A DNA stretch of 64,000 nt, taken from Eledone cirrhosa (lineage: Eukaryota). The stretch lies in contig OZ024745.1 in the NCBI GenBank assembly GCA_964016885.1, forward strand, positions 44,454,001-44,518,000, read 5' to 3'. The notes beneath the pieces are model-generated. The model saw only the letters and a list, made by a program, of their open reading frames with translations, was not told where the DNA came from and ran no database searches. The first letter of the stretch is position 1. Every line of letters begins with the position of its first letter. The translations under genes were made by a program, and so were the position numbers. Shown here one piece after another: positions 1 to 64,000 of the stretch.

Positions 1-197
1 TTATTTTAAACTATCTATATCTCTCTAAAAATCTTCCATCTTAATTTTCATATATGACCCTTTCTTAAGTTATGTTATTGTTTCTACCCCAGTGAAGGTA
101 TTTATTTTCAATTATCACTGACTACCTAATTAAATATCTTGAAGCTCCAGTATTGTATTGTGTGTTATATTTAGTAAAGTCTTTTTTTCTTTTAAAG

Positions 198-261
198 GGA
201 ATCACTGGTCATGAGATTTGTCATTATTTTTGGGACTTGAATGTCCGAATGGATTGGGAAG
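198..261 (+). CDS. CERT1: Ceramide transfer protein (CERT/COL4A3BP) START domain, internal exon (GITGHEICHYFWDLNVRMDWE)
   Basis: AG at 196-197 after a pyrimidine tract, GTAAG at 262. Peptide matches the CERT START segment G.TGHEVC.YFW..DVR.DWE. Ends in phase 1, matching the next exon. Confidence 0.92.
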
Positions 262-1470
262 GTAAGAAACAAATATATCAGTTATCTTCATAGGATATTT
301 AAATTCTTGACCAGCACTGAAACACTTATTCTGCTAGAAACTTGAAGAAATGCATTGGTCTATTAATTTATATGGTGGTTTAATAGTCATACAATGATCA
401 TAAGTTCAAATTCTGTTAAAGTGAAGAATTTAATATAATTGATTTTGAACTGAAGCAAAAACAAACAAAATATCCATAGAAATTAAAAGAATCCATGCCA
501 GCTTGGAAAAGTGGACATAAAAATGATGATGATGATGATGATGATCCTATTTGTTGTGAATCTTTAACCTTTTTGACATCAACTGAAACTGTCCTAAATT
601 CTATGATATAAAACTGTTTGAAAGTGTATTAAAGTATATATAGCTATCTAAAAGACTTCCATCAGAATCTTGTGTAAGAATGTGTTATGTTTTATAAACC
701 AGTTTGATAATGAGAAATTTATTTGTATTTTTAAATCCTAAATTTTTGAATATTTTCAAAATTTGTAGTAACATATTTTGGAACCCTTCTCCTGGATCTT
801 TTTATAGTTAGATTTTAATATTTTTCTTTAAAATATACATTCTTTAGTGCTTTCTTCCTTTTACCTTTCCCTTTTCTTTGAAAACAAAACCATTTCCTCA
901 TGTATAATGAATAAGCATTTCATTCTATTGAGTTGTATTATCTACTTGTTGGTACCGTCAGATTTATACAGATTCAATTCTGCTGTGGCCAAAATGAAAT
1001 TATATCACACAAAGTGGAAATTACATGAAATAGCTTTATTTATTTATTTTGATGATGGTAGAAAAACGTATAACATTTTATATGAACACACACACACACG
1101 CAATCATCATCATCATTTAATGCCTGCTTTCCCTGCTAGCAAGTGTTGCTTGGGTCTACATAGACCAAGTTAGTACTGAAGTGGGGTTACTGACCTCCCA
1201 AACAGACTGAGGGGTCTGTATCCTACTTACTTATGGTCATATTGTGTGCAGAGAAGTTGTTGTCTTTTGACACAAACTGAAGGGCCCTCCTAACCACTTC
1301 TTTAGCAAACTTTCTATGGTTGGATGCCCTTCCTAACACACATTTTTTGATAATCAAAATGAACATGTTTTGCTTTCTTAAACACACATTTATCTAATAG
1401 ATTATTTAAATTGTTCCTCTCTCTCTCTCTCTCCCTATATTTATCTATCTATATATATTTATTTTGCCAG

Positions 1471-1670
1471 GCACACTTGAAAGTACTCGATGTATAGAAT
1501 GGTTGTCTGAAGATACCTTTGTCAGTCACAATATCATAAAGCGCGTATGGCCTGCATCACAAAGAGATGCTCTTTTTTGGTCCCATATTCGACATGTTAT
1601 TAGTGATGATGAAGAAAAACCAGATCTCTGGATTGTTGTTAATTATTCCACAGAGCATCCCAGTGTACCA
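1471..1670 (+). CDS. CERT1: CERT START domain exon (..KRVWPASQRDALFWSHIR..WIVVNYSTEHPSVP)
   Basis: tttgccag acceptor, gtaagt donor at 1671. Diagnostic KRVWPASQRD motif. Phase 1 to 0. Confidence 0.95.
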
Positions 1671-1852
1671 GTAAGTTACATTTCTTAAAGATTGCTTCAT
1701 TACTATATTCCTTAATCATATTTTTATTGACCCATTCCCTAACACTTTTCTAATGTTTTTATTGATCTCACTACCGGCATTTATATTTTCATGTAATTTT
1801 TTTCTACAGATCATCAGGTCATCTTTTTAGAAATTCTTTGTAGATGCATTGT

Positions 1853-2071
1853 TTAATCCATTAGCATTTAAACTGGCTGTATCTGGCCAACATTTTCTCC
1901 TCTTTTGCAATTAAAACCGGCCATAATCGGCTGCTCATGCTGACATTGAGATATCATTCTGAAAATGAACAATGTCATCAACATGTCATAGATTCAAGAT
2001 TATGTGAGATAAAGCCTTTACTGTGAAAATACAATAGTACATTTAGAATAATGTAAATGCTAAAGGGTTAA
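1853..2071. mobile_element. piggyBac-like MITE (TTAA-flanked, ~220 bp)
   Basis: ttaa-tccattagcattta ... taaatgctaaaggg-ttaa terminal inverted repeats. Related copies at 40037-40268 and 55683-57102 in the opposite orientation. Confidence 0.7.
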
Positions 2072-2250
2072 TATGTTCGGTCTAAGGGCCAAATCCCTGT
2101 AAAAAGCCTTATTTTCAAAATAAGAGCCTTATGTTCAAGTTGCAAGACTACATGCCAATAATAAACAGAGGTTGGCTTCTGACTAAAGAATGCTTATATG
2201 TGTGATATATTATACATCTTCAATCATAGCAATATCTTCCTTCATACAGA

Positions 2251-2596
2251 GGCACATGGCTTAGTGGTTAGAGCATTGGCCTTGCAATCGAAAGGTTGTG
2301 AGTTCAATTCTCAGACCAGGTGATGTGTTGTTTCCTTGAGCAAGACACTTTATTTCACATTGCTCCAGTTTACTCAGCTGTAGAAATGAGATGATAGGGA
2401 CTGGGGTCCATATCATTCCATTGCAAAGTGGTCGTGGAGGTGCCACGGCAAAAAAGCACTCAGCACTCACTGTAAATGAGGTTGGTGTTAGGAAGGGCAT
2501 CCAGCTGTAGAAATCAAGCCAGAATCAGTTCTGGTCCCACCCTTGCAAGCAAGGAAAAAGCGGACGTAAAATGAAATGATGATGATGATGATGATG
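2251..2596 (+). mobile_element. tRNA-derived CORE-type SINE with RTE-like 3' tail and (GAT)n end
   Basis: A-box tggcttagtggttagagc and B-box gagttcaattct. CORE-like ccttgagcaagacacttta..cagtttactcagctgtagaaatg. 7-bp TSD atacaga at 2244-2250 and 2597-2603. Confidence 0.85.
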
Positions 2597-3366
2597 ATAC
2601 AGACACATATTGTCTAAAATATTATAATTACATAGTTCAAGACCTACTCACTATTTCCACTGACCCATTTTAACAATACAGTTATGTTTTACTGGCAATA
2701 TAATTGTTTTTAATTCCTTAACAATGTTAGTAAAATCTTATAACTGCTTAGATCACAGATAAGAGTGTTTCAGAAGAAACTAACCAGCGAGGCTATGATT
2801 TTTGGTGCGTAGGTCCGTTCTACTATTTAAAAAAATGAAAAACAAATAGGTATGTATTGGAAGCTAGTATACTGTTTACAATGGTATATGTGCAGTTCAT
2901 TAGTATCTAGTATAGTCTCAAGTTCAGGAAGTTAATATTGCTGTATTTTTTATAGGCAGTGAATTGGCAGTCATTAGAATGTTGGATAGAATGCTTTATA
3001 GTATTTGTTCTGGCTGTCTGCTCTCAAATCCTGCCGAGGTCAACTTTGTTTTTCATCCTTTCGAGGTCGGTAAAAAAAAGTACCAGTCTTACTGGGGTCA
3101 ATTCTTCCTCTCTGGAAGAAATCTGCTATATTCAGGCCTGTAGAGAGATGGGCTCTGCCAGGTTTTAAATACCCCAAAATGCTGTATGGTGCCCCTACGA
3201 CTCTATCAGGAGTTACGGGACCATACCATACCATTTTTTGTTCAAATCACTAAGTATCAATCTCCTTATCCGTCTTATTTTATCTGTTTCACTTAGCTGC
3301 AAATGTGTAATTCAGTTAGATATTACATTATATCAACCTACCACATTTTCCTCTTATTTAACACAG

Positions 3367-3490
3367 CCTGGTAAATATGTTCGTGTAAAAATGAATGTGT
3401 CACTGGCCTGTCAAACATTAATTGAACCACCAGATGATGGAGAGATCACCCGAGACAATATAACATGCAAAATCACATATACCGCCAATG
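3367..3490 (+). CDS. CERT1: CERT START domain exon ([41 protein letters not shown])
   Basis: acacag acceptor, gtaagt donor at 3491. Matches CERT VRAKINVAMICQT..PP...EISRDNILCKITYVAN. Phase 0 to 1. Confidence 0.95.
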
Positions 3491-4837
3491 GTAAGTTGTT
3501 AAAATTTTATTGATAAATTTGAATAATATGAATAAACTATAGTCTTGGAAGTTTTTGTGTGTGTGTGTCTGTGTGTTTATCATGCCTCATACACTGTTTA
3601 CTTTCCTGGCATTTCTACATTATTCTATGTACTATACATGCACCTTTGATGAGTTGTAGTGCATCTGAACACTTTATCTAATAATTTTCATTATTATTAT
3701 AATGATTGGTTGGTAGTCAGAATAAGGATTTTGAAGAAATTCAAGAAGATGCATCATTGCAGATTTAAGAACAATTCCCCACTGTTTAAATTTTGTATAA
3801 CCCCCCCATCCCAACAGTTTCTTAAGTTTAAAGTATTAAAGGGCCTTTTTGGATATAAGCAGCAACTATTAGTTCATTTATTGCCTTTAGCAGAGTGCAC
3901 TGTTACAAACATTGAGGCCAGGTGTCTGTTCTGAGGATAACTTCCTACTACCAGTTACAGTAGTCCTGAAAAAGGTCATGGGTGCTGCTTATGCTTCTTT
4001 AGACTAAGTTGTGTAAAAGGCTTACAGATTAACAGACAGGATTAACATGAATAGAGATATGAACTATCATAAGAACCATATCCAATTGGGCTGTTGAGAC
4101 ACCAATGGCGACTTCATGTAAATAAATTTATCCAAACTCAGTTTACAGTGATCCATATTTTTCTATATGCACTCACTCTAATCTGTAAGATGGTTGTGCA
4201 GGTGCCATGACAAAAAAACACCTAGTATACCCTGTGAATATGTACGTTAAACAATGATGATGATTTTTCTAAGTTATATATTTATGCCACAGACAAAAGT
4301 AGTGTTACTGGCCCGATACAATATAAATACATAGTGGTGAGCAGAGGCTTAAATTGCTTAAAATGTTTTTTTCTACCATCCTCTGCCCCCCCCCCCCCCC
4401 CCCCCCCCCCCCAATAGCATGGAAGATGGACGTTAAACGAGGATGATGATGATGACTAATAACTCATTTGAAAAATGTTCATTAGTCATGTTAAATTTAT
4501 ATTCCATAAGAGAGATACCTAAAGGGAAAGAAAAAATGGCTTTTGACACAGAGATCCAGTGCTGTTTTTATTTATATATTTTTGCTAATCAACTAGTAAA
4601 GTATTTATTTTTTAAACCATTTTCCCTATTAGTTAATGCTTACTAAGCTATCGAATCTGCAGTGTTTGTGTGTATTACATTTATCAAGGTTCATAAGGCA
4701 GTATTAGAGATAATTTTTCAAAATAACAAGCTAAATGCATATACCTTACAGTATTTAGTGAGATCACTTCACATTTCCAGTTCGGATCTCACTGAAGTTG
4801 ACTTTGCTTTTCATTTCACCAGGGTTGGTAAAATTGA

Positions 4838-5020
<183 letters not shown>

Positions 5021-5398
5021 TGATAAAACCTCCTGTAAGTGAAGCCTGAGTTGTCTGTCTGCGTATCGGCCGGCTTTCAGAGACATGGCACCCTAAGAAT
5101 GGAAACAGCACCCATTTAAGTAGTACTGCTGTCTTGTTGCTGAATCATCTTTTGTTGTAGTACATTGCTACAACTTCTATTTCTCCAAGATACTACTTTC
5201 TTGGTTCATTTTGCTATTTTTTGCAAGTTCAACCTCACACTACCTTTAAACCACATTGGTTGTTTCACTAACTCAGTTTCACTACCATCATTTATGGGTG
5301 ATGTTCTCTTTCTTTCTCAAGTATCAGAAATAAATTGGCTTTGAAGTAGCAGTACTAGTTAGCTTTAAAATATAAAACACAAACAAATCACACACACA

Positions 5399-5446
<48 letters not shown>

Positions 5447-5467
5447 ATAATATAAACACAGAATGAC

Positions 5468-5501
<34 letters not shown>

Positions 5502-5818
5502 TTGGGGTTCATCTCAGATCATATGTATTGAAGCTAAGACAATTACATTGTGGGAGGTAGGTATTTAAATCACATATACCACCACTTCATTCTCATTTGT
5601 TTTATTTCCTGATAGTATTCTATGCTATAAAGTGTCACAATTCCAATGTACATCTATACCACAACTGACACAACCCTATTATACCAGAACATGCAGTGTG
5701 TTTGTTAGTATGTATAAAACAAAAGTCAATTATGTGTGTGTGTTTTAAATGGTTATTTTGACTCTTCCACAATGAAATTGTTTTATATTATATATGTTTT
5801 TATACACACACACACACA

Positions 5819-5930
<112 letters not shown>

Positions 5931-6881
5931 ATACATAGTGGATTGTGTAGTTTTTTGTAGCGCATGAAATTCAGAGCAAGGTAAGAAGAGTGAGCTATAG
6001 GGAGCTGAGAGGCGAAAGCTAGAGTAAAATAAAATATAAATAAATGAGATAAAACTTGTTAAAAATGGTATACGTTTTGTTATATTGTTCGTTTACTACA
6101 ACTCTACCTTCAAGTAAATGAACAATAAAACACAAAATGTATACCATTTTTAAACAACTTTTATCTTGTTTATTTTGGTTTATTCTAGCTTCTCCCTGTT
6201 TCCTATAGCTCATTCTTTATACCATGTCCTGAACTGCACACACTACAAAAAAACTATACATAGCCTTTGCACACCATTCTCTCCATTCTTTGTCAGTTGG
6301 TGCATTTGGGATACCTTTTCATTTGTATTTGTGAAATTTGCTGAAAGGCATAACTTGTCTTGTTTTTTTCTCTGTTTTGTTATGTGCCAGTGTACACTGG
6401 AATGAATGGTATCAACCTTAATGCTCCAAAACTGTAGAGATTTTCAGAGGTTGACTGAAGGCGATGGGACTCTGTTTTTCTGTTGTATTTTCCATTTTCT
6501 TTGTCCTGTGCACCTCATCTATTTTGAAAATATATGTATATATATACAGACACACACACACATATATATATATATACAGACACACACATACATGCACACA
6601 TGAGTAGGTATATACATCTATATATAAGTAACCTGTGGAAGAGGAAGGCATGGCAAGAAGTGGTGAAAGATGACAAAGAACCAAGACAAGAAGTGGTGAA
6701 CGAGATGACAAAGAACCAAGACAAGTGCTAAAGGCATGTCTAACCCATGCCAGCATATAAAAACGGGTCAACATTTTATTGGAGTTACTATCTTTCCAGC
6801 TGTTTCTATAGTTGGATGCCCTTCTATCATCAAGCACTTTACATAGTGTACTGGGCACATTTTATTGTGGCACTAGCCAAA

Positions 6882-6920
<39 letters not shown>

Positions 6921-7742
6921 TTACACACACACACACGGGGGGGGGGGTGATTTGAAAGCCAACAATGCTTTAAACTTGGCTTTTTTTTTTTTAGCCCCAA
7001 GCACGGCAATAAAGCCACTAAAATGCAAGTGATAAAGATAAAGTAGGGATTAGCCTTGCAGGCCCCATGACAATCTTCATATTCATCATTGGGGTTCTTT
7101 ATGAGGTACTGTCTTATGACTGGATACCTTTTCTGATGCCAACCCTTTTAGTCACGTTTTACTATATGCAAGGATACAGTGTAGCTATTCTAATCCACCT
7201 ACACTTATATACATGTATGCACACACACACACACATATATATATAGTGGAATAAGCTGTAGATATCCAGGTATTCCATCTATTTGATAACTGAACTACCT
7301 ACTCGTTAAATTAACATGGCAGTGGCTGAGTATTCCACCAATACGTGTCCCTTAAATGTAATTCTCAGGCAGAATCAGCATGGCACAGTGTATGTGACAA
7401 GACAGGCCCTGTAAATTAGATACATTGTATCTACACAGTTTCTATCTACCCGATTTCATTCATTTAGGTTAACTAAAAGTTAATGTAAAAGTCATTTGGT
7501 CAACAATGCTGTGGAGTTAAACCTGGAATCTCATGATTGCAAGGTGATCTTAACCATTTGGTCATGCCAGTACCCTTTTATACATACATATATATGTATA
7601 TCTACGTACATATATATATATGTATATCTACGTACATATATATATCTACGTACATATATATATCTACGTACATATATATCTGGTTATATATATACAAACA
7701 CAGGTGTGTGTGTGTGTGTGTATATACAGATATATATATATA

Positions 7743-7877
7743 ATGTATTGTAAATAGTTAGTGCCAATGGCTGAGCTCACAGTGTTTCGACGGCAAGTGG
7801 ATAACAGAATTCAGTTATCCACTTGCTGTCGGAATTCAGTGAGGTCAGCCATCAGGCATTCACTATTTACAATACAT
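7743..7877. repeat. Imperfect palindrome (~135 bp foldback)
   Basis: atgtattgtaaatagt...gacggcaagtggataac / gttatccacttgctgtc...actatttacaatacat. Confidence 0.85.
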
Positions 7878-7948
7878 ACTCTACTTCCCCAAGTATTCAG
7901 TACTTAGCTGAACATGGTCTGAGCACTCTAAACTGATAACTCCCAATA

Positions 7949-8162
<214 letters not shown>

Positions 8163-8899
8163 GAACCTTATTTTATGATGCTTGCAGTAGTTAAACCTGT
8201 TTATTATTACTAATATTATTTTCTTGCTGCTTTCTGATCACTAAACAGCTGTTGAACAAGTTATTTTCTGTCGATGACTCAAACCTCAATATTACTCTTT
8301 CTATTAAATCTCAGTGGTTTGATAAACCTCTTCACTTCAGAATCCATGAAAACACTTACTCTACAATTATTTGGCAGCTGAGTAAGGACATCATTCTTTT
8401 TCTCTCATTTATCCATCCTTTTTGTGTTTAAAAACAAATATTTAGTTGGAATCTTTTGCTACACGCTGTTTATAAAATGGTCAGCTGATATATTTTTTTG
8501 AGGTCTGTTGTTGAGAAGTGGATTTTTTTTTCATATTTTTGTTTTAAATCTCTGAGGGAGAAAAATTAACACAAATATACTTGTATCATAAAAAAGATGT
8601 ATGTAAATATATATATATGTATATATATACATATTATGTACACATAGACACACACCCATACATCACACACATTAAACAACCCTTACACTCTGTAAAATGG
8701 TTGGTGACAGGAAAGGCTTCCTGCTGTAGAAAATCTGCCAAACAGTTTCAAGAGGACTCTTCAGCAGTGACTGGTGCTATGATAAAATCTTGGTAGAGCA
8801 CAAGAAAGTATGTAAGGGAGATGATGCGGGACCGTGGCCTGTCTGAGTGGTCAGTAGCTCTGCTTGAGTACTTACTTGGTCTGTGGTGATCCATCTAAC

Positions 8900-9950
8900 C
8901 CTTACTAGCAGACAGAACAGACATTAAAGTATCCCTCTTTGCCATTCTCGAAATCTTCCCCTTTTTCTTGTCAATGTTCTTTCAAACTTCATCTTACCAT
9001 GATGTTTCCAAGTGTCTTGTGATCCTTTTGTCCATCCAGACACATCACCAACGGCTCCTAACAAACTATCTTTCAGAGACTTACAAGCACTCTCAAGTTC
9101 ATTCATGTCCTCTAACAACTCAAATTTCTCTCAGAGAGCCTCCCTCACTGTTACTTCTTTTAACCTCTACACCTTCAGCTTTGTTTGATATTTCCTCAAC
9201 AGAGCTCTCCTCCCACATTCACCCTCATGTCACAGACAGCTAGAGGGAGCTATGTAATAACCTCCTGCTCTGTGATTACCTTTGTTTCATTACATTCCTT
9301 CTACCTTGCCCACGTACCATCAGGTAGTTGATAGTTGACAACAACCCACCCAATGTGTATATATTGAGTTTGTCTTCTTTCTGGAATTAGGTGTAACAGA
9401 TTAACATCTCAACTCAATTAGCAAGCCCCAAATCCTTCCAACCTTGTCATTCCTCACACTATACACATAGCTTCCAAGGACTGTCTGAAAAGCATCTATA
9501 CTCTTCACATGTCCATTCAAATCCCAACCCATCAAAACTTCCGCATTTTTCATGTTTTCATTCCCCTCTATTGCACACGAAAACTTCTTTTTAGCACTCT
9601 AACATGCCTGTTGTGCATATCTTGAGATAATTTTCTCCAGTAACTTTCACCACATCATCAACTATTTACTCACTCTAACCACACTGTCTACAAACTCTAC
9701 AGAAATCAAGACACCAACACTGCACATCCTCATCTTGTCTCTAACATACAATGTATGACCACTCTTCTTTTATTTAGTGCCTCAATCACTTCTCTCCATC
9801 CCTATAACATTATCCCAACTGCCCATGTCCAAATCCTCATGTACTTGTCTCCACAAGGCATATCAGCATTTAGCCCTCATAAATGGATAGAACTCCTCAT
9901 TTGTTTCAATTAAATTTCCCACCTTGTGTTTTGATGAGATGGGATGGGGA
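8900..9950 (-). mobile_element. Highly decayed RTE-like LINE remnant (APE endonuclease region)
   Basis: The minus strand near 9510-9530 reads GWDLNGHV (an APE GDxNGHV-like motif). Otherwise fragmented, and the boundaries are approximate. Confidence 0.5.
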
Positions 9951-10148
9951 CCCCCCTCCACAAGGTATTTTGGGCTGTACTCTGCCATATGTTGTTAATA
10001 CTCACCATGAGGTCCTTTTTGAGGCATTATTTTATGGCTGAATACCCTTCTTGGTGCCAACACTTTTAGTCATCTCTTACGGCATGCAGAGTTATTTATA
10101 TACATACATGTATATATATATATGTGTGTGTGTGTGTGTATATATGTG

Positions 10149-10182
<34 letters not shown>

Positions 10183-10234
10183 ATATATATATATATGTGT
10201 GTGTATGTATATATATATGTGTGTGTGTGTGTGT

Positions 10235-10559
10235 CACATGGCTTAGTGGTTAGAGCATTGGCCTTGCAATCGAAAGGTTATGAGTTCAATTCTCAAACCG
10301 GGTGATGTGTTGTTTCCTTGAGCAAGACACTTTATTTCACATTGCTACAGTTTACTCAGCTGTAGAAATGAGATAAGACTGGGGTCCCTATCATTCCACT
10401 GCAAAGTGGACGTGTAGGCGCCACGGACAAAAAAAAAGCACCCAGCACTCACTGTAAATGAGGTTGGTGTTAGGAAGGGCATCCAGCTGTAGAAATCAAG
10501 CCAGAATCAGTTCCCGTCCCACCCTTGCAAGCAAGGAAAAGCGGACGTAAAATGATGAT
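10235..10559 (+). mobile_element. CORE-type SINE, close copy of 2251-2596
   Basis: Near-identical head, core and tail to the 2251 copy. Inserted in a TG/TA microsatellite. Confidence 0.85.
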
Positions 10560-10603
<44 letters not shown>

Positions 10604-11556
10604 TATGTACGTATGTGTATATATATGAGTCTTTTTATTATACTTTATTCATGTGTATATCTCATGTGAGGAGCTGCTGTTTCATTAGGGTTTGGTAGCT
10701 TTGTTTTATACAATTGTTTACCTCTGATATCAGTTTTCAGTTAACATGCTAATAGCTGGTACTATAGAAAAAGCTGTCTGTCATCATTTCTCAATGAATC
10801 TGACTCATTATATGTGACATGCCTATATATATATAGAGACATAACTTTTGTTAATCATGAATTGGCAGTTGTTAAGCCATCAAATATAATACCTTGCCAT
10901 ATCTGTTCCAGCTCACTGCACCCTCATTTCAAATCCTGCAGCAGTCAACAGATATCAGGTTTGCCTTTCATCCTATTGGGTCCAGGACTGTAGATTGGTG
11001 AAATTGTTAATGTGTTGGATGAGGTGTTGTCTTGTGGTATTTGTTCCAGCTTTGTGTATTTTGTGTTCAAATTCCACAGTGCCTAGAATTAATCTGTCAC
11101 CTGGTTTACCACCACCACATGGGTCTTGGAGGTCTTTAGCAGTGTTGACTATGCTAAATCATTTCGACCAGTTCTCTAGTTTGAGAATATCTACCTTCCT
11201 TCTTCTGAAGGCCCTGAAGAGGATCATTGGTACTACCCTACTCGACTAAAACATTAGGCAAAAAAATCTTTGAAATATAAGAAGGGAGAGATGAGACATT
11301 TCTAAATCCAGTTAAATGCACGCGCCACACATGCACACACAGGCAGACTCACACACACACAAAATAAAAACGTAATATAAACAACAAAAAAAAAGCCTTG
11401 TATAAAGTACTTACATTACAATCAATATTCACAGCGTTAACAAAAGATGAAAAGAAAGTATGTTGATATTACGGCACGAATGATCCTGTTTTGAAAAGAT
11501 TTTAAGTATCAGTCAATTGTCTTCTATTGGATAAATGTTGGAAATTTGTTTCAGAT

Positions 11557-11756
11557 NNNNNNNNNNNNNNNNNNNNNNNNNNNNNNNNNNNNNNNNNNNN
11601 NNNNNNNNNNNNNNNNNNNNNNNNNNNNNNNNNNNNNNNNNNNNNNNNNNNNNNNNNNNNNNNNNNNNNNNNNNNNNNNNNNNNNNNNNNNNNNNNNNNN
11701 NNNNNNNNNNNNNNNNNNNNNNNNNNNNNNNNNNNNNNNNNNNNNNNNNNNNNNNN
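11557..11756. other. Assembly gap (200 N)
   Basis: Run of N. Confidence 1.
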
Positions 11757-11963
11757 GCATATATTTTATATATACACACATGCATACATATATGTAGTGT
11801 GTGTGTGTGTGTGTGTATATATATGTGAAAAATTATGAGGACTTTTTCTCATAGTTATTCTTTAAGAAATGTTTTACAAAATAGTTACATCTGATCATTA
11901 ATAACAATCAGAACTCATAATTTTTCAAAAATATTTTACTGTCATAAGGATTTCTTTCATTTG

Positions 11964-11999
<36 letters not shown>

Positions 12000-12927
12000 A
12001 CACACACACACACATACATACATATACACATATATTTATGCATATATGTGTGTGTGTGTGTGTGTATACATATGTATGTTTTACATATGTATATTTTACA
12101 TACATATATATATATATATATATAGATATATATATGTATACATGCATATTTATAAGTATGTATACACATCTATATATGTATGTATACTGACATGTATATG
12201 TATGTATGCTCATATATATATATATGAATGTATATATAGTATATTTGGTAATACACTGTATGCTTAATTAAAAGCATTTTGAAGACCTTATGCTATTGTT
12301 TTAAAGTAGTGACTGTCACTTCTTTTTTCAACAAACAAAGGGAGATAAGCTGACAGATCTGTTTCATAGTGTTGGTATTCCTCAGAGCTTAGCACTCCCC
12401 TTGCCTGTTGAAGTTTATGAATGTTGGATTTTCATAGAATTCCAGTAATATTTCAGAGCAGCAATTCTTATATATATATATATATATATATATGAATATA
12501 TTTAGATAGATACAAAAACCTAGAAAATCAATGGTTATATGTTTAACTCTGATTTTCACTCATCAAACTACAAACACATACACAGAATAGTAGTTGAGTT
12601 TTTATATAAATTAATATTTTATTGCTATGCAAACATTACAAGTTTCAATGTGTTGGCTATTATATTTCTTTGAGCTATATATGTTGACACTTTTAAAAAA
12701 AATATATTTAATATATGATTTTACCAATATTATATTTTCTGTTCTGCCTTTTGATATATTAGTTTTTTTTTTAAATACATTACTATTTTGTTTTTAAGTT
12801 CTTTTTTTTTTGTTATTTGTTGTATTTATTTTTAAAATTTTTTCTTTTAACTTGGATGTTTGTTTTGGTATTATAAGAAAATCCTGCTGAACATTATCTT
12901 AAAATGTTATTTTGCTCCGAACCCTCT

Positions 12928-13140
12928 TTAACTCTTAATGACCTGTACTGCATGAAACGACATTAGCAAAACATTATTGAAAAGCACAAGTGATGGAGCG
13001 CTATTAAAAATTAAAGTCTTTACTCTGATACTGCAATTTTTTCGAACAATCTGTCCAATAGTAAAGATACTATAGACATTTGAATTAACAAGGCCATTTT
13101 AGACATTTTCTGCTAAATCTTACAGGATGTTAAGAGTTAA
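12928..13140. mobile_element. TTAA-flanked MITE (second family)
   Basis: ttaactcttaatgacctgta ... tacaggatgttaagagttaa inverted termini. Confidence 0.65.
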
Positions 13141-14604
13141 ATGACTGCTGGCACTAAATTAGAATATTAAGCTATCTCTTTCATTCATTCTACATATGAA
13201 ACTTTTTTAATGGAAAAACTAATATTGTAAAGCTCAATGAATTTAACAGATTTCTCATTCAAATTATTTTTTTGTTTTGTTTTGTTTTTCCTGTGAAAAA
13301 TATTAAGTCACTGTTTTTTATATACTGTTGAAGTTGTAGTTATATTTTAAGAACCATCACTGATTAGTGTTGTTGTGCCCTGCTTATTTCAGATTTTAAT
13401 ATGACTGTTATGTTAAAGTTAAACCCAACCATTTTCATGGATTCATAACAAACAGAGATTGTTGTTCTGAAGGGATATCTTTTTTAATAGGACATTGCTT
13501 TAGGGCATAGTCTCACATTTGTTATAATTGTTTGATCTCCTGCAAATGGATACTAGCTAGCCATCTTAAGGAGAGTTATTGGTTCAGGAAGAATAGCTGA
13601 TTGCATTCATATTTTAGCCTGCATCAGGCTTGTAGAGCAATATTTTCTTGTGATTAAACCAATCTCTTAGAAAACTTTTAAGTGGAAGAGAGAATGTTCT
13701 GTCTACTCTCTCTTCATCTCCTCTTTGGAAATATTTTGGATTTGTCTTGTCTAATATTATTGTAACCCAACAATAATTGCAGACAGTTGTGAGAATTGTT
13801 GAAACAGGCTGAAAATATTTAAATTCTTCTTTCTGACCAGAACAATAAGCTAATATGTGTGTATATAATGTTCTCCCACTCTTTTGTCTTTTCCATATCT
13901 GAAATTTGATTCATCTCTTTCCATTTAGTTTTTCATTGCTTCTTCAAAAAATAATCTATTTTTTAAAATGTCTGGGAAGAAGTTAGTGAATTTTTACATT
14001 TTATTATTGCTCTTAAATACGCAAAGAATTAAAATATTGTTTTAAAAAATTATCAAAATAACAAAAAATTGAAATGAAATTAAATATTAAAATCAAATCA
14101 AATCAATATGAACAACAAGACAAAAACAAGTTTGTAATTTAACAATAAATATGTTGTTGGGCAAAGTTCCAGTTTACTGGATAAGACAACTACTACTCTG
14201 CTATTACCTACATCACCATCATCACTGCTGCTGTTCTTCTTGGGTGAATCAGGAACTGTGTTTTTACTCCTTGAGACATGCTCATACTACTGCTGTGCTA
14301 TTGTGTATAATAGCTGGAGCTGTGAAAGTTTCATTGCTGTAAACACACTTAACAGTTGACAACAAATGTATATTTTTTCTGGTGAACAATGCTAGTAAAC
14401 TCTTGGCAAACTGATTTTAAAAATAAATATTATAATCATTTATTTCTTTGTGTTTTATTTATTTATTTAAGTCTATTTTCAATTATTAGACCAGTGCTTT
14501 GTTTTTCTATGTATATTGGGGATAAATACTGTGGATTTATGTCTATTTATGTGAATTTATGTCTATATATGATTACTTAGAACAGTTTCAATTAACAAAT
14601 TCTT

Positions 14605-14853
14605 TAACCCTTTCGATTCCAGTTCACCTGAGACTGCCCCTGAATCGACAATACAAAATTGTGTTTAAAAATATTTGAATTTTAACTTGCTCTCAACATT
14701 TTACATATAAACTTTCTGTTCTGTTTCAAATAGCAGCTTCATAATAAAGAAATTAAATATTTTACTAAACCCCTCCAAGTTCTTGATTATTTTCAAAGCC
14801 AATTGAAACATGGGCAACCTCTTTTGTTTGAAATATGGTCACAGAGGGATTAA
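14605..14853. mobile_element. Decayed TTAA MITE
   Basis: Starts ttaaccctttcg and ends agagggattaa. Similar sequence near 565-780. Confidence 0.45.
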
Positions 14854-15783
14854 TTATTTTAAATAAAACTAATACCAACAACTTCAGAAACACCACAATG
14901 TATTTATATATGGTCTCAGATCTCTTTGAAAATAGATTGAAACAATTTAAAGAAACATCATTTCAATACTGGACATGGCATTATCTAATGTTCCTTTGAA
15001 GAAACATTATTGCAATATCATACACACTGTTATCCAGGATTTGAAGAAACATCTTGAAACCATGGTATTTAGCTAGAGAGAATATCTTGATATCTTTATG
15101 GATGGACAGGTACTCCAGTTCACACCTGACTCTCACTTTTGGCTCCAGGGCATTTTTCAGCCACACCCCAAGAATTTCTTAAGGTGGCAGGTTAAACTTG
15201 GTGAGGGATTGGGTGCTTGGGGAAGCGATAGGCACTATTTCTAAAGCCCATTCAAATGCCAAGGTGGACGCACATTAAAACGTTTAGAGAGGCACTTCCA
15301 TTCCTGAGTACACCAGTTACAGAGGGATGGGAACCACCAAGTATTTCTAAGTCTCATGGACACAGTAAAACGTCTATGGAGGCCCCTCAAGGACTGGCTG
15401 CACTAATTATAGGCAGATGGGAACCACCAAGCATTTCTAAGACTCACTGAAATGTCAATGTTTATACTGTAGGAAAAAGGATAGGTGTACAGAAATGCCT
15501 TTCCTTTGTGCAGCTAAGAACAGAAACTAAAATTTTATATATTCATCAACAGTATTTACCCATATAGTGAAGACAAACTAGCTTCAAGCAGGAATCAAAA
15601 ATTATTTTGTGGAATCTTCTCTGTGGATTTTATTGTCAATAAATTCACTCTATTATTTTTTTTAATGAATTTAAATGAATCAATGTAACAACAAAAAATG
15701 AATTGGTTAACTTTTATTCAACAAAATTTAAAATTTTTGAGTTTATTATAAATTTAAAAAAATACAAAATTATTAGATTGTGG

Positions 15784-15818
<35 letters not shown>

Positions 15819-18037
15819 ATATATGCACAGACATACATATATATATAATAGTTTCTTTTTCTTTAAGAAGAAACTGTTATATATACAGAAATATGCATAT
15901 GCACAGACATTTATATAATAGTTTCTTTTTCCTTGTATTTGTTTTCTTTGATTGTGGCATTGAAAATTTGCATTCATTCAATAGGGTAGCCTTATAGCTT
16001 AGCGAAAGAACTAGTTTTCTTGTTTTAATTTTAAACTGAAGCCCTTAAACTTCACTTATACATTAAATGGAATATGAATAACATACTATTTCATCTGCCT
16101 CTATTGAACTGAGGTGTAGCAGCTATGTAACAATTCAACATTTGTTTAAAACAAAACGAAGAAAAAATATTTTAAATATTTTACAAGTTTTCTTCAGAAT
16201 AGAATTTTTACATTGTGTTGGAGTGTTGCATCCTCTCCTTTCTTTACTTTTATTCACACCTTTCCAGGATCACATTGGCTATGCTAATATAGACATTTAA
16301 GTATTAGAAATTTAAATATTAGTTTTTAACTTGCTTTATGACCAGATGACCCTTGGAAGATAGATTAAAACAAATAGATCTCCCTAACCAACAAGAAAAT
16401 ACAATACAAACTAATAAACCATTCGTTAAGGTATTTTGTGTCTTAATCCTACTCAACCAACCTATCTCTTCAAGCATTTGTTAGCATTGTACCTCCAATG
16501 CAACAATTACAGTCAGGAAATTTACTATATTCATTTTGCAACTGAGTTCATAAATCACATTGTTCATTTGTAGCTTGTTCACGGCTTTACACATTTGTGG
16601 CTGTTGTTGATGAGGTTTTTCGACTAAACAATAAATTGACAATGATCTATGGAAAAATCTTCTTATCAATGATACACCACAAACATATTGCTCCAGTTCA
16701 CTGAGCTGGTAAAAATGAGTTGCAACGAAGCTGTTATTAAGCTGTTTCAGCCATAGCTTTTCCTAGAGGGCAGACCAATATGCATAGATAACTGCTGGTT
16801 TTCCACAAAAACATCTTGTCTCCCTTTATAACCTTTTCAGGTAATAAACCTATTGTCAGTTATAACCAAAGGAGGCCCAAAATCAGATAGAAATTAAAAA
16901 CCTTAACAATAAGCCACGAATATGTAAATCGACAAACAAGCTTCAAATGACTAACGTGAATTATGAATTCAATTGCAAAGTGAAATTTGTAAATTTCATG
17001 ACAGTAACTGTTACATTGGCCAAAGTACAACTTTCTCTGTCAACTCACCTTGCACATAGAGCAAGGAACAATGTACTGTACCACAACACAAAACGAAACT
17101 ATATAGGAAAACATTAGTAGATAATGCATCCATACACTAGAGAATTCCTACAAAACCAAACAATGAATGATCTAAGTAATAGAACACTGCTAAAATAAAC
17201 ACAGACAATGTACACCAGTCACAAACAAAAATTATCATCCTGCCTAGTATAAAGAGGAAGCAACATCATTTTTTCCTGAAGATGAAATGAATATCTTGAT
17301 GATGGATTTAACATGTTTACTCTAAAGAACTCATTTAAAAATATATATTTTTTTATTTTTTGATAAAAATTATAAAACTAGAACACAATAGTGTGTTAAA
17401 TACATGTCATATATATATATACACACACACACACATAATGATAGTCCTTCATCAGAAAATAGGAGAAATAAAAGATGAAAGATAGAGAGTGATAAGAAGA
17501 AAGAATGGAAAAAAATTGTTTTGAAGAAAAAGCATGTGTATGTTCAGTCAGCTATATATATATATATATGGTTCCATTTGATTTTTTTCATAGAAAGAAT
17601 TTGTTCTTCCCGCTTCACACAATGACATAATTCTCCCTTGCATACATTTAACTCACCTCAAAAGAACATATTCACATGCTACCGTTATGTCTTTCTATTT
17701 TCTAAAAGCAATATTTGGTTGTAATTTTTTTTAAATATTTACTTCTGATTCTACAGATTGATATTTCTCTGTTTCAGATAATCCTGCTTAGAGTGAAAGC
17801 AGAAATTGTTTGCTTAAACTTTGAATCTGTGGTAATAATAAATATTTGCTCTACTGGTTTATATATACATATACTTATATGTATACAACCCTTATCAAAT
17901 CCTCTCTGGATTTTGGTCTTTGTATTTATTACTATTACTACTATATATATATATAAAATGAAGGAAGTGTGGTAAGGAACCAAATGGACCATAGCGCACC
18001 AGAGTACTCAATACTTAGGGTAGTAAAGTGGGTAATA

Positions 18038-18158
18038 GGAAAATGTTTAACCCCGACGGCAGAGCTCAAGCCGTTTCAACGGCTATTTCTGGACTATTTG
18101 CGTCCAGAAATAGCCGTCGAAACGGTTTGAGCTCTGCCGTCAGGGTTAAACATTTTCC
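18038..18158. repeat. Near-perfect GC-rich palindrome (~57-bp arms, 7-nt loop)
   Basis: ggaaaatgtttaaccccgacggcagagctcaa...tctggac tatttgc gtccaga...ttgagctctgccgtcagggttaaacattttcc. Confidence 0.92.
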
Positions 18159-18501
18159 CATATATATATATGTATGTAAAAGGTAAACAGAAATAACAAC
18201 ACAATCATTACAGTATATGGAAGGGGTATATTAGGTTGACACTTAATATAGCAGGAAGAGGGTCTTAATATTTCAGATGCTAGTCCTTCATCAGAAGAAA
18301 GAATGAGAAATAAGATAGATTGAGGGGACGGGCAGGTTGGAATTGATATATATATATATATAGTTGATAGTTGCTCTGTTGTTTATCAGTAAAAGTTGTG
18401 CAATGACTTCTTGTTGATAAGCAGGTATTAGTAGGTAGAGCACACCATGTCAGTTGTATCAATCCCACATAGAAGTGCTGATCAAATGTAACAGAGTTAT
18501 C

Positions 18502-18680
18502 ATGTATGAAATAAACATTAAGACAGAAGTTACATGATTATATTTATTATCATATGTATTTCTGTTGTACCGGCATGGAGCTGTTGTGCAATCGTTACAT
18601 CACTGACCTGCACTGGTGTCACAGAAATATGTATAATAAATATGATTATGTAACTTCTGTCTTAACATTTATTTCATACA
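18502..18680. repeat. Imperfect palindrome (~180 bp)
   Basis: atgtatgaaataaa..ttaagacagaagttacat ... atgtaacttctgtcttaa..tttatttcatacat. Confidence 0.8.
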
Positions 18681-20382
18681 TATATATATATACAGACACA
18701 CACACATCCACACACCTTCATACATACATTTAAAAAAAAAGCATCTCCTCCAACACTTATGACAAGAACTAAGGAACAGAGTATATATTTGTTTCTTAGT
18801 GCCGGTTTGAAGCATTCAATGATAGATAGAAACACATAAAATAGACATAAATGCTTTAACCAGATATGAGTTTTCTTTTTCTTCGCTGTTCTGCAGGAAT
18901 TATTTACAAATGATATATGAGAAATATCCAAAAGAAAAAAAAAATGATTGCTTGCATCTCATAATTCACTGGTCCTAAAATTAAATGAAAAGAAAAAGCA
19001 GGCTTTGTAAAAATACAATTTTAATGGAGATCATTGTTAAATTTTATGCAATAAAATATATCAATAATATATACATTAAATATGACTATCACCCTTGACT
19101 AACTGCTTCCTTCTAGCACCAGTTGCCATTGAGTTACCAGGTTTCCCCAGTCTTTGAACTGTTGTTTTTCCCTTACAAAATTGGGAGGTGAGCATCCCAC
19201 ATGAGAAAAGAGCTCTGTGATGTGAAGAAGTTGATGCAGCAGGTGTCACTGGCTGTTCTCCACTGCAATGTCCACTAAGACTGGGGTGTAGAGTTTAATG
19301 ATTGGCAGTTCATGGAGCTGGAAATATTCTTCCCACCACCGTAAACAATATACATTCCTCTTAATTCCCTCTTCTCTCAATCTGATATGCACACCATCTT
19401 ACTCTCTCAACTATCCTATCCACTCTATCTCATATGATTCTCATGTGAATCACTTTTTTCCCTTCCTCCTTGTGTTCAAACTCTCTTCACCACACAGCCA
19501 ACTAAACAAGGGGTAGCTCTGAATCGGTCTGATTTCCACTACTCTCTAATGCCCACTCTCCCACTCCCTATCCCACATTCATTGCTCTATTCTAACCATA
19601 TAAAGAGAATACTCTCAATCTTCTGTATATCCAATCCAATTCCTCCCTCCTGCCTCCAATCCAAATAATGTATTCTCCAACCCCCCACCACAACCCCAAC
19701 TGTGGTAGGCCATCATTCTATCTTCTCAAGGTCTTCCCTAACAATATGCATCACCCAATACTATTATTGCTCGCCCTATTTCTTCTCATGCCACTCTCTC
19801 TTGGTAACAAATATGTAGCTACCTCTGTACCACCACAATACCTTTTAAATCATACTTTCACTCATTCTATCCCATTACAGACTCTCTTTGCCCTGACAAG
19901 GTCACAATGAGTTATTTAGTGTTGACATCACAATAACATGCTCTATTATACACTCTGTAAAGTGGTAATTTTAATGCCATGATAAAGCACACTCGCTATA
20001 CTATGTAAGGTGGTTGGTGTTAGGAAGGGCATCCAACCATAGAAACCATGCCAAATATGGTCAGTATGATCAAGACAATGGCATCCACCCATAGAAACCA
20101 TGCCAAATATGGTCTGTATGATCAAGACAAGGGTATCCAACAATGTTTTGTCTGAGAGCATGATGAGCCACCCAAGACATGCTAGCATAGAAAACGTCAT
20201 GGTAGAGTCATTAATGTGTTGGATATTTGTTCCAGATCTCTGAGTTCAATTTCTGCTGCGGTCTACTTTGTTTTCATCCTTTTGAGTGAATAAAGAAAGT
20301 AAGTAATAATTTTCATATATTTCTGAAATGCATATTCCAATAATTTTTTTTTTAATAATTTTTATATGAAACAAAATTTATC

Positions 20383-20973
20383 TTACTTTTCTGTTAAAGG
20401 TACATTTTCATCCAAATCTTCCTCACATTCATTTGTATGTACATTTGTTTTTGAATCTTTATCATCTGCAACTTCTTCCTCTTCTTTATGAGCAGCTTCT
20501 TCACTATCTTTTGTATCTTCATCTGCATCATCACTACCATATGTTTTATGTTCAGTTTCATTAATGCCTACAACTATAACGTTTTCTCCATTTTCTTCTT
20601 CATTTTCTATATTTTCTATATCTTCTAGAGCTTTTTCTATATCTGCTTCAAAAGCTTTTTCTATATCTTCTTCAGGCACACTTTCTATATCTGCTTCGAC
20701 AGTTTTTCTTATAACTTCTTCAGGCACTTTTTCTATATCTGCTCCAAGAGCTTTTTCTATATCCTCTTCTTGAAATGTTTTTCTATGTTCTTTTGCATCT
20801 TTTCCAGTATCTATTTCTGTAGAGTTTTCATCAACTTCTATTTTTTCCTTTTTTTCCTCTTTGATTTCCTTCTTCTTATTGTCTTCATCCTTGTTAATTT
20901 TTAGCATGTCTTTTAAATTAAATTTCTCCACTATTGCTTTTTTAACACAATTATTAATTAAGATATACTGGTC
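20383..20973 (-). CDS. RPTP last identified exon: end of PTP domain (DQYILINNCV) plus Glu/Asp-rich repetitive tail
   Basis: ttttag acceptor at 20975-20974. QY motif follows MVQNV. Open to TAA at 20385-20383, which overlaps a possible aa|gtaaga donor. Confidence 0.82.
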   Translation of the reverse strand, partial: DQYILINNCVKKAIVEKFNLKDMLKINKDEDNKKKEIKEEKKEKIEVDENSTEIDTGKDAKEHRKTFQEEDIEKALGADIEKVPEEVIRKTVEADIESVPEEDIEKAFEADIEKALEDIENIENEEENGENVIVVGINETEHKTYGSDDADEDTKDSEEAAHKEEEEVADDKDSKTNVHTNECEEDLDENVPLTEK

Positions 20974-21322
20974 CTAAAAATATAAAAGAAACATTTTCTT
21001 TTCATTAAAATAAATATATATATAAAATATATATATATAATATATAAATTTTCATTAAAATAAATATATATATAAACTATATATATATAATATATAAATA
21101 AAAGAGTTGGGAAGACTTTACTGCTGTGTTGAATGCATGACAACTTCCTTAGTGTTGGTGCCATGATAAAATGTACCCTGATAAACTCTGCAGAGTGAGA
21201 GGATATATGTGGGTGAAAAGCAGGCCACACAAGAGGCCAGTAACTCCGATTTTGGTCTATGAAGACCCATCCAACCCTTGCTTGTAGGGAAAACAGTTAA
21301 GTGATAATAATAATGGTGATGA

Positions 21323-21357
<35 letters not shown>

Positions 21358-21942
21358 ATATGATCATTTCTTAAACTAAGAATTCAATCTAATTTAGATG
21401 TTTCATAAGACCTGAGCACACCTGAGAAATGGAACTTATTTCACATGTTCATGGTGTAAGGTAGATTTAAAGTAAATCTCCCTTGGAATAGATACCATTC
21501 TATCACCAATAATAATCATTGAGGTTTTGATACCAATTCCAGATAGGTGACCTAAGATTATATAATATAAAGGGGTCTGAATAAAAACATAATAAAATGT
21601 CTTCAGTGGATTTCAACTTACAACCAACCTATAAATTTGATTCTATATGACGTTAGATTAAATGTTTTTTAAGGTTTGTTTTGTCTTAGTGGCTCATTTT
21701 TAGGAGTTTCTAGTTCAAGAATGCAAAGAAGGGGTGAAGCATGGCCTGTTACACAATGTGGTCATAGTCACTGCAGAAAATAATAGTTTTATTGTACAAA
21801 AATTACTTAATATGATAATGTCTGTTTTTCCCATACTAGTGGCTGGTGTGGGTCTGTGGTTATTTTACAGAATATAGGGATGTGGGTTTATTAAGAATTA
21901 TAAAATTATGAGTTTGTTAAGAGGAAAAAGAATCATACTTAC

Positions 21943-22087
21943 TACATTTTGTACCATTTGTGGTCGGTTTTCTCTCATCTTATAAACAAATGAAAACACA
22001 TCAATATCATCATTCAAATTATGGTCTCTCACATATTGCAGCATATAGTCAACAGCAATCAGGGTTCCAGTGCGACCAACACCAGCA
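21943..22087 (-). CDS. RPTP exon: (S)[40 protein letters not shown]
   Basis: P-loop AGVGRTG and Q-loop MVQ. tttcag acceptor, gtaagt donor. Phase 2 to 0. Confidence 0.95.
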
Positions 22088-22205
22088 CTGAAATTGTATA
22101 ATTTGAAGAAATAAGGAGAAAATAATGCATATTTCTATGAAGATATTAGTATTATATAGTGTTATAGTAGAAATACATAACTACTGGGTTATCAAGAATA
22201 AACAA

Positions 22206-25180
22206 GGGCCTGGCTACTGGAAGCTGAACGCATCGTTCCTGGCGCGCAAAGCTTACAGAGACTGGATTAGCGAATTAGTTAAGTATGCGTTGACGGGTGC
22301 GATCGTCAACAACAGGTGGTGGTGTACCCTGAAAAGGGCTATTAGAGTAGAATCGATAAGGTTTAGCAAAGGAGTAGTGATAGAGGAAAATAGAGTAGAG
22401 GGAGAGTTAGTTAGAAAGCTAGAAGAGGCGTTTAGGACAGGCATCGCAACCGACGTGCTTGCAGCGAGATTGGCACTTGACCAATTCTTCAACACAAAGC
22501 ATGAAGGCTGCGTTGTCAGAGCTAGAGTGCATGCTCTAAGACACGAGGGTATGAAAGCCGTTCAATGGGCCTGGGTGGTGGAGGCGCAACGTGGCAACAA
22601 GTCCACAATTCGGTCATTGCCTGATCAAAACGGGTGCATGTTGCTCGAACCCGAACAGATGTGTGTGGCTTTTCAACAGCACTTTGCTCAATTGTTCGGG
22701 ATCAGCAGCAGGCCGGATCGGAGTATGGACTTTGGTGCATACCTCGACGGACTGCCACGGCTCTCAACGACCGCAGCGCAGTGCTGTGAAAAGCCGATAA
22801 CACATAACAGCAGGAGAAATACAGGAAGCAATGTCTGACTGCACGAGGGGTAAATCGCCAGGTTTGGATGGTCTGCTCCTCGAGCTTTATGCGTATATGT
22901 CAGACTTGTTCGGCAACCTCTTGGCAGATGTCTACTGCAAATGGCAGCAGAATGGGAGCATTCCCAGTTTTGAGAGCCGGGGAGCGGTGGCGCTGCTGAG
23001 AAAAGACCTGAACAAAGGAGACGTTATAGACAACTTCAGGCCCATAACTCTGCTAAACGCAGAGTTTAAGATTTTGGCCAAGGTGTTAGCAAAGTGATTG
23101 GCACTTGTCGTCGGTGATCTGGTGGGAGAGACACAGGCATGCACTATCCCGGACAGATCCATCCACGACAACCTCCATCTCATGCGATACATCATAGAGA
23201 GGGTGGTTAAGGAATCTAGCACGGGTGGGGCCCTGATCAATTTGGATCAATCTAAAGCATTTGATAGGGTCGACCATCGGTACCTGGCTGCGGTCCTCGA
23301 GGCAGCAGGCTTCAGGCCCGTTTTGAGGGGCTGGATTGCTGTGATGCACAGCGACATCTGCTCGATTGTGAGGGTGAATGGTCACCTGTCGCAGCCTTTC
23401 AGCATCATGCGCTCGGTCCTCCAGGGTTGCCCCCTCTCGTCCCCCTTGTATGTACTGGCCCTAGAGCCATTATTGCACAAATTGGAGACGATGAGGGGGG
23501 TCCCACGTGAACTGGGATGTTGGAGATCCATGTCAGCTTATGCCGACGACGTCACCGTGGTGGTGTCGAGCACCAAACATGTCCAGATGCTCAGCACCAC
23601 TCTCAAGGAATATGAAGTGGTGACAGGAGCAAAGATAAACCAGGAAAAGTCGGTGGGCTTGCAACTCGGCACCTGGAGAGGCAAGTCCATGCCGTTCAAC
23701 AGTGTTGTGGGGCACTGGACGGAAGGACCGGTTAAATTGCTTGTGGTCTGGTTCGGTCCGGACCTCCAGATGGAGAAAAACTGGAGCGAGGTGGCCTCTC
23801 TCACCCAGAAATGGGCTGAGAAGAGGCTGTCTCTAAAAGGTCGGGCGGAGGTGCCAAATGCGTACATAGCGTCCGTCATCTGCTACCGCCTGACCGCCGT
23901 ACCTTGCCCCCCGCCCAACTCTGACCAAAATGGAGCCCCTTCTCTTCCGCTTTTTGTGGAAGGGACAAGCTCCCATGGTCAGACAATCCATTTGCTGTCA
24001 ACACCCATTGCGTGGAGGACTAGGCATGCCGTGGCTGATGATGCGCAAACATGCGCTGAGGCTGCAACATCTCTGGTGCTTCCTTGACGGTCAACAGGTG
24101 TGGTCGCCGTTTGCCAGATGCGCTTTTCCCCAGCTCGTCTCCTTGACAGAGCTGCAGTCTTGGATCAGGAAAAGACCGAGGGATAGTGCTTGGAAACTGG
24201 AATGTCTCCAAGCACTCACAGCCCTCTACTAGCTGGGCACTAGTATCGGTGGAACATCCACCTCAGTGTTCTATAGAGGGCTAGTGGAGGGAAGAGTGAC
24301 AACGTTCTCGGGGAGACCCTGGGCGTCAAAGACGATCAGCTGTTCGCTCCATTCAATAGAACTTTCAGACCAGGGTCTATGGACAACTTCCAGAAATCCC
24401 TGGCCTGGCAGTGCTACCGGGGAGCATTGCCGGTTTGGGATAAGCTCTACAGGCACGGAGGTGCTGTCAGCCAAGCCTGTCCAAGATGCGCGCAGGGCGA
24501 ACAAACCGTGCTGCACGCACTCGTTCAGTGCCTGAGGATTGCTGACTTGTGGAGCTATGTCGAACAGCTGCTGTCGCGTGTAGGATCGATCCAGTTATCG
24601 ACTGAGTCCATTGTGCAGATAGCCCCGCCATCCTCCTTTAAGGAGGAGGAAGGGCAGGCAGTTTTCATCTGCCTGGTGGCCATGGCGAAAGAGATTGTGT
24701 GGTGGACAAGGTTGAAAGGGTTGAAGACGGACACTTTCCTCTCTGGCCAATCCCTGATTAACTTTTTCAAGTTTCACTTGAAGAGGAAAATCAGGGTGGA
24801 GAGGCAAGTGCTGTCTTCTAGTAAGTTTGTTGAAAGGTGGGTGAAAGTGGCGAGTCTGGTCCGAGTGAACAGGCCCGCTCTGAGTATACGTCTGTAGACT
24901 GACGAGTGGGAAAAGTGAGAGAGGGCGCTTGCCCTGGTGGTCAGGGTGGCCGTGGTCTTTTGTGTGATTTTCCTCACGAGTGACCCTCGGAGGTTTCTCC
25001 CTTCTTGGGGAATTTTTGCTGTTTGAATTCTTTTGGATTTCTAGCCCGATTTTGTTATAACCTGTTTACACGACCAAAACCCACTTTGTATCGTCCTGTA
25101 CTGTTCTGAGCCGTCTCTAATGTTTTTTCTTCATGTCAGCCCTTGTGGCCAATATAGAAATCATTATTATTATTATTATT
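22206..25180 (+). mobile_element. 5'-truncated L1/Tx1-clade LINE (ORF2 remnant with stops and frameshifts)
   Basis: GPGYWKLN, KSPGLDGL, NFRPITLLN, DQSKAFDRV, QGCPLS, YADD and CPRC..ETVLHALVQC. 3' UTR ends aatatagaaatc(att)n. Confidence 0.93.
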
Positions 25181-25788
25181 CGTCCAGTGTCCGAGCATTG
25201 CTGACTTGTGGGTTTATGTCGAACACCTGCGTGTAGGACGGATCCAGCTATCAGCTGAGTCCATCGTGAGGATTGCCCCGCCCTCTTCCTTTAGCCGGGA
25301 AGGGCAGGCAGTTTTTATCTGTCTGGTGGCCATGGCGAAAGAGATAGTATGGTGGACACGTTTGAAAGGGCTGAAGACGAGCACTTACCTCTTCGGTGAT
25401 GCCCTGATTAACTTTTTCAAATTTCATTTGAAAAGGAAAATCAGGGTAGAGAGGGAAGTGCTCTCTTCCCAGCATTTTGTTGAAAGATGGGTGAGAGAGG
25501 CAAGTATGGCCCGAATGAATGGGCCTTCTCTGAGTATGTGTCTGTAAATTAAAGGTGGAAAACTGGGAGAGGGCACTTGCCCTGGTGGTCAGGGTCACTG
25601 TGGTCTTTTAATGGGCTTTCTCCACAAATGTCCCTCGGAAGTCTCCCCCCTATTGGGGAATTTTTCTTTGTTATTTTATTACATCCTCTGTTTTTTACAC
25701 GCAGAAATGCCCATTTGTACCGTCCTGTACTGTCCTGTACTGTCCTTAATGTCTACTTTATGTAAACCCTTGTGGTTAATAAAGAAAA

Positions 25789-25827
<39 letters not shown>
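25181..25827 (+). mobile_element. Tx1 3'-end fragment
   Basis: ORF2 C-terminus (25206-25547), 3' UTR, aataaagaaaac(att)n. Confidence 0.9.
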
Positions 25828-26053
25828 GGCCGCACATGTGTGAAGACAGTACAAATCTGCGGGGGAAAAGGTTCGTAACTTTAAGCTGTTTTAAAGTGTC
25901 TTTTTTTTGTATTTTCTTGTCATTAACGAAACTTAAGGTACACATCTTGATTTAAAGAGAGGGATACCTCTCAATATTCGGGCTTTAAGCCCAAATATTC
26001 AAATTCATTTTTAAAAACTTCGAAAAAAATCGCTTCCCCACCAAAAGAAAATT

Positions 26054-27787
26054 ATGGAAATTTTCGACCTTGAAACGGTAAACAACGTTCAGGTCAAAAG
26101 TTTAAAGGCAGCCACTGTAGATTTCACCACGGCTACGACGGCTACAGTCATGCCTGTCATCCACTCTACTGAATGTGAAGGCAAAACTCAAAAGCTACCA
26201 TCACAACCTTCTGCCATAGCAGCAGTATCATCTGAAAACGACATCACCATCACCGCCACCACCACCACCACAATAACAACAACTCAGAGCAATAACGACA
26301 ATAACACCTACAGCTTCAATGTAAACAAGGATGGCGGTGGCAACAGCAAGAATGACAACAACAACAATAAGAGCATCAGAAACACCACATTTGCGGCAGC
26401 AGCAGCAAAAACAAAGCGCTTATTGAATATTGATATTAGCGATAAAGACGAACAGTTGGCCAAAGCGTGGAGGCTAATTAAACGGGAGAAGTCCTGGGCA
26501 AACCTGACCATCCCGGACGGGGCAATAGCGGCCATGCAAAGGAGGATGGTGCTCTTTCGATGTATTTCGGTGCAGACACGAAAAGCGGAACTTGCGAGCC
26601 AAGCAGAGGTAGAGGCTGCTTTGGAGTACATCGGAAGTAACATAGAGTAAAAAGCAAGAGGCAAACAGTTCGGTACCATCTCGGTACTGTTCAAAACCGA
26701 GGCCCTCGCTATTAAGCACTCGGTGACCCCCTGCAGAACGGAACGCATTATCATGCATCCGTCCTATATGGGTAAAAGGACAGTGAAGGTACGCATTCCC
26801 AGCATCCCACCAGGAATGAACATATGGTGGCTGCTGGGATGCGTAATCGAGGAGGGGACAGACACTACCCTCCTGGACATCAAAAGGACAGAGAGAGAGG
26901 ACTGGTCCGGAATGGATTTGGAGATTCTTCTCCAAATTAAACCGGAGGATATGAATAACATCCCGGATTTTGCCCGCCTGCAGGACGGGACAACAATCCA
27001 ACTAATGATTGACAGAAGAAGGCCACGCTGCTTCGTCTGCGGGGAAGCAACGCATCTTCAAGCCTTCTGCCCTCAGTGCAAAAATGCAGGGTGTCACAAA
27101 CCTCCTTTGTTGCCAACGCCAGTGTCAGCACGGAAAGCTGCACCACCACCACCACCAAAAACATCATCAACAAAAACACAGACACCAACATCAAAAGCAG
27201 CCGGATCACCACCAACACCAAAACCAATCCAAGGAGAAAACGAAAGCTCTCCCACTCCCCCTACCCCCCCCCCAATTATACACATAGACAAAACAATAAA
27301 CGCACACACAGACACAGAGACACTCACAGCCACAGACCCTTTGTCTTCCAGCAGCGAAGATGAAGGAAAACCCAAAAGTGCAAAAAAACAGAGAAAACTC
27401 ACAAAAAAAAAGCCCCAACAAAACACAAAAACACACACAACAAAAAATACAGACACCACTAGCGCAAACACTTCCCCAATAACATCATCACCAACAGCAA
27501 CATCGACACCACCTCCACAATCCCCGAAACGCAAACAACCTAAACAAACACAAGTACAAATAAACACACAAATACCTGAAATTGCAGACACCACACCTAC
27601 AACAAACATAGACATACCCGAAACAACACCACCAAAACCATCGCCACCACCTTCACCAAAACGAAAACAAATAAAACCACACCAACAAAATGTTAAAAAC
27701 TTTGTGCTTGTCAGAAGGGCCAACGATAACCTGATGGCCCTCTTAGCGCGAAGCGAGGACATTCAAACAGAAGGGGAGATTTTTTAA
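26054..27787 (+). pseudogene. Tx1 ORF1 (gag-like; CCHC knuckle CFVCGEATHLQAFC; Pro/Thr/Lys-rich tail), one in-frame stop at 26648-26650
   Basis: ORFs 26054-26650 and 26723-27787 share a frame. TTFAAAAAK motif and a C-x2-C-x4-H-x4-C knuckle. Confidence 0.85.
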
Positions 27788-28024
27788 ATGAGCACATTTT
27801 GCGTGCCAGAAGATTTGCTTCTGGTCCGAATGTCACTCAATTCCTTCAAAGAAATTCGAGAGAGCTTTCCTCAAGACGTGGGAACCCCAAATGTGAAATC
27901 CACATCAAGACTTTGAAAGGGGTTCCCAAAAGAAACCCCACCAACCATGGAGGTCGAACCACCCGACCTTCACAAGACCCGGGAGGTAAGTAAACCTTCC
28001 CTCTCTCTCTCTTAGCTTACCAAT

Positions 28025-31000
28025 ATGGCCATATTAAGAGTAGGAAGTTTAAATGTTCGCGGCCTGGGGTCACCCTGGAAGGAGGGTCGCCTGCTCAACG
28101 ACCTCCGGTCGCTGGAAATGGATGTGATTGCCGTAAGCGAGACCAGAATTTCCGACACACGCGCACTAGCCCCCATTTTCGACGACTATCAGATCTTCGC
28201 ATCTGTTAGCAGGCCGGGAATGGGGGGTGGGGTAGCAGTGCTGTTTAGGAAAGGACTGGATCTCGAGGTAAGGTCGATCTTCCGGGACCCGGACGGTAAG
28301 TTGGTGGTCTTGGATGTGAACAGTAGCGAAGGTGATGCCTTTAGACTGCTGGCCGTCTACGCCCCTACAGGGGGCGGACGACCTGACTTCTTTAGGTGCC
28401 TGGAGACCTTTCTGGGTATGTCTCGCCCTTTACTGTTAGCGGGGGACTGGAATGGCATCTTAGACGCACGCTGGGATTGTGTGGGAGTAGCCGATAGGAG
28501 CGGGGGGTGCAAAAGCCTCAAGCACCTACTCAGCCAGTTCCAACTGTCTGACAGGTATTGACTAGATTTCCCCAATGTGCCAGTATGGACATGGACCAAC
28601 CGAATGGGGTCATCTAGATCGTATATAGACAGGATCTTCATTAGGAAAATAGATAGAAATAGTGTGGGCTGTCCACTTTTTAAAACGGTCGCCTATTCAG
28701 ATCACAAATTTGTGATCTGTACGGTCGACCTAAATAAAATGCGTAGGTTAGGACCGGGTTACTGGAAGCTGAACATGTCATTTCCGGCACGTAAGGCTTA
28801 CAGGGACCGAGTCAACAATTTAGTTAAGCAAAAGTTGACAGGGGGGATCATCAACAACAGATGGTGGGGGGCTCTCAAAAGAGAGATTAGAGTAACTACG
28901 ATAGAGTTCAGCAAAGAACTAGCGTTAGAGAAAAATAGAAAGGTGGGGGAGCTGGTAGATAAGTTAGACGAGGCTATTGGTAGTGGCATCGCAACTGACG
29001 TGCTAGCGGCGAGAATGGCATTAGACCATTTCTTCAACGTCAAAGACAAAGGTTGCATTGTCAGAGCTAAGGCGCGTGCGCTGAGAAACGAGGGAACTAA
29101 AGCTGTTCGATGGGCTCGCATGGCGGAGGCGCAGTGTGGTAATAAAACCACAATTCGGTCTTTGGCGGACCGAGACGGACACGAGATAAGCGATTCCAAG
29201 TGAATGTGTGAGGCCTTTCGCCAGCACTTTGCTCGGTTGTTCAGGGAGAGTGGCGAGTCAGAGAGAGTAGCGGATTTCAGTCCCTACCTTGACAGCTTGC
29301 CGCGCATCTCGACGGTCGACGCTGAGCGCTGCGAAAGGGCGATTACTTCAGCCGAAATTCAGGACACCCTTGTCGGCTGCATGAGGCGCAAGTCACCCGG
29401 TTTGGATGGCCTGCCCTATGAGCTTTACGTAAATATGCCAGACTTGTTCTCCGAACTCCTCGAAACACTCTACTGCAACTGGCAGCAGAATGGGAGTATT
29501 CCCAGTTCTGTGAGCAGGGGAGTGGTGACGCTGATAAGGAAAGACGAGAACAAGAGGGATACATTAGACAACTTCAGGCCCATAACTCTGCTCAACACAG
29601 AGTTTAAGATTTTGGCCAAGGTGTTAGCAAAGAGATTGGCGCTTGTCGTCGAGGATTTGGTTGGGGAGGCGCAAACTTGTGCAATCCCAGCCAGGTCCAT
29701 ACACGACAATCTCCACCTCATGCGATACATCATAGAGAGGGTAGGGTGTAAACCTAGCTTCGGTGCGGCACTGATCAATTTAGATCAATCGAAAGCATTC
29801 GATAGGGTCGACCATCGGTATCTGGAGTTTGTCCTCAAAGCAGCTGGCTTCGGCCCTGTCTTTAGAAGCTGGATCGTTGCAATGTACAGCGGCACACGCT
29901 CGGTGGTCAAGGTTAATGGCCACCTCTCGGAACCATTTCGGTTCTCCCGATCGGTCCGTCAAGGGTGCCCTCTCTCTTCCCTTCTGTACGTATTGACTCT
30001 CGAGCCTTTACTGCGGAAGCTGGAGCTGTTGCAGGGCATCCCGTTCGAACCGGGACGTGGAAAGGCGGTGTCGGCTTATGCGGATGACATCACCGTGATG
30101 GTGTCGAACACCTCAGAAATCGAGGTGGTCGGCACCTTATTGAAGGAATATGAAAGGTTGACAGGAGCCAAACTTAACCCGGAAAAGTCGGTGGGCTTGC
30201 AGCTCGGAACCTGGAGAGGCAAGCCCATGCCGTCCAACAGCGTCGTGGGGCGCTGGACGGACAGACCGGTAAAGTTGCTCGGGGTTTGGTTCGGACCAGA
30301 CCTCCAGGTGGAAAAGAATTGGGACGAGGTAACGAGCAGAGTAGCCAGTCTCACCCAAAAATGGACTGGGAGGAAGCTATCACTGAAAGGTCGCGCGGAG
30401 GTGGCGAATGCGTACATCGCGTCTGTCATCTACTACCGCCTCGTCAAGTTGGAACGGCTCCTCTTCAAATTCTTGTGGAGGGGACAAGTTCCGTTGGTGA
30501 GGCTGTCCATCTGCTGCCAGCACCCTCTACGCGGAGGGCTGCGCATGCCGTGGCTAATGATGCGCAGACATGCGTTGAGGCTGCGACATCTCCAGATATT
30601 CTGCCTCAACGGTGAACAGGTGTGGTCGCCGTTTATCAGACGGGCCTTTCCGCAGCTCATTTCTTTGACTGAGCTGCAGTCCTGGGTCAAGAAGAGACCG
30701 AGACTGGGTGACTGGCACCTGGAATGTTGCCAGGCACTCACTGCCCTCTACCAAGCGGGCAATGCGATCAGTGGAACTTCCACTCTCGAGTTCTATAGAG
30801 GATTAGTGCTGGGCAAGTGCGATGACGCACTCGGAGAAGCTTTGGGCCTCGACTAAGTTGAACTGACCAGTCTGTACCGGAGGACTTTTGAGCCGGGGAC
30901 GATGGACAATTTCCAGAAATCCCTCGCTTGGCAGTGCTACTGGGGGGCACTGCCGGTTCAGGATAAACTCTACAGGCACGGAAGTGCTGTCAGACGGACC

Positions 31001-31417
31001 TGCCCAAGATGCGCACAGAACGACGAAACCGTTCTGCACGCACTTGTCCAATGTGCGTGCATTACTGACTTGTGGAGTTATGGCGAACAGCTACTGTCGC
31101 GTGTGGAACGAATCCGGCTATCGGCCGAGTCCATAGTGAAGATCAAGCCGCCACCTTCCTTAGGTCAGGAAGAGCAGGACATTTTCCTCTGTCTGGTGGC
31201 AGTTGCGAAAGAGATTATATGGTGGACCAGATTGAAAGGACTAAAGACAGACACTTTTCTCTTCGGCCAATCCCTCATCAACTTCTTCAAGTTTCACCTG
31301 GAAAGGAGGGTGAGGGTGGAGAGAGAAGTGCTGCCCCCCAGTACATTTGCTAAAAGGTGGGTGAATGTGGCGAGAATGGCTCGTGTGAATGGGCCTACTC
31401 TGACCATGCGCCTATAG
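28025..31417 (+). pseudogene. Tx1 ORF2 (APE endonuclease, RT, C-terminal zinc finger) with three in-frame stops
   Basis: SLNVRGL, AVSET, VYAP, AGDWN, SYIDRIF, SDH, YADD and CPRC..H..C. All four ORF pieces lie in one frame, with stops at 28559, 29201 and 30854. Confidence 0.95.
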
Positions 31418-31712
31418 GCTGGCTAACTTGAGGAGAGGGGTGCTCTCCCTGGGTGCCCTAGAAGCGCAGGGTGGTTCAGGATTGGTGGGGTACCCGAATC
31501 ACCCCAGGGTCGTCCACCCCCTATCGGGGAATTTATTTTGTTATATTTATGCATAGTTCATTTTATATTTTTATATTTTCATTGTTAAATTAGTCTTGCC
31601 ATTGTGCACTTTTACTCGACCTTATTGTAAACCCCCACTGTCCCTGTCTTTGTATTGTCCCCTACATGTCGGCCCTTGTGGCTAATAAATGAAATCATTA
31701 TTATTATTATTA

Positions 31713-32067
31713 TTTCATTTGAAAAGGAAAATCAGGGTAGAGAGGGAGGTGCTCTCTTCCCAGCTTTTTGTTGAAAGATGGGTGAGAGAGGCAAGAATGG
31801 CCCGAGTGAATGGACCTACTCTGAGTATATGCCTGTAAATCTGTAAATTGAAGGTGGAAAACAAGGTCACCATGGATTTTTTTAATGGGCTTTCTCCACG
31901 ATGGCCCTCGGAAGTCTCCCCCCTATTGGGGAATTTTTCATTGTTCTTTTATTACATCCTGTTTTTTTGTTTTTTACACACAGAAATGCCCATTTATACC
32001 GTCCTGTATTGTTCTGTACTGTCCTTAATGTCTACTTTGTGTAAACCCTTGTGGTTAATAAAGAAAG

Positions 32068-32101
<34 letters not shown>
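31713..32101 (+). mobile_element. Tx1 3'-end fragment (same subfamily as 25181-25827)
   Basis: Very similar 3' UTR. Ends aataaagaaagc(att)n. Confidence 0.9.
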
Positions 32102-32663
32102 TCCATTATTATTTTTATTGCGCATTATTACTACTTTACCGAGCACAACTCTGTGCGCCTTGGGTATATGAGCAGTGTAGTTTTTGCTGATGTTGTTTCT
32201 ATTGTATTGATAGTACTTTTTGTAATATGTGTGCAGTGCCTAGTAGTGCTATCTTTTGTATGCTGTATATATTTGTAAATCCTGGGGTTTGGGCTATGCA
32301 TTTGTTTGTGTGTTTTTTTTATCATTCCTAGAGCACCTTTTATTATTATCATTAGGATGATAGTTTGGTACTGTTGTTAGAGTATTCAACAAATGTTTCT
32401 GCTCTTTGCATTCTAAGGTCAACTTTGCCTTTCATACTTTAGAGTTTGATAAAATAAAATACCAGTTAAGTACTTGGTTTGATATAATCAACTTCCCCTT
32501 CCTCCAAATTGCTGGCTTTGTGCTAATGCTAGAAAGAATTATTATTGTTGTTATCATTTCAGTTTTGGTTCATCATCATCGTTTAACGTCTATGTTTCCA
32601 TGCTGCCATGGGTATGTTTATGTTTTAGAAAAAGCAGTATGCTGAAATATTTTCATCACTCAC

Positions 32664-32806
32664 CTGCAGTGGATTACAACTGGTGTTTGTGAAAAATTTG
32701 AACGCATGGTTTGGATGAAGTTGATCAATGTTGTAGGATCAACTGTGGCAGTAAAGTCAGGCCATTGCTGGAAGTGCAGGTGTTTTACTGTACGAATTTC
32801 ATCATC
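32664..32806 (-). CDS. RPTP exon: DDEIRTVKHLHFQQWPDFTATVDPTTLINFIQTMRSNFSQTPVVIHC(S)
   Basis: WPD loop and PVVIHCS. gtgag donor. Phase 0 to 2. Confidence 0.95.
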
Positions 32807-32843
32807 CTATCAGTAGAGAAAGATATTATGTATAAATTAGTAC

Positions 32844-32990
32844 TGTGGCTTAGTAGTTGGAGAGTTGAATTCACAATCTTCAAGTTGTGAGTTTGATTCC
32901 CAGACTGGGCAATGTATTGTTGCTTTATTTCGCTCAGCTGTAGAAATGAGTTGCAATGTCACTGGTACCAAGCTCTGGCGTTTATTGCCT
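32844..32990 (+). mobile_element. Decayed tRNA/CORE-type SINE
   Basis: tgtggcttagtagtt...gtgagtttgattccc...ctcagctgtagaaatgag. Confidence 0.6.
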
Positions 32991-33224
32991 GCATGCTATT
33001 TCCACCTTTCAAACTGGACTTGAAGATTGTCCTCAATCTTCGAAAGTACTTTTTTCTCACAATTTCTTTCATTTTATTGCAATATTGGCAGTAATATTGT
33101 GTTTATATAGAAAATATATACAAAACAGAAAATATCAGTCGTGTTTTATGAAACTGTGAATTCATGTGTGTGTATGTGTAAATATGTGCCTGTATGTGTA
33201 TGTGTGTGTATATATGTATGTGAA

Positions 33225-33525
33225 GGCACATAGCATGTTTGGCTCTCAATCATAAAGTCGTGATTTCAATTCTTGGACAAGACAGCACATTGTGTCCTTG
33301 AGCAAGACACTTTATTTCATGTTGCTCCAGTTCACACAGCTGGCAAAAACAAGTTGTACCTGTAAATTCAAGGAGCTAGCCTTGTCACACACTGTGTCAA
33401 CACTGAATTTCCCTGAGAACTACATTAAGTGTCTGTGAAATGCTCAGCCACTAACACGTTTATTTCACGAGCAAGTTCCATTGATTGAATCAACTGAAGC
33501 ACTCATAGAACGACAGAGGCCCTCC
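33225..33525 (+). mobile_element. CORE-type SINE with a different 3' tail
   Basis: ttgtgtccttgagcaagacactttatttcatgttgctccagttcacacagctg core. Confidence 0.7.
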
Positions 33526-33785
33526 ATATATATGGGTATCTGTGTATGTGTATGTGTATGTGAATGTGTGTGTATGAGTGTCTCTGTGTGTATGCTTGTA
33601 TATATATATGTGTGTGTATTTGTGTTTGTTTGTGTATTTGTGTTTATGTGTATGTCTGTGTGTCATGTATGTATGTGTGTGTGTTTGTATGTGTTTGTAT
33701 GTGTTTGGGTGTGTGTTTGTGTTTGTGTGTGTATTTTTTATGCATATGATACAAGAGATTTAATAAAAAAACTGCTTGACTGTAC

Positions 33786-33911
33786 CATATTTAGTATAAT
33801 GTTGCTCTCATTGTAGAAATCGTGAGGGATAATTTCATCTGTTTCTAGCAATATATCTCGGCTGATGATTTTTATTTTCTCCTTCTTTGGCCAGTATGGG
33901 TAACACTTGCG
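33786..33911 (-). CDS. RPTP exon: RKCYPYWPKKEKIKIISRDILLETDEIIPHDFYNESNIILNM
   Basis: KCxxYWP motif. ttttacag acceptor. Phase 0 to 0. Confidence 0.9.
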
Positions 33912-34208
33912 CTGTAAAAAATACAACAGGGATATATATTTCATGATCATCCTCATCATTATCATTTAACATCTGTTTTCTTTTAATAGGTCTTCCCAGA
34001 TTAAGTCATTACTCAAACGGGGCTACTGACCTCTGAGATGGGTCAGGAGCTTGCATTTCACTAACATAAAATCTTGCCCTCTATTAAGTGCATTTTATCA
34101 TGACACCAGTGCCAGGGAGTTTGTTGTGTCTTTGACACAGCTGAAGGGTCTTCCTGATCATTTTTGTTTTTCAATGTCTGGTTGACAGACTAGTTAGAGA
34201 ATACTTAC

Positions 34209-34343
34209 CTTTCCATTCTCTTCACACAGAGTTAACATTACTATAAGACGAACATTTTCCAACCAGATCATTCTCCAAAAGTCATCAACTGTGTGAATCA
34301 AAGGGCCCTGGCATGCAATGTATTCTTTTTCATTGTTATAGCC
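34209..34343 (-). CDS. RPTP exon: GYNNEKEYIACQGPLIHTVDDFWRMIWLENVRLIVMLTLCEENGK
   Basis: YIAxQGP, DFWRMIW and IVMLT motifs. Canonical splice sites. Confidence 0.96.
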
Positions 34344-35532
34344 CTGCAATTGAAAGTAAAAAGATAATTGGTCATCATTAAAATTATTCCTTATTCTTAT
34401 TTATATTATGTGACCTTGTGTCAACATAAATATTTATTCATATCGTCATTGTTTAGCCCTGAGTCATCCCTGATTAAGTAAACCTTTGATCAAAGGTGTT
34501 CTAGTCATGACCACCTCATCCTTTTCTATATTTAGGACTACATTACTCAAGTGGATGCAGACAAGGCTGAGTGGTTAAGAAGTTTGCTTTACAATCATGA
34601 GATCTTTTTTTTTTATCCTTCTGTATGGCTTTTTGGATCAACCCAATCTTTGCAAGGAAAATTTGGTAGACACACATTGTATGACAGTCCATAGGATAGA
34701 TTGTATCTGAATTTCCAAGGTTCAACTCTGTCACATAGTGATGTTGATTTAGCTTATCTATTACATTAAGGATACATGTGGAATACTCAGCAACTTATAT
34801 GTAAGTTCATGAATCAGACACCCAGTTGATTAAACAACTGAATGCTCATTGTCAAAACTAACAGAAGAGCCATCATCATCCTCAGCAGTATCATCATCAC
34901 ATTACCAATGTGTTCTTTCATTCTAAACTGTAGAGTGTGGTTTGAGGGTTTACTTTTATTTCTAACATGTGGAGCAACTAAGTAAAGGCTGTGTGCATGC
35001 ATGCACCTGTGTATGTATGCATGTATGTAGTTGTGTGAATTGAATTGCAATGTAGAGATATTTCTGACTGAGCCAATAAAAGTGTTTCCTTATTACTTAA
35101 TTCTTGAATACCCAAATTATTGAAAATGTTTTGTTTTACTGTTTGTATTCTTTGTGTTGGAAGAAGAATTCATGCATTTTAAAGAGAATATATCTTGGAG
35201 TTCCAGTGCAGTATTTACATTGATGAGCATCCATATAAATATTCTAAACATTTTAGTTGATTTGAGAATTAAAAATTCTTCAATTGGGATTTGAAGAAAA
35301 ATAAGTACACACATAAAAAAGCCATAGGTAGTATTGGATTTAGACTTGAGGTGTTCATAAGCTGTATAAAGCCTGGAGACACCTTATTAAAAAATGATGC
35401 CGGAAAGTTTCCCCAAAATTGAAAACATGGCTTTTAATTATTTTGAAGTTCCTGTGGATTGTGTAGTTCAAAGTTGTAGCTTGTTTTGCATCTACCTAAA
35501 TCTAACAGTGATTGTAGATGAGCAATACTTAC

Positions 35533-35609
35533 AGAAATATAGTTGGCATTGATATAATCAGAGAAAGATTCGTCATCAATTATATCCAGCTTCACTCGAC
35601 TGTGGTCAA
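35533..35609 (-). CDS. RPTP exon: (F)DHSRVKLDIIDDESFSDYINANYIS
   Basis: DxxRVxL and DYINA motifs. Phase 1 to 0. Confidence 0.95.
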
Positions 35610-35852
35610 CTTGAAAATAGATAAAACATGAATATAGGAAAAACAAAAGGGAGGGGGGGGATATAGAGAAGAGAAGCATTTTCAAAAACCTAGAGGAATT
35701 GAAATTCCACATTGAGAGAGTGGCTTGGGTTTAGTGCAGCAAACAGAATAAGTGATGAATAAAGTGAAAACTTTTGTGTGAATATTTCTAATAATCACCA
35801 AATCTCTATCCCTGAAGAGTACATTATTATTTAACTCTTTCGTGAGGGTTTC

Positions 35853-36013
35853 AGACCTGCCAACCTCTAAAAGCCCAAAAGGGGAGTACCACGGAAAGAA
35901 ATGCCCCAAAATGGGGAGATTTTACATAATGAAAGTTGTACCTATTTTCACAAGAGAAGACATCTCTCACGGGTGGGAGATCTCCCTGCCCGACAGGGAG
36001 AGTTGACAGGTCT
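35853..36013. mobile_element. Small MITE-like element
   Basis: Inverted termini agacctgccaac / gttgacaggtct. Confidence 0.55.
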
Positions 36014-36785
36014 CCTGTATTTCTAATAAAATATACTCTATTTGAATGAATAATTATGAATAATAATTTACAAAAATTATTAATTATGTCGAAAAAAATG
36101 AAATGAAATTTCATTTCTCACTCTTAGTACGACTGTTACTTAAATATATGTATGTATACGTACATACATATATGTATACAGACGTACAGTAGTATGTATA
36201 TATATATACATACATGTACACATATATATATGTACGTATGGCCGATTAACTCACTCGATATGCAAATTAGGCTGCTCAGCGTAAGGAAAGTATATACTTT
36301 CAGACGTTCAATCATCTGGCAGGAAGGTATACGTTGCTGACGATAGCTAATAAGCTTGAAACTAGTACAGCGTTCCTTTGTCAGTGTTGAACAAAAGAGC
36401 AACGATGGTTGCTAAACACTGTACGGCTTAATTTGGGATGTTTGTTTACAAACACACCGAGCATTATAATAAATATTCGGTAAATCCATACGTACATATA
36501 TATATGTGTGCATGTATGTATATATATATATATAGATACTACTGTATGTCTGTATACATATATGTATGTACGTATACATACTTATATTTAAGTAACAGCT
36601 GTACTAAGAGTGAGAAATGAAATTTCGTTTTATTTTTTCCGTTTATCATTTTCGGTGCGCCCGGCCAATTAATTCACTCGATATGCAAATTAGGCTGCTC
36701 AGCCGTTAATATGAATAAGGAAAGTACATACTTTCAGACGTTCAATCATCTGGCAGGAAGGTATACGTTGCTGATGATAGCTATT

Positions 36786-39103
36786 ATCATCATCATCATC
36801 ATCAACGTTTAACGTCCGTGTTCCACGCTTGCATCGGTTTGGACGGGGGTTTTCCCACTTGAGGCAAGAGTGATTGTCTTGCTCGCATAGGACTGTCTGG
36901 CGGGTTTTCTACAACTGGATGCCCTTCCTAACGCCAACCACATTTACAGTGTGGGGCTGGGAGGTTTTTACCGTGTTGCCTACACAGCCACATTACAGCG
37001 TGGACTGTCTGGCGGGTTTTCTACAGCTGGATGCCCTTCCTAACACCAACCACATTTACAGTGTAGGGCTGGGAGGTTTTTACCGTGTTGCCTACACGGC
37101 CACATTACAGCGTGGACTGTGTGTTTTTTTGTCGTGACACCTACACGATCTCATTTGTTTCGGCCTGGATGTTGTGGCACCAACATAACTTTACAAGGGG
37201 GGGGGTGGATGGGGTGGGGGTGGTGGGACGGGGGTGTATTTTGTTAGAGATGCCTACTGACTGTAGTAGGTTTTACTTTGTATTTAGGTAAGGTGGGTCT
37301 TCTCTATTACTGAGTACCGCCAAAGGTCTCGGTCCAGTGACATTGTCTTGGAGAGGTGTAAGTGTGCGAGGTCGGAATTTATCAGCTCGTCCCAGGTTTT
37401 TCTGGGTCTGCCTACTCTGTGGCTACCGTCTATCTTTATTGCCCTGCACTTTGTTATACAGCTATCGTCTTTCATGCGCATCACGTGACCATACCAACGT
37501 AGCCTTCTCTCGAGTAAACAACATCTGATCCCTCTTATTTCTAATTTTTTCCTTAGTTCGTTTATGCTTTGTCGTTCACGTATATTACTATTACACATCC
37601 AGCGGAGCATGCAAGCTTCGTTCCTCTCTAGTCTGCGTATATCCTCTGCACACAATGCCCAGGTCTCACTGCCATGCAACATTGCTGTTCGTATGCAGGC
37701 ATCATACAACCTGCCTTTCATTTTTAGGGAGAACCCTTTAGCGGCTAATAGTGGTATAGGCTCTCTGAACTTTTTCCATCCAGTTCTGACTCTAGCTACT
37801 GTACTTTCAGAGCACCCGCCCCCACTGCTGATTTTGTCACCCAGGTAACGGAAGCTGTCCACTATTTCTATAGAACCCTCTGCGCAATTGAAAGAGCTAG
37901 TATTTTGTGGGCACTTGCTGCTACTTATTGCACCAGAGCACCGGCCACATGTAAAATCTATGTTCTTAGTTAGCTTACCTGTGATCCCACTACATCTTTT
38001 ATGCACCCATACTTTGCATTTGGGACATAAAATGGAGTTTCTACCTACGCCTTTCCTACACACTGAGCATGGCCACTTCCCGGAAGGGACCGCCGCCTTA
38101 TTTTCTTTCTTACAAACTAGAACTTTAGTCTTAGCCAGGTTAATTTTAAGGCCTTTTGATTCTAGGCCGTGCTTCCATGTTTGGAATTTCTTCTCTAGCT
38201 CGGCCATTGATTCAGCTATGAGTGTTAGGTCATCTGCGTATAGGAGTTCCCATGGGCAGCCGGTCTTGAACTCCTCTGTTATAGCCTGAAGGGCAATAAT
38301 AAATAGTAGGGGGCTAAGAACAGAGCCCTGATGGACACCAACTTTTACGCTAAACTCTTCACTATATTCGTTGTTAATTCTAACCTTGCTGACTGTTTCT
38401 TTATACATGGCTTGTATAGCTCTCACAAGCCATTCGTCAACACCTAGTTTTCTAAGAGCCCACCAGATAATGGAACGGGGGACTCTGTCGAAGGCTTTCT
38501 CCAAGTCGACAAAAGCTAAGTATAGGGGTTTACTTTTAGCTAGGTACTTCTCCTGTAGTTGTCGTACAATGAAAAGAGCGTCTGTGGTACTTTTGCCTGA
38601 CACAAACCCGAACTGCATTTCATCTAGATCAATTCTCTCTCTGATTAGTTGCGCTATTACTTTTTCTGTGACCTTCATGACCTGGTCGATTAATTTAATG
38701 CTTCTATACTTACTCCTATCTAGGGCATCTCCTTTACCCTTATAACAGTTAACGATAATGCTGCTACGCCAGTCCTTCGGAACAACCCCATTCTGTACGA
38801 CTTGGTTAACTATCTGGGTGACCATGGTGTGTCCCACCGTTCCAGATGCCTTCAGCATCTCAGCAACTATTTCCGAAGGCCCAGCCGTCTTACCCGTCTT
38901 CATATCTTTGATTGCCTTACTTATTATACTACCCTCGACTAACACTGCTGGTCCCTCTATTGGGTCGATGTGGGGGAGACTGTCTTTCTCCCATTTATTC
39001 TCCTCATTTAGTAGCCTTTCGCAGTGACACTTCCAAGCTACCTTCTTATCAGCGTCAGTGATGGCAAGTACGCCGTCATCATTAAGTACACACTTCTCCC
39101 CGG
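36786..39103 (-). mobile_element. Young 5'-truncated RTE-clade LINE
   Basis: Frame open from ~39100 to the stop at 37284. RT motifs FVDLEKAFD, GVHQGSVLSP and LYADD. 3' UTR has a ~110-bp internal duplication and a (GAT)n tail. Confidence 0.95.
37284..39100 (-). CDS. RTE reverse transcriptase (N-truncated) with embedded C4HC3 PHD-type finger
   Basis: The ORF-track 553 aa extends upstream without stops (GEKCVLNDDG...). Finger: CSVC..CPKC..H..C..CGRC. Confidence 0.85.
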
Positions 39104-39738
39104 AAGCTTGAAACTAGTACAGCGTTCCTTTGTCAGTGTTGAACAAAAGAGCAACGATGGTTGCTAAACACTGTACGGCTTAATTCGGGATGTTTGTTTA
39201 CAAACACACCGAGCATTATAATAAATGTTCGGTAAATCCATACGTACATATATGTATGTGTGCATGTATGTATATATATATACATACTACTGTACGTCGT
39301 ATACATATATGTATGTACGTATACATACTTATAATTAATTATTTCGTTACTAGGAAAGTAACATATGGTTCCTATTTAAAATTACGTTGGAAGACATTAA
39401 TTTAAAAAGATGATTGGGTTTGTTTCATAGAGCCAGAGGTGGTTTTGGGTGGCTAATTCTGGTAAAATAATAATAAAAAATAAAAACAGGCTGGCTAACA
39501 TATTTATTAAAATCTAGCTCTAATACATTTTCAAATATTAAGTGTCTGTGTTAAAATATATTATAAAACAGGAAATTTACCCTCCACTTCCTCCTTTATT
39601 ATAGTGAAGTTGTGTGGCCTAGTGGTTAAGATGCTGGTCTCACAATTGTAAGAAGAAGGAGGAGGAGGAGAAGAAGAAGAAGAAGAAGAAGAAGAAGATG
39701 TGATAAGGTTTTAAGCTATTACATAAGTATTTACATAC

Positions 39739-39871
39739 ATGGTAAAACATTCAAAAATCGATTCTTTCTTTTATTCCCAGATTTTTGAGCCTCGTAACAT
39801 GGTAGATATTTGTCATTTGAACTTAGGTCAGATTCCTCAGTGAGAATAAATGGGTTCACTTTGCATAAAGT
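39739..39871 (-). CDS. RPTP exon: TLCKVNPFILTEESDLSSNDKYLPCYEAQKSGNKRKNRFLNVLP
   Basis: NxxKNR(Y/F) motif 1. tttcag acceptor, gtatgt donor. Phase 0 to 1. Confidence 0.92.
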
Positions 39872-40036
39872 CTGAAATGAAATATACAATTATTGTTTGT
39901 TTTGTTGTACATTATCTGATGATATCCTAATAAATTGCCACCACCCAGCTCCAATTAAGAAACACACATAAAACAGCTCATCAAAATCTAATTTGATTGA
40001 TATTTTCCAATTAACATATATCAAAAATATTCTTGC

Positions 40037-40268
40037 TTAACCCTTTAGCATTTACATTACTCTATATAAACTATTGTATTTTCGTAGTAAAAAAGGATTT
40101 ACCTCACATAATTATCTCACATAATATCGAATCTATGAGATATTGATATTATTGATTTTGAGAACAATACCTTAACATCAGTATGATTGGCTAGTTGCAG
40201 CTGGTATGAACAAAAAGAGGTGAGAGAATTCTGGATGGATATGGCCAGTTTAAATACTAAAGGGTTAA
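40037..40268. mobile_element. piggyBac-like MITE
   Basis: ttaa-ccctttagcattta ... taaatactaaaggg-ttaa. Confidence 0.8.
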
Positions 40269-40940
40269 ATTAACACTCAGTTATATAAGGTACGTTTTGG
40301 TTTGGGTGTAATTTACAGCAATTCTTTAAAGTTTTGGCACATTTTCATTTGTACAGATAAACAGACAGTTGTATGTTCTGAATTAAAAACAACTTCGATA
40401 TAATTCTGGGGAATAACTACTTGAAAATTGTGTTGTGCACTGCAGAAATCTCTAGTGGCTTATGATACCCAAATACGCTAGCCATAAAACGGAAAAAATT
40501 TACAATTTTAAAATCTCTCTCTCTCTCCTATATTCCAACACCTTCTCTACTCAGCCTGCTGCAGCTTATTTCTGGTTATAACATCAAATATTTTTCTAAA
40601 ATCATCTGAATTTTCTCCAGCTTGTAAGTATTACTTCATTGTAAATGTCTGTACACATTTGTTAACCATATTTTATCCACATTGTCAATCTTCTCTTCAT
40701 TTTTTCTCCTTCCACTTAATACATTTTTTTATTTTGGTCAGAGTTAGTGGTTCATTTTACGAAAGTGTTTGGTGATGCTCATAAGGGAACTTGGGAACTT
40801 GGCTGTTTCAGTGTCTAAGCCTCGTTATCAGTAGCAGTAATGTCATGCTTGGAGTTGTTTTCCTCTAATTTTTTGTCTGTAAATTACATACTTGCAAACT
40901 GTTAATTTTTTATAAATAAAATATATGCTTTTTGCTGAAG

Positions 40941-41021
<81 letters not shown>

Positions 41022-41080
41022 CTTCTTCTTCTTCTTCTTCACCACCACCACCACCACCGCTGCTGCCGCCACCACCACTA
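40941..41080. repeat. Compound trinucleotide microsatellite (CTA)n(CTT)n(CAC)n
   Basis: Direct read. Confidence 0.95.
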
Positions 41081-41507
41081 ATATCTCAGACATTCTAGGG
41101 ACCAGCATCTTGCTTACATCCTTTTACAGAGGAAAACCAGGTGTATTTTATTGTAGCACCAACACTAGGGAGGTTGTCATATCTTTGTCCAACTGACATT
41201 TTGCCTGGAAAATTTTCTACAGCTGGATTCCCTTCCTATCGCCAACCATTTTACAGAGTGCACTGGATGCATTTATCATGTAGATCACCAACACTAGAGA
41301 GGTTGTCATTAACACAACTGAAGAGTCCTCTCAACCCTTTTCTGGTTTGGCTTCAACAACCACCTTACAGGGTTTACTAGGTGCAATTTTTGTGACACCA
41401 ACACTAGAGAGCTTGTTATGTTAAGATACTCTCTACTTTTTTTAAGACATGCTTTACATCTCCTAAGAAATTAAATAAAGATACTCAAAAAATTTAAAAT
41501 AGTATAC

Positions 41508-41568
41508 CTTATAATCTTGGATAAAAGTTTTTGATTCAATTTGTGCAAAATGCTTCATTTTGTAAGGT
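41508..41568 (-). CDS. RPTP juxtamembrane exon: (R)PYKMKHFAQIESKTFIQDYK
   Basis: ttttctacag acceptor, aag|gtatac donor. Phase 2 to 0 bridges its neighbours, and the peptide resembles the pre-PTP P...F.......F..EY segment. Confidence 0.8.
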
Positions 41569-42629
41569 CTGTAGAAAATTGAATATTCTTGTTAACAAAA
41601 AGAAGGTATTTAGGTCTAAATTAGATTTTAATTTTATGGATGATCCAAACTTCATATTTTATATGGCATTAGCCTTGCTTCTGCTTGAAACCTTAATCTT
41701 CAAAATTCACATCAAGTTTCATTCATCATCATTTTTATTTCCCGTTTCCTTACTGGCATGGATTGGATGGGTTGTCACAGTCCAATAACAGGGAGGTTGG
41801 AGCAACCAATCTTGCTTATACATTCCATATTTAGCATAGCTTCTACAGCTATATGCCTTAACTTAGAATGTGTGCTGGATGCATTTATCATGATACCAGC
41901 ACTACCACTTTTATTGTGGTACCAACACAAACACTTTACAGGGTGTAGTGGGTGCTTTTTATTGTGGCACAAACACTAGAGATGTTGTCATATGCCAGGC
42001 CAGACCCTAATCCTTTATAAACTAAATTTATATTTTCTTTTATAAGATTCCAAGGAAGCTTCATCAAACAATAAGCACAATACTTTCTTCAAGGAAAACC
42101 ACATATAATATTTTTTTATAATGAACAAATGTTATTTTAAGGAGCCTCAAATTATTTGATGGGTTAAATCTGTAGTAGTGGCTAATAGATCATAGATTCA
42201 ACAATGACACTTCTAATTAATGGTTCCAATCTTATATATCATACTATTTGTTTCTTAAGCTTTAGCAGGCTATAAATAAAACTCATTGTTTTTCAATTAT
42301 AATGTCAGAAGAAAGAACATGACTAAATTATCAAATAATGTTAGTATATTGATTTCTAAGGTCAACACAAGCCCCAGCACTTGACTGGTGTTTTAGTTTT
42401 TTCAAAGGTGGGATTTGAATTCAGAACGTAAAAAGCCAGAACAAATTTTACTTGGTGCTCTACCAATTCATCATTCATAGTGTTAGTATATTATTTAAAT
42501 GAAACAATGACTTCAAGTCAGATGGAAACAATTATTCAACTTATTTTAAAACATCAGCCTATATACAACAAATCACAAATTGGTGAATGATGCAAAAAGA
42601 AAAAAGAAAGCAAAAAGAAAGAAGCTAAC

Positions 42630-42689
42630 CTTTCATTTGGTGGTGTTTTATAAGGTTTTAATTTCATAAACGAAACTTTTTTTGATGAC
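42630..42689 (-). CDS. RPTP juxtamembrane exon: (P)SSKKVSFMKLKPYKTPPNE
   Basis: tttttcag acceptor, ag|gttag donor. Phase 2 to 2. Basic residues follow the TM. Confidence 0.75.
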
Positions 42690-42811
42690 CTGAAAAATAT
42701 CAGAATTGAATTGATAAATACTGTGATAGCTAAAAAATCTTATGCAGCATATAATTCAATTTTTTTTGTCAACTGAAATTTTGGTCGTTTTCTCCCTTGC
42801 TGCTTGTTAAA

Positions 42812-42918
42812 ATAATTGTTTCTACTTTAGGCACAAGGCCAGCAATTACCCAGTGCATTACTGGTACTTTATTTATCCACCCCGTAAGGATGAAAGGCAA
42901 AGTCAACCTTGGCGGGAT
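42812..42918 (-). mobile_element. SINE 3' part (second SINE family)
   Basis: Reverse complement of ctttgcctttcatccttacgggg..aataaagtaccagt. Other copies at ~3030, 20250, 32415, 43435, 51160, 57195 and 60355. Confidence 0.75.
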
Positions 42919-43434
42919 TGTTAAAATAATGTTTTGTTAATGCAATTAATTTTCTTTTCATTATGGATACATTATCAATTGATAAAAAATTATTTTTGGC
43001 CCACCATGTCACGAATGGTAGCTTGCATTTAATTATATGTTATCCATGCTGTAGGCAGCCTTGAGATATTTTTACCAATATTAATCTTTTAATATAACTT
43101 CTATATTATGAAGCTGTTTTGCAAGTAAACAGAAATTAAGTATATTTTCCAGTGACACAATACAATATATCATACGATTAGATATATTTTTTTAATGACA
43201 ACATAATATGGAAAATATTAAAATCCTCTTATAATAGATATGACATTATAAGATGTAATACATTAAACTATGATGTAATACCTAGATACATAAAAAATAT
43301 TTCATTTCCTAACAAGTAATAATTCTTTACAAAGCTCAATGGAATATGGTCCCATATTCAATAGTACTGCTATTATATGTGTATTATATGTATATATATA
43401 TATTATATTATATGTATATTATATGACCCTTTAT

Positions 43435-43556
43435 AATCTGAGTTCAATTCCCGCCAAGGTTAACTTTGCCTTTCATCCTTACGGTGTTGATAAAATAAAG
43501 TACCAGTAATACACTGGGATAATTGCCGGCCTTATGCCAAAAGTAGAAACAATTAT
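43435..43556 (+). mobile_element. SINE 3' part, inverted relative to 42812-42918
   Basis: ctgagttcaattcccgccaaggttaactttgcctttcatcc...agtagaaacaattat. Confidence 0.75.
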
Positions 43557-43899
43557 ATGTATGGATATACGTGTGTGTGTATACGGTTCTTATATATTTG
43601 ATATATATTTATCCTTATCTTTGGATTTTAGTCTTCAAATTTATTATTATTACTATATATATATATATATATATATATAGTTTGTCTAGTTTGTGTATAT
43701 GTAAATCTTTATATTTGATAATCTCCCATAAGGTTGAGATGCAATTTGGGCAAAATGCGCTTTCTAGCAACCAGCCTACTAGCCGTAAGGCACCAATCCC
43801 ATTCTTTCTGACTTGACCACTGCCACGTCACAGTTCTTAGCCATTTTGAATTCGTTTCTGGCGGGGATCATTTAAGAAAAATCTTTGTCTAAGTGAGTT

Positions 43900-43982
43900 T
43901 GTTTCCTGATGAGTTCGAAGCTCGAGAATTTATCCTTGATAGGATATTTCCGAAAGCGAACGAAACCCTAAGGGTAGAAACG
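43900..43982 (+). ncRNA. Type I hammerhead ribozyme motif
   Basis: Stem I gtttc/gaaac; CTGATGA 43906-43912; stem II gttcg/cgaac, extended by tatcct/aggata; GAAA 43962-43965; stem III ccc-taa-ggg; GUA cleavage triplet ending at 43976. Confidence 0.85.
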
Positions 43983-44337
43983 TAATCCTGGTATGTGTAT
44001 ATGCATTTTTTCTTCTAACTTTAATTTTATACCTAATTGTGTATGGTTGACGATATATTTAATCACGTGCTATTGAAATGATATATAAATATTCTATGGC
44101 TGTTGATCGCGAATAAATGGCTATAGTTTATTTATCTATTATTTCTTCACAGGTGCCTTTTAATCTTATAGCCTGGTTTAATTGTTTAATTGTGGTTGAT
44201 TATGCTAATTGGGAGAGGAAATTGAGTATATATCTTATCAAATGATTCTAAGGACATAATTTATAGTATATATATATATGTACATATGTGTGTGTATACA
44301 TATATACATATATGGTAGTGTGGAAGATGGACATTAA

Positions 44338-44369
<32 letters not shown>

Positions 44370-44374
44370 ATATG

Positions 44375-44450
<76 letters not shown>

Positions 44451-44571
44451 AATTTATATCTAGTAACATTTATATACATACAGATACATATCAATGCTAG
44501 CAAATATATTGAATTATTTTTTAATAAGTTTCCAGAGTCCTCGCTATGCCTGGAAACTTACATGAAAAAAG

Positions 44572-44653
44572 ACTTTCCTGACGACGGAATGCTTTTCTAT
44601 ATATTCTTCGGAAAATATATTTACTCCATTCCAGAAACTAATTAGTTGGAAGT
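44572..44653 (+). ncRNA. Minimal type I hammerhead motif, copy 1
   Basis: Stem I actttc/ggaagt; CTGACGA 44578-44584; stem II ggaatg/cattcc (C.A mismatch at its base); GAAA 44634-44637; palindromic ctaattag as stem III; GUU triplet ending at 44647. Confidence 0.7.
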
Positions 44654-45116
44654 GATATTTTAGTAAGTAAGTCAATTTTATAATTTTTTTATAATTTTAT
44701 AATTTTCTTATCTTACGTCTCTCATATTATTGTTCTGCAACCCCATGCATTGAACCACAACGTTACTAAGGCAAAATCTATATATTTGCTAGCATTGATA
44801 TGCATCTGTATGTATATAAATGTTACTAGATATAAATTCTTTATAATTATCTCCAATTCATTTGTCGAGCAATATTGGCCATGACTGCTGCTATAGTAGT
44901 AGGCAGGCCGCTGTCTTATTAACAACTCGCTTTCCACTGATTGACCTCGATGTCACGTGATTGATTCTTTTTGAATTTGCCACAGACGTAGACGCAGTGA
45001 TTTTCTCAATGGCTGGGATTTCAGTCCACGCTTCGCTATTTTCTTTCCACTGAATTATATTTTTTTTAATAAGTTTCCAGAGTCCTCGCTATGCCTGGAA
45101 ACTTACATGAAAAGAG

Positions 45117-45198
45117 ACTTTCCTGACGACGGAATGCTTTTCAATATATTCTTCGGAAAATATATTTACTCCATTCCAGAAACTAATTAGTTGGAAGT
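45117..45198 (+). ncRNA. Minimal type I hammerhead motif, copy 2
   Basis: Same core as copy 1, offset by 545 nt. CTGACGA 45123-45129, GAAA 45179-45182, predicted cut after 45192. Confidence 0.7.
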
Positions 45199-45265
45199 GA
45201 TATTTTAGTAAGTAAGTCAATTTTATAATTTTTTTATAATTTTATAATTTTCTTATCTTACGTCT

Positions 45266-45336
<71 letters not shown>

Positions 45337-45436
45337 CACTGAATTTGTTTTGCAAGTTTTTTTATATGAAATCGTGTGCTGAAACAAATATTGTTATATT
45401 TGGGGAGGGTCATATTGTTATAATATTGCCAGAAAT

Positions 45437-45720
45437 AATAATAAAACACACTCACTGTTTGGTTTGAATTGGTTTTCACTTCTGTATATTTTATATCCTT
45501 ATAGTTAATTTAGCTGGCAATCAATGTTAATCATTGATTGACCAACAGTTAAAAATATAGATATAAGTATGATAGACTATATATATATATTTATATCTAT
45601 ATTTTTAACCGTTGGTCAATCAATGATAAACATTGATTGCCAGCTAAATTAACTATAAGGATATAAAATATACAGAAGTGAAAACCAATTCAAACCAAAC
45701 AGTGAGTGTGTTTTATTATT
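45437..45720. repeat. Long palindrome: 130-bp arms, ~2 mismatches, 24-bp spacer
   Basis: 45437-45566 is the reverse complement of 45591-45720. Confidence 0.93.
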
Positions 45721-45899
45721 ATTATCTAGCTGGTAGTATCTAGCCCCCTCCACTAGTTCCTACTCTTTACCTGTAAGAGTTGTGATGTTCCATGTTCCCA
45801 TATTCAAGGTTTGCTCCCTTACGAACCCTCTTTGGCATCTAAGAATATGCAATCAAGAACGCATTTGGGGTTCTTCTCTCTTCAGAGAGGTACATTCTC

Positions 45900-46332
45900 G
45901 CGAGGTAGAGAGAATATTTTGCTGATCTCCTAAACCCAACCACACAGCATCTTCTGATGTACATAAGGTACATCTGGGAGCAATGACTAATTTCTTGAAG
46001 GCTGAGGTCACAAGAGCAATTAAAAAGCTTGAATGTGGCAAGGCTGCTGAGGAGGATGAAATCCAGCCTGAGATGTTAAAAGCCTTAAATAGAGAAGGTA
46101 TTCACTGGCTGACTCATATGTGGCAGGTAGCCTGGATCTCTGGAAAGGCACTAGAGCAATCGCTGTCGGGAGTGATAATCCCAATTTTCAAAAAGGGAGA
46201 CAAGAGAGATTCTTCCAATTGTAGAGGAATCTCCTTGTTAAGCCCCCACGGTACAGTCTATGTTAAATGTCTAGCAAAGAGATGCAAGGAGATTGTCAAG
46301 TCCAAGCTAACTGATGAACAATGTGGTTTTGC
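45900..46332 (+). mobile_element. RTE LINE fragment
   Basis: GKAAEEDEIQPEMLK, IIPIFKKGD..NCRGISLLS and EQCGF. Same family as 52458-54356. Confidence 0.8.
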
Positions 46333-46461
46333 CACATATCCTCACATATCCTATGTTGTAGCTTACATTACATGATATATTATGTTCTAACTAATTGAAT
46401 TAAAAGGTAACAATATAGGATTCAATAAAGCTGAAATTCTAATGTAAAGTTGGATACTTAC

Positions 46462-46552
46462 GGTTTTAACAGAGTGATACCTATATAAACGACGACTATT
46501 ATAAACAGAAGAACAGCGATGATAATTCCAAACCACAAATAAATAGAGTTTT
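46462..46552 (-). CDS. RPTP transmembrane exon: (K)NSIYLWFGIIIAVLLFIIVVVYIGITLLK(P)
   Basis: ~25-residue hydrophobic run. tttatag acceptor, gtaagt donor. Phase 1 to 2. Confidence 0.88.
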
Positions 46553-46899
46553 CTATAAATATAGAATAGAAACAAATTATGTAATAAAAGTATATAAGAT
46601 ATTTGGAGTATTGACAAATTTTTCCTCAGGTACTAGGCCACATTTTGGGACTGAGTTGTCTGTCCATTGAAGATTGGAAACCACTGTGAATTTTAAGGGA
46701 ATTTGAAGTTTGAATCAAAAAGGACAAAGTTAAATACTGCTGAGCTCTACACTCATTGTATTTTCCATCTCTATTGTCTTTGTATATCTGGAATACTAAT
46801 ATTTAATATAATAATGGTGAGGCTGAATATCCTGTGAAGCTCATGTAATATTCTCCACTTTTTTATGTCTAGTTTTATATTATTTTATTATTATTATAT

Positions 46900-47500
46900 C
46901 CCCCCTCCTCCTGCATCAAACTACTTTGTCAGTGATTCATGTGTGACCTGTTGGAAGCAAGTCCACTGTCCCTCATGATCAAACCCTCTTTTTGAAGCCT
47001 AAAAATTGTTTTCAATCATCACAAGAAAGCTAGTTGAAGTTTCCACCAGTTTGAGAGCCTTAGTTACATAGGATTGCACAATCTGTATCTTCTTTATTTT
47101 CACACAAATCCTCCTAGCTATCAGATTGTGATCTGTGCCAACATCTGCCCTTTGGTAGCTATGAACATCATACAAGGATAATCTCCACTTAGTGCTAATA
47201 TAGATGTAGACAATCTCATTTCTGATGTTACCACACAGTGAAGTCTGTGTATACATCTGTGAGCAAATAATGTGTTACTAACATTAGTAGTACCAATAGT
47301 CTCTCACCACATGTGTCATTATTTAGTTGAGCATTGAAGTCACCCATCACCAGCTTCATCTCATGCTGCAAAGTGCTGTGGGACCATACATAAGATTTCT
47401 TGGCATGATCTCTATCATAAACGAAGGGACCAGGTTACCCCACAATATGATGGCAGAATATACTTGACCACATGCTAAACATGATCATAAAGACAACATT
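46900..47500 (-). mobile_element. Decayed RTE/BovB-like endonuclease remnant
   Basis: DVHSYQRADVGTDHNL (APE SDH-like motif) and GDFNA. Boundaries approximate. Confidence 0.55.
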
Positions 47501-48066
47501 GAAAGTCTTCTTTGAGTGGAATCAAGGAGGGCTTAATGGGCATGCCAGACCTATTCTGATTGAAGTCTGTGAAGGAAGACCTGGCAAATTTAAATCAAAT
47601 CATTGTCAACATCATCATCATCACAATCATCATCAACAGCTAAGTAGCAGGGGCAGCAGCAGCATCAGAAGCAGCATCTTCATCATTACCATCATTATCA
47701 TCATCAACAGCATCATTATCATCATCAGCATCAACATCATTATCATCACCTTCATCATCACCATCATCATCATCATCAACATCATCATCATCATGATGCT
47801 TTCAACAGCTTTTCCAGACAAACACAAATAGTTCAGTTGCATAGTTGTATCCTCACTTTTCTCTTTCTTCAACTCTCTCAGCAAAACAGTAATTAATTCT
47901 CCTGTTGGAAATAGCAGCCAAATTTCACTCAAACTAAATCCTATTGTCTTATGAAAACAAGAACACATTGGAATAAATGGATCCTTATACAGTGTGCTTG
48001 GAAAAAGATAGGATAGTTATTGCTGGAATACCTTCCATCATATGTCTGTTGAATGAGGCTGGACAG

Positions 48067-49665
48067 AGGCTAAACAACAACACCATTACCTAATTGTCCT
48101 ACTATAGGCTAAACAACAACACCATTACTTAATTGTCCTACTATAGGCTAAACAACAACACCATTACTTGGTTGTCCTACTATAGGCTAAACAACAACAC
48201 CATTACTTGGTTGTCCTACTATAGGCTAAACAACAACACCATTACTTGGTTGTCCTACTATAGGCTAAACAACAACACCATTACTTGGTTGTCCTACTAT
48301 ATGCTAAACACCACCACCATTACTTGGTTGTCCTACTATAGGCTAAACACCACCACCATTACTTGGTTGTCCTACTATAGGCTAAACAAAAACACTATTA
48401 CTTGGTTGTCCTACTATAGGCTAAACAACAACACCATTACTTAATTGTCCTACTATAGGCTAAACAACAACACCATTACTTAATTGTCCTACTATAGGCT
48501 AAACAACAACACAATTACTTGGTTGTCCTACTATAGGCTAAACAACAACACCATTACTTGGTTGTCCTACTATAGGCTAAACAACAACACCATTACTTAA
48601 TTGTCTTACTATAGGCTAAACAACAACATTACTTGGTTGTCCTACTATAGGCTAAACAACAAAATTACTTGATTGTCCTACTCTAGGTTAAACAACAACA
48701 CCATTACTTGGTTGTCCTACTATAGGCTAAACAACAACACCATTACTTGGTTGTCCTACTATAGGCTAAACAACAACACCATTACTTGGTTGTCCTACTA
48801 TAGGCTAAACAACAACACCATTACTTAATTGTCCTACTATAGGCTAAACAACAACACCATTACCTAATCCTACTATAGGCTAAACAACAACATTACATGG
48901 TTGTGCTACTATAGGCTAAACAACAACACAATTACTTAATTGTCCTACTACAGTCTAAACAACAACACCATTATTTGGTTGTCCTACTATAGGCTAAACA
49001 ACAACACCATTACTTGGTTGTCCTACTATAGGCTAAACAACACCACCATTACTTGGTTGTCCTACTATAGGCTAAACAACACCATTACTTGGTTGTCCTA
49101 CTATAGGCTAAACAACAACATTACTTGGTTGTCCTTTTATAGGCTAAACAACATTACTTGGTTGTGCTACTATAGGCTAAACAACAACACCATTACTTAA
49201 TTGTCCTACTATAGTCTAAACAACAACACCATTATTTGGTTGTCCTACTATAGGCTAAACAACAACACCATTACTTGGTTGTCCTACTATAGGCTAAACA
49301 ACACCACCATTACTTGGTTGTCCTACTATAGGCTAAACAACAACACCATTACTTGATTGTGCTACTATAGGCTAAACAACACCACCATTACTTGGTTGTC
49401 CTACTATAGGCTAAAAAACAACACCATTACTTAATTGTCCTACTATAGTCTAAACAACAACACCATTACTTGGTTGTCCTACTATAGGCTAAACAACAAC
49501 ATTACTTGGTTGTCCTTTTATAGGCTAAACAACAACATTACTTGGTTGTCCTACTATAGGCTAAACAACAACACCATTACTTGGTTGTCCTACTATAGGC
49601 TAAACAACAACACCATTACTTGGTTGTGCTACTATAGGCTAAATGACACCATTATTTGGTTGTCT
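48067..49665. repeat. 39-bp minisatellite, ~41-42 copies (ctaaacaacaacaccattacttggttgtcctactatagg)
   Basis: Direct read. Occasional shorter units. Confidence 0.97.
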
Positions 49666-49886
49666 TGTCATACATTTTGATATTCATAACACAATGGTGG
49701 TGATGCATTTTTCATATAAGGGCACGCACACACACATATGCACATGCACATGGAGACACACACATACAGACACAGATGCATACATATACACACACATACA
49801 CATACGCATGCACACATGCACACACATGCACATACACACATACTCGTGTACACACACACACACACATGGTACAATATTTTACTTGC

Positions 49887-50009
49887 TTTCAGTACATTGG
49901 TTTTCTTCCATCTCATAGTCCTCGTTACAAGTACATATTTTCCCTTCACAAAAAGCATTATCATCTCTACAAATGTCATCACCAGAGCATTCTGTACCAA
50001 GAAGCTTCT
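49887..50009 (-). CDS. RPTP Cys-rich module B, copy 1: KLLGTECSGDDICRDDNAFCEGKICTCNEDYEMEENQCTE
   Basis: 6-Cys EB-like spacing with CxC. 123 nt, phase 1-1, requires an aa|GCAAGT donor. Confidence 0.82.
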
Positions 50010-51321
50010 CTGAAAAAGATAAATGTGAAATATATTGGTTAGTTGACATCATTGTCATCATTTTATGACTACTATTTATGCTGACATGATTTGGACAGGT
50101 AGTCATAATTTGAGACAAGATGGTTCAGATATCATGCTTTTCTCATATGTTAATATTTTCGTTTGATTTCTATGGGTGGATACCCTTCTTAATGACAACC
50201 ACTTTACAGAGTGTACTGGGTCAATTTTCTCATAACACCAGCACTACCAATTTACAGAGTATACTGGAAAGATTTTCTCATAGCACCAGCACTACCACTT
50301 TGGTGTGTAGTGGGTGTATTTTATTATGGCACCATGACTGGCACTATACAGAGTGTATTTGGTAAACTTTATCATGGCCCAGCACTAGAGAGATAGACAT
50401 GTACTCAGCAAGCCTGAAGAGTTTTCTCTACCCTGTGTTATCTCTGATTGCAAACAACTTTTAAAATGTACTGGATGCATTTTATTTTGGCACCAATACT
50501 AAAGAGTTTGTCAGATCTTTAAATGTTTGTTGAAATTGAATAGTAAATGTCATAACATTAGCTTTCCTTATTTAAAGTAAGCAACTGATCATTATATCAA
50601 CTTGATTATATAAGTCAAAATAAAAAGAATCAGTATTTTGTGAAAACAACTAGAAGTAATCTATATAGCCTTTCAAGTTGTTGTGCACAAAGAATGCAAC
50701 AGGAATTCTTGCAAATTGATAGGTAAACTGAGCAAAGTACATAAAAGATACTGATATAAATATCTACATAAGCAGTGATTAGATGAACACCTGGCATCAT
50801 CACGCCTCTTAAATCTCACTCATTATCAATATCACCATCATCATTATCATTATCATGATCATAATCATTTTAATGCATATTTTACAATGCTAACTTTAGT
50901 TGATCAGGTCAGCAAAGCAAATCACTTTTTGTGGTTTGATCCTGTGACATCTCATTAACTTTCTCATGACAGACATAACAACTTTTTAAATCTTTCCTTA
51001 ATTTGTAATGAGGGCAACTATATGTAGAACTGTGTGTGCCTTTAACTACTTCCTTTTCTTAGCAATGATCAAAGATTAATGTTGTTTTTGAATAGCTAGT
51101 TGGCTGTGGAATACATCTTAACCCTTTAGCATTCATATTACTCTATATTTACTATTAGTTAACCTCGGCGGGATTTGAACTCAGTCTGTAAAGGGACGTA
51201 ACTGTGCTGCAAAGCATGGCGTCCGACCCTCTACCGATACTGCCAATCCACCGCCCTATATAATAATATATATATAATGAAAATTATTGTGTACAGTGTT
51301 CAGGTACACTACTGTGCTTAC

Positions 51322-51447
51322 TTTTTGCACATTTGTTGTCTTTGATAAAATACTCATCAAAACAAATACATTTCTTCTCTTTTGATTGTGGGCAGTATGC
51401 GTTTTTGGGGAGACATTCATTATGACATGGTTCATTTAAACCTGGCT
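51322..51447 (-). CDS. RPTP Cys-rich module A, copy 1: PGLNEPCHNECLPKNAYCPQSKEKKCICFDEYFIKDNKCAK
   Basis: 6 Cys. 126 nt, phase 1-1. tttcag acceptor, gtaagc donor. Confidence 0.87.
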
Positions 51448-51525
51448 CTGAAAGAAATATTAGGAAAATCAAATTAAAGAAATTGAATGATATTTTGTAT
51501 ATTTAAGGAAGGATATTGTTACATT

Positions 51526-52450
51526 TAAGGAATGATATTTTTATAATTGAAGAATGATATTTTGTATACTTGAAGAATGATATTTTGTATACTTGAAGAA
51601 TGATATTTGTATACTTGAAGAATGATATTTTGTATACTTGAAGAATGATATTTTGTATACTTGAAGAATGATATTTGTATACTTGAAGAATGATATTTTG
51701 TATACTTGAAGAATGATATTTTGTATACTTGAAGAATGATATTTGTATACTTGAAGAATGATATTTTGTATACTTGAAGAATGATATTTTGTATACTTGA
51801 AGAATGATATTTGTATACTTGAAGAATGATATTTTGTACACTTGAAGAATGATATTTTGTACACTTGAAGAATGATATTTTGTACACTTGAAGAATGATA
51901 TTTTGTATACTTGAAGAATGATATTTTGTACACTTGAAGAATGATATTTTGTATACTTGAAGAATGATATTTGTATACTTGAAGAATGATATTTTGTACA
52001 CTTGAAGAATGATATTTTGTATACTTGAAGAATGATATTTGTATACTTGAAGAATGATATTTTGTACACTTGAAGAATGATATTTTGTATACTTGAAGAA
52101 TGATATTTGTACACTTGAAGAATGATATTTTGCATACTTGAAGAATGATATTTGTATACTTGAAGAATGATATTTTGTATACTTGAAGAATGATATTTTG
52201 TACACTTGAAGAATGATATTTTGTATACTTGAAGAATGATATTTGTATACTTGAAGAATGATATTTTGTATACTTGAAGAATGATATTTTGTACACTTGA
52301 AGAATGATATTTTGTATACTTGAAGAATGATATTTGTATACTTGAAGAATGATATTTGTATACTTGAAGAATGATATTTGTATACTTGAAGAATGATATT
52401 TTTACACTTTAGGAATGATATTTTTTACAATTTGAAGAATGATATTTTTA
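51526..52450. repeat. 22/23-bp minisatellite, ~41 copies (ttgaagaatgatattttgtatac)
   Basis: Direct read. The paralogous array at 57592-57790 has ~9 copies. Confidence 0.97.
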
Positions 52451-52457
52451 CAATAAA

Positions 52458-54356
52458 GGGATCTCCTTGTTAAGTCTCCCCGGTAAACTCTATGCTTAGT
52501 GTCTGGTAAAGAGATGCAGAGAGATTGTCGAGTTCAAGCTAGCTGATGAGCAGTGTGGTTTTTGTCCCGGACGCAGCATAGCCAACCAAATATTTACACT
52601 GCGGCAGGTCTTTGAGAAATCATGGGAATATTGCCAAGAGGTATATTCTTGTTTTGTAGACCTTGAAAAGTCATATGACCATGTTCCTCAGGATTTACTG
52701 TGGAAGGTTCTGCAGGAGTATGGGACCGATGGTTAGCTTCTTGTTGCCCTGATGTCTCTATAAGAATGCCTGAGTATTTGTGTTCGAATAAATGGTGCTA
52801 AATCAAAACTATTCAATGTGTGAGTCAGACTCCACCAAGGGTGTATACCTCTCCTGTTCCTTATTTTCATGAACAGGATTGACCTGCCAGTTGGGTTGGA
52901 AGTGGTATCCCGATTGACAGATGTAAACTCAGTCGACTGGAGTTTTCAGACAATATGGTGTTATTTAACTTGACAGAAGGGGATCTCCGACTTGCACTAG
53001 ATAGGTTTAATATTGAGTGTTGCATGGCTGGAATGAAAATCAGTGCTGTAAAAACTGAGACACTTATCCTCTCAAGGAAGCCTGTACAGTGACTCTACAT
53101 GTGAATGGAGTTCCACTGAAGCAGGTGGAGAAGTTCAAGTATTTCCAGGCTATGTTCACGAGTGGTGGAAAGCGGGAGACTGAATTATGTGCAAGAATTG
53201 CAGGAGCTGGTGTAGTAATGTGCCAGCTTCAGCATTCGGTCATCAGAAAGGAGGAAGGTGTAAAAGCCAAACTTGCTATCTTCAATTCGGTATTCATGCC
53301 AACCATTACATCAATCTTCGGTAATGTCTGAAAGAATATGATCATGAATACAAGGGGCCGAAATGGGGTTCCAACAAAGAGTCTTTGGAGTAACATTACT
53401 TGATAGTGTGCATAGTTCAGAGATCAGAGAGTAATATTACTTGATAGTGTGCATAGCTCAGAGATCAGAGAGTAATATTACTTGATAGTGTGCATAGCTC
53501 AGAGATCAGAGAGTAATATTACTTGATAGTGTGCATAGCTCAGAGATCAGAGAGTAATATTACTTGATAGTGTGCATAGCTCAGAGATCAGAGAGTAATA
53601 TTACTTGATAGTGTGCATAGCTCAGAGATCAGAGAGTAATATTACTTGATAGTGTGCATAGCTCAGAGATCAGAGAGTAATATTACTTGATAGTGTGCAT
53701 AGCTCAGAGATCAGAGAGTAATATTACTTGATAGTGTGCATAGCTCAGAGATCAGAGAGTAATATTACTTGATAGTGTGCATAGCTCAGAGATCAGAGAG
53801 TAATATTACTTGATAGTGTGCATAGCTCAGAGATCAGAGAGTAATATTACTTGATAGTGTGCATAGCTCAGAGATCAGAGAGTAATATTACTTGATAGTG
53901 TGCATAGCTCAGAGATCAGAGAGTAATATTACTTGATAGTGTGCATAGCTCAGAGATCAGAGAGTAATATTACTTGATAGTGTGCATAGCTCAGAGATCA
54001 GAGAGTAATATTACTTGATAGTGTGCATAGCTCAGAGATCAGAGAGTAATATTACTTGATAGTGTGCATAGCTCAGAGATCAGAGAGTAATATTACTTGA
54101 TAGTGTGCATAGCTCAGAGATCAGAGAGTCACTCCAGGTAGAGCCGCTACTTCTCCAAATTGAGAGACCACGGCTCCAATACTATGTTGTTAGAATGTCT
54201 CAGGAAAGAATTGCTTGACAGATTTTACAGACAAAAGCAACAGGTAAGAGACCCAAGGGCAGACACTGAGCAACATGGATAACATCCATGAACTTGACTG
54301 GTCATGCTTGGGTGCCCAGCCAGATCAGTTGGAGACGGAAGGAGTGTTTGAAGACT
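52458..54356 (+). mobile_element. Decayed RTE LINE 3' half (duplicated copy 1)
   Basis: EQCGF, FVDLEKSYD, HQG and QVEKFKYF. Interrupted by the 41-bp array. Confidence 0.85.
53390..54127. repeat. 41-bp minisatellite, 18 copies (gtaatattacttgatagtgtgcatagctcagagatcagaga)
   Basis: Direct read. Single copy in the paralog at ~59235-59275. Confidence 0.97.
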
Positions 54357-54451
54357 TTGTCAAATCTTTAAATGTTTGTTGAAATGGTATAGTAAAAACC
54401 ACATACACATACTCGTGTACGCACACACACATGGTACAATATTTTACTTGC

Positions 54452-54574
54452 TTTCAGTACATTGGTTTCCTTCCATCTCATAGTCCTCTTTACAAGTACA
54501 TATTTTCTCATCACAAAAAGCATTATCATCTCTACAAATGTCATCACCAGAGCATTCTCTACCAAGAAGCTTCT
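54452..54574 (-). CDS. RPTP Cys-rich module B, copy 2: KLLGRECSGDDICRDDNAFCDEKICTCKEDYEMEGNQCTE
   Basis: Paralog of 49887-50009, with the same GC donor. Confidence 0.82.
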
Positions 54575-55682
54575 CTGAAAAAGATAAATGTGAAATATAT
54601 TGGTTAGTTGACATCATTGTCATCATTTTATGACTACTATTTATGCTGACATGATTTGGACAGGTAGTCATAATTTGAGACAAGATGGTTCAGATATCAT
54701 GCTTTTCTCATATGTTAATATTTTCGTTTGATTTCTATGGGTGGATACCCTTCTTAATGACAACCACTTTACAGAGTGTACTGGGTCAATTTTCTCATAA
54801 CACCAGCACTACCAATTTACAGAGTATACTGGAAAGATTTTCTCATAGCACCAGCACTACCACTTTAGTGTGTAGTGGGTGTATTTTATTATGGCACCAT
54901 GACTGGCACTATACAGAGTGTATTTGGTGAACTTTATCATGGCCCAGCACTAGAGAGATAGACATGTACTCAGCAAGCCTGAAGAGTTTTCTCTACCCTG
55001 TGTTATCTCTGATTGCAAACAACTTTTAAAATGTACTGGATGCATTTTATTTTGGCACCAATACTAAAGAGTTTGTCAGATCTTTAAATGTTTGTTGAAA
55101 TTGAATAGTAAATGTCATAACATTAGCTTTCCTTATTTAAAGTAAGCAACTGATCATTATATCAACTTGATTATATAAGTCAAAATAAAAAGAATCAGTA
55201 TTTTGTGAAAACAACTAGAAGTAATCTATATAGCCTTTCAAGTTGTTGTGCACAAAGAATGCAACAGGAATTCTTGCAAATTGATAGGTAAACTGAGCAA
55301 AGTACATAAAAGATACTGATATAAATATCTACATAAGCAGTGATTAGATGAACACCTGGCATCATCACGCCTCTTAAATCTCACTCATTATCAATATCAC
55401 CATCATCATTATCATTATCATGATCATAATCATTTTAATGCATATTTTACAATGCTAACTTTAGTTGATCAGGTCAACAAAGCAAATCACTTTTTGTGGT
55501 TTGATCCTGTGACATCTCATTAACTTTCTCATGACAGACATAACAACTTTTTAAATCTTTCCTTAATTTGTAATGAGGGCAACTATATGTAGAACTGTGT
55601 GTGCCTTTAACTACTTCCTTTTCTTAGCAATGATCAAAGATTAATGTTGTTTTTGAATAGCTAGTTGGCTGTGGAATACATC

Positions 55683-57102
55683 TTAACCCTTTAGCATTCA
55701 TATTACTCTATATCTATATATTAATTTCAACAACGTCAGTATTCCGTGTGTCATAATTCTCGATTATCATTGGTTCATAGGTTTCAAACGACTCCGCCCA
55801 CCTCAACGACGCCAAACTTAAATTAATACGCATAATGCCAATGAGGGAGTGAGAGGGGAGAGTAAGAAACAGAGAGGCAAAGTGAACGCTGTAACTATTA
55901 CCATGTGTGCATGTGTATGTACGTGCGCATATGTTTATGTGTGTGTGCATGTGTGCAGCATTCCACAGAAAGTAAAAACTATCAACATGTGTGAGTGTGT
56001 AAGTGTGTGTAAGTGCGCGGGTGCATGTGTAAGTTTGTGTGCGTGTGCGCATTTCCATGCGTGTATGTGTGTGTACATGTGGCGTTCCACAATCGCCATG
56101 CAGTTTATCTGTCTGTGTGCCTGTCTGTCAGTCTAACATACACAGAGTTGTGAAGGGAGTAAATAGGGATCTTTTTTTTACATTGACGGACATCTTTTAT
56201 ATTTATTAGTGTGTCATTTTTGGACAATTGCTCGAAATGAATACTGATAATAAAAGCAATTCGACTTTATCAAACAGTGAACTACAGCGGCGACAGCGTG
56301 CAGCCAGGAATGGATAAAAAAGGGCCAAACAGCACCATCGGAATGCCGAACTTCAGAGGCGAAGACATGCCGCCATGAATGAAGAGGAGCTGGCTGAACA
56401 ACGCCAACGAAACACTGGAACCAAGCAGTGACGGCGTGCTGCGATGGTTGAAGACAAACTGGCCAAGCATCATCTTTTATATTAATTATCTATATCTATA
56501 TTTGTCCCCTTCTTTTGTGCCCCTGTGGCTAATAAAGAAATATATCTATATCTATATTTACATATAATATAAAAGATTGGAACTTCCATCATCCTTTTGA
56601 GAAACGTGGAACAACCACGTCTATGCAATGATACACGATTTACAGTCAGGCAGAAGATGAACCATCTCCTAGAGGTCACTATTCTAGGTGGGAGCACCTA
56701 GCATTGTTCATATACTATGCACAAATGGTACAACGAAGTATCTGGTATATCTGGAAGATTTTTTTTACTGTTCTTTGAATCACACAGACACCACGGACTT
56801 GCCTCATACTGTAACCAGACAAACATCCAATACAGTCATTTTCTCTTTTACCTGTCTTCTCTTATCATCTGTTTATCCGAGCGAAGCTGGGTACGTCAGC
56901 TAGTTTACTATTACATTTTCAAAGTAAACACTTTACCCCACATAATTATCTTACATAATATCTAATCAATGAGATTTTGATATTATTTATTTTGAGAATG
57001 ATACCTTAACATCAGTGTGAGCAGCTGGTTTTAATCAGTTTGAACAGAAAGAGGTGAGAGAATTCTGGCCAGATATGGCTGGTTTAAATGCTAAAGGGTT
57101 AA
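55683..57102. mobile_element. piggyBac-like MITE interrupted by a Helitron
   Basis: ttaaccctttagcatt ... aatgctaaagggttaa. The internal sequence matches 40037-40268 once 55713-56903 is removed. Confidence 0.8.
55713..56903 (+). mobile_element. Non-autonomous Helitron (~1.19 kb)
   Basis: 5' TC and 3' CTAG. Subterminal hairpin ccgagc-gaa-gctggg at 56877-56891. Inserted between A and T with no TSD. Empty site at 51147/51148. Confidence 0.88.
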
Positions 57103-57386
57103 ATATGTTCTCCCTTTTGGATTCAAGTTAAAACAATGAGTTGGTGGGAAGATAATTCAAAGTTAAAACTATACTCAAAATATAAAAAAATATAATTGTT
57201 TCTACTTTTGGCACAAGGCCAGCAATTACCCAGTGCATTACTGGTACTTTATTTTATCGACCCCGTAAGGATGAAAGGCAAAGTAAACCTTGGCGGGATT
57301 TGAACTCAGACCAATAATAATATATAATAATATATATATAATGAAAATTATTGTGTACGGTGTTCAGGTACACTACCTGTGCTTAC

Positions 57387-57515
57387 TTTCTACACATATG
57401 TTGTCTTTGATAAAATACTCATCTAAACAAATACATTTCTCCTCTTCTGATGGGCAGTATGCGTTTTTGTCGAGACAATCACCATAAATATGACATGGTT
57501 CATTTAAACCTGGCT
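57387..57515 (-). CDS. RPTP Cys-rich module A, copy 2: PGLNEPCHIYGDCLDKNAYCPSEEEKCICLDEYFIKDNICVE
   Basis: Paralog of 51322-51447. 129 nt, phase 1-1, canonical splice sites. Confidence 0.87.
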
Positions 57516-57797
57516 CTGAAAGAAATATTAGGAAAATCAAATTAAAGAAATTGAATAATATTTTGTATATTTAAGGAAGGATATTGTTACACTTAAGGAA
57601 TGATATTTTTATAATTGAAGAATGATATTTTGTATACTTGAAGAATGATATTTTGTATACTTGAAGAATGATATTTGTATAATTGAAGAATGATATTTGT
57701 ATACTTGAAGAATGATATTTGTATACTTGAAGAATGATATTTGTATACTTTAGGAATGATTTTTTTACAATTGAAGAATGATATTTTTACACTAAAA

Positions 57798-59550
57798 GGA
57801 TCTCCTTGTTAAGTCTCCCCAGTAAACTCTATGCTTAGTGTCTGGTAAAGAGATGCAGAAAAATTGTCGAGTTCAAGCTAGCTGATGAGCAGTGTGGTTT
57901 TTGCCCTAGACACAGCATAGCCAACCAAATATTTACACTGCGGCAGGTCTTTGAGAAATCGTGGGAATATTGCCAAGAGGTATATTCTTGTTTTGTAGAC
58001 CTTGAAAAGTCATATGACCATGTTCCTCAGTATTTACTGTGGAAGGTTCTGCACGAGTATGGGATTGCTGGTTAGCTTCTTGTTGCCCTGATGTCTCTAT
58101 ACGAATGCCTGAGTATTTGTGTTCGGATAAATGGTGCTAAATCAAAACCATTTGTAGCAAGCTACCTTTCCTGTGGCACAGGGATACATTCTCCGTACAT
58201 TGTTTGGTTCAGTTCAGCCAATCGCTAACAGCGTAGGGAAATGTATCTCGACTTCCACTCAGAGGGAAAAATTCCCGCTTCTTTCAAAAGACTCTCTCTC
58301 TCTTTGCATTGAGACTCCATCAAGGTAACACCTCTTGATTTTGCTCAACAAACTTTCCAAAATGTAGCAACCGGAATTCTCCGCGGCTTGGCTTCTTACT
58401 TCAGCCACCTGACCATGTCTAAATTTACAGCATCTTAATCTGTTTTATTTCATTTCTTATGACATGTCCTCACAGCTAACTCAACTTCTCATCTTTGTAA
58501 ATAAATTATATATATCAAAAAACGTTGTAATGCCTTATGATGATATTTGCCACAACATTCCCTTGGTCTGCTTCTTCAGTGACTTCTCTGTGATACAATA
58601 CACAAACAAATACGTACATTATCAACACACATATATACATATCTATATATCATCTAACTAACATCCAAAAATACTTATTTCTAAACATTCAATGTGGGAG
58701 TCTGACTCCACCAAGGGTGTATACCTCTCCTGTTCCTTATTTTCATGAACAGGATTGACCTGCTAGCTGGGTTGGAAGTGGTATCCCGACTGACAGATGT
58801 AAACTCAATCGACTAGAGTTTTCAGACAATATGGTGTTATTTAACTTGACAGAAGTATTGAGTGTTGCATGGCTGGAATGAAAATCAGTGCTGTAAAAAC
58901 TGAAACACTTATCCTCTCAAGGAAGCCTGTACAGTGACTCTACATGTGAATGGAGTTCCACTGAAGCAGGTGGAGAAGTTCAAGTATTTCCAGGCTATGT
59001 TCACGAGTGGTGGAAAGCGGGTGGCTGAATTAAATGCAAGAATTGCAGGAGCTGGTGCAGTAATGTGTCAGCTTCAGCATGCGGTCATCAGAAAGGAGGA
59101 AGGTGTAAAAGCCAAACTTGCTATCTTCAATTCGGTATTCATGCCAACCATTACATATAGGAATCAATCTTGGGTAATGACTGAAAGAATACGATCAAGC
59201 GGCCGAAATGGGGTTCCAACAAAGAGTCTTTGGAGTAACATTACTTGATAGTGTGCATAGCTCAGAGATCAGAGTCACTCCAGGTAGAGCCGCTACTTCT
59301 CCAAATTGAGAGACCACAGCTCCGATACTATGTTGTTAGAATGTCTCAGTAAAGAATTGCTTGACAGATTTTACAGACAAAACCAACAGGTAAGAGACCT
59401 AAGGGTAGACACCAAGCAAGATCGGTGGATAACATCCATGAACTTGGCTGGTCATGCTTGGGTACCCAGCCAGATCAGTTGGAGACGGAAGGAGTGTTTG
59501 AAGACTCTACCTCCACAACACCCCAGGAATAAGTAGGCCAAGAAGAAGAC
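57798..59550 (+). mobile_element. Decayed RTE LINE 3' half (duplicated copy 2), interrupted by a solo LTR
   Basis: Paralog of 52458-54356. Confidence 0.85.
58153..58685. mobile_element. Probable solo LTR (533 bp)
   Basis: Absent from the paralog (~52810). Begins TGTAG and ends CTAAA (CTACA-like). 4-bp TSD catt at 58149-58152 and 58686-58689. Internal aataaa. Confidence 0.65.
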
Positions 59551-59687
59551 ATCTCTAGCGTAGGTGATTTACATGATAAATACACCCAGTATACTCTGTG
59601 TAATGGTTGGTATTATGAAGGGCACTCAGCCATAGAAAACCTGCCAAATGGTCTAGAGAACTTTTTTGGTGTTGGTGGTGGTGGTGA

Positions 59688-59740
<53 letters not shown>

Positions 59741-59940
59741 TGATGGTCATGGTGATGATTGTGATGATGATGATGGTGATGATGATCACTCATATTATAA
59801 AAATGAAAAGTGAGAGAAAAAAAAAGCAACTATATTATAAAAACATCCACTGTTATATTCCCCACCCATCTGCCCATGTTATATTGCATAAAATGTCAAG
59901 AAAATAGAAAAGATAAAAAGACAAATGAATATGGCCATAC

Positions 59941-60202
59941 TCTGAGTTGTGGGTATCTCTGAAGTAGGTGTTTCAGTTTCATCTGTACTTGATATATCAA
60001 GTCTGCTGCCTGAAGAAGTTCCTTCAGATGTGTCCACTGGTGAGGTTTGTTCATCAAACACTGTCACATTCTCAGAAGTGTTAACTGATGTTGTTACTTT
60101 ACTGAATAATGTTGTATATTCTGTCTCATTTTCAGGTGTTTTCAGTGTAGTTAAAATATCTAATGATGGCGAGGTACTGTTTTGATTTTCTGGCTGACCA
60201 TG
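59941..60202 (-). CDS. RPTP Ser/Thr-rich (mucin-like) ectodomain exon: HGQPENQNSTSPSLDILTT...ETETPTSEIPTTQ
   Basis: ttttctttag acceptor, a|gtatgg donor. 262 nt open, with N-x-S/T sequons (NST, NET, NTS, NVT). Ends in phase 1, matching module A. Confidence 0.75.
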
Positions 60203-60456
60203 CTAAAGAAAAATGAATGGAAATTAATAGAAGAAAACTAATTCTTTATACGATTCTATTTCAAACTATCATCAAGAAGTTGTCTAAATCTTAATCAATT
60301 GTTAGAGCATTGGACAAAATGCTTTGTGTCATTTAGTTATGGACTTTTACTTGGTGGATAAGCAGAATCGGTAGAGGGTCTGACGCCATGCTCTGCAGCA
60401 AAGAGTTACGGCCCTTTATGATCTGAGTTAAAATCCTTTGCCTTTCATCCTTACGG

Positions 60457-62840
60457 GAATATCAAGCCGCTACCTGCAGCCTCAGATATTCAGGACATAT
60501 CGGAGGGTTCTTGCTGTTCCCAGCAAGCATGCATTTTGAAGTGTTCCAAAAAGCGGGGCTGGACTAACTTTCTTTAACCATCCTTGGAAACTCTTTGAGA
60601 TAGTACCTAGTGTGCCTATGACAATCGGGACGACTCTGACTTCATGGCAGTTCCAAATCCTTTTTACCTCCCACTTTAAGTCCTGGTATCGGTTAATTTT
60701 CTCCCTCTCCTTCTCTTGCACTCTCTTGTCAAATGGGCAGGCTACATCTACAATCAGGCACAATCTTTTTTCCTTGTTCAAAACCACCAGGTCAGGCCTA
60801 TTGTGTTCCAGTTTCTTGTCCGTCTGTATCCTAAAATCCCATAGCACCTTCACCTGATCATTTTCTATCACCGACTCTGGTTTATGCTCATACCACTTCT
60901 CAGAATGTGGTAAATTGTTTACTTTGCATAGGTGCCAGTGGATCACCCTGCCCATCACATCATGTCTCCAGCCTTTATAGTGAGTCTGGACTAGGTGGTT
61001 ACACTTGGATACAATGTGAGCCACAGTCTCCTCTCTCTCTCCACAGATCCTACACAGTGAGCTAGCCTCCTCCTTGTAAATATGGTGTTTCACTCACTTC
61101 GTTTTGAGTGCCTGCTCTTGCGCAGCCATTAGCATTCCTTCTGTAGCCTTTTTAAGGTCTCCTCTTTTTAACCAGTTCCATGTCTGTGGATCTCTAAATT
61201 CAGTTTTCTCAAAGAAGGTACTATGAAGGGATTTCTCATGAAGGTTGCTCTTCCTCCTTGTTGTTATTTCTTCCTTGGACATCCCCTGGTCTATTGTCCT
61301 GTCCTTCAGTACAGTTCTGAGCATTGGCTCCTTACTATCAGTCACGTATTTGTGCAGGTTGTTTTTCTCCATCTGAACATAGTCCTCTATGTGATAAGAC
61401 CTCTTCCACCTTCATATCTCTTTAAGTAGAGTCTATTGACATCACTCCTCTTGTGGAACATGTTGTAGATAGTCAATAGCTTCCTAGTCTTCCTATCCAT
61501 TTCTTTTTGTTCAGCAACATTCCATTTCAGAATTCCCGCACTGTACCTAATAATAGACACAGCTCGGGAATTCACTGCAATTATGACATTCCTACTATTT
61601 AGATGTGATTTTAATACGCTCCTTACTCTCCTAATGTACTCAGATCTTATCAATTCCTTCATTTTTTTGTTCTTGATGTCATCTGCCTCCAGAACACCTA
61701 AATATTTGTATCCTTCTTCAGTGTCAATTTCCTTTATCATCTCACCTGTTGGTACCTGGATTCCGTTGCTTCTGCTCAATTTACCCCTCTTCATCACCAG
61801 GACTCCACACTTGTTAATACCAAATTGCATACATATATCATTGCTGAAAATACGAACAGTGTCAACAAGCACATCCAACTCCTTGTCACTCTTCCCAAAG
61901 AGTTTAAGATCGTCCATGAAGAGGAGGTGGTTGATGGTAAGCTCTTCTTTTCCCAACTTGTATCCTGCTCTCACTTTTCGCAGTGTAATGGTCAGGGATA
62001 TCAGGGCAAGGACAAACAACAGAGGGGACAGACTATCTCCCTGGAAGATACCTCTCTTGATCTTCACGCCTCCCAAGGATTCTCCACCCGATGTTAATTC
62101 TGTTTCCCAGGACTTCATACTTTTGCTCAACAACTGTCTAATGTTATCTGCCACCCTGAAGATCTCTAGGCTTTTGGTTATCCAAGAATGAGGTACCATG
62201 TCAAATGCTTTTTTGTAGTCTATCCATCCCATGGCGAGACCAGTGTGTCTCCTCTTGCAATTCCTCATTACCATCTTATCAATAAGTAGCTGGTCTTTTG
62301 TACCACGGGACTTCTTTCGGCATCCTTTCTGTTTGTCCGGTAACAAGTTGTTTGTGTGGAGGTGATGGTAGATTTCCTCAGACACAATGCTTGTTAACAG
62401 TTTCCACATTACAGATAGACATGTGATAGGTCTATAGTTGGTAACATCATTACCCTTGATTCGGTCTTTCATTACCAGGACTGTGGTACCTTTTGTCAAC
62501 CACTCTGGTACCTCACTCGACATCAAGCAATCATTGAACATGGTTGCTAGTTTCGGGTGGAGGGATGTTATATTTTTAATCCAATACCCCTGCACACCAT
62601 CTGGGCCTGGTGATTTCCAGTTGGTTAGTTTTTTGGCCTGCCCTTTAAGAGTTTCAACTGTGATACTTAAATCAGTTTGTTGGTGTGCTTGTTCACTAAT
62701 CTCCTTTTGTACTGTCTCAATCCACACTGCCTGATCATTATGTTCAACATCCTGCTCCCATATTCCTCTCCAGAATGTCTTAGTCTGTTCTGCCTCAGGG
62801 ATCAAGTCGTTGCCTCTTTCTTTCCCTTCAAGCTGCCCAA
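60457..62840 (-). mobile_element. R4/Dong-like (REL endonuclease) non-LTR retrotransposon, 5'-truncated
   Basis: WKSPGPDG, NYRPITCL, IDYKKAFD, GIFQGDSLSP, LFMDD and EGGRGL. CCHC CRIC..ETVAHIVSKC, RHD, and PD..D..K REL motif. A few in-frame stops. Confidence 0.92.
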
Positions 62841-64000
62841 GTGGTGAGAGTAAACGGTCACCTTTCCGAACCGTTCAAGATCATGCGCTCGGTCCGCCAA
62901 GGATGTCCCCTCTTGCCCCTCTTGTATGTATTGACTCTCGAGCCATTACTGCACAAACTGGAGACGTTGAGGGGGGTCCCGCGTCAGCTAGGATGCGGAA
63001 GATTCGTGTCAGCATATGCGGATGATGTCACTGTAGTGGTGTCGAACGCCAAATACATCGAGGCGATCGGCACTACACTAAGAGAATACGAAGCGGTGAC
63101 AGGAGCAATGATCAACCAGGAAAAGTCGGTGGGCCTGCAGCTTGGCACCTGGAGAGGCAGGTCCATGCCGTCCAACGGCGTCGTCGGGCGCTGGACGGAC
63201 AGACCAGTTAAATTGCTAGGGGTCTGGTTCAGCCCGGACCTCCAGACGGACAAAAACTGGGACGAGGTGACGAGCAGGGTGGCTTCTCTCACCCAGAAAT
63301 GGGCGGAGAGAAAGCTATCCATGAAAGGTCGAGTGGAGGTGGCTAACGCGTACATCGTGTCCGTCATCTACTACCGCCTGACCCTCATGCCTTGTCCTAA
63401 GCCTCGCCTGACTGCGCTGGAGCGTTTGCTCTTTCGCTTTTTGTGGAAGGGACACGCTCCGATGGTCAAGCGGTCCATATGCTGTCAACACCTGCTACGT
63501 GGAGGGCTGGGCATGCCGTGGCTAATGATGCAGACACGCGCTCAGGCTACGACATCTCCACCTCTTCCTCGACGGTGATCAGGTGTGGTCGCCATTTGCT
63601 AGACGCGTCTTTCCCCAGCTCGTCTCCTTGACGGAGCTGCAGTCCTGGGTCAAGCGAAGACCGAGAGGGAGCGCCTGGAGACTGGAATGTCTTCAGGCGC
63701 TCACAGCCCTCGGCCAATTGGGCAATGTGATCGGTGGAAACTCCACCTTGTCGTTCTATAGAGGGTTAGTGGAGGGGAAGAGTGACAACGTACTTGGGGA
63801 AACTCTAGGCGTCGACGAAAATCAACTAGCCAATCTCTTGGGAAGGACTTTCGGGTCGGGGCCTATGGACAACTTCCACAAATCCCTGGCCTGGCAGTGC
63901 TACCGGGGAGCTTTGCCAGTTCGGGATAAACTCTACCGGCATGGAGGTGCCGTCAGCCGGGCATGTCCGAGATGCGCGCAGGGCGACGAAACCGTCCTGC
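62841..64000 (+). mobile_element. 5'-truncated Tx1 LINE, running off the window
   Basis: VRVNGHLSEPF..SVRQGCPL and YADD. Close relative of 22206-25180. Confidence 0.92.

Follow-up and report, generated by a model that had tools for sequence, protein, structure and literature searches.

The window analysed here, a stretch of 64,000 nucleotides, carries a hammerhead ribozyme motif at 43900-43982. This raises the question of whether the motif is a real hammerhead, what kind of DNA brought it there, and whether it does anything for the gene in which it lies. Its parts were assigned as follows.

43900-43982, + strand: type I hammerhead motif, with predicted cleavage after A43976 in a GUA triplet (descriptor scan and fold)
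43900-05 and 43977-82, + strand: stem I, TGTTTC with GAAACG, 6 bp with U.G outermost
43906-12, + strand: core CTGATGA, read from the sequence
43913-17 and 43957-61, + strand: stem II, GTTCG with CGAAC, 5 bp, the first pair being G10.1-C11.1
43918..43956, + strand: 39-nt extension of stem II, an internal loop plus an interrupted hairpin by fold
43962-65, + strand: core GAAA, read from the sequence
43965..43975, + strand: stem III, an A-U plus three C-G pairs (4 bp) with a 3-nt loop
43975-76, + strand: U16.1 and A17, the predicted cleavage position

The conserved core elements CUGANGA, GAAA and UH were all present, surrounded by three helices of 6, 5 and 4 bp, with helix I open-ended (type I). 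A strict type I descriptor run on both strands matched this motif alone in the 64-kb window and found no core in 200 dinucleotide-shuffled windows. When stem II was permitted a mismatch at its base, extra motifs appeared only at 44578 and 45123; the shuffle control covers the strict descriptor, and these two relaxed matches stand without a shuffle figure. The minimum-energy fold of the 106 nt from 43890 to 43995 was the hammerhead. Its folding energy was modest (z = -2.12, with 5/200 shuffles equally good), and the hammerhead share of the fold ensemble was 0.38 in this segment and 0.01-0.16 in five other flank contexts. The initial annotation had claimed a complete hammerhead with every core base, which the strict descriptor, the shuffles and the minimum-energy fold all bear out, and the descriptor scan placed the predicted cut after A43976 as it had.

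That AT-rich repeat DNA matched the hammerhead pattern by chance could be argued from the modest folding z-score and from Rfam, which returned no hammerhead at the gathering score or at E up to 10, its matches near the locus being low-score miRNA-type hairpins. Furthermore, the pattern of core plus stem II alone was found in 3 unrelated bacterial contigs in a scan of prokaryote genomes. These contigs, however, lacked stems I and III by eye and were dropped as chance matches. The hammerhead pattern scan gave 0 matches in metagenomes and 0 in viral contigs; an 18-nt motif occurred at 57 metagenome loci, and 0/60 loci examined aligned past 35 nt. The empty shuffles speak against chance, as does a related neighbouring element with the same layout in the same relative place and a different sequence. 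We consider the probability of a chance match negligible, and 43900-43982 confirmed as a real type I hammerhead by sequence and secondary structure, with ribozyme activity only putative.

The distinctive feature of the motif is the distance of 49 nt between its core halves. No terminal loop was found at the usual loop II position, where the canonical fast form makes its tertiary contact with helix I; an internal loop follows the 5 bp of stem II instead, and the distal part of helix I paired weakly in the fold. Stem III is a perfect palindrome around one central A and can pair with a second copy, the calculated energies being -2.9 kcal/mol for the hairpin and -14.8 for the self-duplex. A duplex with the stem III of the neighbouring element reached only -2.4, so the neighbour would be unable to serve as the pairing partner.

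The surrounding gene contains a phosphatase exon 83% identical to receptor-type protein tyrosine phosphatase (RPTP) proteins of Octopus and Argonauta, which points to an octopod as the host. The octopod homologues mapped onto minus-strand exons of the window by tblastn.

50-57 kb, - strand: EB-module exons (octopod RPTP proteins)
near 46541-46449, - strand: transmembrane exon (individually weak, E 0.48)
near 42733-42629, - strand: exon after the transmembrane exon (also weak alone, E 1.0)
below 41.6 kb, - strand: PTP exons (strong matches)
42734..46448, - strand: RPTP host intron after the transmembrane exon (edges approximate)

The transmembrane match and the one after it, weak singly, are collinear with the strong PTP exons. 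As the motif lies on the + strand between minus-strand exons, it is intronic and antisense to RPTP, which agrees with the initial annotation, and, as also stated there, a motif on the opposite strand could not cut the RPTP pre-mRNA in cis.

The gene and its surroundings showed several other features. Between about 49.7 and 59.5 kb the RPTP gene appears to be tandemly duplicated: the EB-module exons at 49879-50124 and 54444-54689 are near-identical, a second EB-like exon recurs at 51.3 and 57.4 kb, and the RT fragments at 52500 and 57839 match each other. LINE remnants were present in RPTP introns at 22.1-31.4 kb, 37284-39113, 60482-62874 and 62.8-64 kb; one has an endonuclease and an RT (presumably L1/Tx1-like), one an RT with a PHD finger (presumably RTE-like), and one an RT with a restriction-like endonuclease end. 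Minisatellites with periods of 39, about 23 and 41 nt occupy 47.9-49.6 kb, 51.4-52.4 kb and 53.2-54.3 kb. A fold-back, MITE-like element at 45434-45723 has 137-nt arms that are 98% complementary and 16 nt apart, with a TA centre. A short dispersed repeat, which we take to be similar to octopus SINEs, occurs at 43437-43518 and 57229-57310 (94%, inverted orientation), with similar text near 42820-42915, and a tRNA-like head scored at 10239-10296. Exon-like frames on the + strand at 1410-1688 and 3169-3513 appear to belong to a further gene, convergent with RPTP; we take them to resemble the START-domain end of ceramide transfer protein.

An intronic position, an intact core and a GUA site might suggest a ribozyme domesticated by the host to regulate RPTP in the manner of the amniote RECK hammerhead, e.g. 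by trimming antisense RNA, and intronic domesticated hammerheads do exist (PMC6155905). RECK-type ribozymes are judged by low copy number, sense orientation to the pre-mRNA and conservation at the orthologous site. The motif here is antisense and sits inside a high-copy repeat, in an intron full of other repeats, and the pre-mRNA strand of the 42734..46448 intron contained one CTGANGA and no hammerhead. We regard domestication as extremely unlikely.

The repeat that carries the hammerhead is delimited as follows.

43654..43679, no strand: (TA)13 run, 5' junction and probable target site (read from the sequence; other copies have non-TA sequence here)
43680..44266, + strand: high-copy repeat, a 5'-truncated copy (contig alignments; the 44266 end was read from the TA run), probably the 3' end or pseudo-LTR of a Penelope-like element (PLE)
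44267..44279, no strand: TA run, 3' junction

TA runs thus border the 587-bp unit on both sides, although the window is TA-rich throughout and the borders are therefore supporting evidence only. The unit had been described as about 550 bp, ending at 44230 beside a TA repeat; it is indeed discrete, but its extent is 43680-44266 and TA lies on both sides. Words of the unit were found in 12/16 listed sequencing runs, four of which (X1, X4, X6 and X10) were aligned to it. No RNA run was listed among those with its words, an outcome that carries no weight for expression. Contigs aligning to 43680-44262 numbered 2682 in X1, 47 in X4, 8 in X6 and 2 in X10, the X6 and X10 contigs being low-depth and too few to tell family presence in those organisms. 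Likeness to the unit ranged from 80 to 100% in X1, with 503 contigs at 99% or more, 792 at 95-99, 916 at 90-95 and 471 below 90, and contigs covered 30/30 bins of the unit in X1 and in X4. These counts, which are of contigs and give no copy number, show a large diverged family. In the 3' half of the unit summed depth exceeded that of the 5' half about 2.4-fold in X1 and 1.8-fold in X4, as expected from truncation; depth is no copy number either, and this was not counted as evidence. Contigs from X4 (2), X6 (1) and X10 (1) ran upstream past 43681-83 with a common motif, not TA, which indicates that the copy in the window is 5'-truncated. The unit is a dispersed, 5'-truncated member of a large diverged repeat family.

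Variation within this family bears on the ribozyme itself. The 13 core bases and stem I were unhit by the 40 listed of 115 differing places, which is not significant (P 0.16 by chance). At G43913 (position 10.1), T accounted for 17911 of 32933 summed X1 depth, about 54% (56 contigs). The G-C pair opening stem II, noted in the initial annotation, is thus correct for this copy but is not a family trait. The listed stem III changes, T43969C and an A inserted after 43969, affect the loop and not the three G-C pairs, and a diverged X1 loose end behind 43927 is still able to pair over the stem II arm, by eye. Within the window, blastn detected no second copy of the unit, and neither a tandem nor an inverted structure at 43680-44266. 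No back-joint was among the 4 joints listed for the 2682 X1 contigs, a weak result since the contigs are short.

The two relaxed descriptor matches belong to an adjacent element that resembles the unit over part of its length.

44444..45268, + strand: neighbouring sister element, consisting of an inverted 70-nt fragment, a 213-nt 3' copy, a 546-nt copy and then (TA)n (blastn)
43680..43873, + strand: segment of the unit with collinear similarity to 44808-45003 of the neighbour (123/179 aligned columns identical)

The 213-nt and 546-nt copies end at the same base and form a partial tandem. The neighbour carries two hammerheads with C.A at 10.1/11.1 (44578 and 45123 by the relaxed descriptor); their stem III is fully palindromic, ACTAATTAGT. 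Comparison of the descriptor matches upheld the view that the unit and this pair have a common layout, with a long stem II, a short stem III and different sequence. The two had also been taken for independent hammerhead families. They are distinct repeat families, but independence is not supported in view of the collinear similarity upstream of the ribozyme, which 0/1000 shuffles equalled in all three scorings with regions chosen afterwards. With regions unselected, 2/200 shuffles reached the score of the whole-unit local alignment, and the numbers of window tiles scoring as high as the upstream alignment were 0, 0 and 6 of 624 in the three scorings. Downstream of the ribozymes there was no similarity between unit and neighbour, 283-289/300 shuffles scoring equally. 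A 13-nt motif of the family's loose ends, partly deleted in the 43680-44266 copy, had its best window match in the neighbour at the aligned place (11/13). With some 190 bp upstream of the ribozyme collinear between them, we consider it more likely that the two are diverged sister families than that they arose independently.

We looked to the ends of the unit and to the neighbour for coding traces of a parent element.

43680..43721, + strand: possible last codons of a parent ORF, with TGA TAA at 43716-21 (a weak candidate from the loose-end frame)
43991..44152, + strand: putative intron-like segment, GTATGT followed by a pyrimidine tract and CAG (motif scan)
44075..44145, + strand: long hairpin within the intron-like segment (fold of 44060-44160)
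44202..44266, + strand: ATG plus short frame, possible ORF start of the next tandem unit (a weak candidate)

In X4 and X6 the loose ends spell AK..IYLR in a frame continuing into 43680, and their mutual differences are synonymous. The neighbour frame has AKSIYLL, and the X10 loose end has a stop in the AK..IYLR frame. The neighbour's 546-nt copy starts with a 53-codon frame containing L.P..LN, one of 2 matches to this pattern in the six frames of the window. The pattern resembles the PLE endonuclease ends in Fig. S2 of PMC8557442, among them those of Neptune and Naiad, as a motif only and in a frame that is unproven. Protein searches, including phmmer, found no relatives of the 53-aa frame; the sole phmmer match, P0013, is a tandem-repeat protein and was rejected as an artefact. 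As a remnant of the parent ORF the neighbour frame is a lead only. Pfam was run on 125 frames: 120/271 short frames, which all lie within 34.8-60 kb, and 5 long frames of LINEs. It identified no GIY-YIG domain; the only domains were RVT_1, PHD and Exo_endo_phos, all of them in LINE remnants. Neither a reverse transcriptase nor an endonuclease could be tied to the family, and no parent ORF was found in 43680-44266.

Downstream of the predicted cut, the 44060-44160 segment folded at -30.6 kcal/mol (z = -5.0, 0/100 shuffles), and of 9 listed family variants in the hairpin, 7 keep the pairing and 2 break a pair. The neighbour has donor-like hexamers 16-20 nt past its own cut site, where the chance level is 193/5100 25-nt tiles. 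The frame after ATG 44202 meets a TGA at 44223-25; the majority of the family has other letters at 44223 and 44225, which make this a sense codon. A GIY-YIG start at this ATG was considered and dropped, the frame being short and AT-rich with no cysteines. These post-cut features may represent a retained 5' intron, of the spliceosomal kind that some PLEs keep upstream of the ORF, followed by the start of the next tandem unit.

We consider it probable that the unit is the 3' end (pseudo-LTR, or pLTR) of a (TA)n-targeting PLE. The hammerhead is on the sense strand near the 3' end of the repeat, and TA runs flank both unit and neighbour. A PLE-type partial tandem with an adjacent inverted fragment, the arrangement described for PLEs (PMC8557442), was seen in the neighbour and not in the solo unit. 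PLE pLTRs are reported to bear type I hammerheads with a larger helix II and a small palindromic helix III (PMC4209133). Membership of the unit among PLEs is likely on these sequence features, with the defining single ORF for a PLE reverse transcriptase and a GIY-YIG endonuclease not found.

Known PLEs offer partial parallels. According to PMC8557442 and its File S2, Hydra-clade PLEs have type I hammerheads on the sense strand near the 3' end, insert into (TA)n, have a stem III palindrome with a 1-nt centre, and show a pair or a mismatch at 10.1/11.1, often T.T or T.C; the G43913T family variant resembles these states. A Hydra-clade hammerhead is already tabulated from Octopus bimaculoides (Hydra-1_Obim; PMC8557442, File S2). 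In contrast to the loop II of 3-10 nt in File S2, the extension here is 39 nt; the DNA of Hydra-1_Obim differs from the unit, which has 290 nt after its cut site, and the clade's cysteine-rich endonuclease end (CxxC, CxH) is missing by eye from the sister element's unproven frame. None of 4 motifs from published octopus consensuses matched the window, and by eye the unit is unlike Naiad_Obim, Naiad_Ovul and Hydra-1_Obim at their 3' ends.

The hammerheads of Penelope, Poseidon and Neptune, as described in PMC4209133 and PMC11167929, share with the unit the larger helix II, the small palindromic helix III, the preponderance of solo truncated copies, and insertions that run on beyond the hammerhead into the following unit. 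Those elements have an intron near the ribozyme, as the unit putatively does; that of D. virilis precedes it, whereas the intron-like segment here follows. Helix II is far longer here, and the stem III (A-U plus 3 G-C), unlike theirs, could hold in a monomer. Long stem II inserts appear in File S2 of PMC8557442 only in two spike moss elements of the PLE-X1 type, with loops of 34 and 29 nt flagged there as deviating. These are plant elements, endonuclease-less and targeting 28S rDNA, and the likeness is one of layout.

The PLE type with an N-terminal endonuclease, Naiad, would also supply a pseudo-LTR, and its hammerhead could have been overlooked owing to distant core halves. Naiads target (TA)n and are present in Octopus, and eight of them, including Naiad_Ovul and Naiad_Esco, are flagged HHR_half_core in the PMC8557442 supplement, with halves 35-50 nt apart, compared to 49 nt here. 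The unit nevertheless has a full hammerhead, while the Naiad clade lacks a canonical one; it did not match the Naiad consensuses in that supplement; and the frame after ATG 44202 has no Naiad endonuclease cysteines. In the sister element the endonuclease-like motif is upstream of the hammerhead, where a C-terminal endonuclease would place it. The Naiads of cephalopods have been characterised as old remnants, whereas 503 X1 contigs are at least 99% alike. We believe a Naiad origin is very unlikely.

A non-autonomous non-LTR retrozyme, present here as a solo monomer with arrays elsewhere, would self-cleave, circularise and be reverse transcribed in trans. Like such retrozymes, the unit is a dispersed animal repeat of low GC with a type I hammerhead, a setting in which the hammerheads are often retrozymes (PMC7229834). 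Retrozymes are known to occur as solo monomers, and their units can reach 972 bp (bioRxiv 10.64898/2026.07.22.740005). The missing ORF, the strong self-pairing of the RNA past the cut site (z = -3.7), and a copy that reads through the cut site, as from a circular template, are all consistent with this origin. It differs from them in other respects. The window holds a single copy and no head-to-tail units, although arrays elsewhere are possible; the few joints listed for the short X1 contigs weigh weakly in the same direction. The family continues upstream of the unit, so that the unit is 5'-truncated from a longer element, and its loose ends keep codon-like conservation. Moreover, the canonical retrozyme layout has a 4-bp helix II with a loop-loop contact, unlike the motif at 43900-43982. 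A retrozyme is therefore an unlikely source, though a better candidate than Naiad. Since the same preprint derives retrozymes from PLE pLTRs, this alternative partly merges with the PLE reading.

If the unit is a PLE 3' end, its history may be sketched as follows. A tandem element elsewhere in the genome would have been transcribed, and the element's protein would have nicked an AT-rich or (TA)n site in the RPTP intron. In an anole PLE, unprocessed RNA serves as template and reverse transcription begins on it at a point downstream of the hammerhead; cleavage required the element's protein, and in vitro insertion did not depend on cleavage (PMC11167929). A similar start, at the beginning of the next tandem unit and on uncut RNA, would account for the 290 nt past an intact cut site; that the template was uncut is suggested by the DNA copy running intact through this site. 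Reverse transcription would have halted 587 nt further on, having just entered the last few codons of the ORF.

The hammerhead's task in the parent RNA would be to process the tandem transcript or to fold it. Because its stem III hairpin is weak and the self-duplex strong, cleavage of the parent transcript by a dimer or with protein assistance appears likely from the energy calculations: the ribozyme would be slow as a monomer and better as a dimer via the palindromic stem III or with the element's protein. An intact core does not guarantee activity, since PLE hammerheads generally cleave poorly in vitro (PMC4209133) and 1/9 frog retrozymes tested cleaved (bioRxiv 2026.07.22.740005). At this locus the hammerhead is most likely an inert passenger and not a gene regulator, because its orientation is antisense to the pre-mRNA, no matching partner lies close by, and it could act only if the + strand were transcribed.

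Hammerheads at PLE ends are established, one of them already tabulated from Octopus, and in this sense the locus itself is ordinary; its long stem II is a variation that has precedents in plants. No literature description of this octopod family was found, and repeat libraries, which lay outside the scope, may already catalogue it. It is possible, though we suggest it only tentatively and with some doubt, that the family belongs to an undescribed octopod (TA)n-targeting PLE lineage of at least 2 sister families and many copies, with active hammerheads in which a conserved stem II extension of 40-50 nt replaces the loop II contact. If this were true, motifs with such long arms would escape Rfam and short-spacer descriptors, and some PLEs published as hammerhead-free, the 'half-core' Naiads, may carry complete long-arm hammerheads. 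Penelope-like elements account for 6.83% of the O. vulgaris genome, and its repeat annotation names no ribozymes; as the long stem II is invisible to Rfam, ribozyme counts are probably too low. For the question of what the hammerhead does in PLEs, a convenient test set would be offered by a family whose stem III is stronger and whose 10.1/11.1 position has two natural states.

Follow-up and report, generated by a model that had tools for sequence, protein, structure and literature searches.

The window analysed here, a 64,000-nucleotide stretch of the Eledone cirrhosa genome, carries at 44444-45268 one insertion of an abundant non-coding repeat family, in which an inverted arm is joined head-to-head to a longer forward arm. 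Its features, in window coordinates, are listed below; the cut sites and the monomer that they bound are predictions.

44444-45268, no strand: whole insertion, an inverted arm and a forward arm meeting at a head-to-head junction; the forward arm holds 1.4 units and its terminus is fixed 3' end A
44368-44447, no strand: (TA)n target, left
44444-44515, minus strand: inverted arm, equal to monomer positions 258-329; its terminus is fixed 3' end B
44517-44727, plus strand: direct repeat 1 (pseudo-LTR), 211 nt
44525-44560, plus strand: 11-bp hairpin 5' of the hammerhead (copy 2 at 45070-45105)
44564-44597, plus strand: probable 5-bp pseudoknot involving the stem II internal loop
44572-44653, plus strand: type I hammerhead motif 1, predicted cut after U44647
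44597-44599, plus strand: hypervariable site, centred on 44598 (45143 in copy 2)
44648-45192, plus strand: predicted monomer from cut site to cut site, 545 nt, non-coding, 33.8% GC
44728-44845, plus strand: 118-nt 'tail', the gap from fixed 3' end A (44727) to fixed 3' end B (44845)
44927-44943, plus strand: 17-nt antisense 'lock', the complement of the sequence flanking the cut site on both sides; it lies half-way round the unit
45062-45272, plus strand: direct repeat 2, whose terminus is fixed 3' end A inside (TA)n
45117-45198, plus strand: type I hammerhead motif 2, predicted cut after 45192
45268-45333, no strand: (TA)n target, right

The first-pass annotation of this DNA had described two near-identical direct repeats of about 210 bp lying 545 nt apart, and these are real, differing at only three positions (44569/45114, 44598/45143 and 44723/45268). 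The same is true of the perfect 11-bp hairpin (44525-44535 pairing with 44550-44560), of the (TA)n tracts on both flanks and of the lack of an open reading frame, the monomer having no stop-free stretch of 80 codons in any of the six frames. The inverted copy of internal sequence is present (96%) and slightly longer than had been claimed, matching 44444-44515 with 44774-44845 over 72 nt, while the palindrome in stem III is self-complementary as described, at a length of 12 nt (44636-44647) instead of the 8 nt quoted. When both strands of the entire window were scanned for CUGANGA..GAAA..NUH with stems, three sites were found; two of them, at 44578 and 45123, are the type I hammerheads already proposed, and the third, at 43906, is unrelated and had been overlooked.

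This third site belongs to a second hammerhead repeat family, unrelated to the first, at 43680-44262 on the plus strand (680-nt unit, canonical core at 43906, predicted cut after 43976), with 4,496 first-look candidates, TA flanks, a long stem II, a spacing of 116 nt between its two 3' ends and one variable G beside a T6 run. Directly 5' of it, visual comparison matches 43583-43653 (plus strand) to the 3' tail of a young Penelope-like element of the Hydra type. Another abundant TA-associated repeat occupies 45334-45723 (3,474 first-look candidates; inverted arms of 137 nt, 98% complementary and 16 nt apart), and minisatellites lie at 48067-49664 (39 nt x 41.8), 51485-52448 (23 nt x 42.5) and 53388-54129 (41 nt x 18.1). 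ARAGORN found no tRNA in 43000-46500.

Exact matches in the genome number 1,762 for a 24-mer lying immediately 3' of the cut and 185 for a 34-nt hammerhead pattern, against none for either reversed control, so the element is not a chance occurrence, and the family that the first-pass annotation hoped to recover by genome search is indeed abundant. Searching the 3.0-Gb assembly with the monomer gave 137 matches from the best 40 of 2,414 candidates, with up to 98% identity outside the window. We mapped 117 insertions in 115 stretches, a non-random sample made up of the 30 best monomer matches, the first 30 places from each of the two pattern lists, 36 more chromosome-1 places from the 24-mer list and 24 hand-chosen multi-unit or high-scoring places. 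The copies are dispersed over many contigs. Unit length is approximately 541-545 nt in the subfamily of the window and 518-525 nt in other subfamilies, and relatives at 63-78% identity keep unit size and ends unchanged. No open reading frame for a reverse transcriptase (RT) or GIY-YIG endonuclease was found inside any of the 117 mapped insertions.

The ends of these insertions are highly regular on one side and variable on the other. Arm 3' ends fall at two fixed sites, A and B, 118 nt apart, and of the 183 arm ends located at these sites 181 continue into (TA)n; 5' ends vary among arms, as expected of 5' truncation. Arms longer than one unit account for 89 of 194, reaching 2,657 nt and up to 5 units per arm. 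Among the 117 insertions, 75 are head-to-head, with end types A+B in 62, A+A in none and B+B in one, plus 12 with an end left unclassified by the script (two of these are A+B by eye); A+B therefore describes 62 of the 63 classified two-arm insertions, one site per arm, and the tail is found at one end only, as in Penelope-type insertions. Subfamily-diagnostic columns are near-uniform within insertions (column 529, for example, is discordant in 0 of 42 insertions at a heterozygosity of 0.61), so each insertion derives from a single haplotype. The inverted partial repeat, taken initially as a Penelope hallmark at a single locus, is now seen family-wide together with partial tandems, 5' truncation, head-to-head arms and fixed 3' ends. 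As PMC8557442 describes them, Penelope-like elements (PLEs) combine partial tandems, an inverted 5' copy and a one-ended tail, with TA targeting in Neptune, Naiad and Hydra, and PMC11167929 shows the PLE tail to be the interval between two internal RT start sites. At 118 nt, the tail described here lies outside the 30-40 nt of PLEs.

In the first hammerhead, stem I (44572-77/44648-53) is followed by CUGACGA (44578-84), an extra C (44585), stem II (44586-91/44627-32) with a UUCG-capped insert, an extra A (44633), GAAA (44634-37) and the palindrome (44636-47). The term 'minimal', which had been applied to this motif, does not suit it, since stem II has 6 bp and a UUCG-capped extension, stem III has 3 bp and a hairpin stands upstream; its peripheral structure comprises a 35-nt stem II insert, the co-varying hairpin and a probable pseudoknot. 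It nevertheless has an extra base after A9, a G10.1-C11.1 pair and a palindromic stem III, and the hallmarks of PLE hammerheads given in PMC4209133 are a 5' extra base, a G-C pair and a palindromic stem III. Nor did the suspicion hold that a C.A mismatch cripples this particular copy: 224 of 226 copies have C44585, 251 of 252 have A44633, and G10.1-C11.1 is kept in all 16 of a set of diverse copies. The mismatch is a family-wide state, for which a G10.1-C11.1 pair flanked by an extra base on each side is the more fitting description. This layout recurs in other hammerhead families of the genome, the loose pattern itself giving 501 matches against 733 in its control. PMC3088659 reports an active hammerhead whose stem II opens with a mismatch, as well as stem I-II pseudoknots.

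Conservation of the core and covariation of the stems across genomic copies, on which the first-pass annotation had staked its reading, are both observed. The 13 core positions are intact in 179 of 221 full copies. The stems were compared in 16 hand-picked diverse copies with divergence of approximately 25-35%, where 91% of stem cells are paired and 27 cells carry a double-sided change against 10.5 in shuffles, a value reached by 0 of 500, with the control inflated by sequence relatedness. Neither the number of pairs with double-sided change (7 against 5.2; 64 of 500 shuffles) nor that of further pair types (19 against 18.4) rose above the shuffle control in these 16 copies. For the 11-bp hairpin in older relatives, 4 of 11 pairs are changed on both sides and 87% of cells are paired. 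A stem I-II pseudoknot pairing GARAA (44564-68) with UUYUC (44593-97) is probable from the sequence: across 113 insertions its variable pair is A-U in 58, G-C in 48, G-U in 5 and something else in 2, a pattern that reflects one lineage split, tracked as well or better by four other columns, and the complementarity is also present in older relatives.

The Rfam check proposed earlier, run over 43000-47000, yielded only AT-rich microRNA look-alikes and nothing matching a hammerhead at E<=1, probably because the 35-nt stem II insert defeats the model. The active hammerhead fold lies 1.8 kcal/mol above the minimum, and the probability of stem I is close to 0 in equilibrium folds of both the monomer and the two-hammerhead precursor, so that cleavage would need dimers, co-transcriptional folding or protein; the palindrome duplex between two copies is predicted at -10.8 kcal/mol. 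Only one of nine Xenopus retrozyme dimers cleaved in vitro (10.64898/2026.07.22.740005), and for an anole PLE the template is uncut RNA whose cleavage requires protein (PMC11167929). At the predicted cut site itself the copies display no scar or clear 5'-end pile-up, with discordant pairs numbering 0 of 214 at column 131 and 7 of 214 at column 132.

Folded as a circle, the monomer reaches -121.9 kcal/mol compared with -95.9 +/- 5.2 for 40 dinucleotide shuffles, and of 13 natural monomers 12 have the cut-site region paired with the lock in their minimum-energy circular fold, the sole exception having a mutated junction. The lock duplex is predicted at -17.2 kcal/mol, a value reached by none of 60 mononucleotide shuffles. 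Located at positions 262-278 of a 522-nt unit or 280-296 of a 545-nt unit, the lock is placed half-way round in a manner that suits a closed rod, although the same helix can form in linear RNA or in the precursor as well; the block so placed indirectly favours the 545-nt circle put forward in the first-pass annotation. In older relatives the junction lacks one A and the lock block is altered to match; for intact junctions, duplexes within a lineage are predicted at -15.5 to -17.7 kcal/mol and those between swapped lineages at -11.7 to -13.9, a covariation that amounts to one lineage switch, while three old copies with mutated junctions bind their lock weakly (-11.1 to -12.1). These models predict an antisense block that co-evolves with the cut site and locks it in a likely circular RNA. 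A second, weaker complement of the cut site is found at 45043-45057 on the plus strand (-9.3 kcal/mol), with 11 nt in common with the lock. PMC7229834 states that such a block is missing from most metazoan retrozyme circles, though not from some mussel ones, in contrast to plant LTR retrozymes and viroids, and concludes that animal retrozyme circles are probably kept uncut by means other than self-pairing.

One position of the unit varies far more than the rest. Median pair discordance within insertions is 1.5% over 533 columns; at column 82 (44598) it is 32% (57 of 178 pairs, in 34 of 82 insertions), with the bases T in 138, A in 50, C in 38 and G in 11, and with 30 and 39 of 178 pairs discordant at the adjoining columns. 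The discordance has no age trend (20/54, 19/54, 12/56), so mutation of the DNA after insertion is not favoured, and the C variant is also present in independent contigs. CpG decay is rejected as a cause, CpG columns being only 4.1% discordant within insertions and A variants common; simple repeat slippage alone is insufficient, since columns 263-269 contain the identical TATATAT run and are not hot; and a spliceosomal lariat with its branch A at 44598 was dropped because +1 is mostly A and +5 is free. Discordance at columns 157-170 was set aside as a gap-placement artefact of a 19-nt duplication. The variable G of the neighbouring 680-nt family (9 of 14 pairs discordant) is not counted in support, because slippage in the T6 run beside it explains it, and a pattern search for that site gave 3 matches only.

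When the compared units of the two arms are equally distant from their arm ends, column 82 differs in 8 of 79 pairs, compared with 49 of 190 for different units (p=0.005; the pairs are non-independent), and the same comparison at other columns gives 88 of 5,699 against 281 of 15,110 (p=0.13). Variants common to both arms at the same end distance suggest linear multimer templates for part of the insertions, since a single monomeric circle would not give lower discordance at the same position. No direction of passage was detected at column 82, shifts to T on the second pass numbering 14 against 8 on the first (p=0.29), which weakens a model based on a jump scar. Site 44598 is likely a hot spot of reverse-transcription error. 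Its cause may be a pause at the entry of the pseudoknot combined with slippage in the AUAU repeat, the leading candidate at somewhat under an even chance; a junction scar at the RNA 5' end (see PMC8857657) would be a good deal less probable, a modified base or odd bond (PMC4787781) slightly less so again, and an error at the DNA level or in the assembly would be improbable.

In sequencing runs X1 and X2 matches are confined to the low-complexity segment 44650-44730 and are uninformative, and in X3 and X4, which come from one sample, the unit is covered as contigs, which cannot show ends, strand or expression. One contig in each of X3 and X4 skips the entire hammerhead (44565-44648) and resumes exactly at the predicted cut site, at a depth of about 120.

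Many PLEs are present in this genome, with the best 150 of 10,597 first-look GIY-YIG candidates scored. Penelope-like open frames of 938 aa and 1,096 aa were found at two loci (L221 and L223), where a relaxed scan revealed no hammerhead, and near-identical Penelope-like copies carry CxCX5C, which PMC8557442 gives as the motif of the TA-targeting Hydra clade. The autonomous partner sharing the repeat, which the first-pass annotation proposed to look for, did not emerge: the comparison covered 50 GIY-YIG loci and 35 of Hydra type, a small part of the 10,597 candidates, and showed no shared repeat apart from nested family copies, and among 20 long-ORF loci a relaxed scan for hammerheads revealed no motif of the family. 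Two family copies (L013:1055 and L019:1501) are fused to Hydra-type sequence with no TA tract between, by nesting or as chimeric cDNA. The Hydra-type element abutting the L019 copy was rejected as partner, having a different hammerhead (U3-A8 core) and no significant monomer match; the one abutting the L013 copy ends at its own long-tail end, so that nesting is as likely as chimeric cDNA, and it was likewise discarded. Two Hydra-type groups deserve mention. The first (L275-L289) is a very young element with copies 99-100% identical, an open frame of at least 584 aa, a tail of about 88 nt and a hammerhead-like motif with core CAGAAGA; the other (L142-L160) is a family whose tail measures about 165 nt and whose hammerhead, with a U3-A8 core, precedes its short end by 61 nt; its end motif loosely resembles that of the family studied here.

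From its sequence, the family would belong with the animal non-LTR retrozymes and appears to behave as a non-autonomous PLE, which is consistent with the non-coding, hammerhead-bearing, Penelope-type mobile element first proposed and is supported by core conservation, stem covariation and the PLE-like insertion pattern. Animal non-LTR retrozymes are non-coding tandem units of about 150-1000 nt with GC below 45% and a type I hammerhead in each, at least two complete hammerheads being consecutive; here the units measure 518-545 nt, GC is 33.8% in the monomer and two complete hammerheads follow one another at 44444-45268. In the accounts of Cervera and de la Pena (2020, PMC7229834) and Li, Clavereau and Pollet (2026, 10.64898/2026.07.22.740005), such elements share with ours the unit size range, the type I hammerhead per unit, the lack of coding capacity, low GC and a proposed PLE helper. 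What sets our family apart from them is the antisense lock, rare there, the extended stem II with its probable pseudoknot, and its occurrence as dispersed insertions of 1-5 units with the full PLE end signature. EN+ PLEs of the Neptune, Naiad and Hydra groups (PMC8557442; PMC11167929; PMC2377424) have in common with it partial tandems, 5' truncation, the inverted 5' copy, the one-ended tail, (TA)n targeting and a hammerhead in the repeat; unlike autonomous PLEs, which encode RT and GIY-YIG domains, the family has no ORF, and its tail is 118 nt against 30-40, with no repeat match to the autonomous elements examined. The minimal PLE hammerheads of Cervera and de la Pena (2014, PMC4209133) likewise have the extra base between A9 and G10.1, the G10.1-C11.1 pair and a palindromic stem III for dimers, whereas ours adds an extra base before GAAA, the 35-nt insert in stem II, a 3-bp stem III and the upstream hairpin. 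With plant LTR retrozymes and hammerhead viroids (PMC7229834) it shares a predicted block of the ribozyme by its complement in the circle; those hammerheads are type III and ours is type I, and in place of true LTRs with a 4-bp target duplication it has variable 5' ends, TA targets and PLE-type insertion.

We therefore favour, with a probability of about 0.68, a tandem retrozyme of 518-545-nt units that is likely copied in trans by the RT-endonuclease of a PLE into (TA)n. A tandem copy would be transcribed, and paired hammerheads would cut after GUU, the 12-nt palindrome serving as stem III between two copies, perhaps with the help of protein. In the released monomer the lock would bridge the two new ends by pairing with both, keeping them in place for ligation and the circle safe from re-cutting; PMC7229834 reports that non-LTR retrozymes form circles. 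A helper enzyme would introduce a nick in each strand of a TA tract, and two cDNAs, one per strand, would start at the two fixed internal RNA sites 118 nt apart, to be joined head-to-head or, in the case of one, truncated. Reverse transcriptase running round the circle would yield new tandem units, uncut linear multimers would be the likely template for part of the insertions, and the enzyme would likely stumble where it meets the predicted pseudoknot, giving rise to the hypervariable position. A more specific version, which we regard as tentative and somewhat unlikely as a whole, combines a viroid-like lock that splints and protects the circle, obligate twin priming from sites 118 nt apart and a single RT scar at an RNA end, modified base or unusual bond distinct from the hammerhead cut, with genomic copies that document Penelope-type integration one molecule at a time. 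Should that version be true, the regeneration of PLE tandem repeats and the role of the ribozyme would become directly testable.

One rival dispenses with the circle. The same class of element and the same helper could operate on an uncut, terminally redundant linear RNA with its 5' end at approximately 44599, the lock keeping the ribozyme off, if RT added untemplated nucleotides and jumped to the next unit, thereby generating the tandems and a hypervariable junction scar. R2 RT adds mainly adenosines in this way (PMC8857657), and the scar, one per unit, is T-biased with T-run expansions, as expected from untemplated dA addition; it is also independent of insertion age, terminal copies are discordant in 8 of 51 pairs compared with 43 of 105 terminal-internal pairs, columns 82-88 contain 7 of the 82 5' ends sampled on chromosome 1, and 227 of 238 copies have a purine at position 83. 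We nonetheless judge this explanation unlikely, given the lack of direction noted above (the T share is 58% on pass 1 and 57% on pass 2), 5' ends that are likewise dense at columns 43-73, TATAT microhomology with the target, which can explain the ends at columns 82-88, and a half-way lock that suits a closed rod. Distinctly less probable is a fossil origin of the hot spot, in which the enzyme misread a modified base or a 2'-5' bond of the template RNA every time it passed. The four-letter mix, the T excess, the errors at the next base and the 5'-end enrichment resemble the signature of m1A, which in PMC4787781 consists of arrest with context-dependent misincorporation, and other TA micro-repeats and T runs of the unit are not hot; yet there are insertions purely C, A, G or T at the site, so that no single base is required, and slippage in the AUAU repeat may explain X>T, G>A and +TA with no such chemistry.

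The ribozyme could also be a dead relic of a PLE pseudo-LTR, kept only as a protein-binding or promoter sequence. The extra base before GAAA, the GUU triplet, the active fold not being predicted at equilibrium and the missing Rfam match would fit such decay. We consider it improbable because the core and stems are conserved, with compensatory changes, across approximately 25-35% divergence, the lock follows the changes in stem I, and, according to PMC3088659, a mismatch at the stem II base is tolerated in natural hammerheads. Tandem units could, finally, arise without any RNA step, as a DNA satellite that unequal crossing-over or local duplication had amplified, a model discussed for retrozyme arrays in 10.64898/2026.07.22.740005; against it stand the spread of copies over many contigs, the TA targets, the head-to-head arms and the combination of variable 5' ends with two fixed 3' ends, and the fixed ends largely refute it, leaving it hardly credible.

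The animal retrozyme class and its Penelope-like link are already published, a derivation of retrozymes from PLEs being argued in 10.64898/2026.07.22.740005, and the bare finding of another such family is therefore modest. Our search, which covered the main text of openly readable papers, found no account of this family, of the covarying lock or of the hot spot; the supplements of the 2026 preprint and the mussel circle folds of PMC7229834 may bear on the novelty of the lock. The value of the family lies in three features drawn from more than 100 copies. A self-pairing lock with compensatory evolution appears to be present here, against the conclusion for animal circles in PMC7229834. The rule of one arm per start site extends to genomic copies, with a much longer tail, the two-site initiation described in vitro in PMC11167929. 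The hot spot, by differing between units of one insertion, is a natural marker for distinguishing circle from linear template, and it bears on the regeneration of pseudo-LTRs, which PMC2377424 states to be unexplained. A short non-coding element with thousands of copies would be a handy substrate for such tests.

Follow-up and report, generated by a model that had tools for sequence, protein, structure and literature searches.

The 64-kb stretch of octopod DNA analysed here (the window) contains a receptor phosphatase gene with duplicated extracellular modules. With a probability of roughly 0.7, positive selection acts recurrently on its outer surface, and a foreign ligand is probably the opponent in an arms race. 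Little is mapped of the immune and recognition receptors of cephalopods, and a single-copy receptor that combines a conserved enzyme with a fast-changing tip is a candidate pathogen-facing or self-recognition protein as well as a candidate haemocyte marker. In only 10 kb, the locus brings together a duplicated exon pair, a homogenised intron and diverged exons, next to a built-in neutral clock. The surprise is limited because the general pattern is known from CD45 and snail RPTPs.

Gene architecture

This octopod gene is present in one copy and encodes a receptor tyrosine phosphatase with a single catalytic domain. It lies on the minus strand, and all coordinates are positions within the window. 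The protein consists, in this order, of a signal peptide, a mucin stalk, the modules A1, B1, A2 and B2, a membrane helix, a single PTP domain and an acidic tail. The signal-peptide exon is located ~9.6 kb past the window end, followed by a Ser/Thr-rich mucin-like stalk exon (59941..60202, 87 aa, phase 0 to 1). The four module exons are all minus-strand and phase 1-1: A1 (57515-57387, 129 nt), a six-Cys EB-like module with a Cys spacing of 5,6,6,1,10 and a net charge of -7; B1 (54574-54452, 123 nt), an EB module; A2 (51447-51322, 126 nt) with a net charge of +1; and B2 (50009-49887, 123 nt), again an EB module. Both B1 and B2 require a predicted, non-canonical GC splice donor for the reading frame to hold. 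Further along the minus strand are the transmembrane exon (46462..46552, phase 1 to 2), two juxtamembrane exons (42689-42630 and 41568-41508, span 41508..42689) and six PTP-domain exons with continuous phases and intact catalytic motifs (39871-39739, 35609-35533, 34343-34209, 33911-33786, 32806-32664 and 22087-21943, span 21943..39871). The last exon (20386..20973) encodes the end of the PTP domain and the acidic tail.

The preliminary description had recognised a receptor phosphatase, which is confirmed by the classical features of a receptor PTP, namely a signal peptide, one TM helix and a PTP domain with intact motifs. These motifs are the pTyr loop, the WPD loop, the P-loop (HCSAGxGR) and the Q loop. 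In the pTyr loop, Phe replaces Tyr, as in all Octopus orthologues.

Divergence of the module exons

In the best alignment, which spans 123 nt, 10 substitutions (8.1%) separate the copies of module A; the next best has 11. One 6-nt and one 3-nt indel, both in frame, set the copies further apart. B1 and B2 differ at 5/123 nt (4.1%). All of the 15 pooled substitutions are nonsynonymous and none is synonymous; the copies have kept all six Cys as well as their splice sites. These counts bear out the preliminary description, which had listed ~10-11 substitutions plus two in-frame indels in A and 5 substitutions in B, all amino-acid-changing. The invariance of Cys and splice sites that it emphasised is likewise seen, but Cys invariance by itself is not significant (p = 0.084) and was rejected as a signal. 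The Fisher test that it proposed yields dN>dS for the pooled exons at p = 0.044, 0.021 and 0.008 (kappa 1, 2 and 4.75, respectively), for counts that are small in the window and a region chosen after the fact. The probability of zero synonymous changes is 0.04-0.13 for A alone and 0.22-0.37 for B. Indels are in frame in 2/2 cases in the exons versus 0/5 in non-coding DNA (p = 0.048), and an excess of charge-changing substitutions (9/14) is not significant (p = 0.125).

A dead RTE retrotransposon, present in both duplicated units (3' copy at 52452..54356 on the plus strand, partner at 57791-59506), was used as a neutral yardstick. Its copies show 48/1161 differences (4.1%). The yardstick is sound, because the copies are each other's closest relatives, have 80 derived changes in common against 18 and 25 private ones, and carry no signal of gene conversion, the differences being evenly spread (max-run p = 0.26). 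Over the whole exon, module A is diverged about twice as much (8.1% vs 4.1%, p = 0.044), and its pN of 0.11-0.12 exceeds the RTE value of 0.041 by a factor of 2.75 (p = 0.004-0.007; count-only CI 1.3-5.1). The earlier estimate of A (~8-9%) as lying above the RTE thus holds, with the caveat that RTE windows of 123 nt contain up to 9 differences. Module B equals the RTE rate (whole exon p = 0.59; not above RTE, p = 0.30-0.36). For that reason selection on B is not supported, and B was rejected as evidence of acceleration. Positive selection, as initially proposed, is therefore retained for module A but not for module B; the ectodomain of the orthologues provides separate and stronger support for it.

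Relaxed constraint would offer another explanation: the modules could be spacers that need a Cys scaffold and a certain length, with dN ~ dS and the all-nonsynonymous pattern due to chance. Synonymous sites make up only 18-27% of the exon sites, so that the RTE rate would predict 1.7-2.6 synonymous changes (P(0) = 0.08-0.18), and both the neutral rate of module B and the mucin repeat that Argonauta has in place of modules would fit. The 2.75-fold excess of module A over the RTE, however, speaks against it, as do the orthologues.

Orthologues in other octopods

Orthologues, supported by SENP8 synteny, were compared using a protein-based lower bound of dN and the published genome-wide mean dS. 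Between O. sinensis and O. bimaculoides, 78/165 module residues differ, compared to 14/234 in the PTP domain and 23/137 in the tail; the octopus comparison suggested in the preliminary description was thus carried out on proteins. The lower bound of dN for the modules (0.254) is ~2x the mean autosomal dS, given as 0.123 in the available text of PMC10925132, while stalk and tail are at or below that mean. In neutral simulations, 78 module differences were reached in 0/300 runs at d 0.123 or 0.2, and in 30% of runs at a local d of 0.3. For the sister species O. vulgaris and O. sinensis, the N-terminal tip differs at 23/85 residues, the tail at 1/137 and the PTP domain at 0/234. For the tip, a minimum of 24 base changes must have occurred over 255 nt, and its lineage-specific changes number 11 in O. 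sinensis and 2 in O. vulgaris. Modules 3-4 show no excess (4/83), and the difference in modules 1-2 is partly due to a chimeric module. Since drift cannot exceed dS, relaxed constraint is disfavoured by the module and tip values, and is considered unlikely.

Selection may also be real and yet have an intraspecific driver, namely self/non-self or gamete recognition, instead of pathogens. A single-copy gene whose tip is highly divergent between sister species, with 11 vs 2 changes, would be in line with this, and the tip divergence fits either alleles that are old and divergent or change linked to speciation. On the other hand, the nearest documented receptor-phosphatase cases involve pathogens, as far as the available parts of PMC4379584 and PMC12297450 describe them, and such a driver appears rather unlikely. 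The likeliest reading is that of a blood-cell receptor engaged in an arms race.

Annotated module counts among octopods range from 0 to 5. Four modules are present in O. bimaculoides, O. sinensis and P0148; the Argonauta orthologue is without modules. The claim that the gene is confined to octopods was rejected, as proteins with two domains come out on top in searches and P0148 is related more distantly. A nuclear divergence value was sought in the available part of PMC13093632 and not found there.

Tandem duplication and probable gene conversion

The tandem doubling of a two-exon Cys-module pair, noted previously, was recovered by self-BLAST (~49829-54356 vs 54400-59506). The 5' copy (54400..59506) contains RTE, A1, intron and B1 together with copy-specific insertions, and the 3' copy (49829..54356) contains RTE, A2, intron and B2 together with two expanded minisatellites. 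At the junction (54351..54396), a 46-nt piece matches the mid-intron positions 50502-50547 and 55067-55112 with 4 mismatches, and on the basis of this piece the duplication likely arose via template switching.

The A-B intron tract (50010..51148) differs from its counterpart (54575-55713) at 3/1139 positions, a near-identity over 1.14 kb that the preliminary description had missed. An identity run of 547 nt in the duplicated unit was reached in 0/5000 shuffles. Most likely, the intron was homogenised by gene conversion that ended at exon B. The contrast between B and the adjoining intron (p = 4e-4) would then arise because conversion homogenised the intron.

Conversion was clearly active in the unit, so the duplication could in principle be older (~8-9%), with all but exon A partly homogenised and A reflecting the true neutral age. 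The junction relic, with 4/46 differences, would agree with such an age, but its CI of 2-21% takes in 4%, and the evenly spread RTE differences argue against it. At a neutral depth of 8.7% (junction relic), zero synonymous changes have p = 0.012 pooled and 0.11 for A alone, and at 4.1% the excess in A has p = 0.004. The orthologue data would also be left unexplained, which makes an older duplication very unlikely. An assembly artefact, with two haplotypes laid in tandem, is highly improbable: the sole N run (11557-11756) leaves no assembly gap within or near the unit, the junction contains a diverged templated piece, the copies are 4.1% apart with large private insertions and minisatellite expansions, and four modules are also counted in O. 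bimaculoides, O. sinensis and P0148.

Relation to known receptor phosphatases

The catalytic domain appears to be R3-like (PTP10D/DEP-1) and not CD45-like. R3 PTPs (Drosophila PTP10D, vertebrate PTPRB/VE-PTP, PTPRJ/DEP-1 and PTPRO) have one catalytic domain, as here, and the best single-domain PDB matches are R3 members (227, 221, 212 and 196 bits). In a quick tree of 25 chosen rows with open forks, the family joins the FN3-bearing single-domain proteins P0295 and P0008 (SH-aLRT 95). The orthologues contain one Y_phosphatase stretch, and the last exon encodes an acidic tail and no second PTP domain. Unlike the R3 ectodomain with its FN3 repeats, the octopod protein has a mucin stalk and EB modules: the fn3 profile has no match in P0001, P0005 and P0148, and the ectodomain exons of the window are mucin and EB.

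The mammalian immune protein CD45/PTPRC, which is abundant on blood cells, shares the glycosylated N-terminal stalk, the Cys-rich region and the conserved cytoplasm. Its ectodomain is under positive selection, its PTP domains form a D1-D2 tandem and its FN3 repeats number three (available text of PMC4379584). The octopod protein, in contrast, has one PTP domain and no FN3 repeats; orthology to CD45 was rejected on these grounds, the likeness being one of analogy. In Biomphalaria, the SudRes1 MEGF/GBD receptor PTPs are linked to parasite resistance and resemble the octopod gene in being receptor PTPs of molluscs whose Cys-rich repeats vary and are gained and lost (PMC12297450, as far as available). 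According to the same portion, they form a paralogue cluster, and each combines PTP domains in tandem with a galactose-binding domain, whereas the octopod gene is single-copy with one PTP domain.

Octopus orthologues are named 'phosphatase C' in databases. A search of the open-access literature yielded no paper on octopus phosphatase C or the gene's accession numbers, none on an EB module with a phosphatase in molluscs and none on positive selection in an octopus receptor PTP; the gene may still be listed in supplementary expression tables. In the main text of the Amphioctopus white-body paper, so far as available, PTPN11 is the only one mentioned.

Proposed mechanism

Symmetric phase-1 exons would allow modules to be gained or lost in frame. 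Template switching at the 46-nt piece probably produced the duplication, and later gene conversion probably homogenised the A-B intron and spared the exons. Selection would retain the disulphide scaffold and alter loops and charge (A1 -7, A2 +1), with a putative foreign ligand, e.g. a pathogen protein, driving the arms race. By analogy with CD45 and DEP-1, the enzyme would determine how high the threshold for signalling is where cells meet, the ectodomain serving as both spacer and target. A role in immunity, allorecognition or gamete recognition is suggested by analogy only. It is a tentative and rather doubtful possibility that a hypervariable phosphatase of blood cells, similar to CD45, arose independently in cephalopods from an R3 ancestor. 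Shuffled EB modules would then have taken the place of the FN3 repeats, duplication, conversion and selection would reset module number and surface in each lineage, and old divergent alleles would act in pathogen or self/non-self recognition.

Identity of the modules

Modules A and B each have two copies in the whole genome and no others. A homologue search using A1 by itself gave no match, all scores of an Atlas search were <0.8, and changes in A or B were not polarised by a module tree. For P0029, AlphaFold gave a poor model (mean pLDDT 36), and a fold search with it yielded weak matches at best (EGF-like Pfs25, Z 4.2, rmsd 2.7, 43 residues), which were not used. Against the Pfam EB profile (PF01683, cut-off 24.3 bits), B1 (27.3) and B2 (24.3) reach the cut-off, A1 (19.7) is below it and A2 has no match; the single modules of the window match just profile positions 18-52. 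They share 25-42% identity with each of the Octopus modules, and full-length orthologues score 61.7 and 54.5 bits against the same profile, in four stretches.

Gene architecture and family

A complete receptor phosphatase gene is encoded on the minus strand of the window, with phases continuous across exons. The identity proposed in the preliminary description is confirmed by this exon set and by Pfam Y_phosphatase matches of the four catalytic exons searched. The signal exon lies ~9.6 kb past the window end; behind it come the mucin exon, four exons for the Cys modules, one TM exon, a pair of juxtamembrane exons, six exons for the PTP domain and finally an acidic exon. Three of the four modules match Pfam EB, and two of these reach or exceed the cut-off. 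The gene is single-copy, since the second-best genome match to a catalytic exon is only 65% identical, and orthologues were found in O. bimaculoides, O. sinensis, O. vulgaris and Argonauta. SENP8 is located upstream on the same strand (contig G000:C5, ~62-71 kb past the window end); one O. vulgaris gene model (P0031) fuses both genes, probably by annotation read-through.

The top single-domain PDB matches to the catalytic domain are PTP10D, PTPRB, PTPRJ and PTPRO; larger total scores belong to two-domain proteins, which match twice. In a quickly built tree of 25 selected domains, the family groups with FN3-bearing single-domain proteins. One such protein, P0295, shows a weak EB match (residues 108-143) and is a possible intermediate architecture. 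Orthology to CD45 was rejected; the database name 'phosphatase C' alone does not make the protein CD45. Within the literature covered, targeted searches gave no paper on the gene or on its architecture, an R3-like phosphatase with EB modules replacing FN3. Its CD45-like evolution is a variation on a known pattern.

Four modules are present in O. bimaculoides, three to four in O. sinensis isoforms, three to five in O. vulgaris isoforms (two copies 98% identical), and four, without the stalk, in the more distant P0148. Argonauta (P0005) has none and carries a mucin repeat in their place, a 9-residue tandem unit with many N-glycosylation sequons. Counts thus vary from 0 to 5 in the annotated proteins, and module duplication and homogenisation are recurrent in this gene. 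Further EB-module exons are found at G000:C2:387182771-387201844 (three, clustered) and C4:308412263-308412382.

Duplication and neutral depth

The tandem duplication noticed earlier consists of two units of real sequence (49829-54356 and 54400-59506) with no assembly gap close by. At their junction, 46 nt repeat part of the mid-intron with 4 mismatches, suggesting an origin by template switching. Divergence between the units is uneven: 48/1161 (4.1%) in the co-duplicated dead retrotransposon (RTE), 3/168 in the flanks of A, 3/1139 in the A-B intron, 10/123 in exon A and 5/123 in exon B, the exon values agreeing with the first estimates of ~10-11 and 5. The two RTE copies are mutually closest (other copies, 81-84%); relative to 12 other copies, 80 derived changes are common to both, 18 and 25 are private and 5 uncalled, and no clustering of differences was seen along the pair. 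For these reasons, 4.1% is a fair neutral depth of the duplication. Given this depth, the near-identical A-B intron (p 1e-11 against the RTE) is most readily explained by later conversion, over a tract that ends at a large non-homologous stretch to one side and at exon B to the other; either selection or chance may have halted conversion at exon B.

Selection on the duplicated modules

All 15 of 15 substitutions in exons A and B are nonsynonymous, as initially described. The pooled one-sided Fisher exact test gave p = 0.044, 0.021 and 0.008 at kappa 1, 2 and 4.75 (the last from a non-coding ts:tv of 38:16), with small counts and a region picked after the fact. Positive selection had been proposed for the modules in general. 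It is supported for module A, which is indeed faster than the RTE (pN 0.11-0.12; ratio 2.75, count-only CI 1.3-5.1; p 0.004-0.007), and not for module B (ratio 1.35, 0.44-3.1, not significant); RTE windows of exon length reach 9 differences. Exon indels are in frame in 2/2 cases vs 0/5 for non-coding indels (p 0.048). Both probably arose in A2, since A1 retains the Cys spacing 5,6,6,1,10 of the last Octopus module. A2 also shifts in net charge, from -7 (A1) to +1. The Cys scaffold is kept, but its invariance, pointed out initially, is not significant by itself (p 0.084), nor is charge change among the substitutions (p 0.125).

Comparison of octopus orthologues

The proposed orthologue comparison was run on proteins, using the four-module isoforms P0029 (O. 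vulgaris), P0027 (O. sinensis) and P0001 (O. bimaculoides); other annotated isoforms carry 3 or 5 modules. Between O. sinensis and O. bimaculoides, 78/165 residues differ in the modules, 29/81 in the N-terminal tip, 18/65 in the stalk, 12/105 in TM plus juxtamembrane, 14/234 in PTP and 23/137 in the tail. Minimum base changes set lower bounds on dN, 0.254 for all modules together and 0.223 for modules 3-4 alone, vs a mean autosomal dS of 0.123 (PMC10925132). Simulated neutral evolution yields an expected 37 module differences with d set to 0.123, or 55 with d set to 0.2, and 0/300 runs attain 78 in either case; with d raised to 0.3, 30% of runs get there. The orthologue sequences provide independent evidence for selection, separate from the window copies.

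O. vulgaris and O. sinensis split 2.5 My ago, with mitogenomes ~3.2% different (PMC10700109). They differ at 23/85 positions in the tip (P0029 vs P0027, residues 19-105), 13/165 in the modules, 1/71 in the stalk, 0/234 in PTP, 1/137 in the tail and 0/172 in SENP8. Even with d assumed to be 0.05, the tip count is above the neutral expectation (reached in 0/300 simulations). It about equals that between O. vulgaris and O. bimaculoides (21/83): either the tip changed in a burst in O. sinensis, or the alleles are ancient. Modules 3-4 show no excess over neutrality in this pair (4/83); of the 13 module differences, modules 1-2 account for 9, and O. vulgaris carries a chimeric module there.

Possible role and alternatives

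The octopus phosphatase matches CD45 in combining a fast-changing surface with a conserved enzyme, a pattern ascribed to pathogen ligands (PMC4379584). Biomphalaria RPTPs with variable ectodomains map to parasite resistance (PMC12297450). Because of these parallels, selection is favoured, with a probability of roughly 0.7, and its lead reading is a putative threshold phosphatase of blood cells that is engaged in an arms race. Symmetric phase-1 exons would allow modules to be gained or dropped in frame, and the disulphide scaffold would be retained while loops, charge and module number shift. Relaxed spacer evolution is rather unlikely. Slightly less probable is change driven by within-species recognition, which overlaps the arms-race reading as to selection. 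A duplication older than the RTE suggests is improbable, and an assembly artefact, with no gap near the units, more so.

Repeats and splice sites

Two minisatellites are expanded in the 3' copy only, one at 53388-54129 (41-nt unit x18, 99% identity, grown from RTE sequence) and one at 51485-52448 (23-nt unit x42). Another (39-nt unit x42) occupies 48067-49664, in the intron that separates B2 from the TM exon. The gene's introns also house an RTE-like reverse transcriptase with an open frame of 609 aa at 37284-39113 (minus strand), and several further non-LTR retrotransposon remnants at 22100-31420 and 61387-64000. Both B exons (minus-strand donors at 54452 and 49887) appear to have a GC-AG intron; use of the GT 4 bases downstream would break the reading frame.
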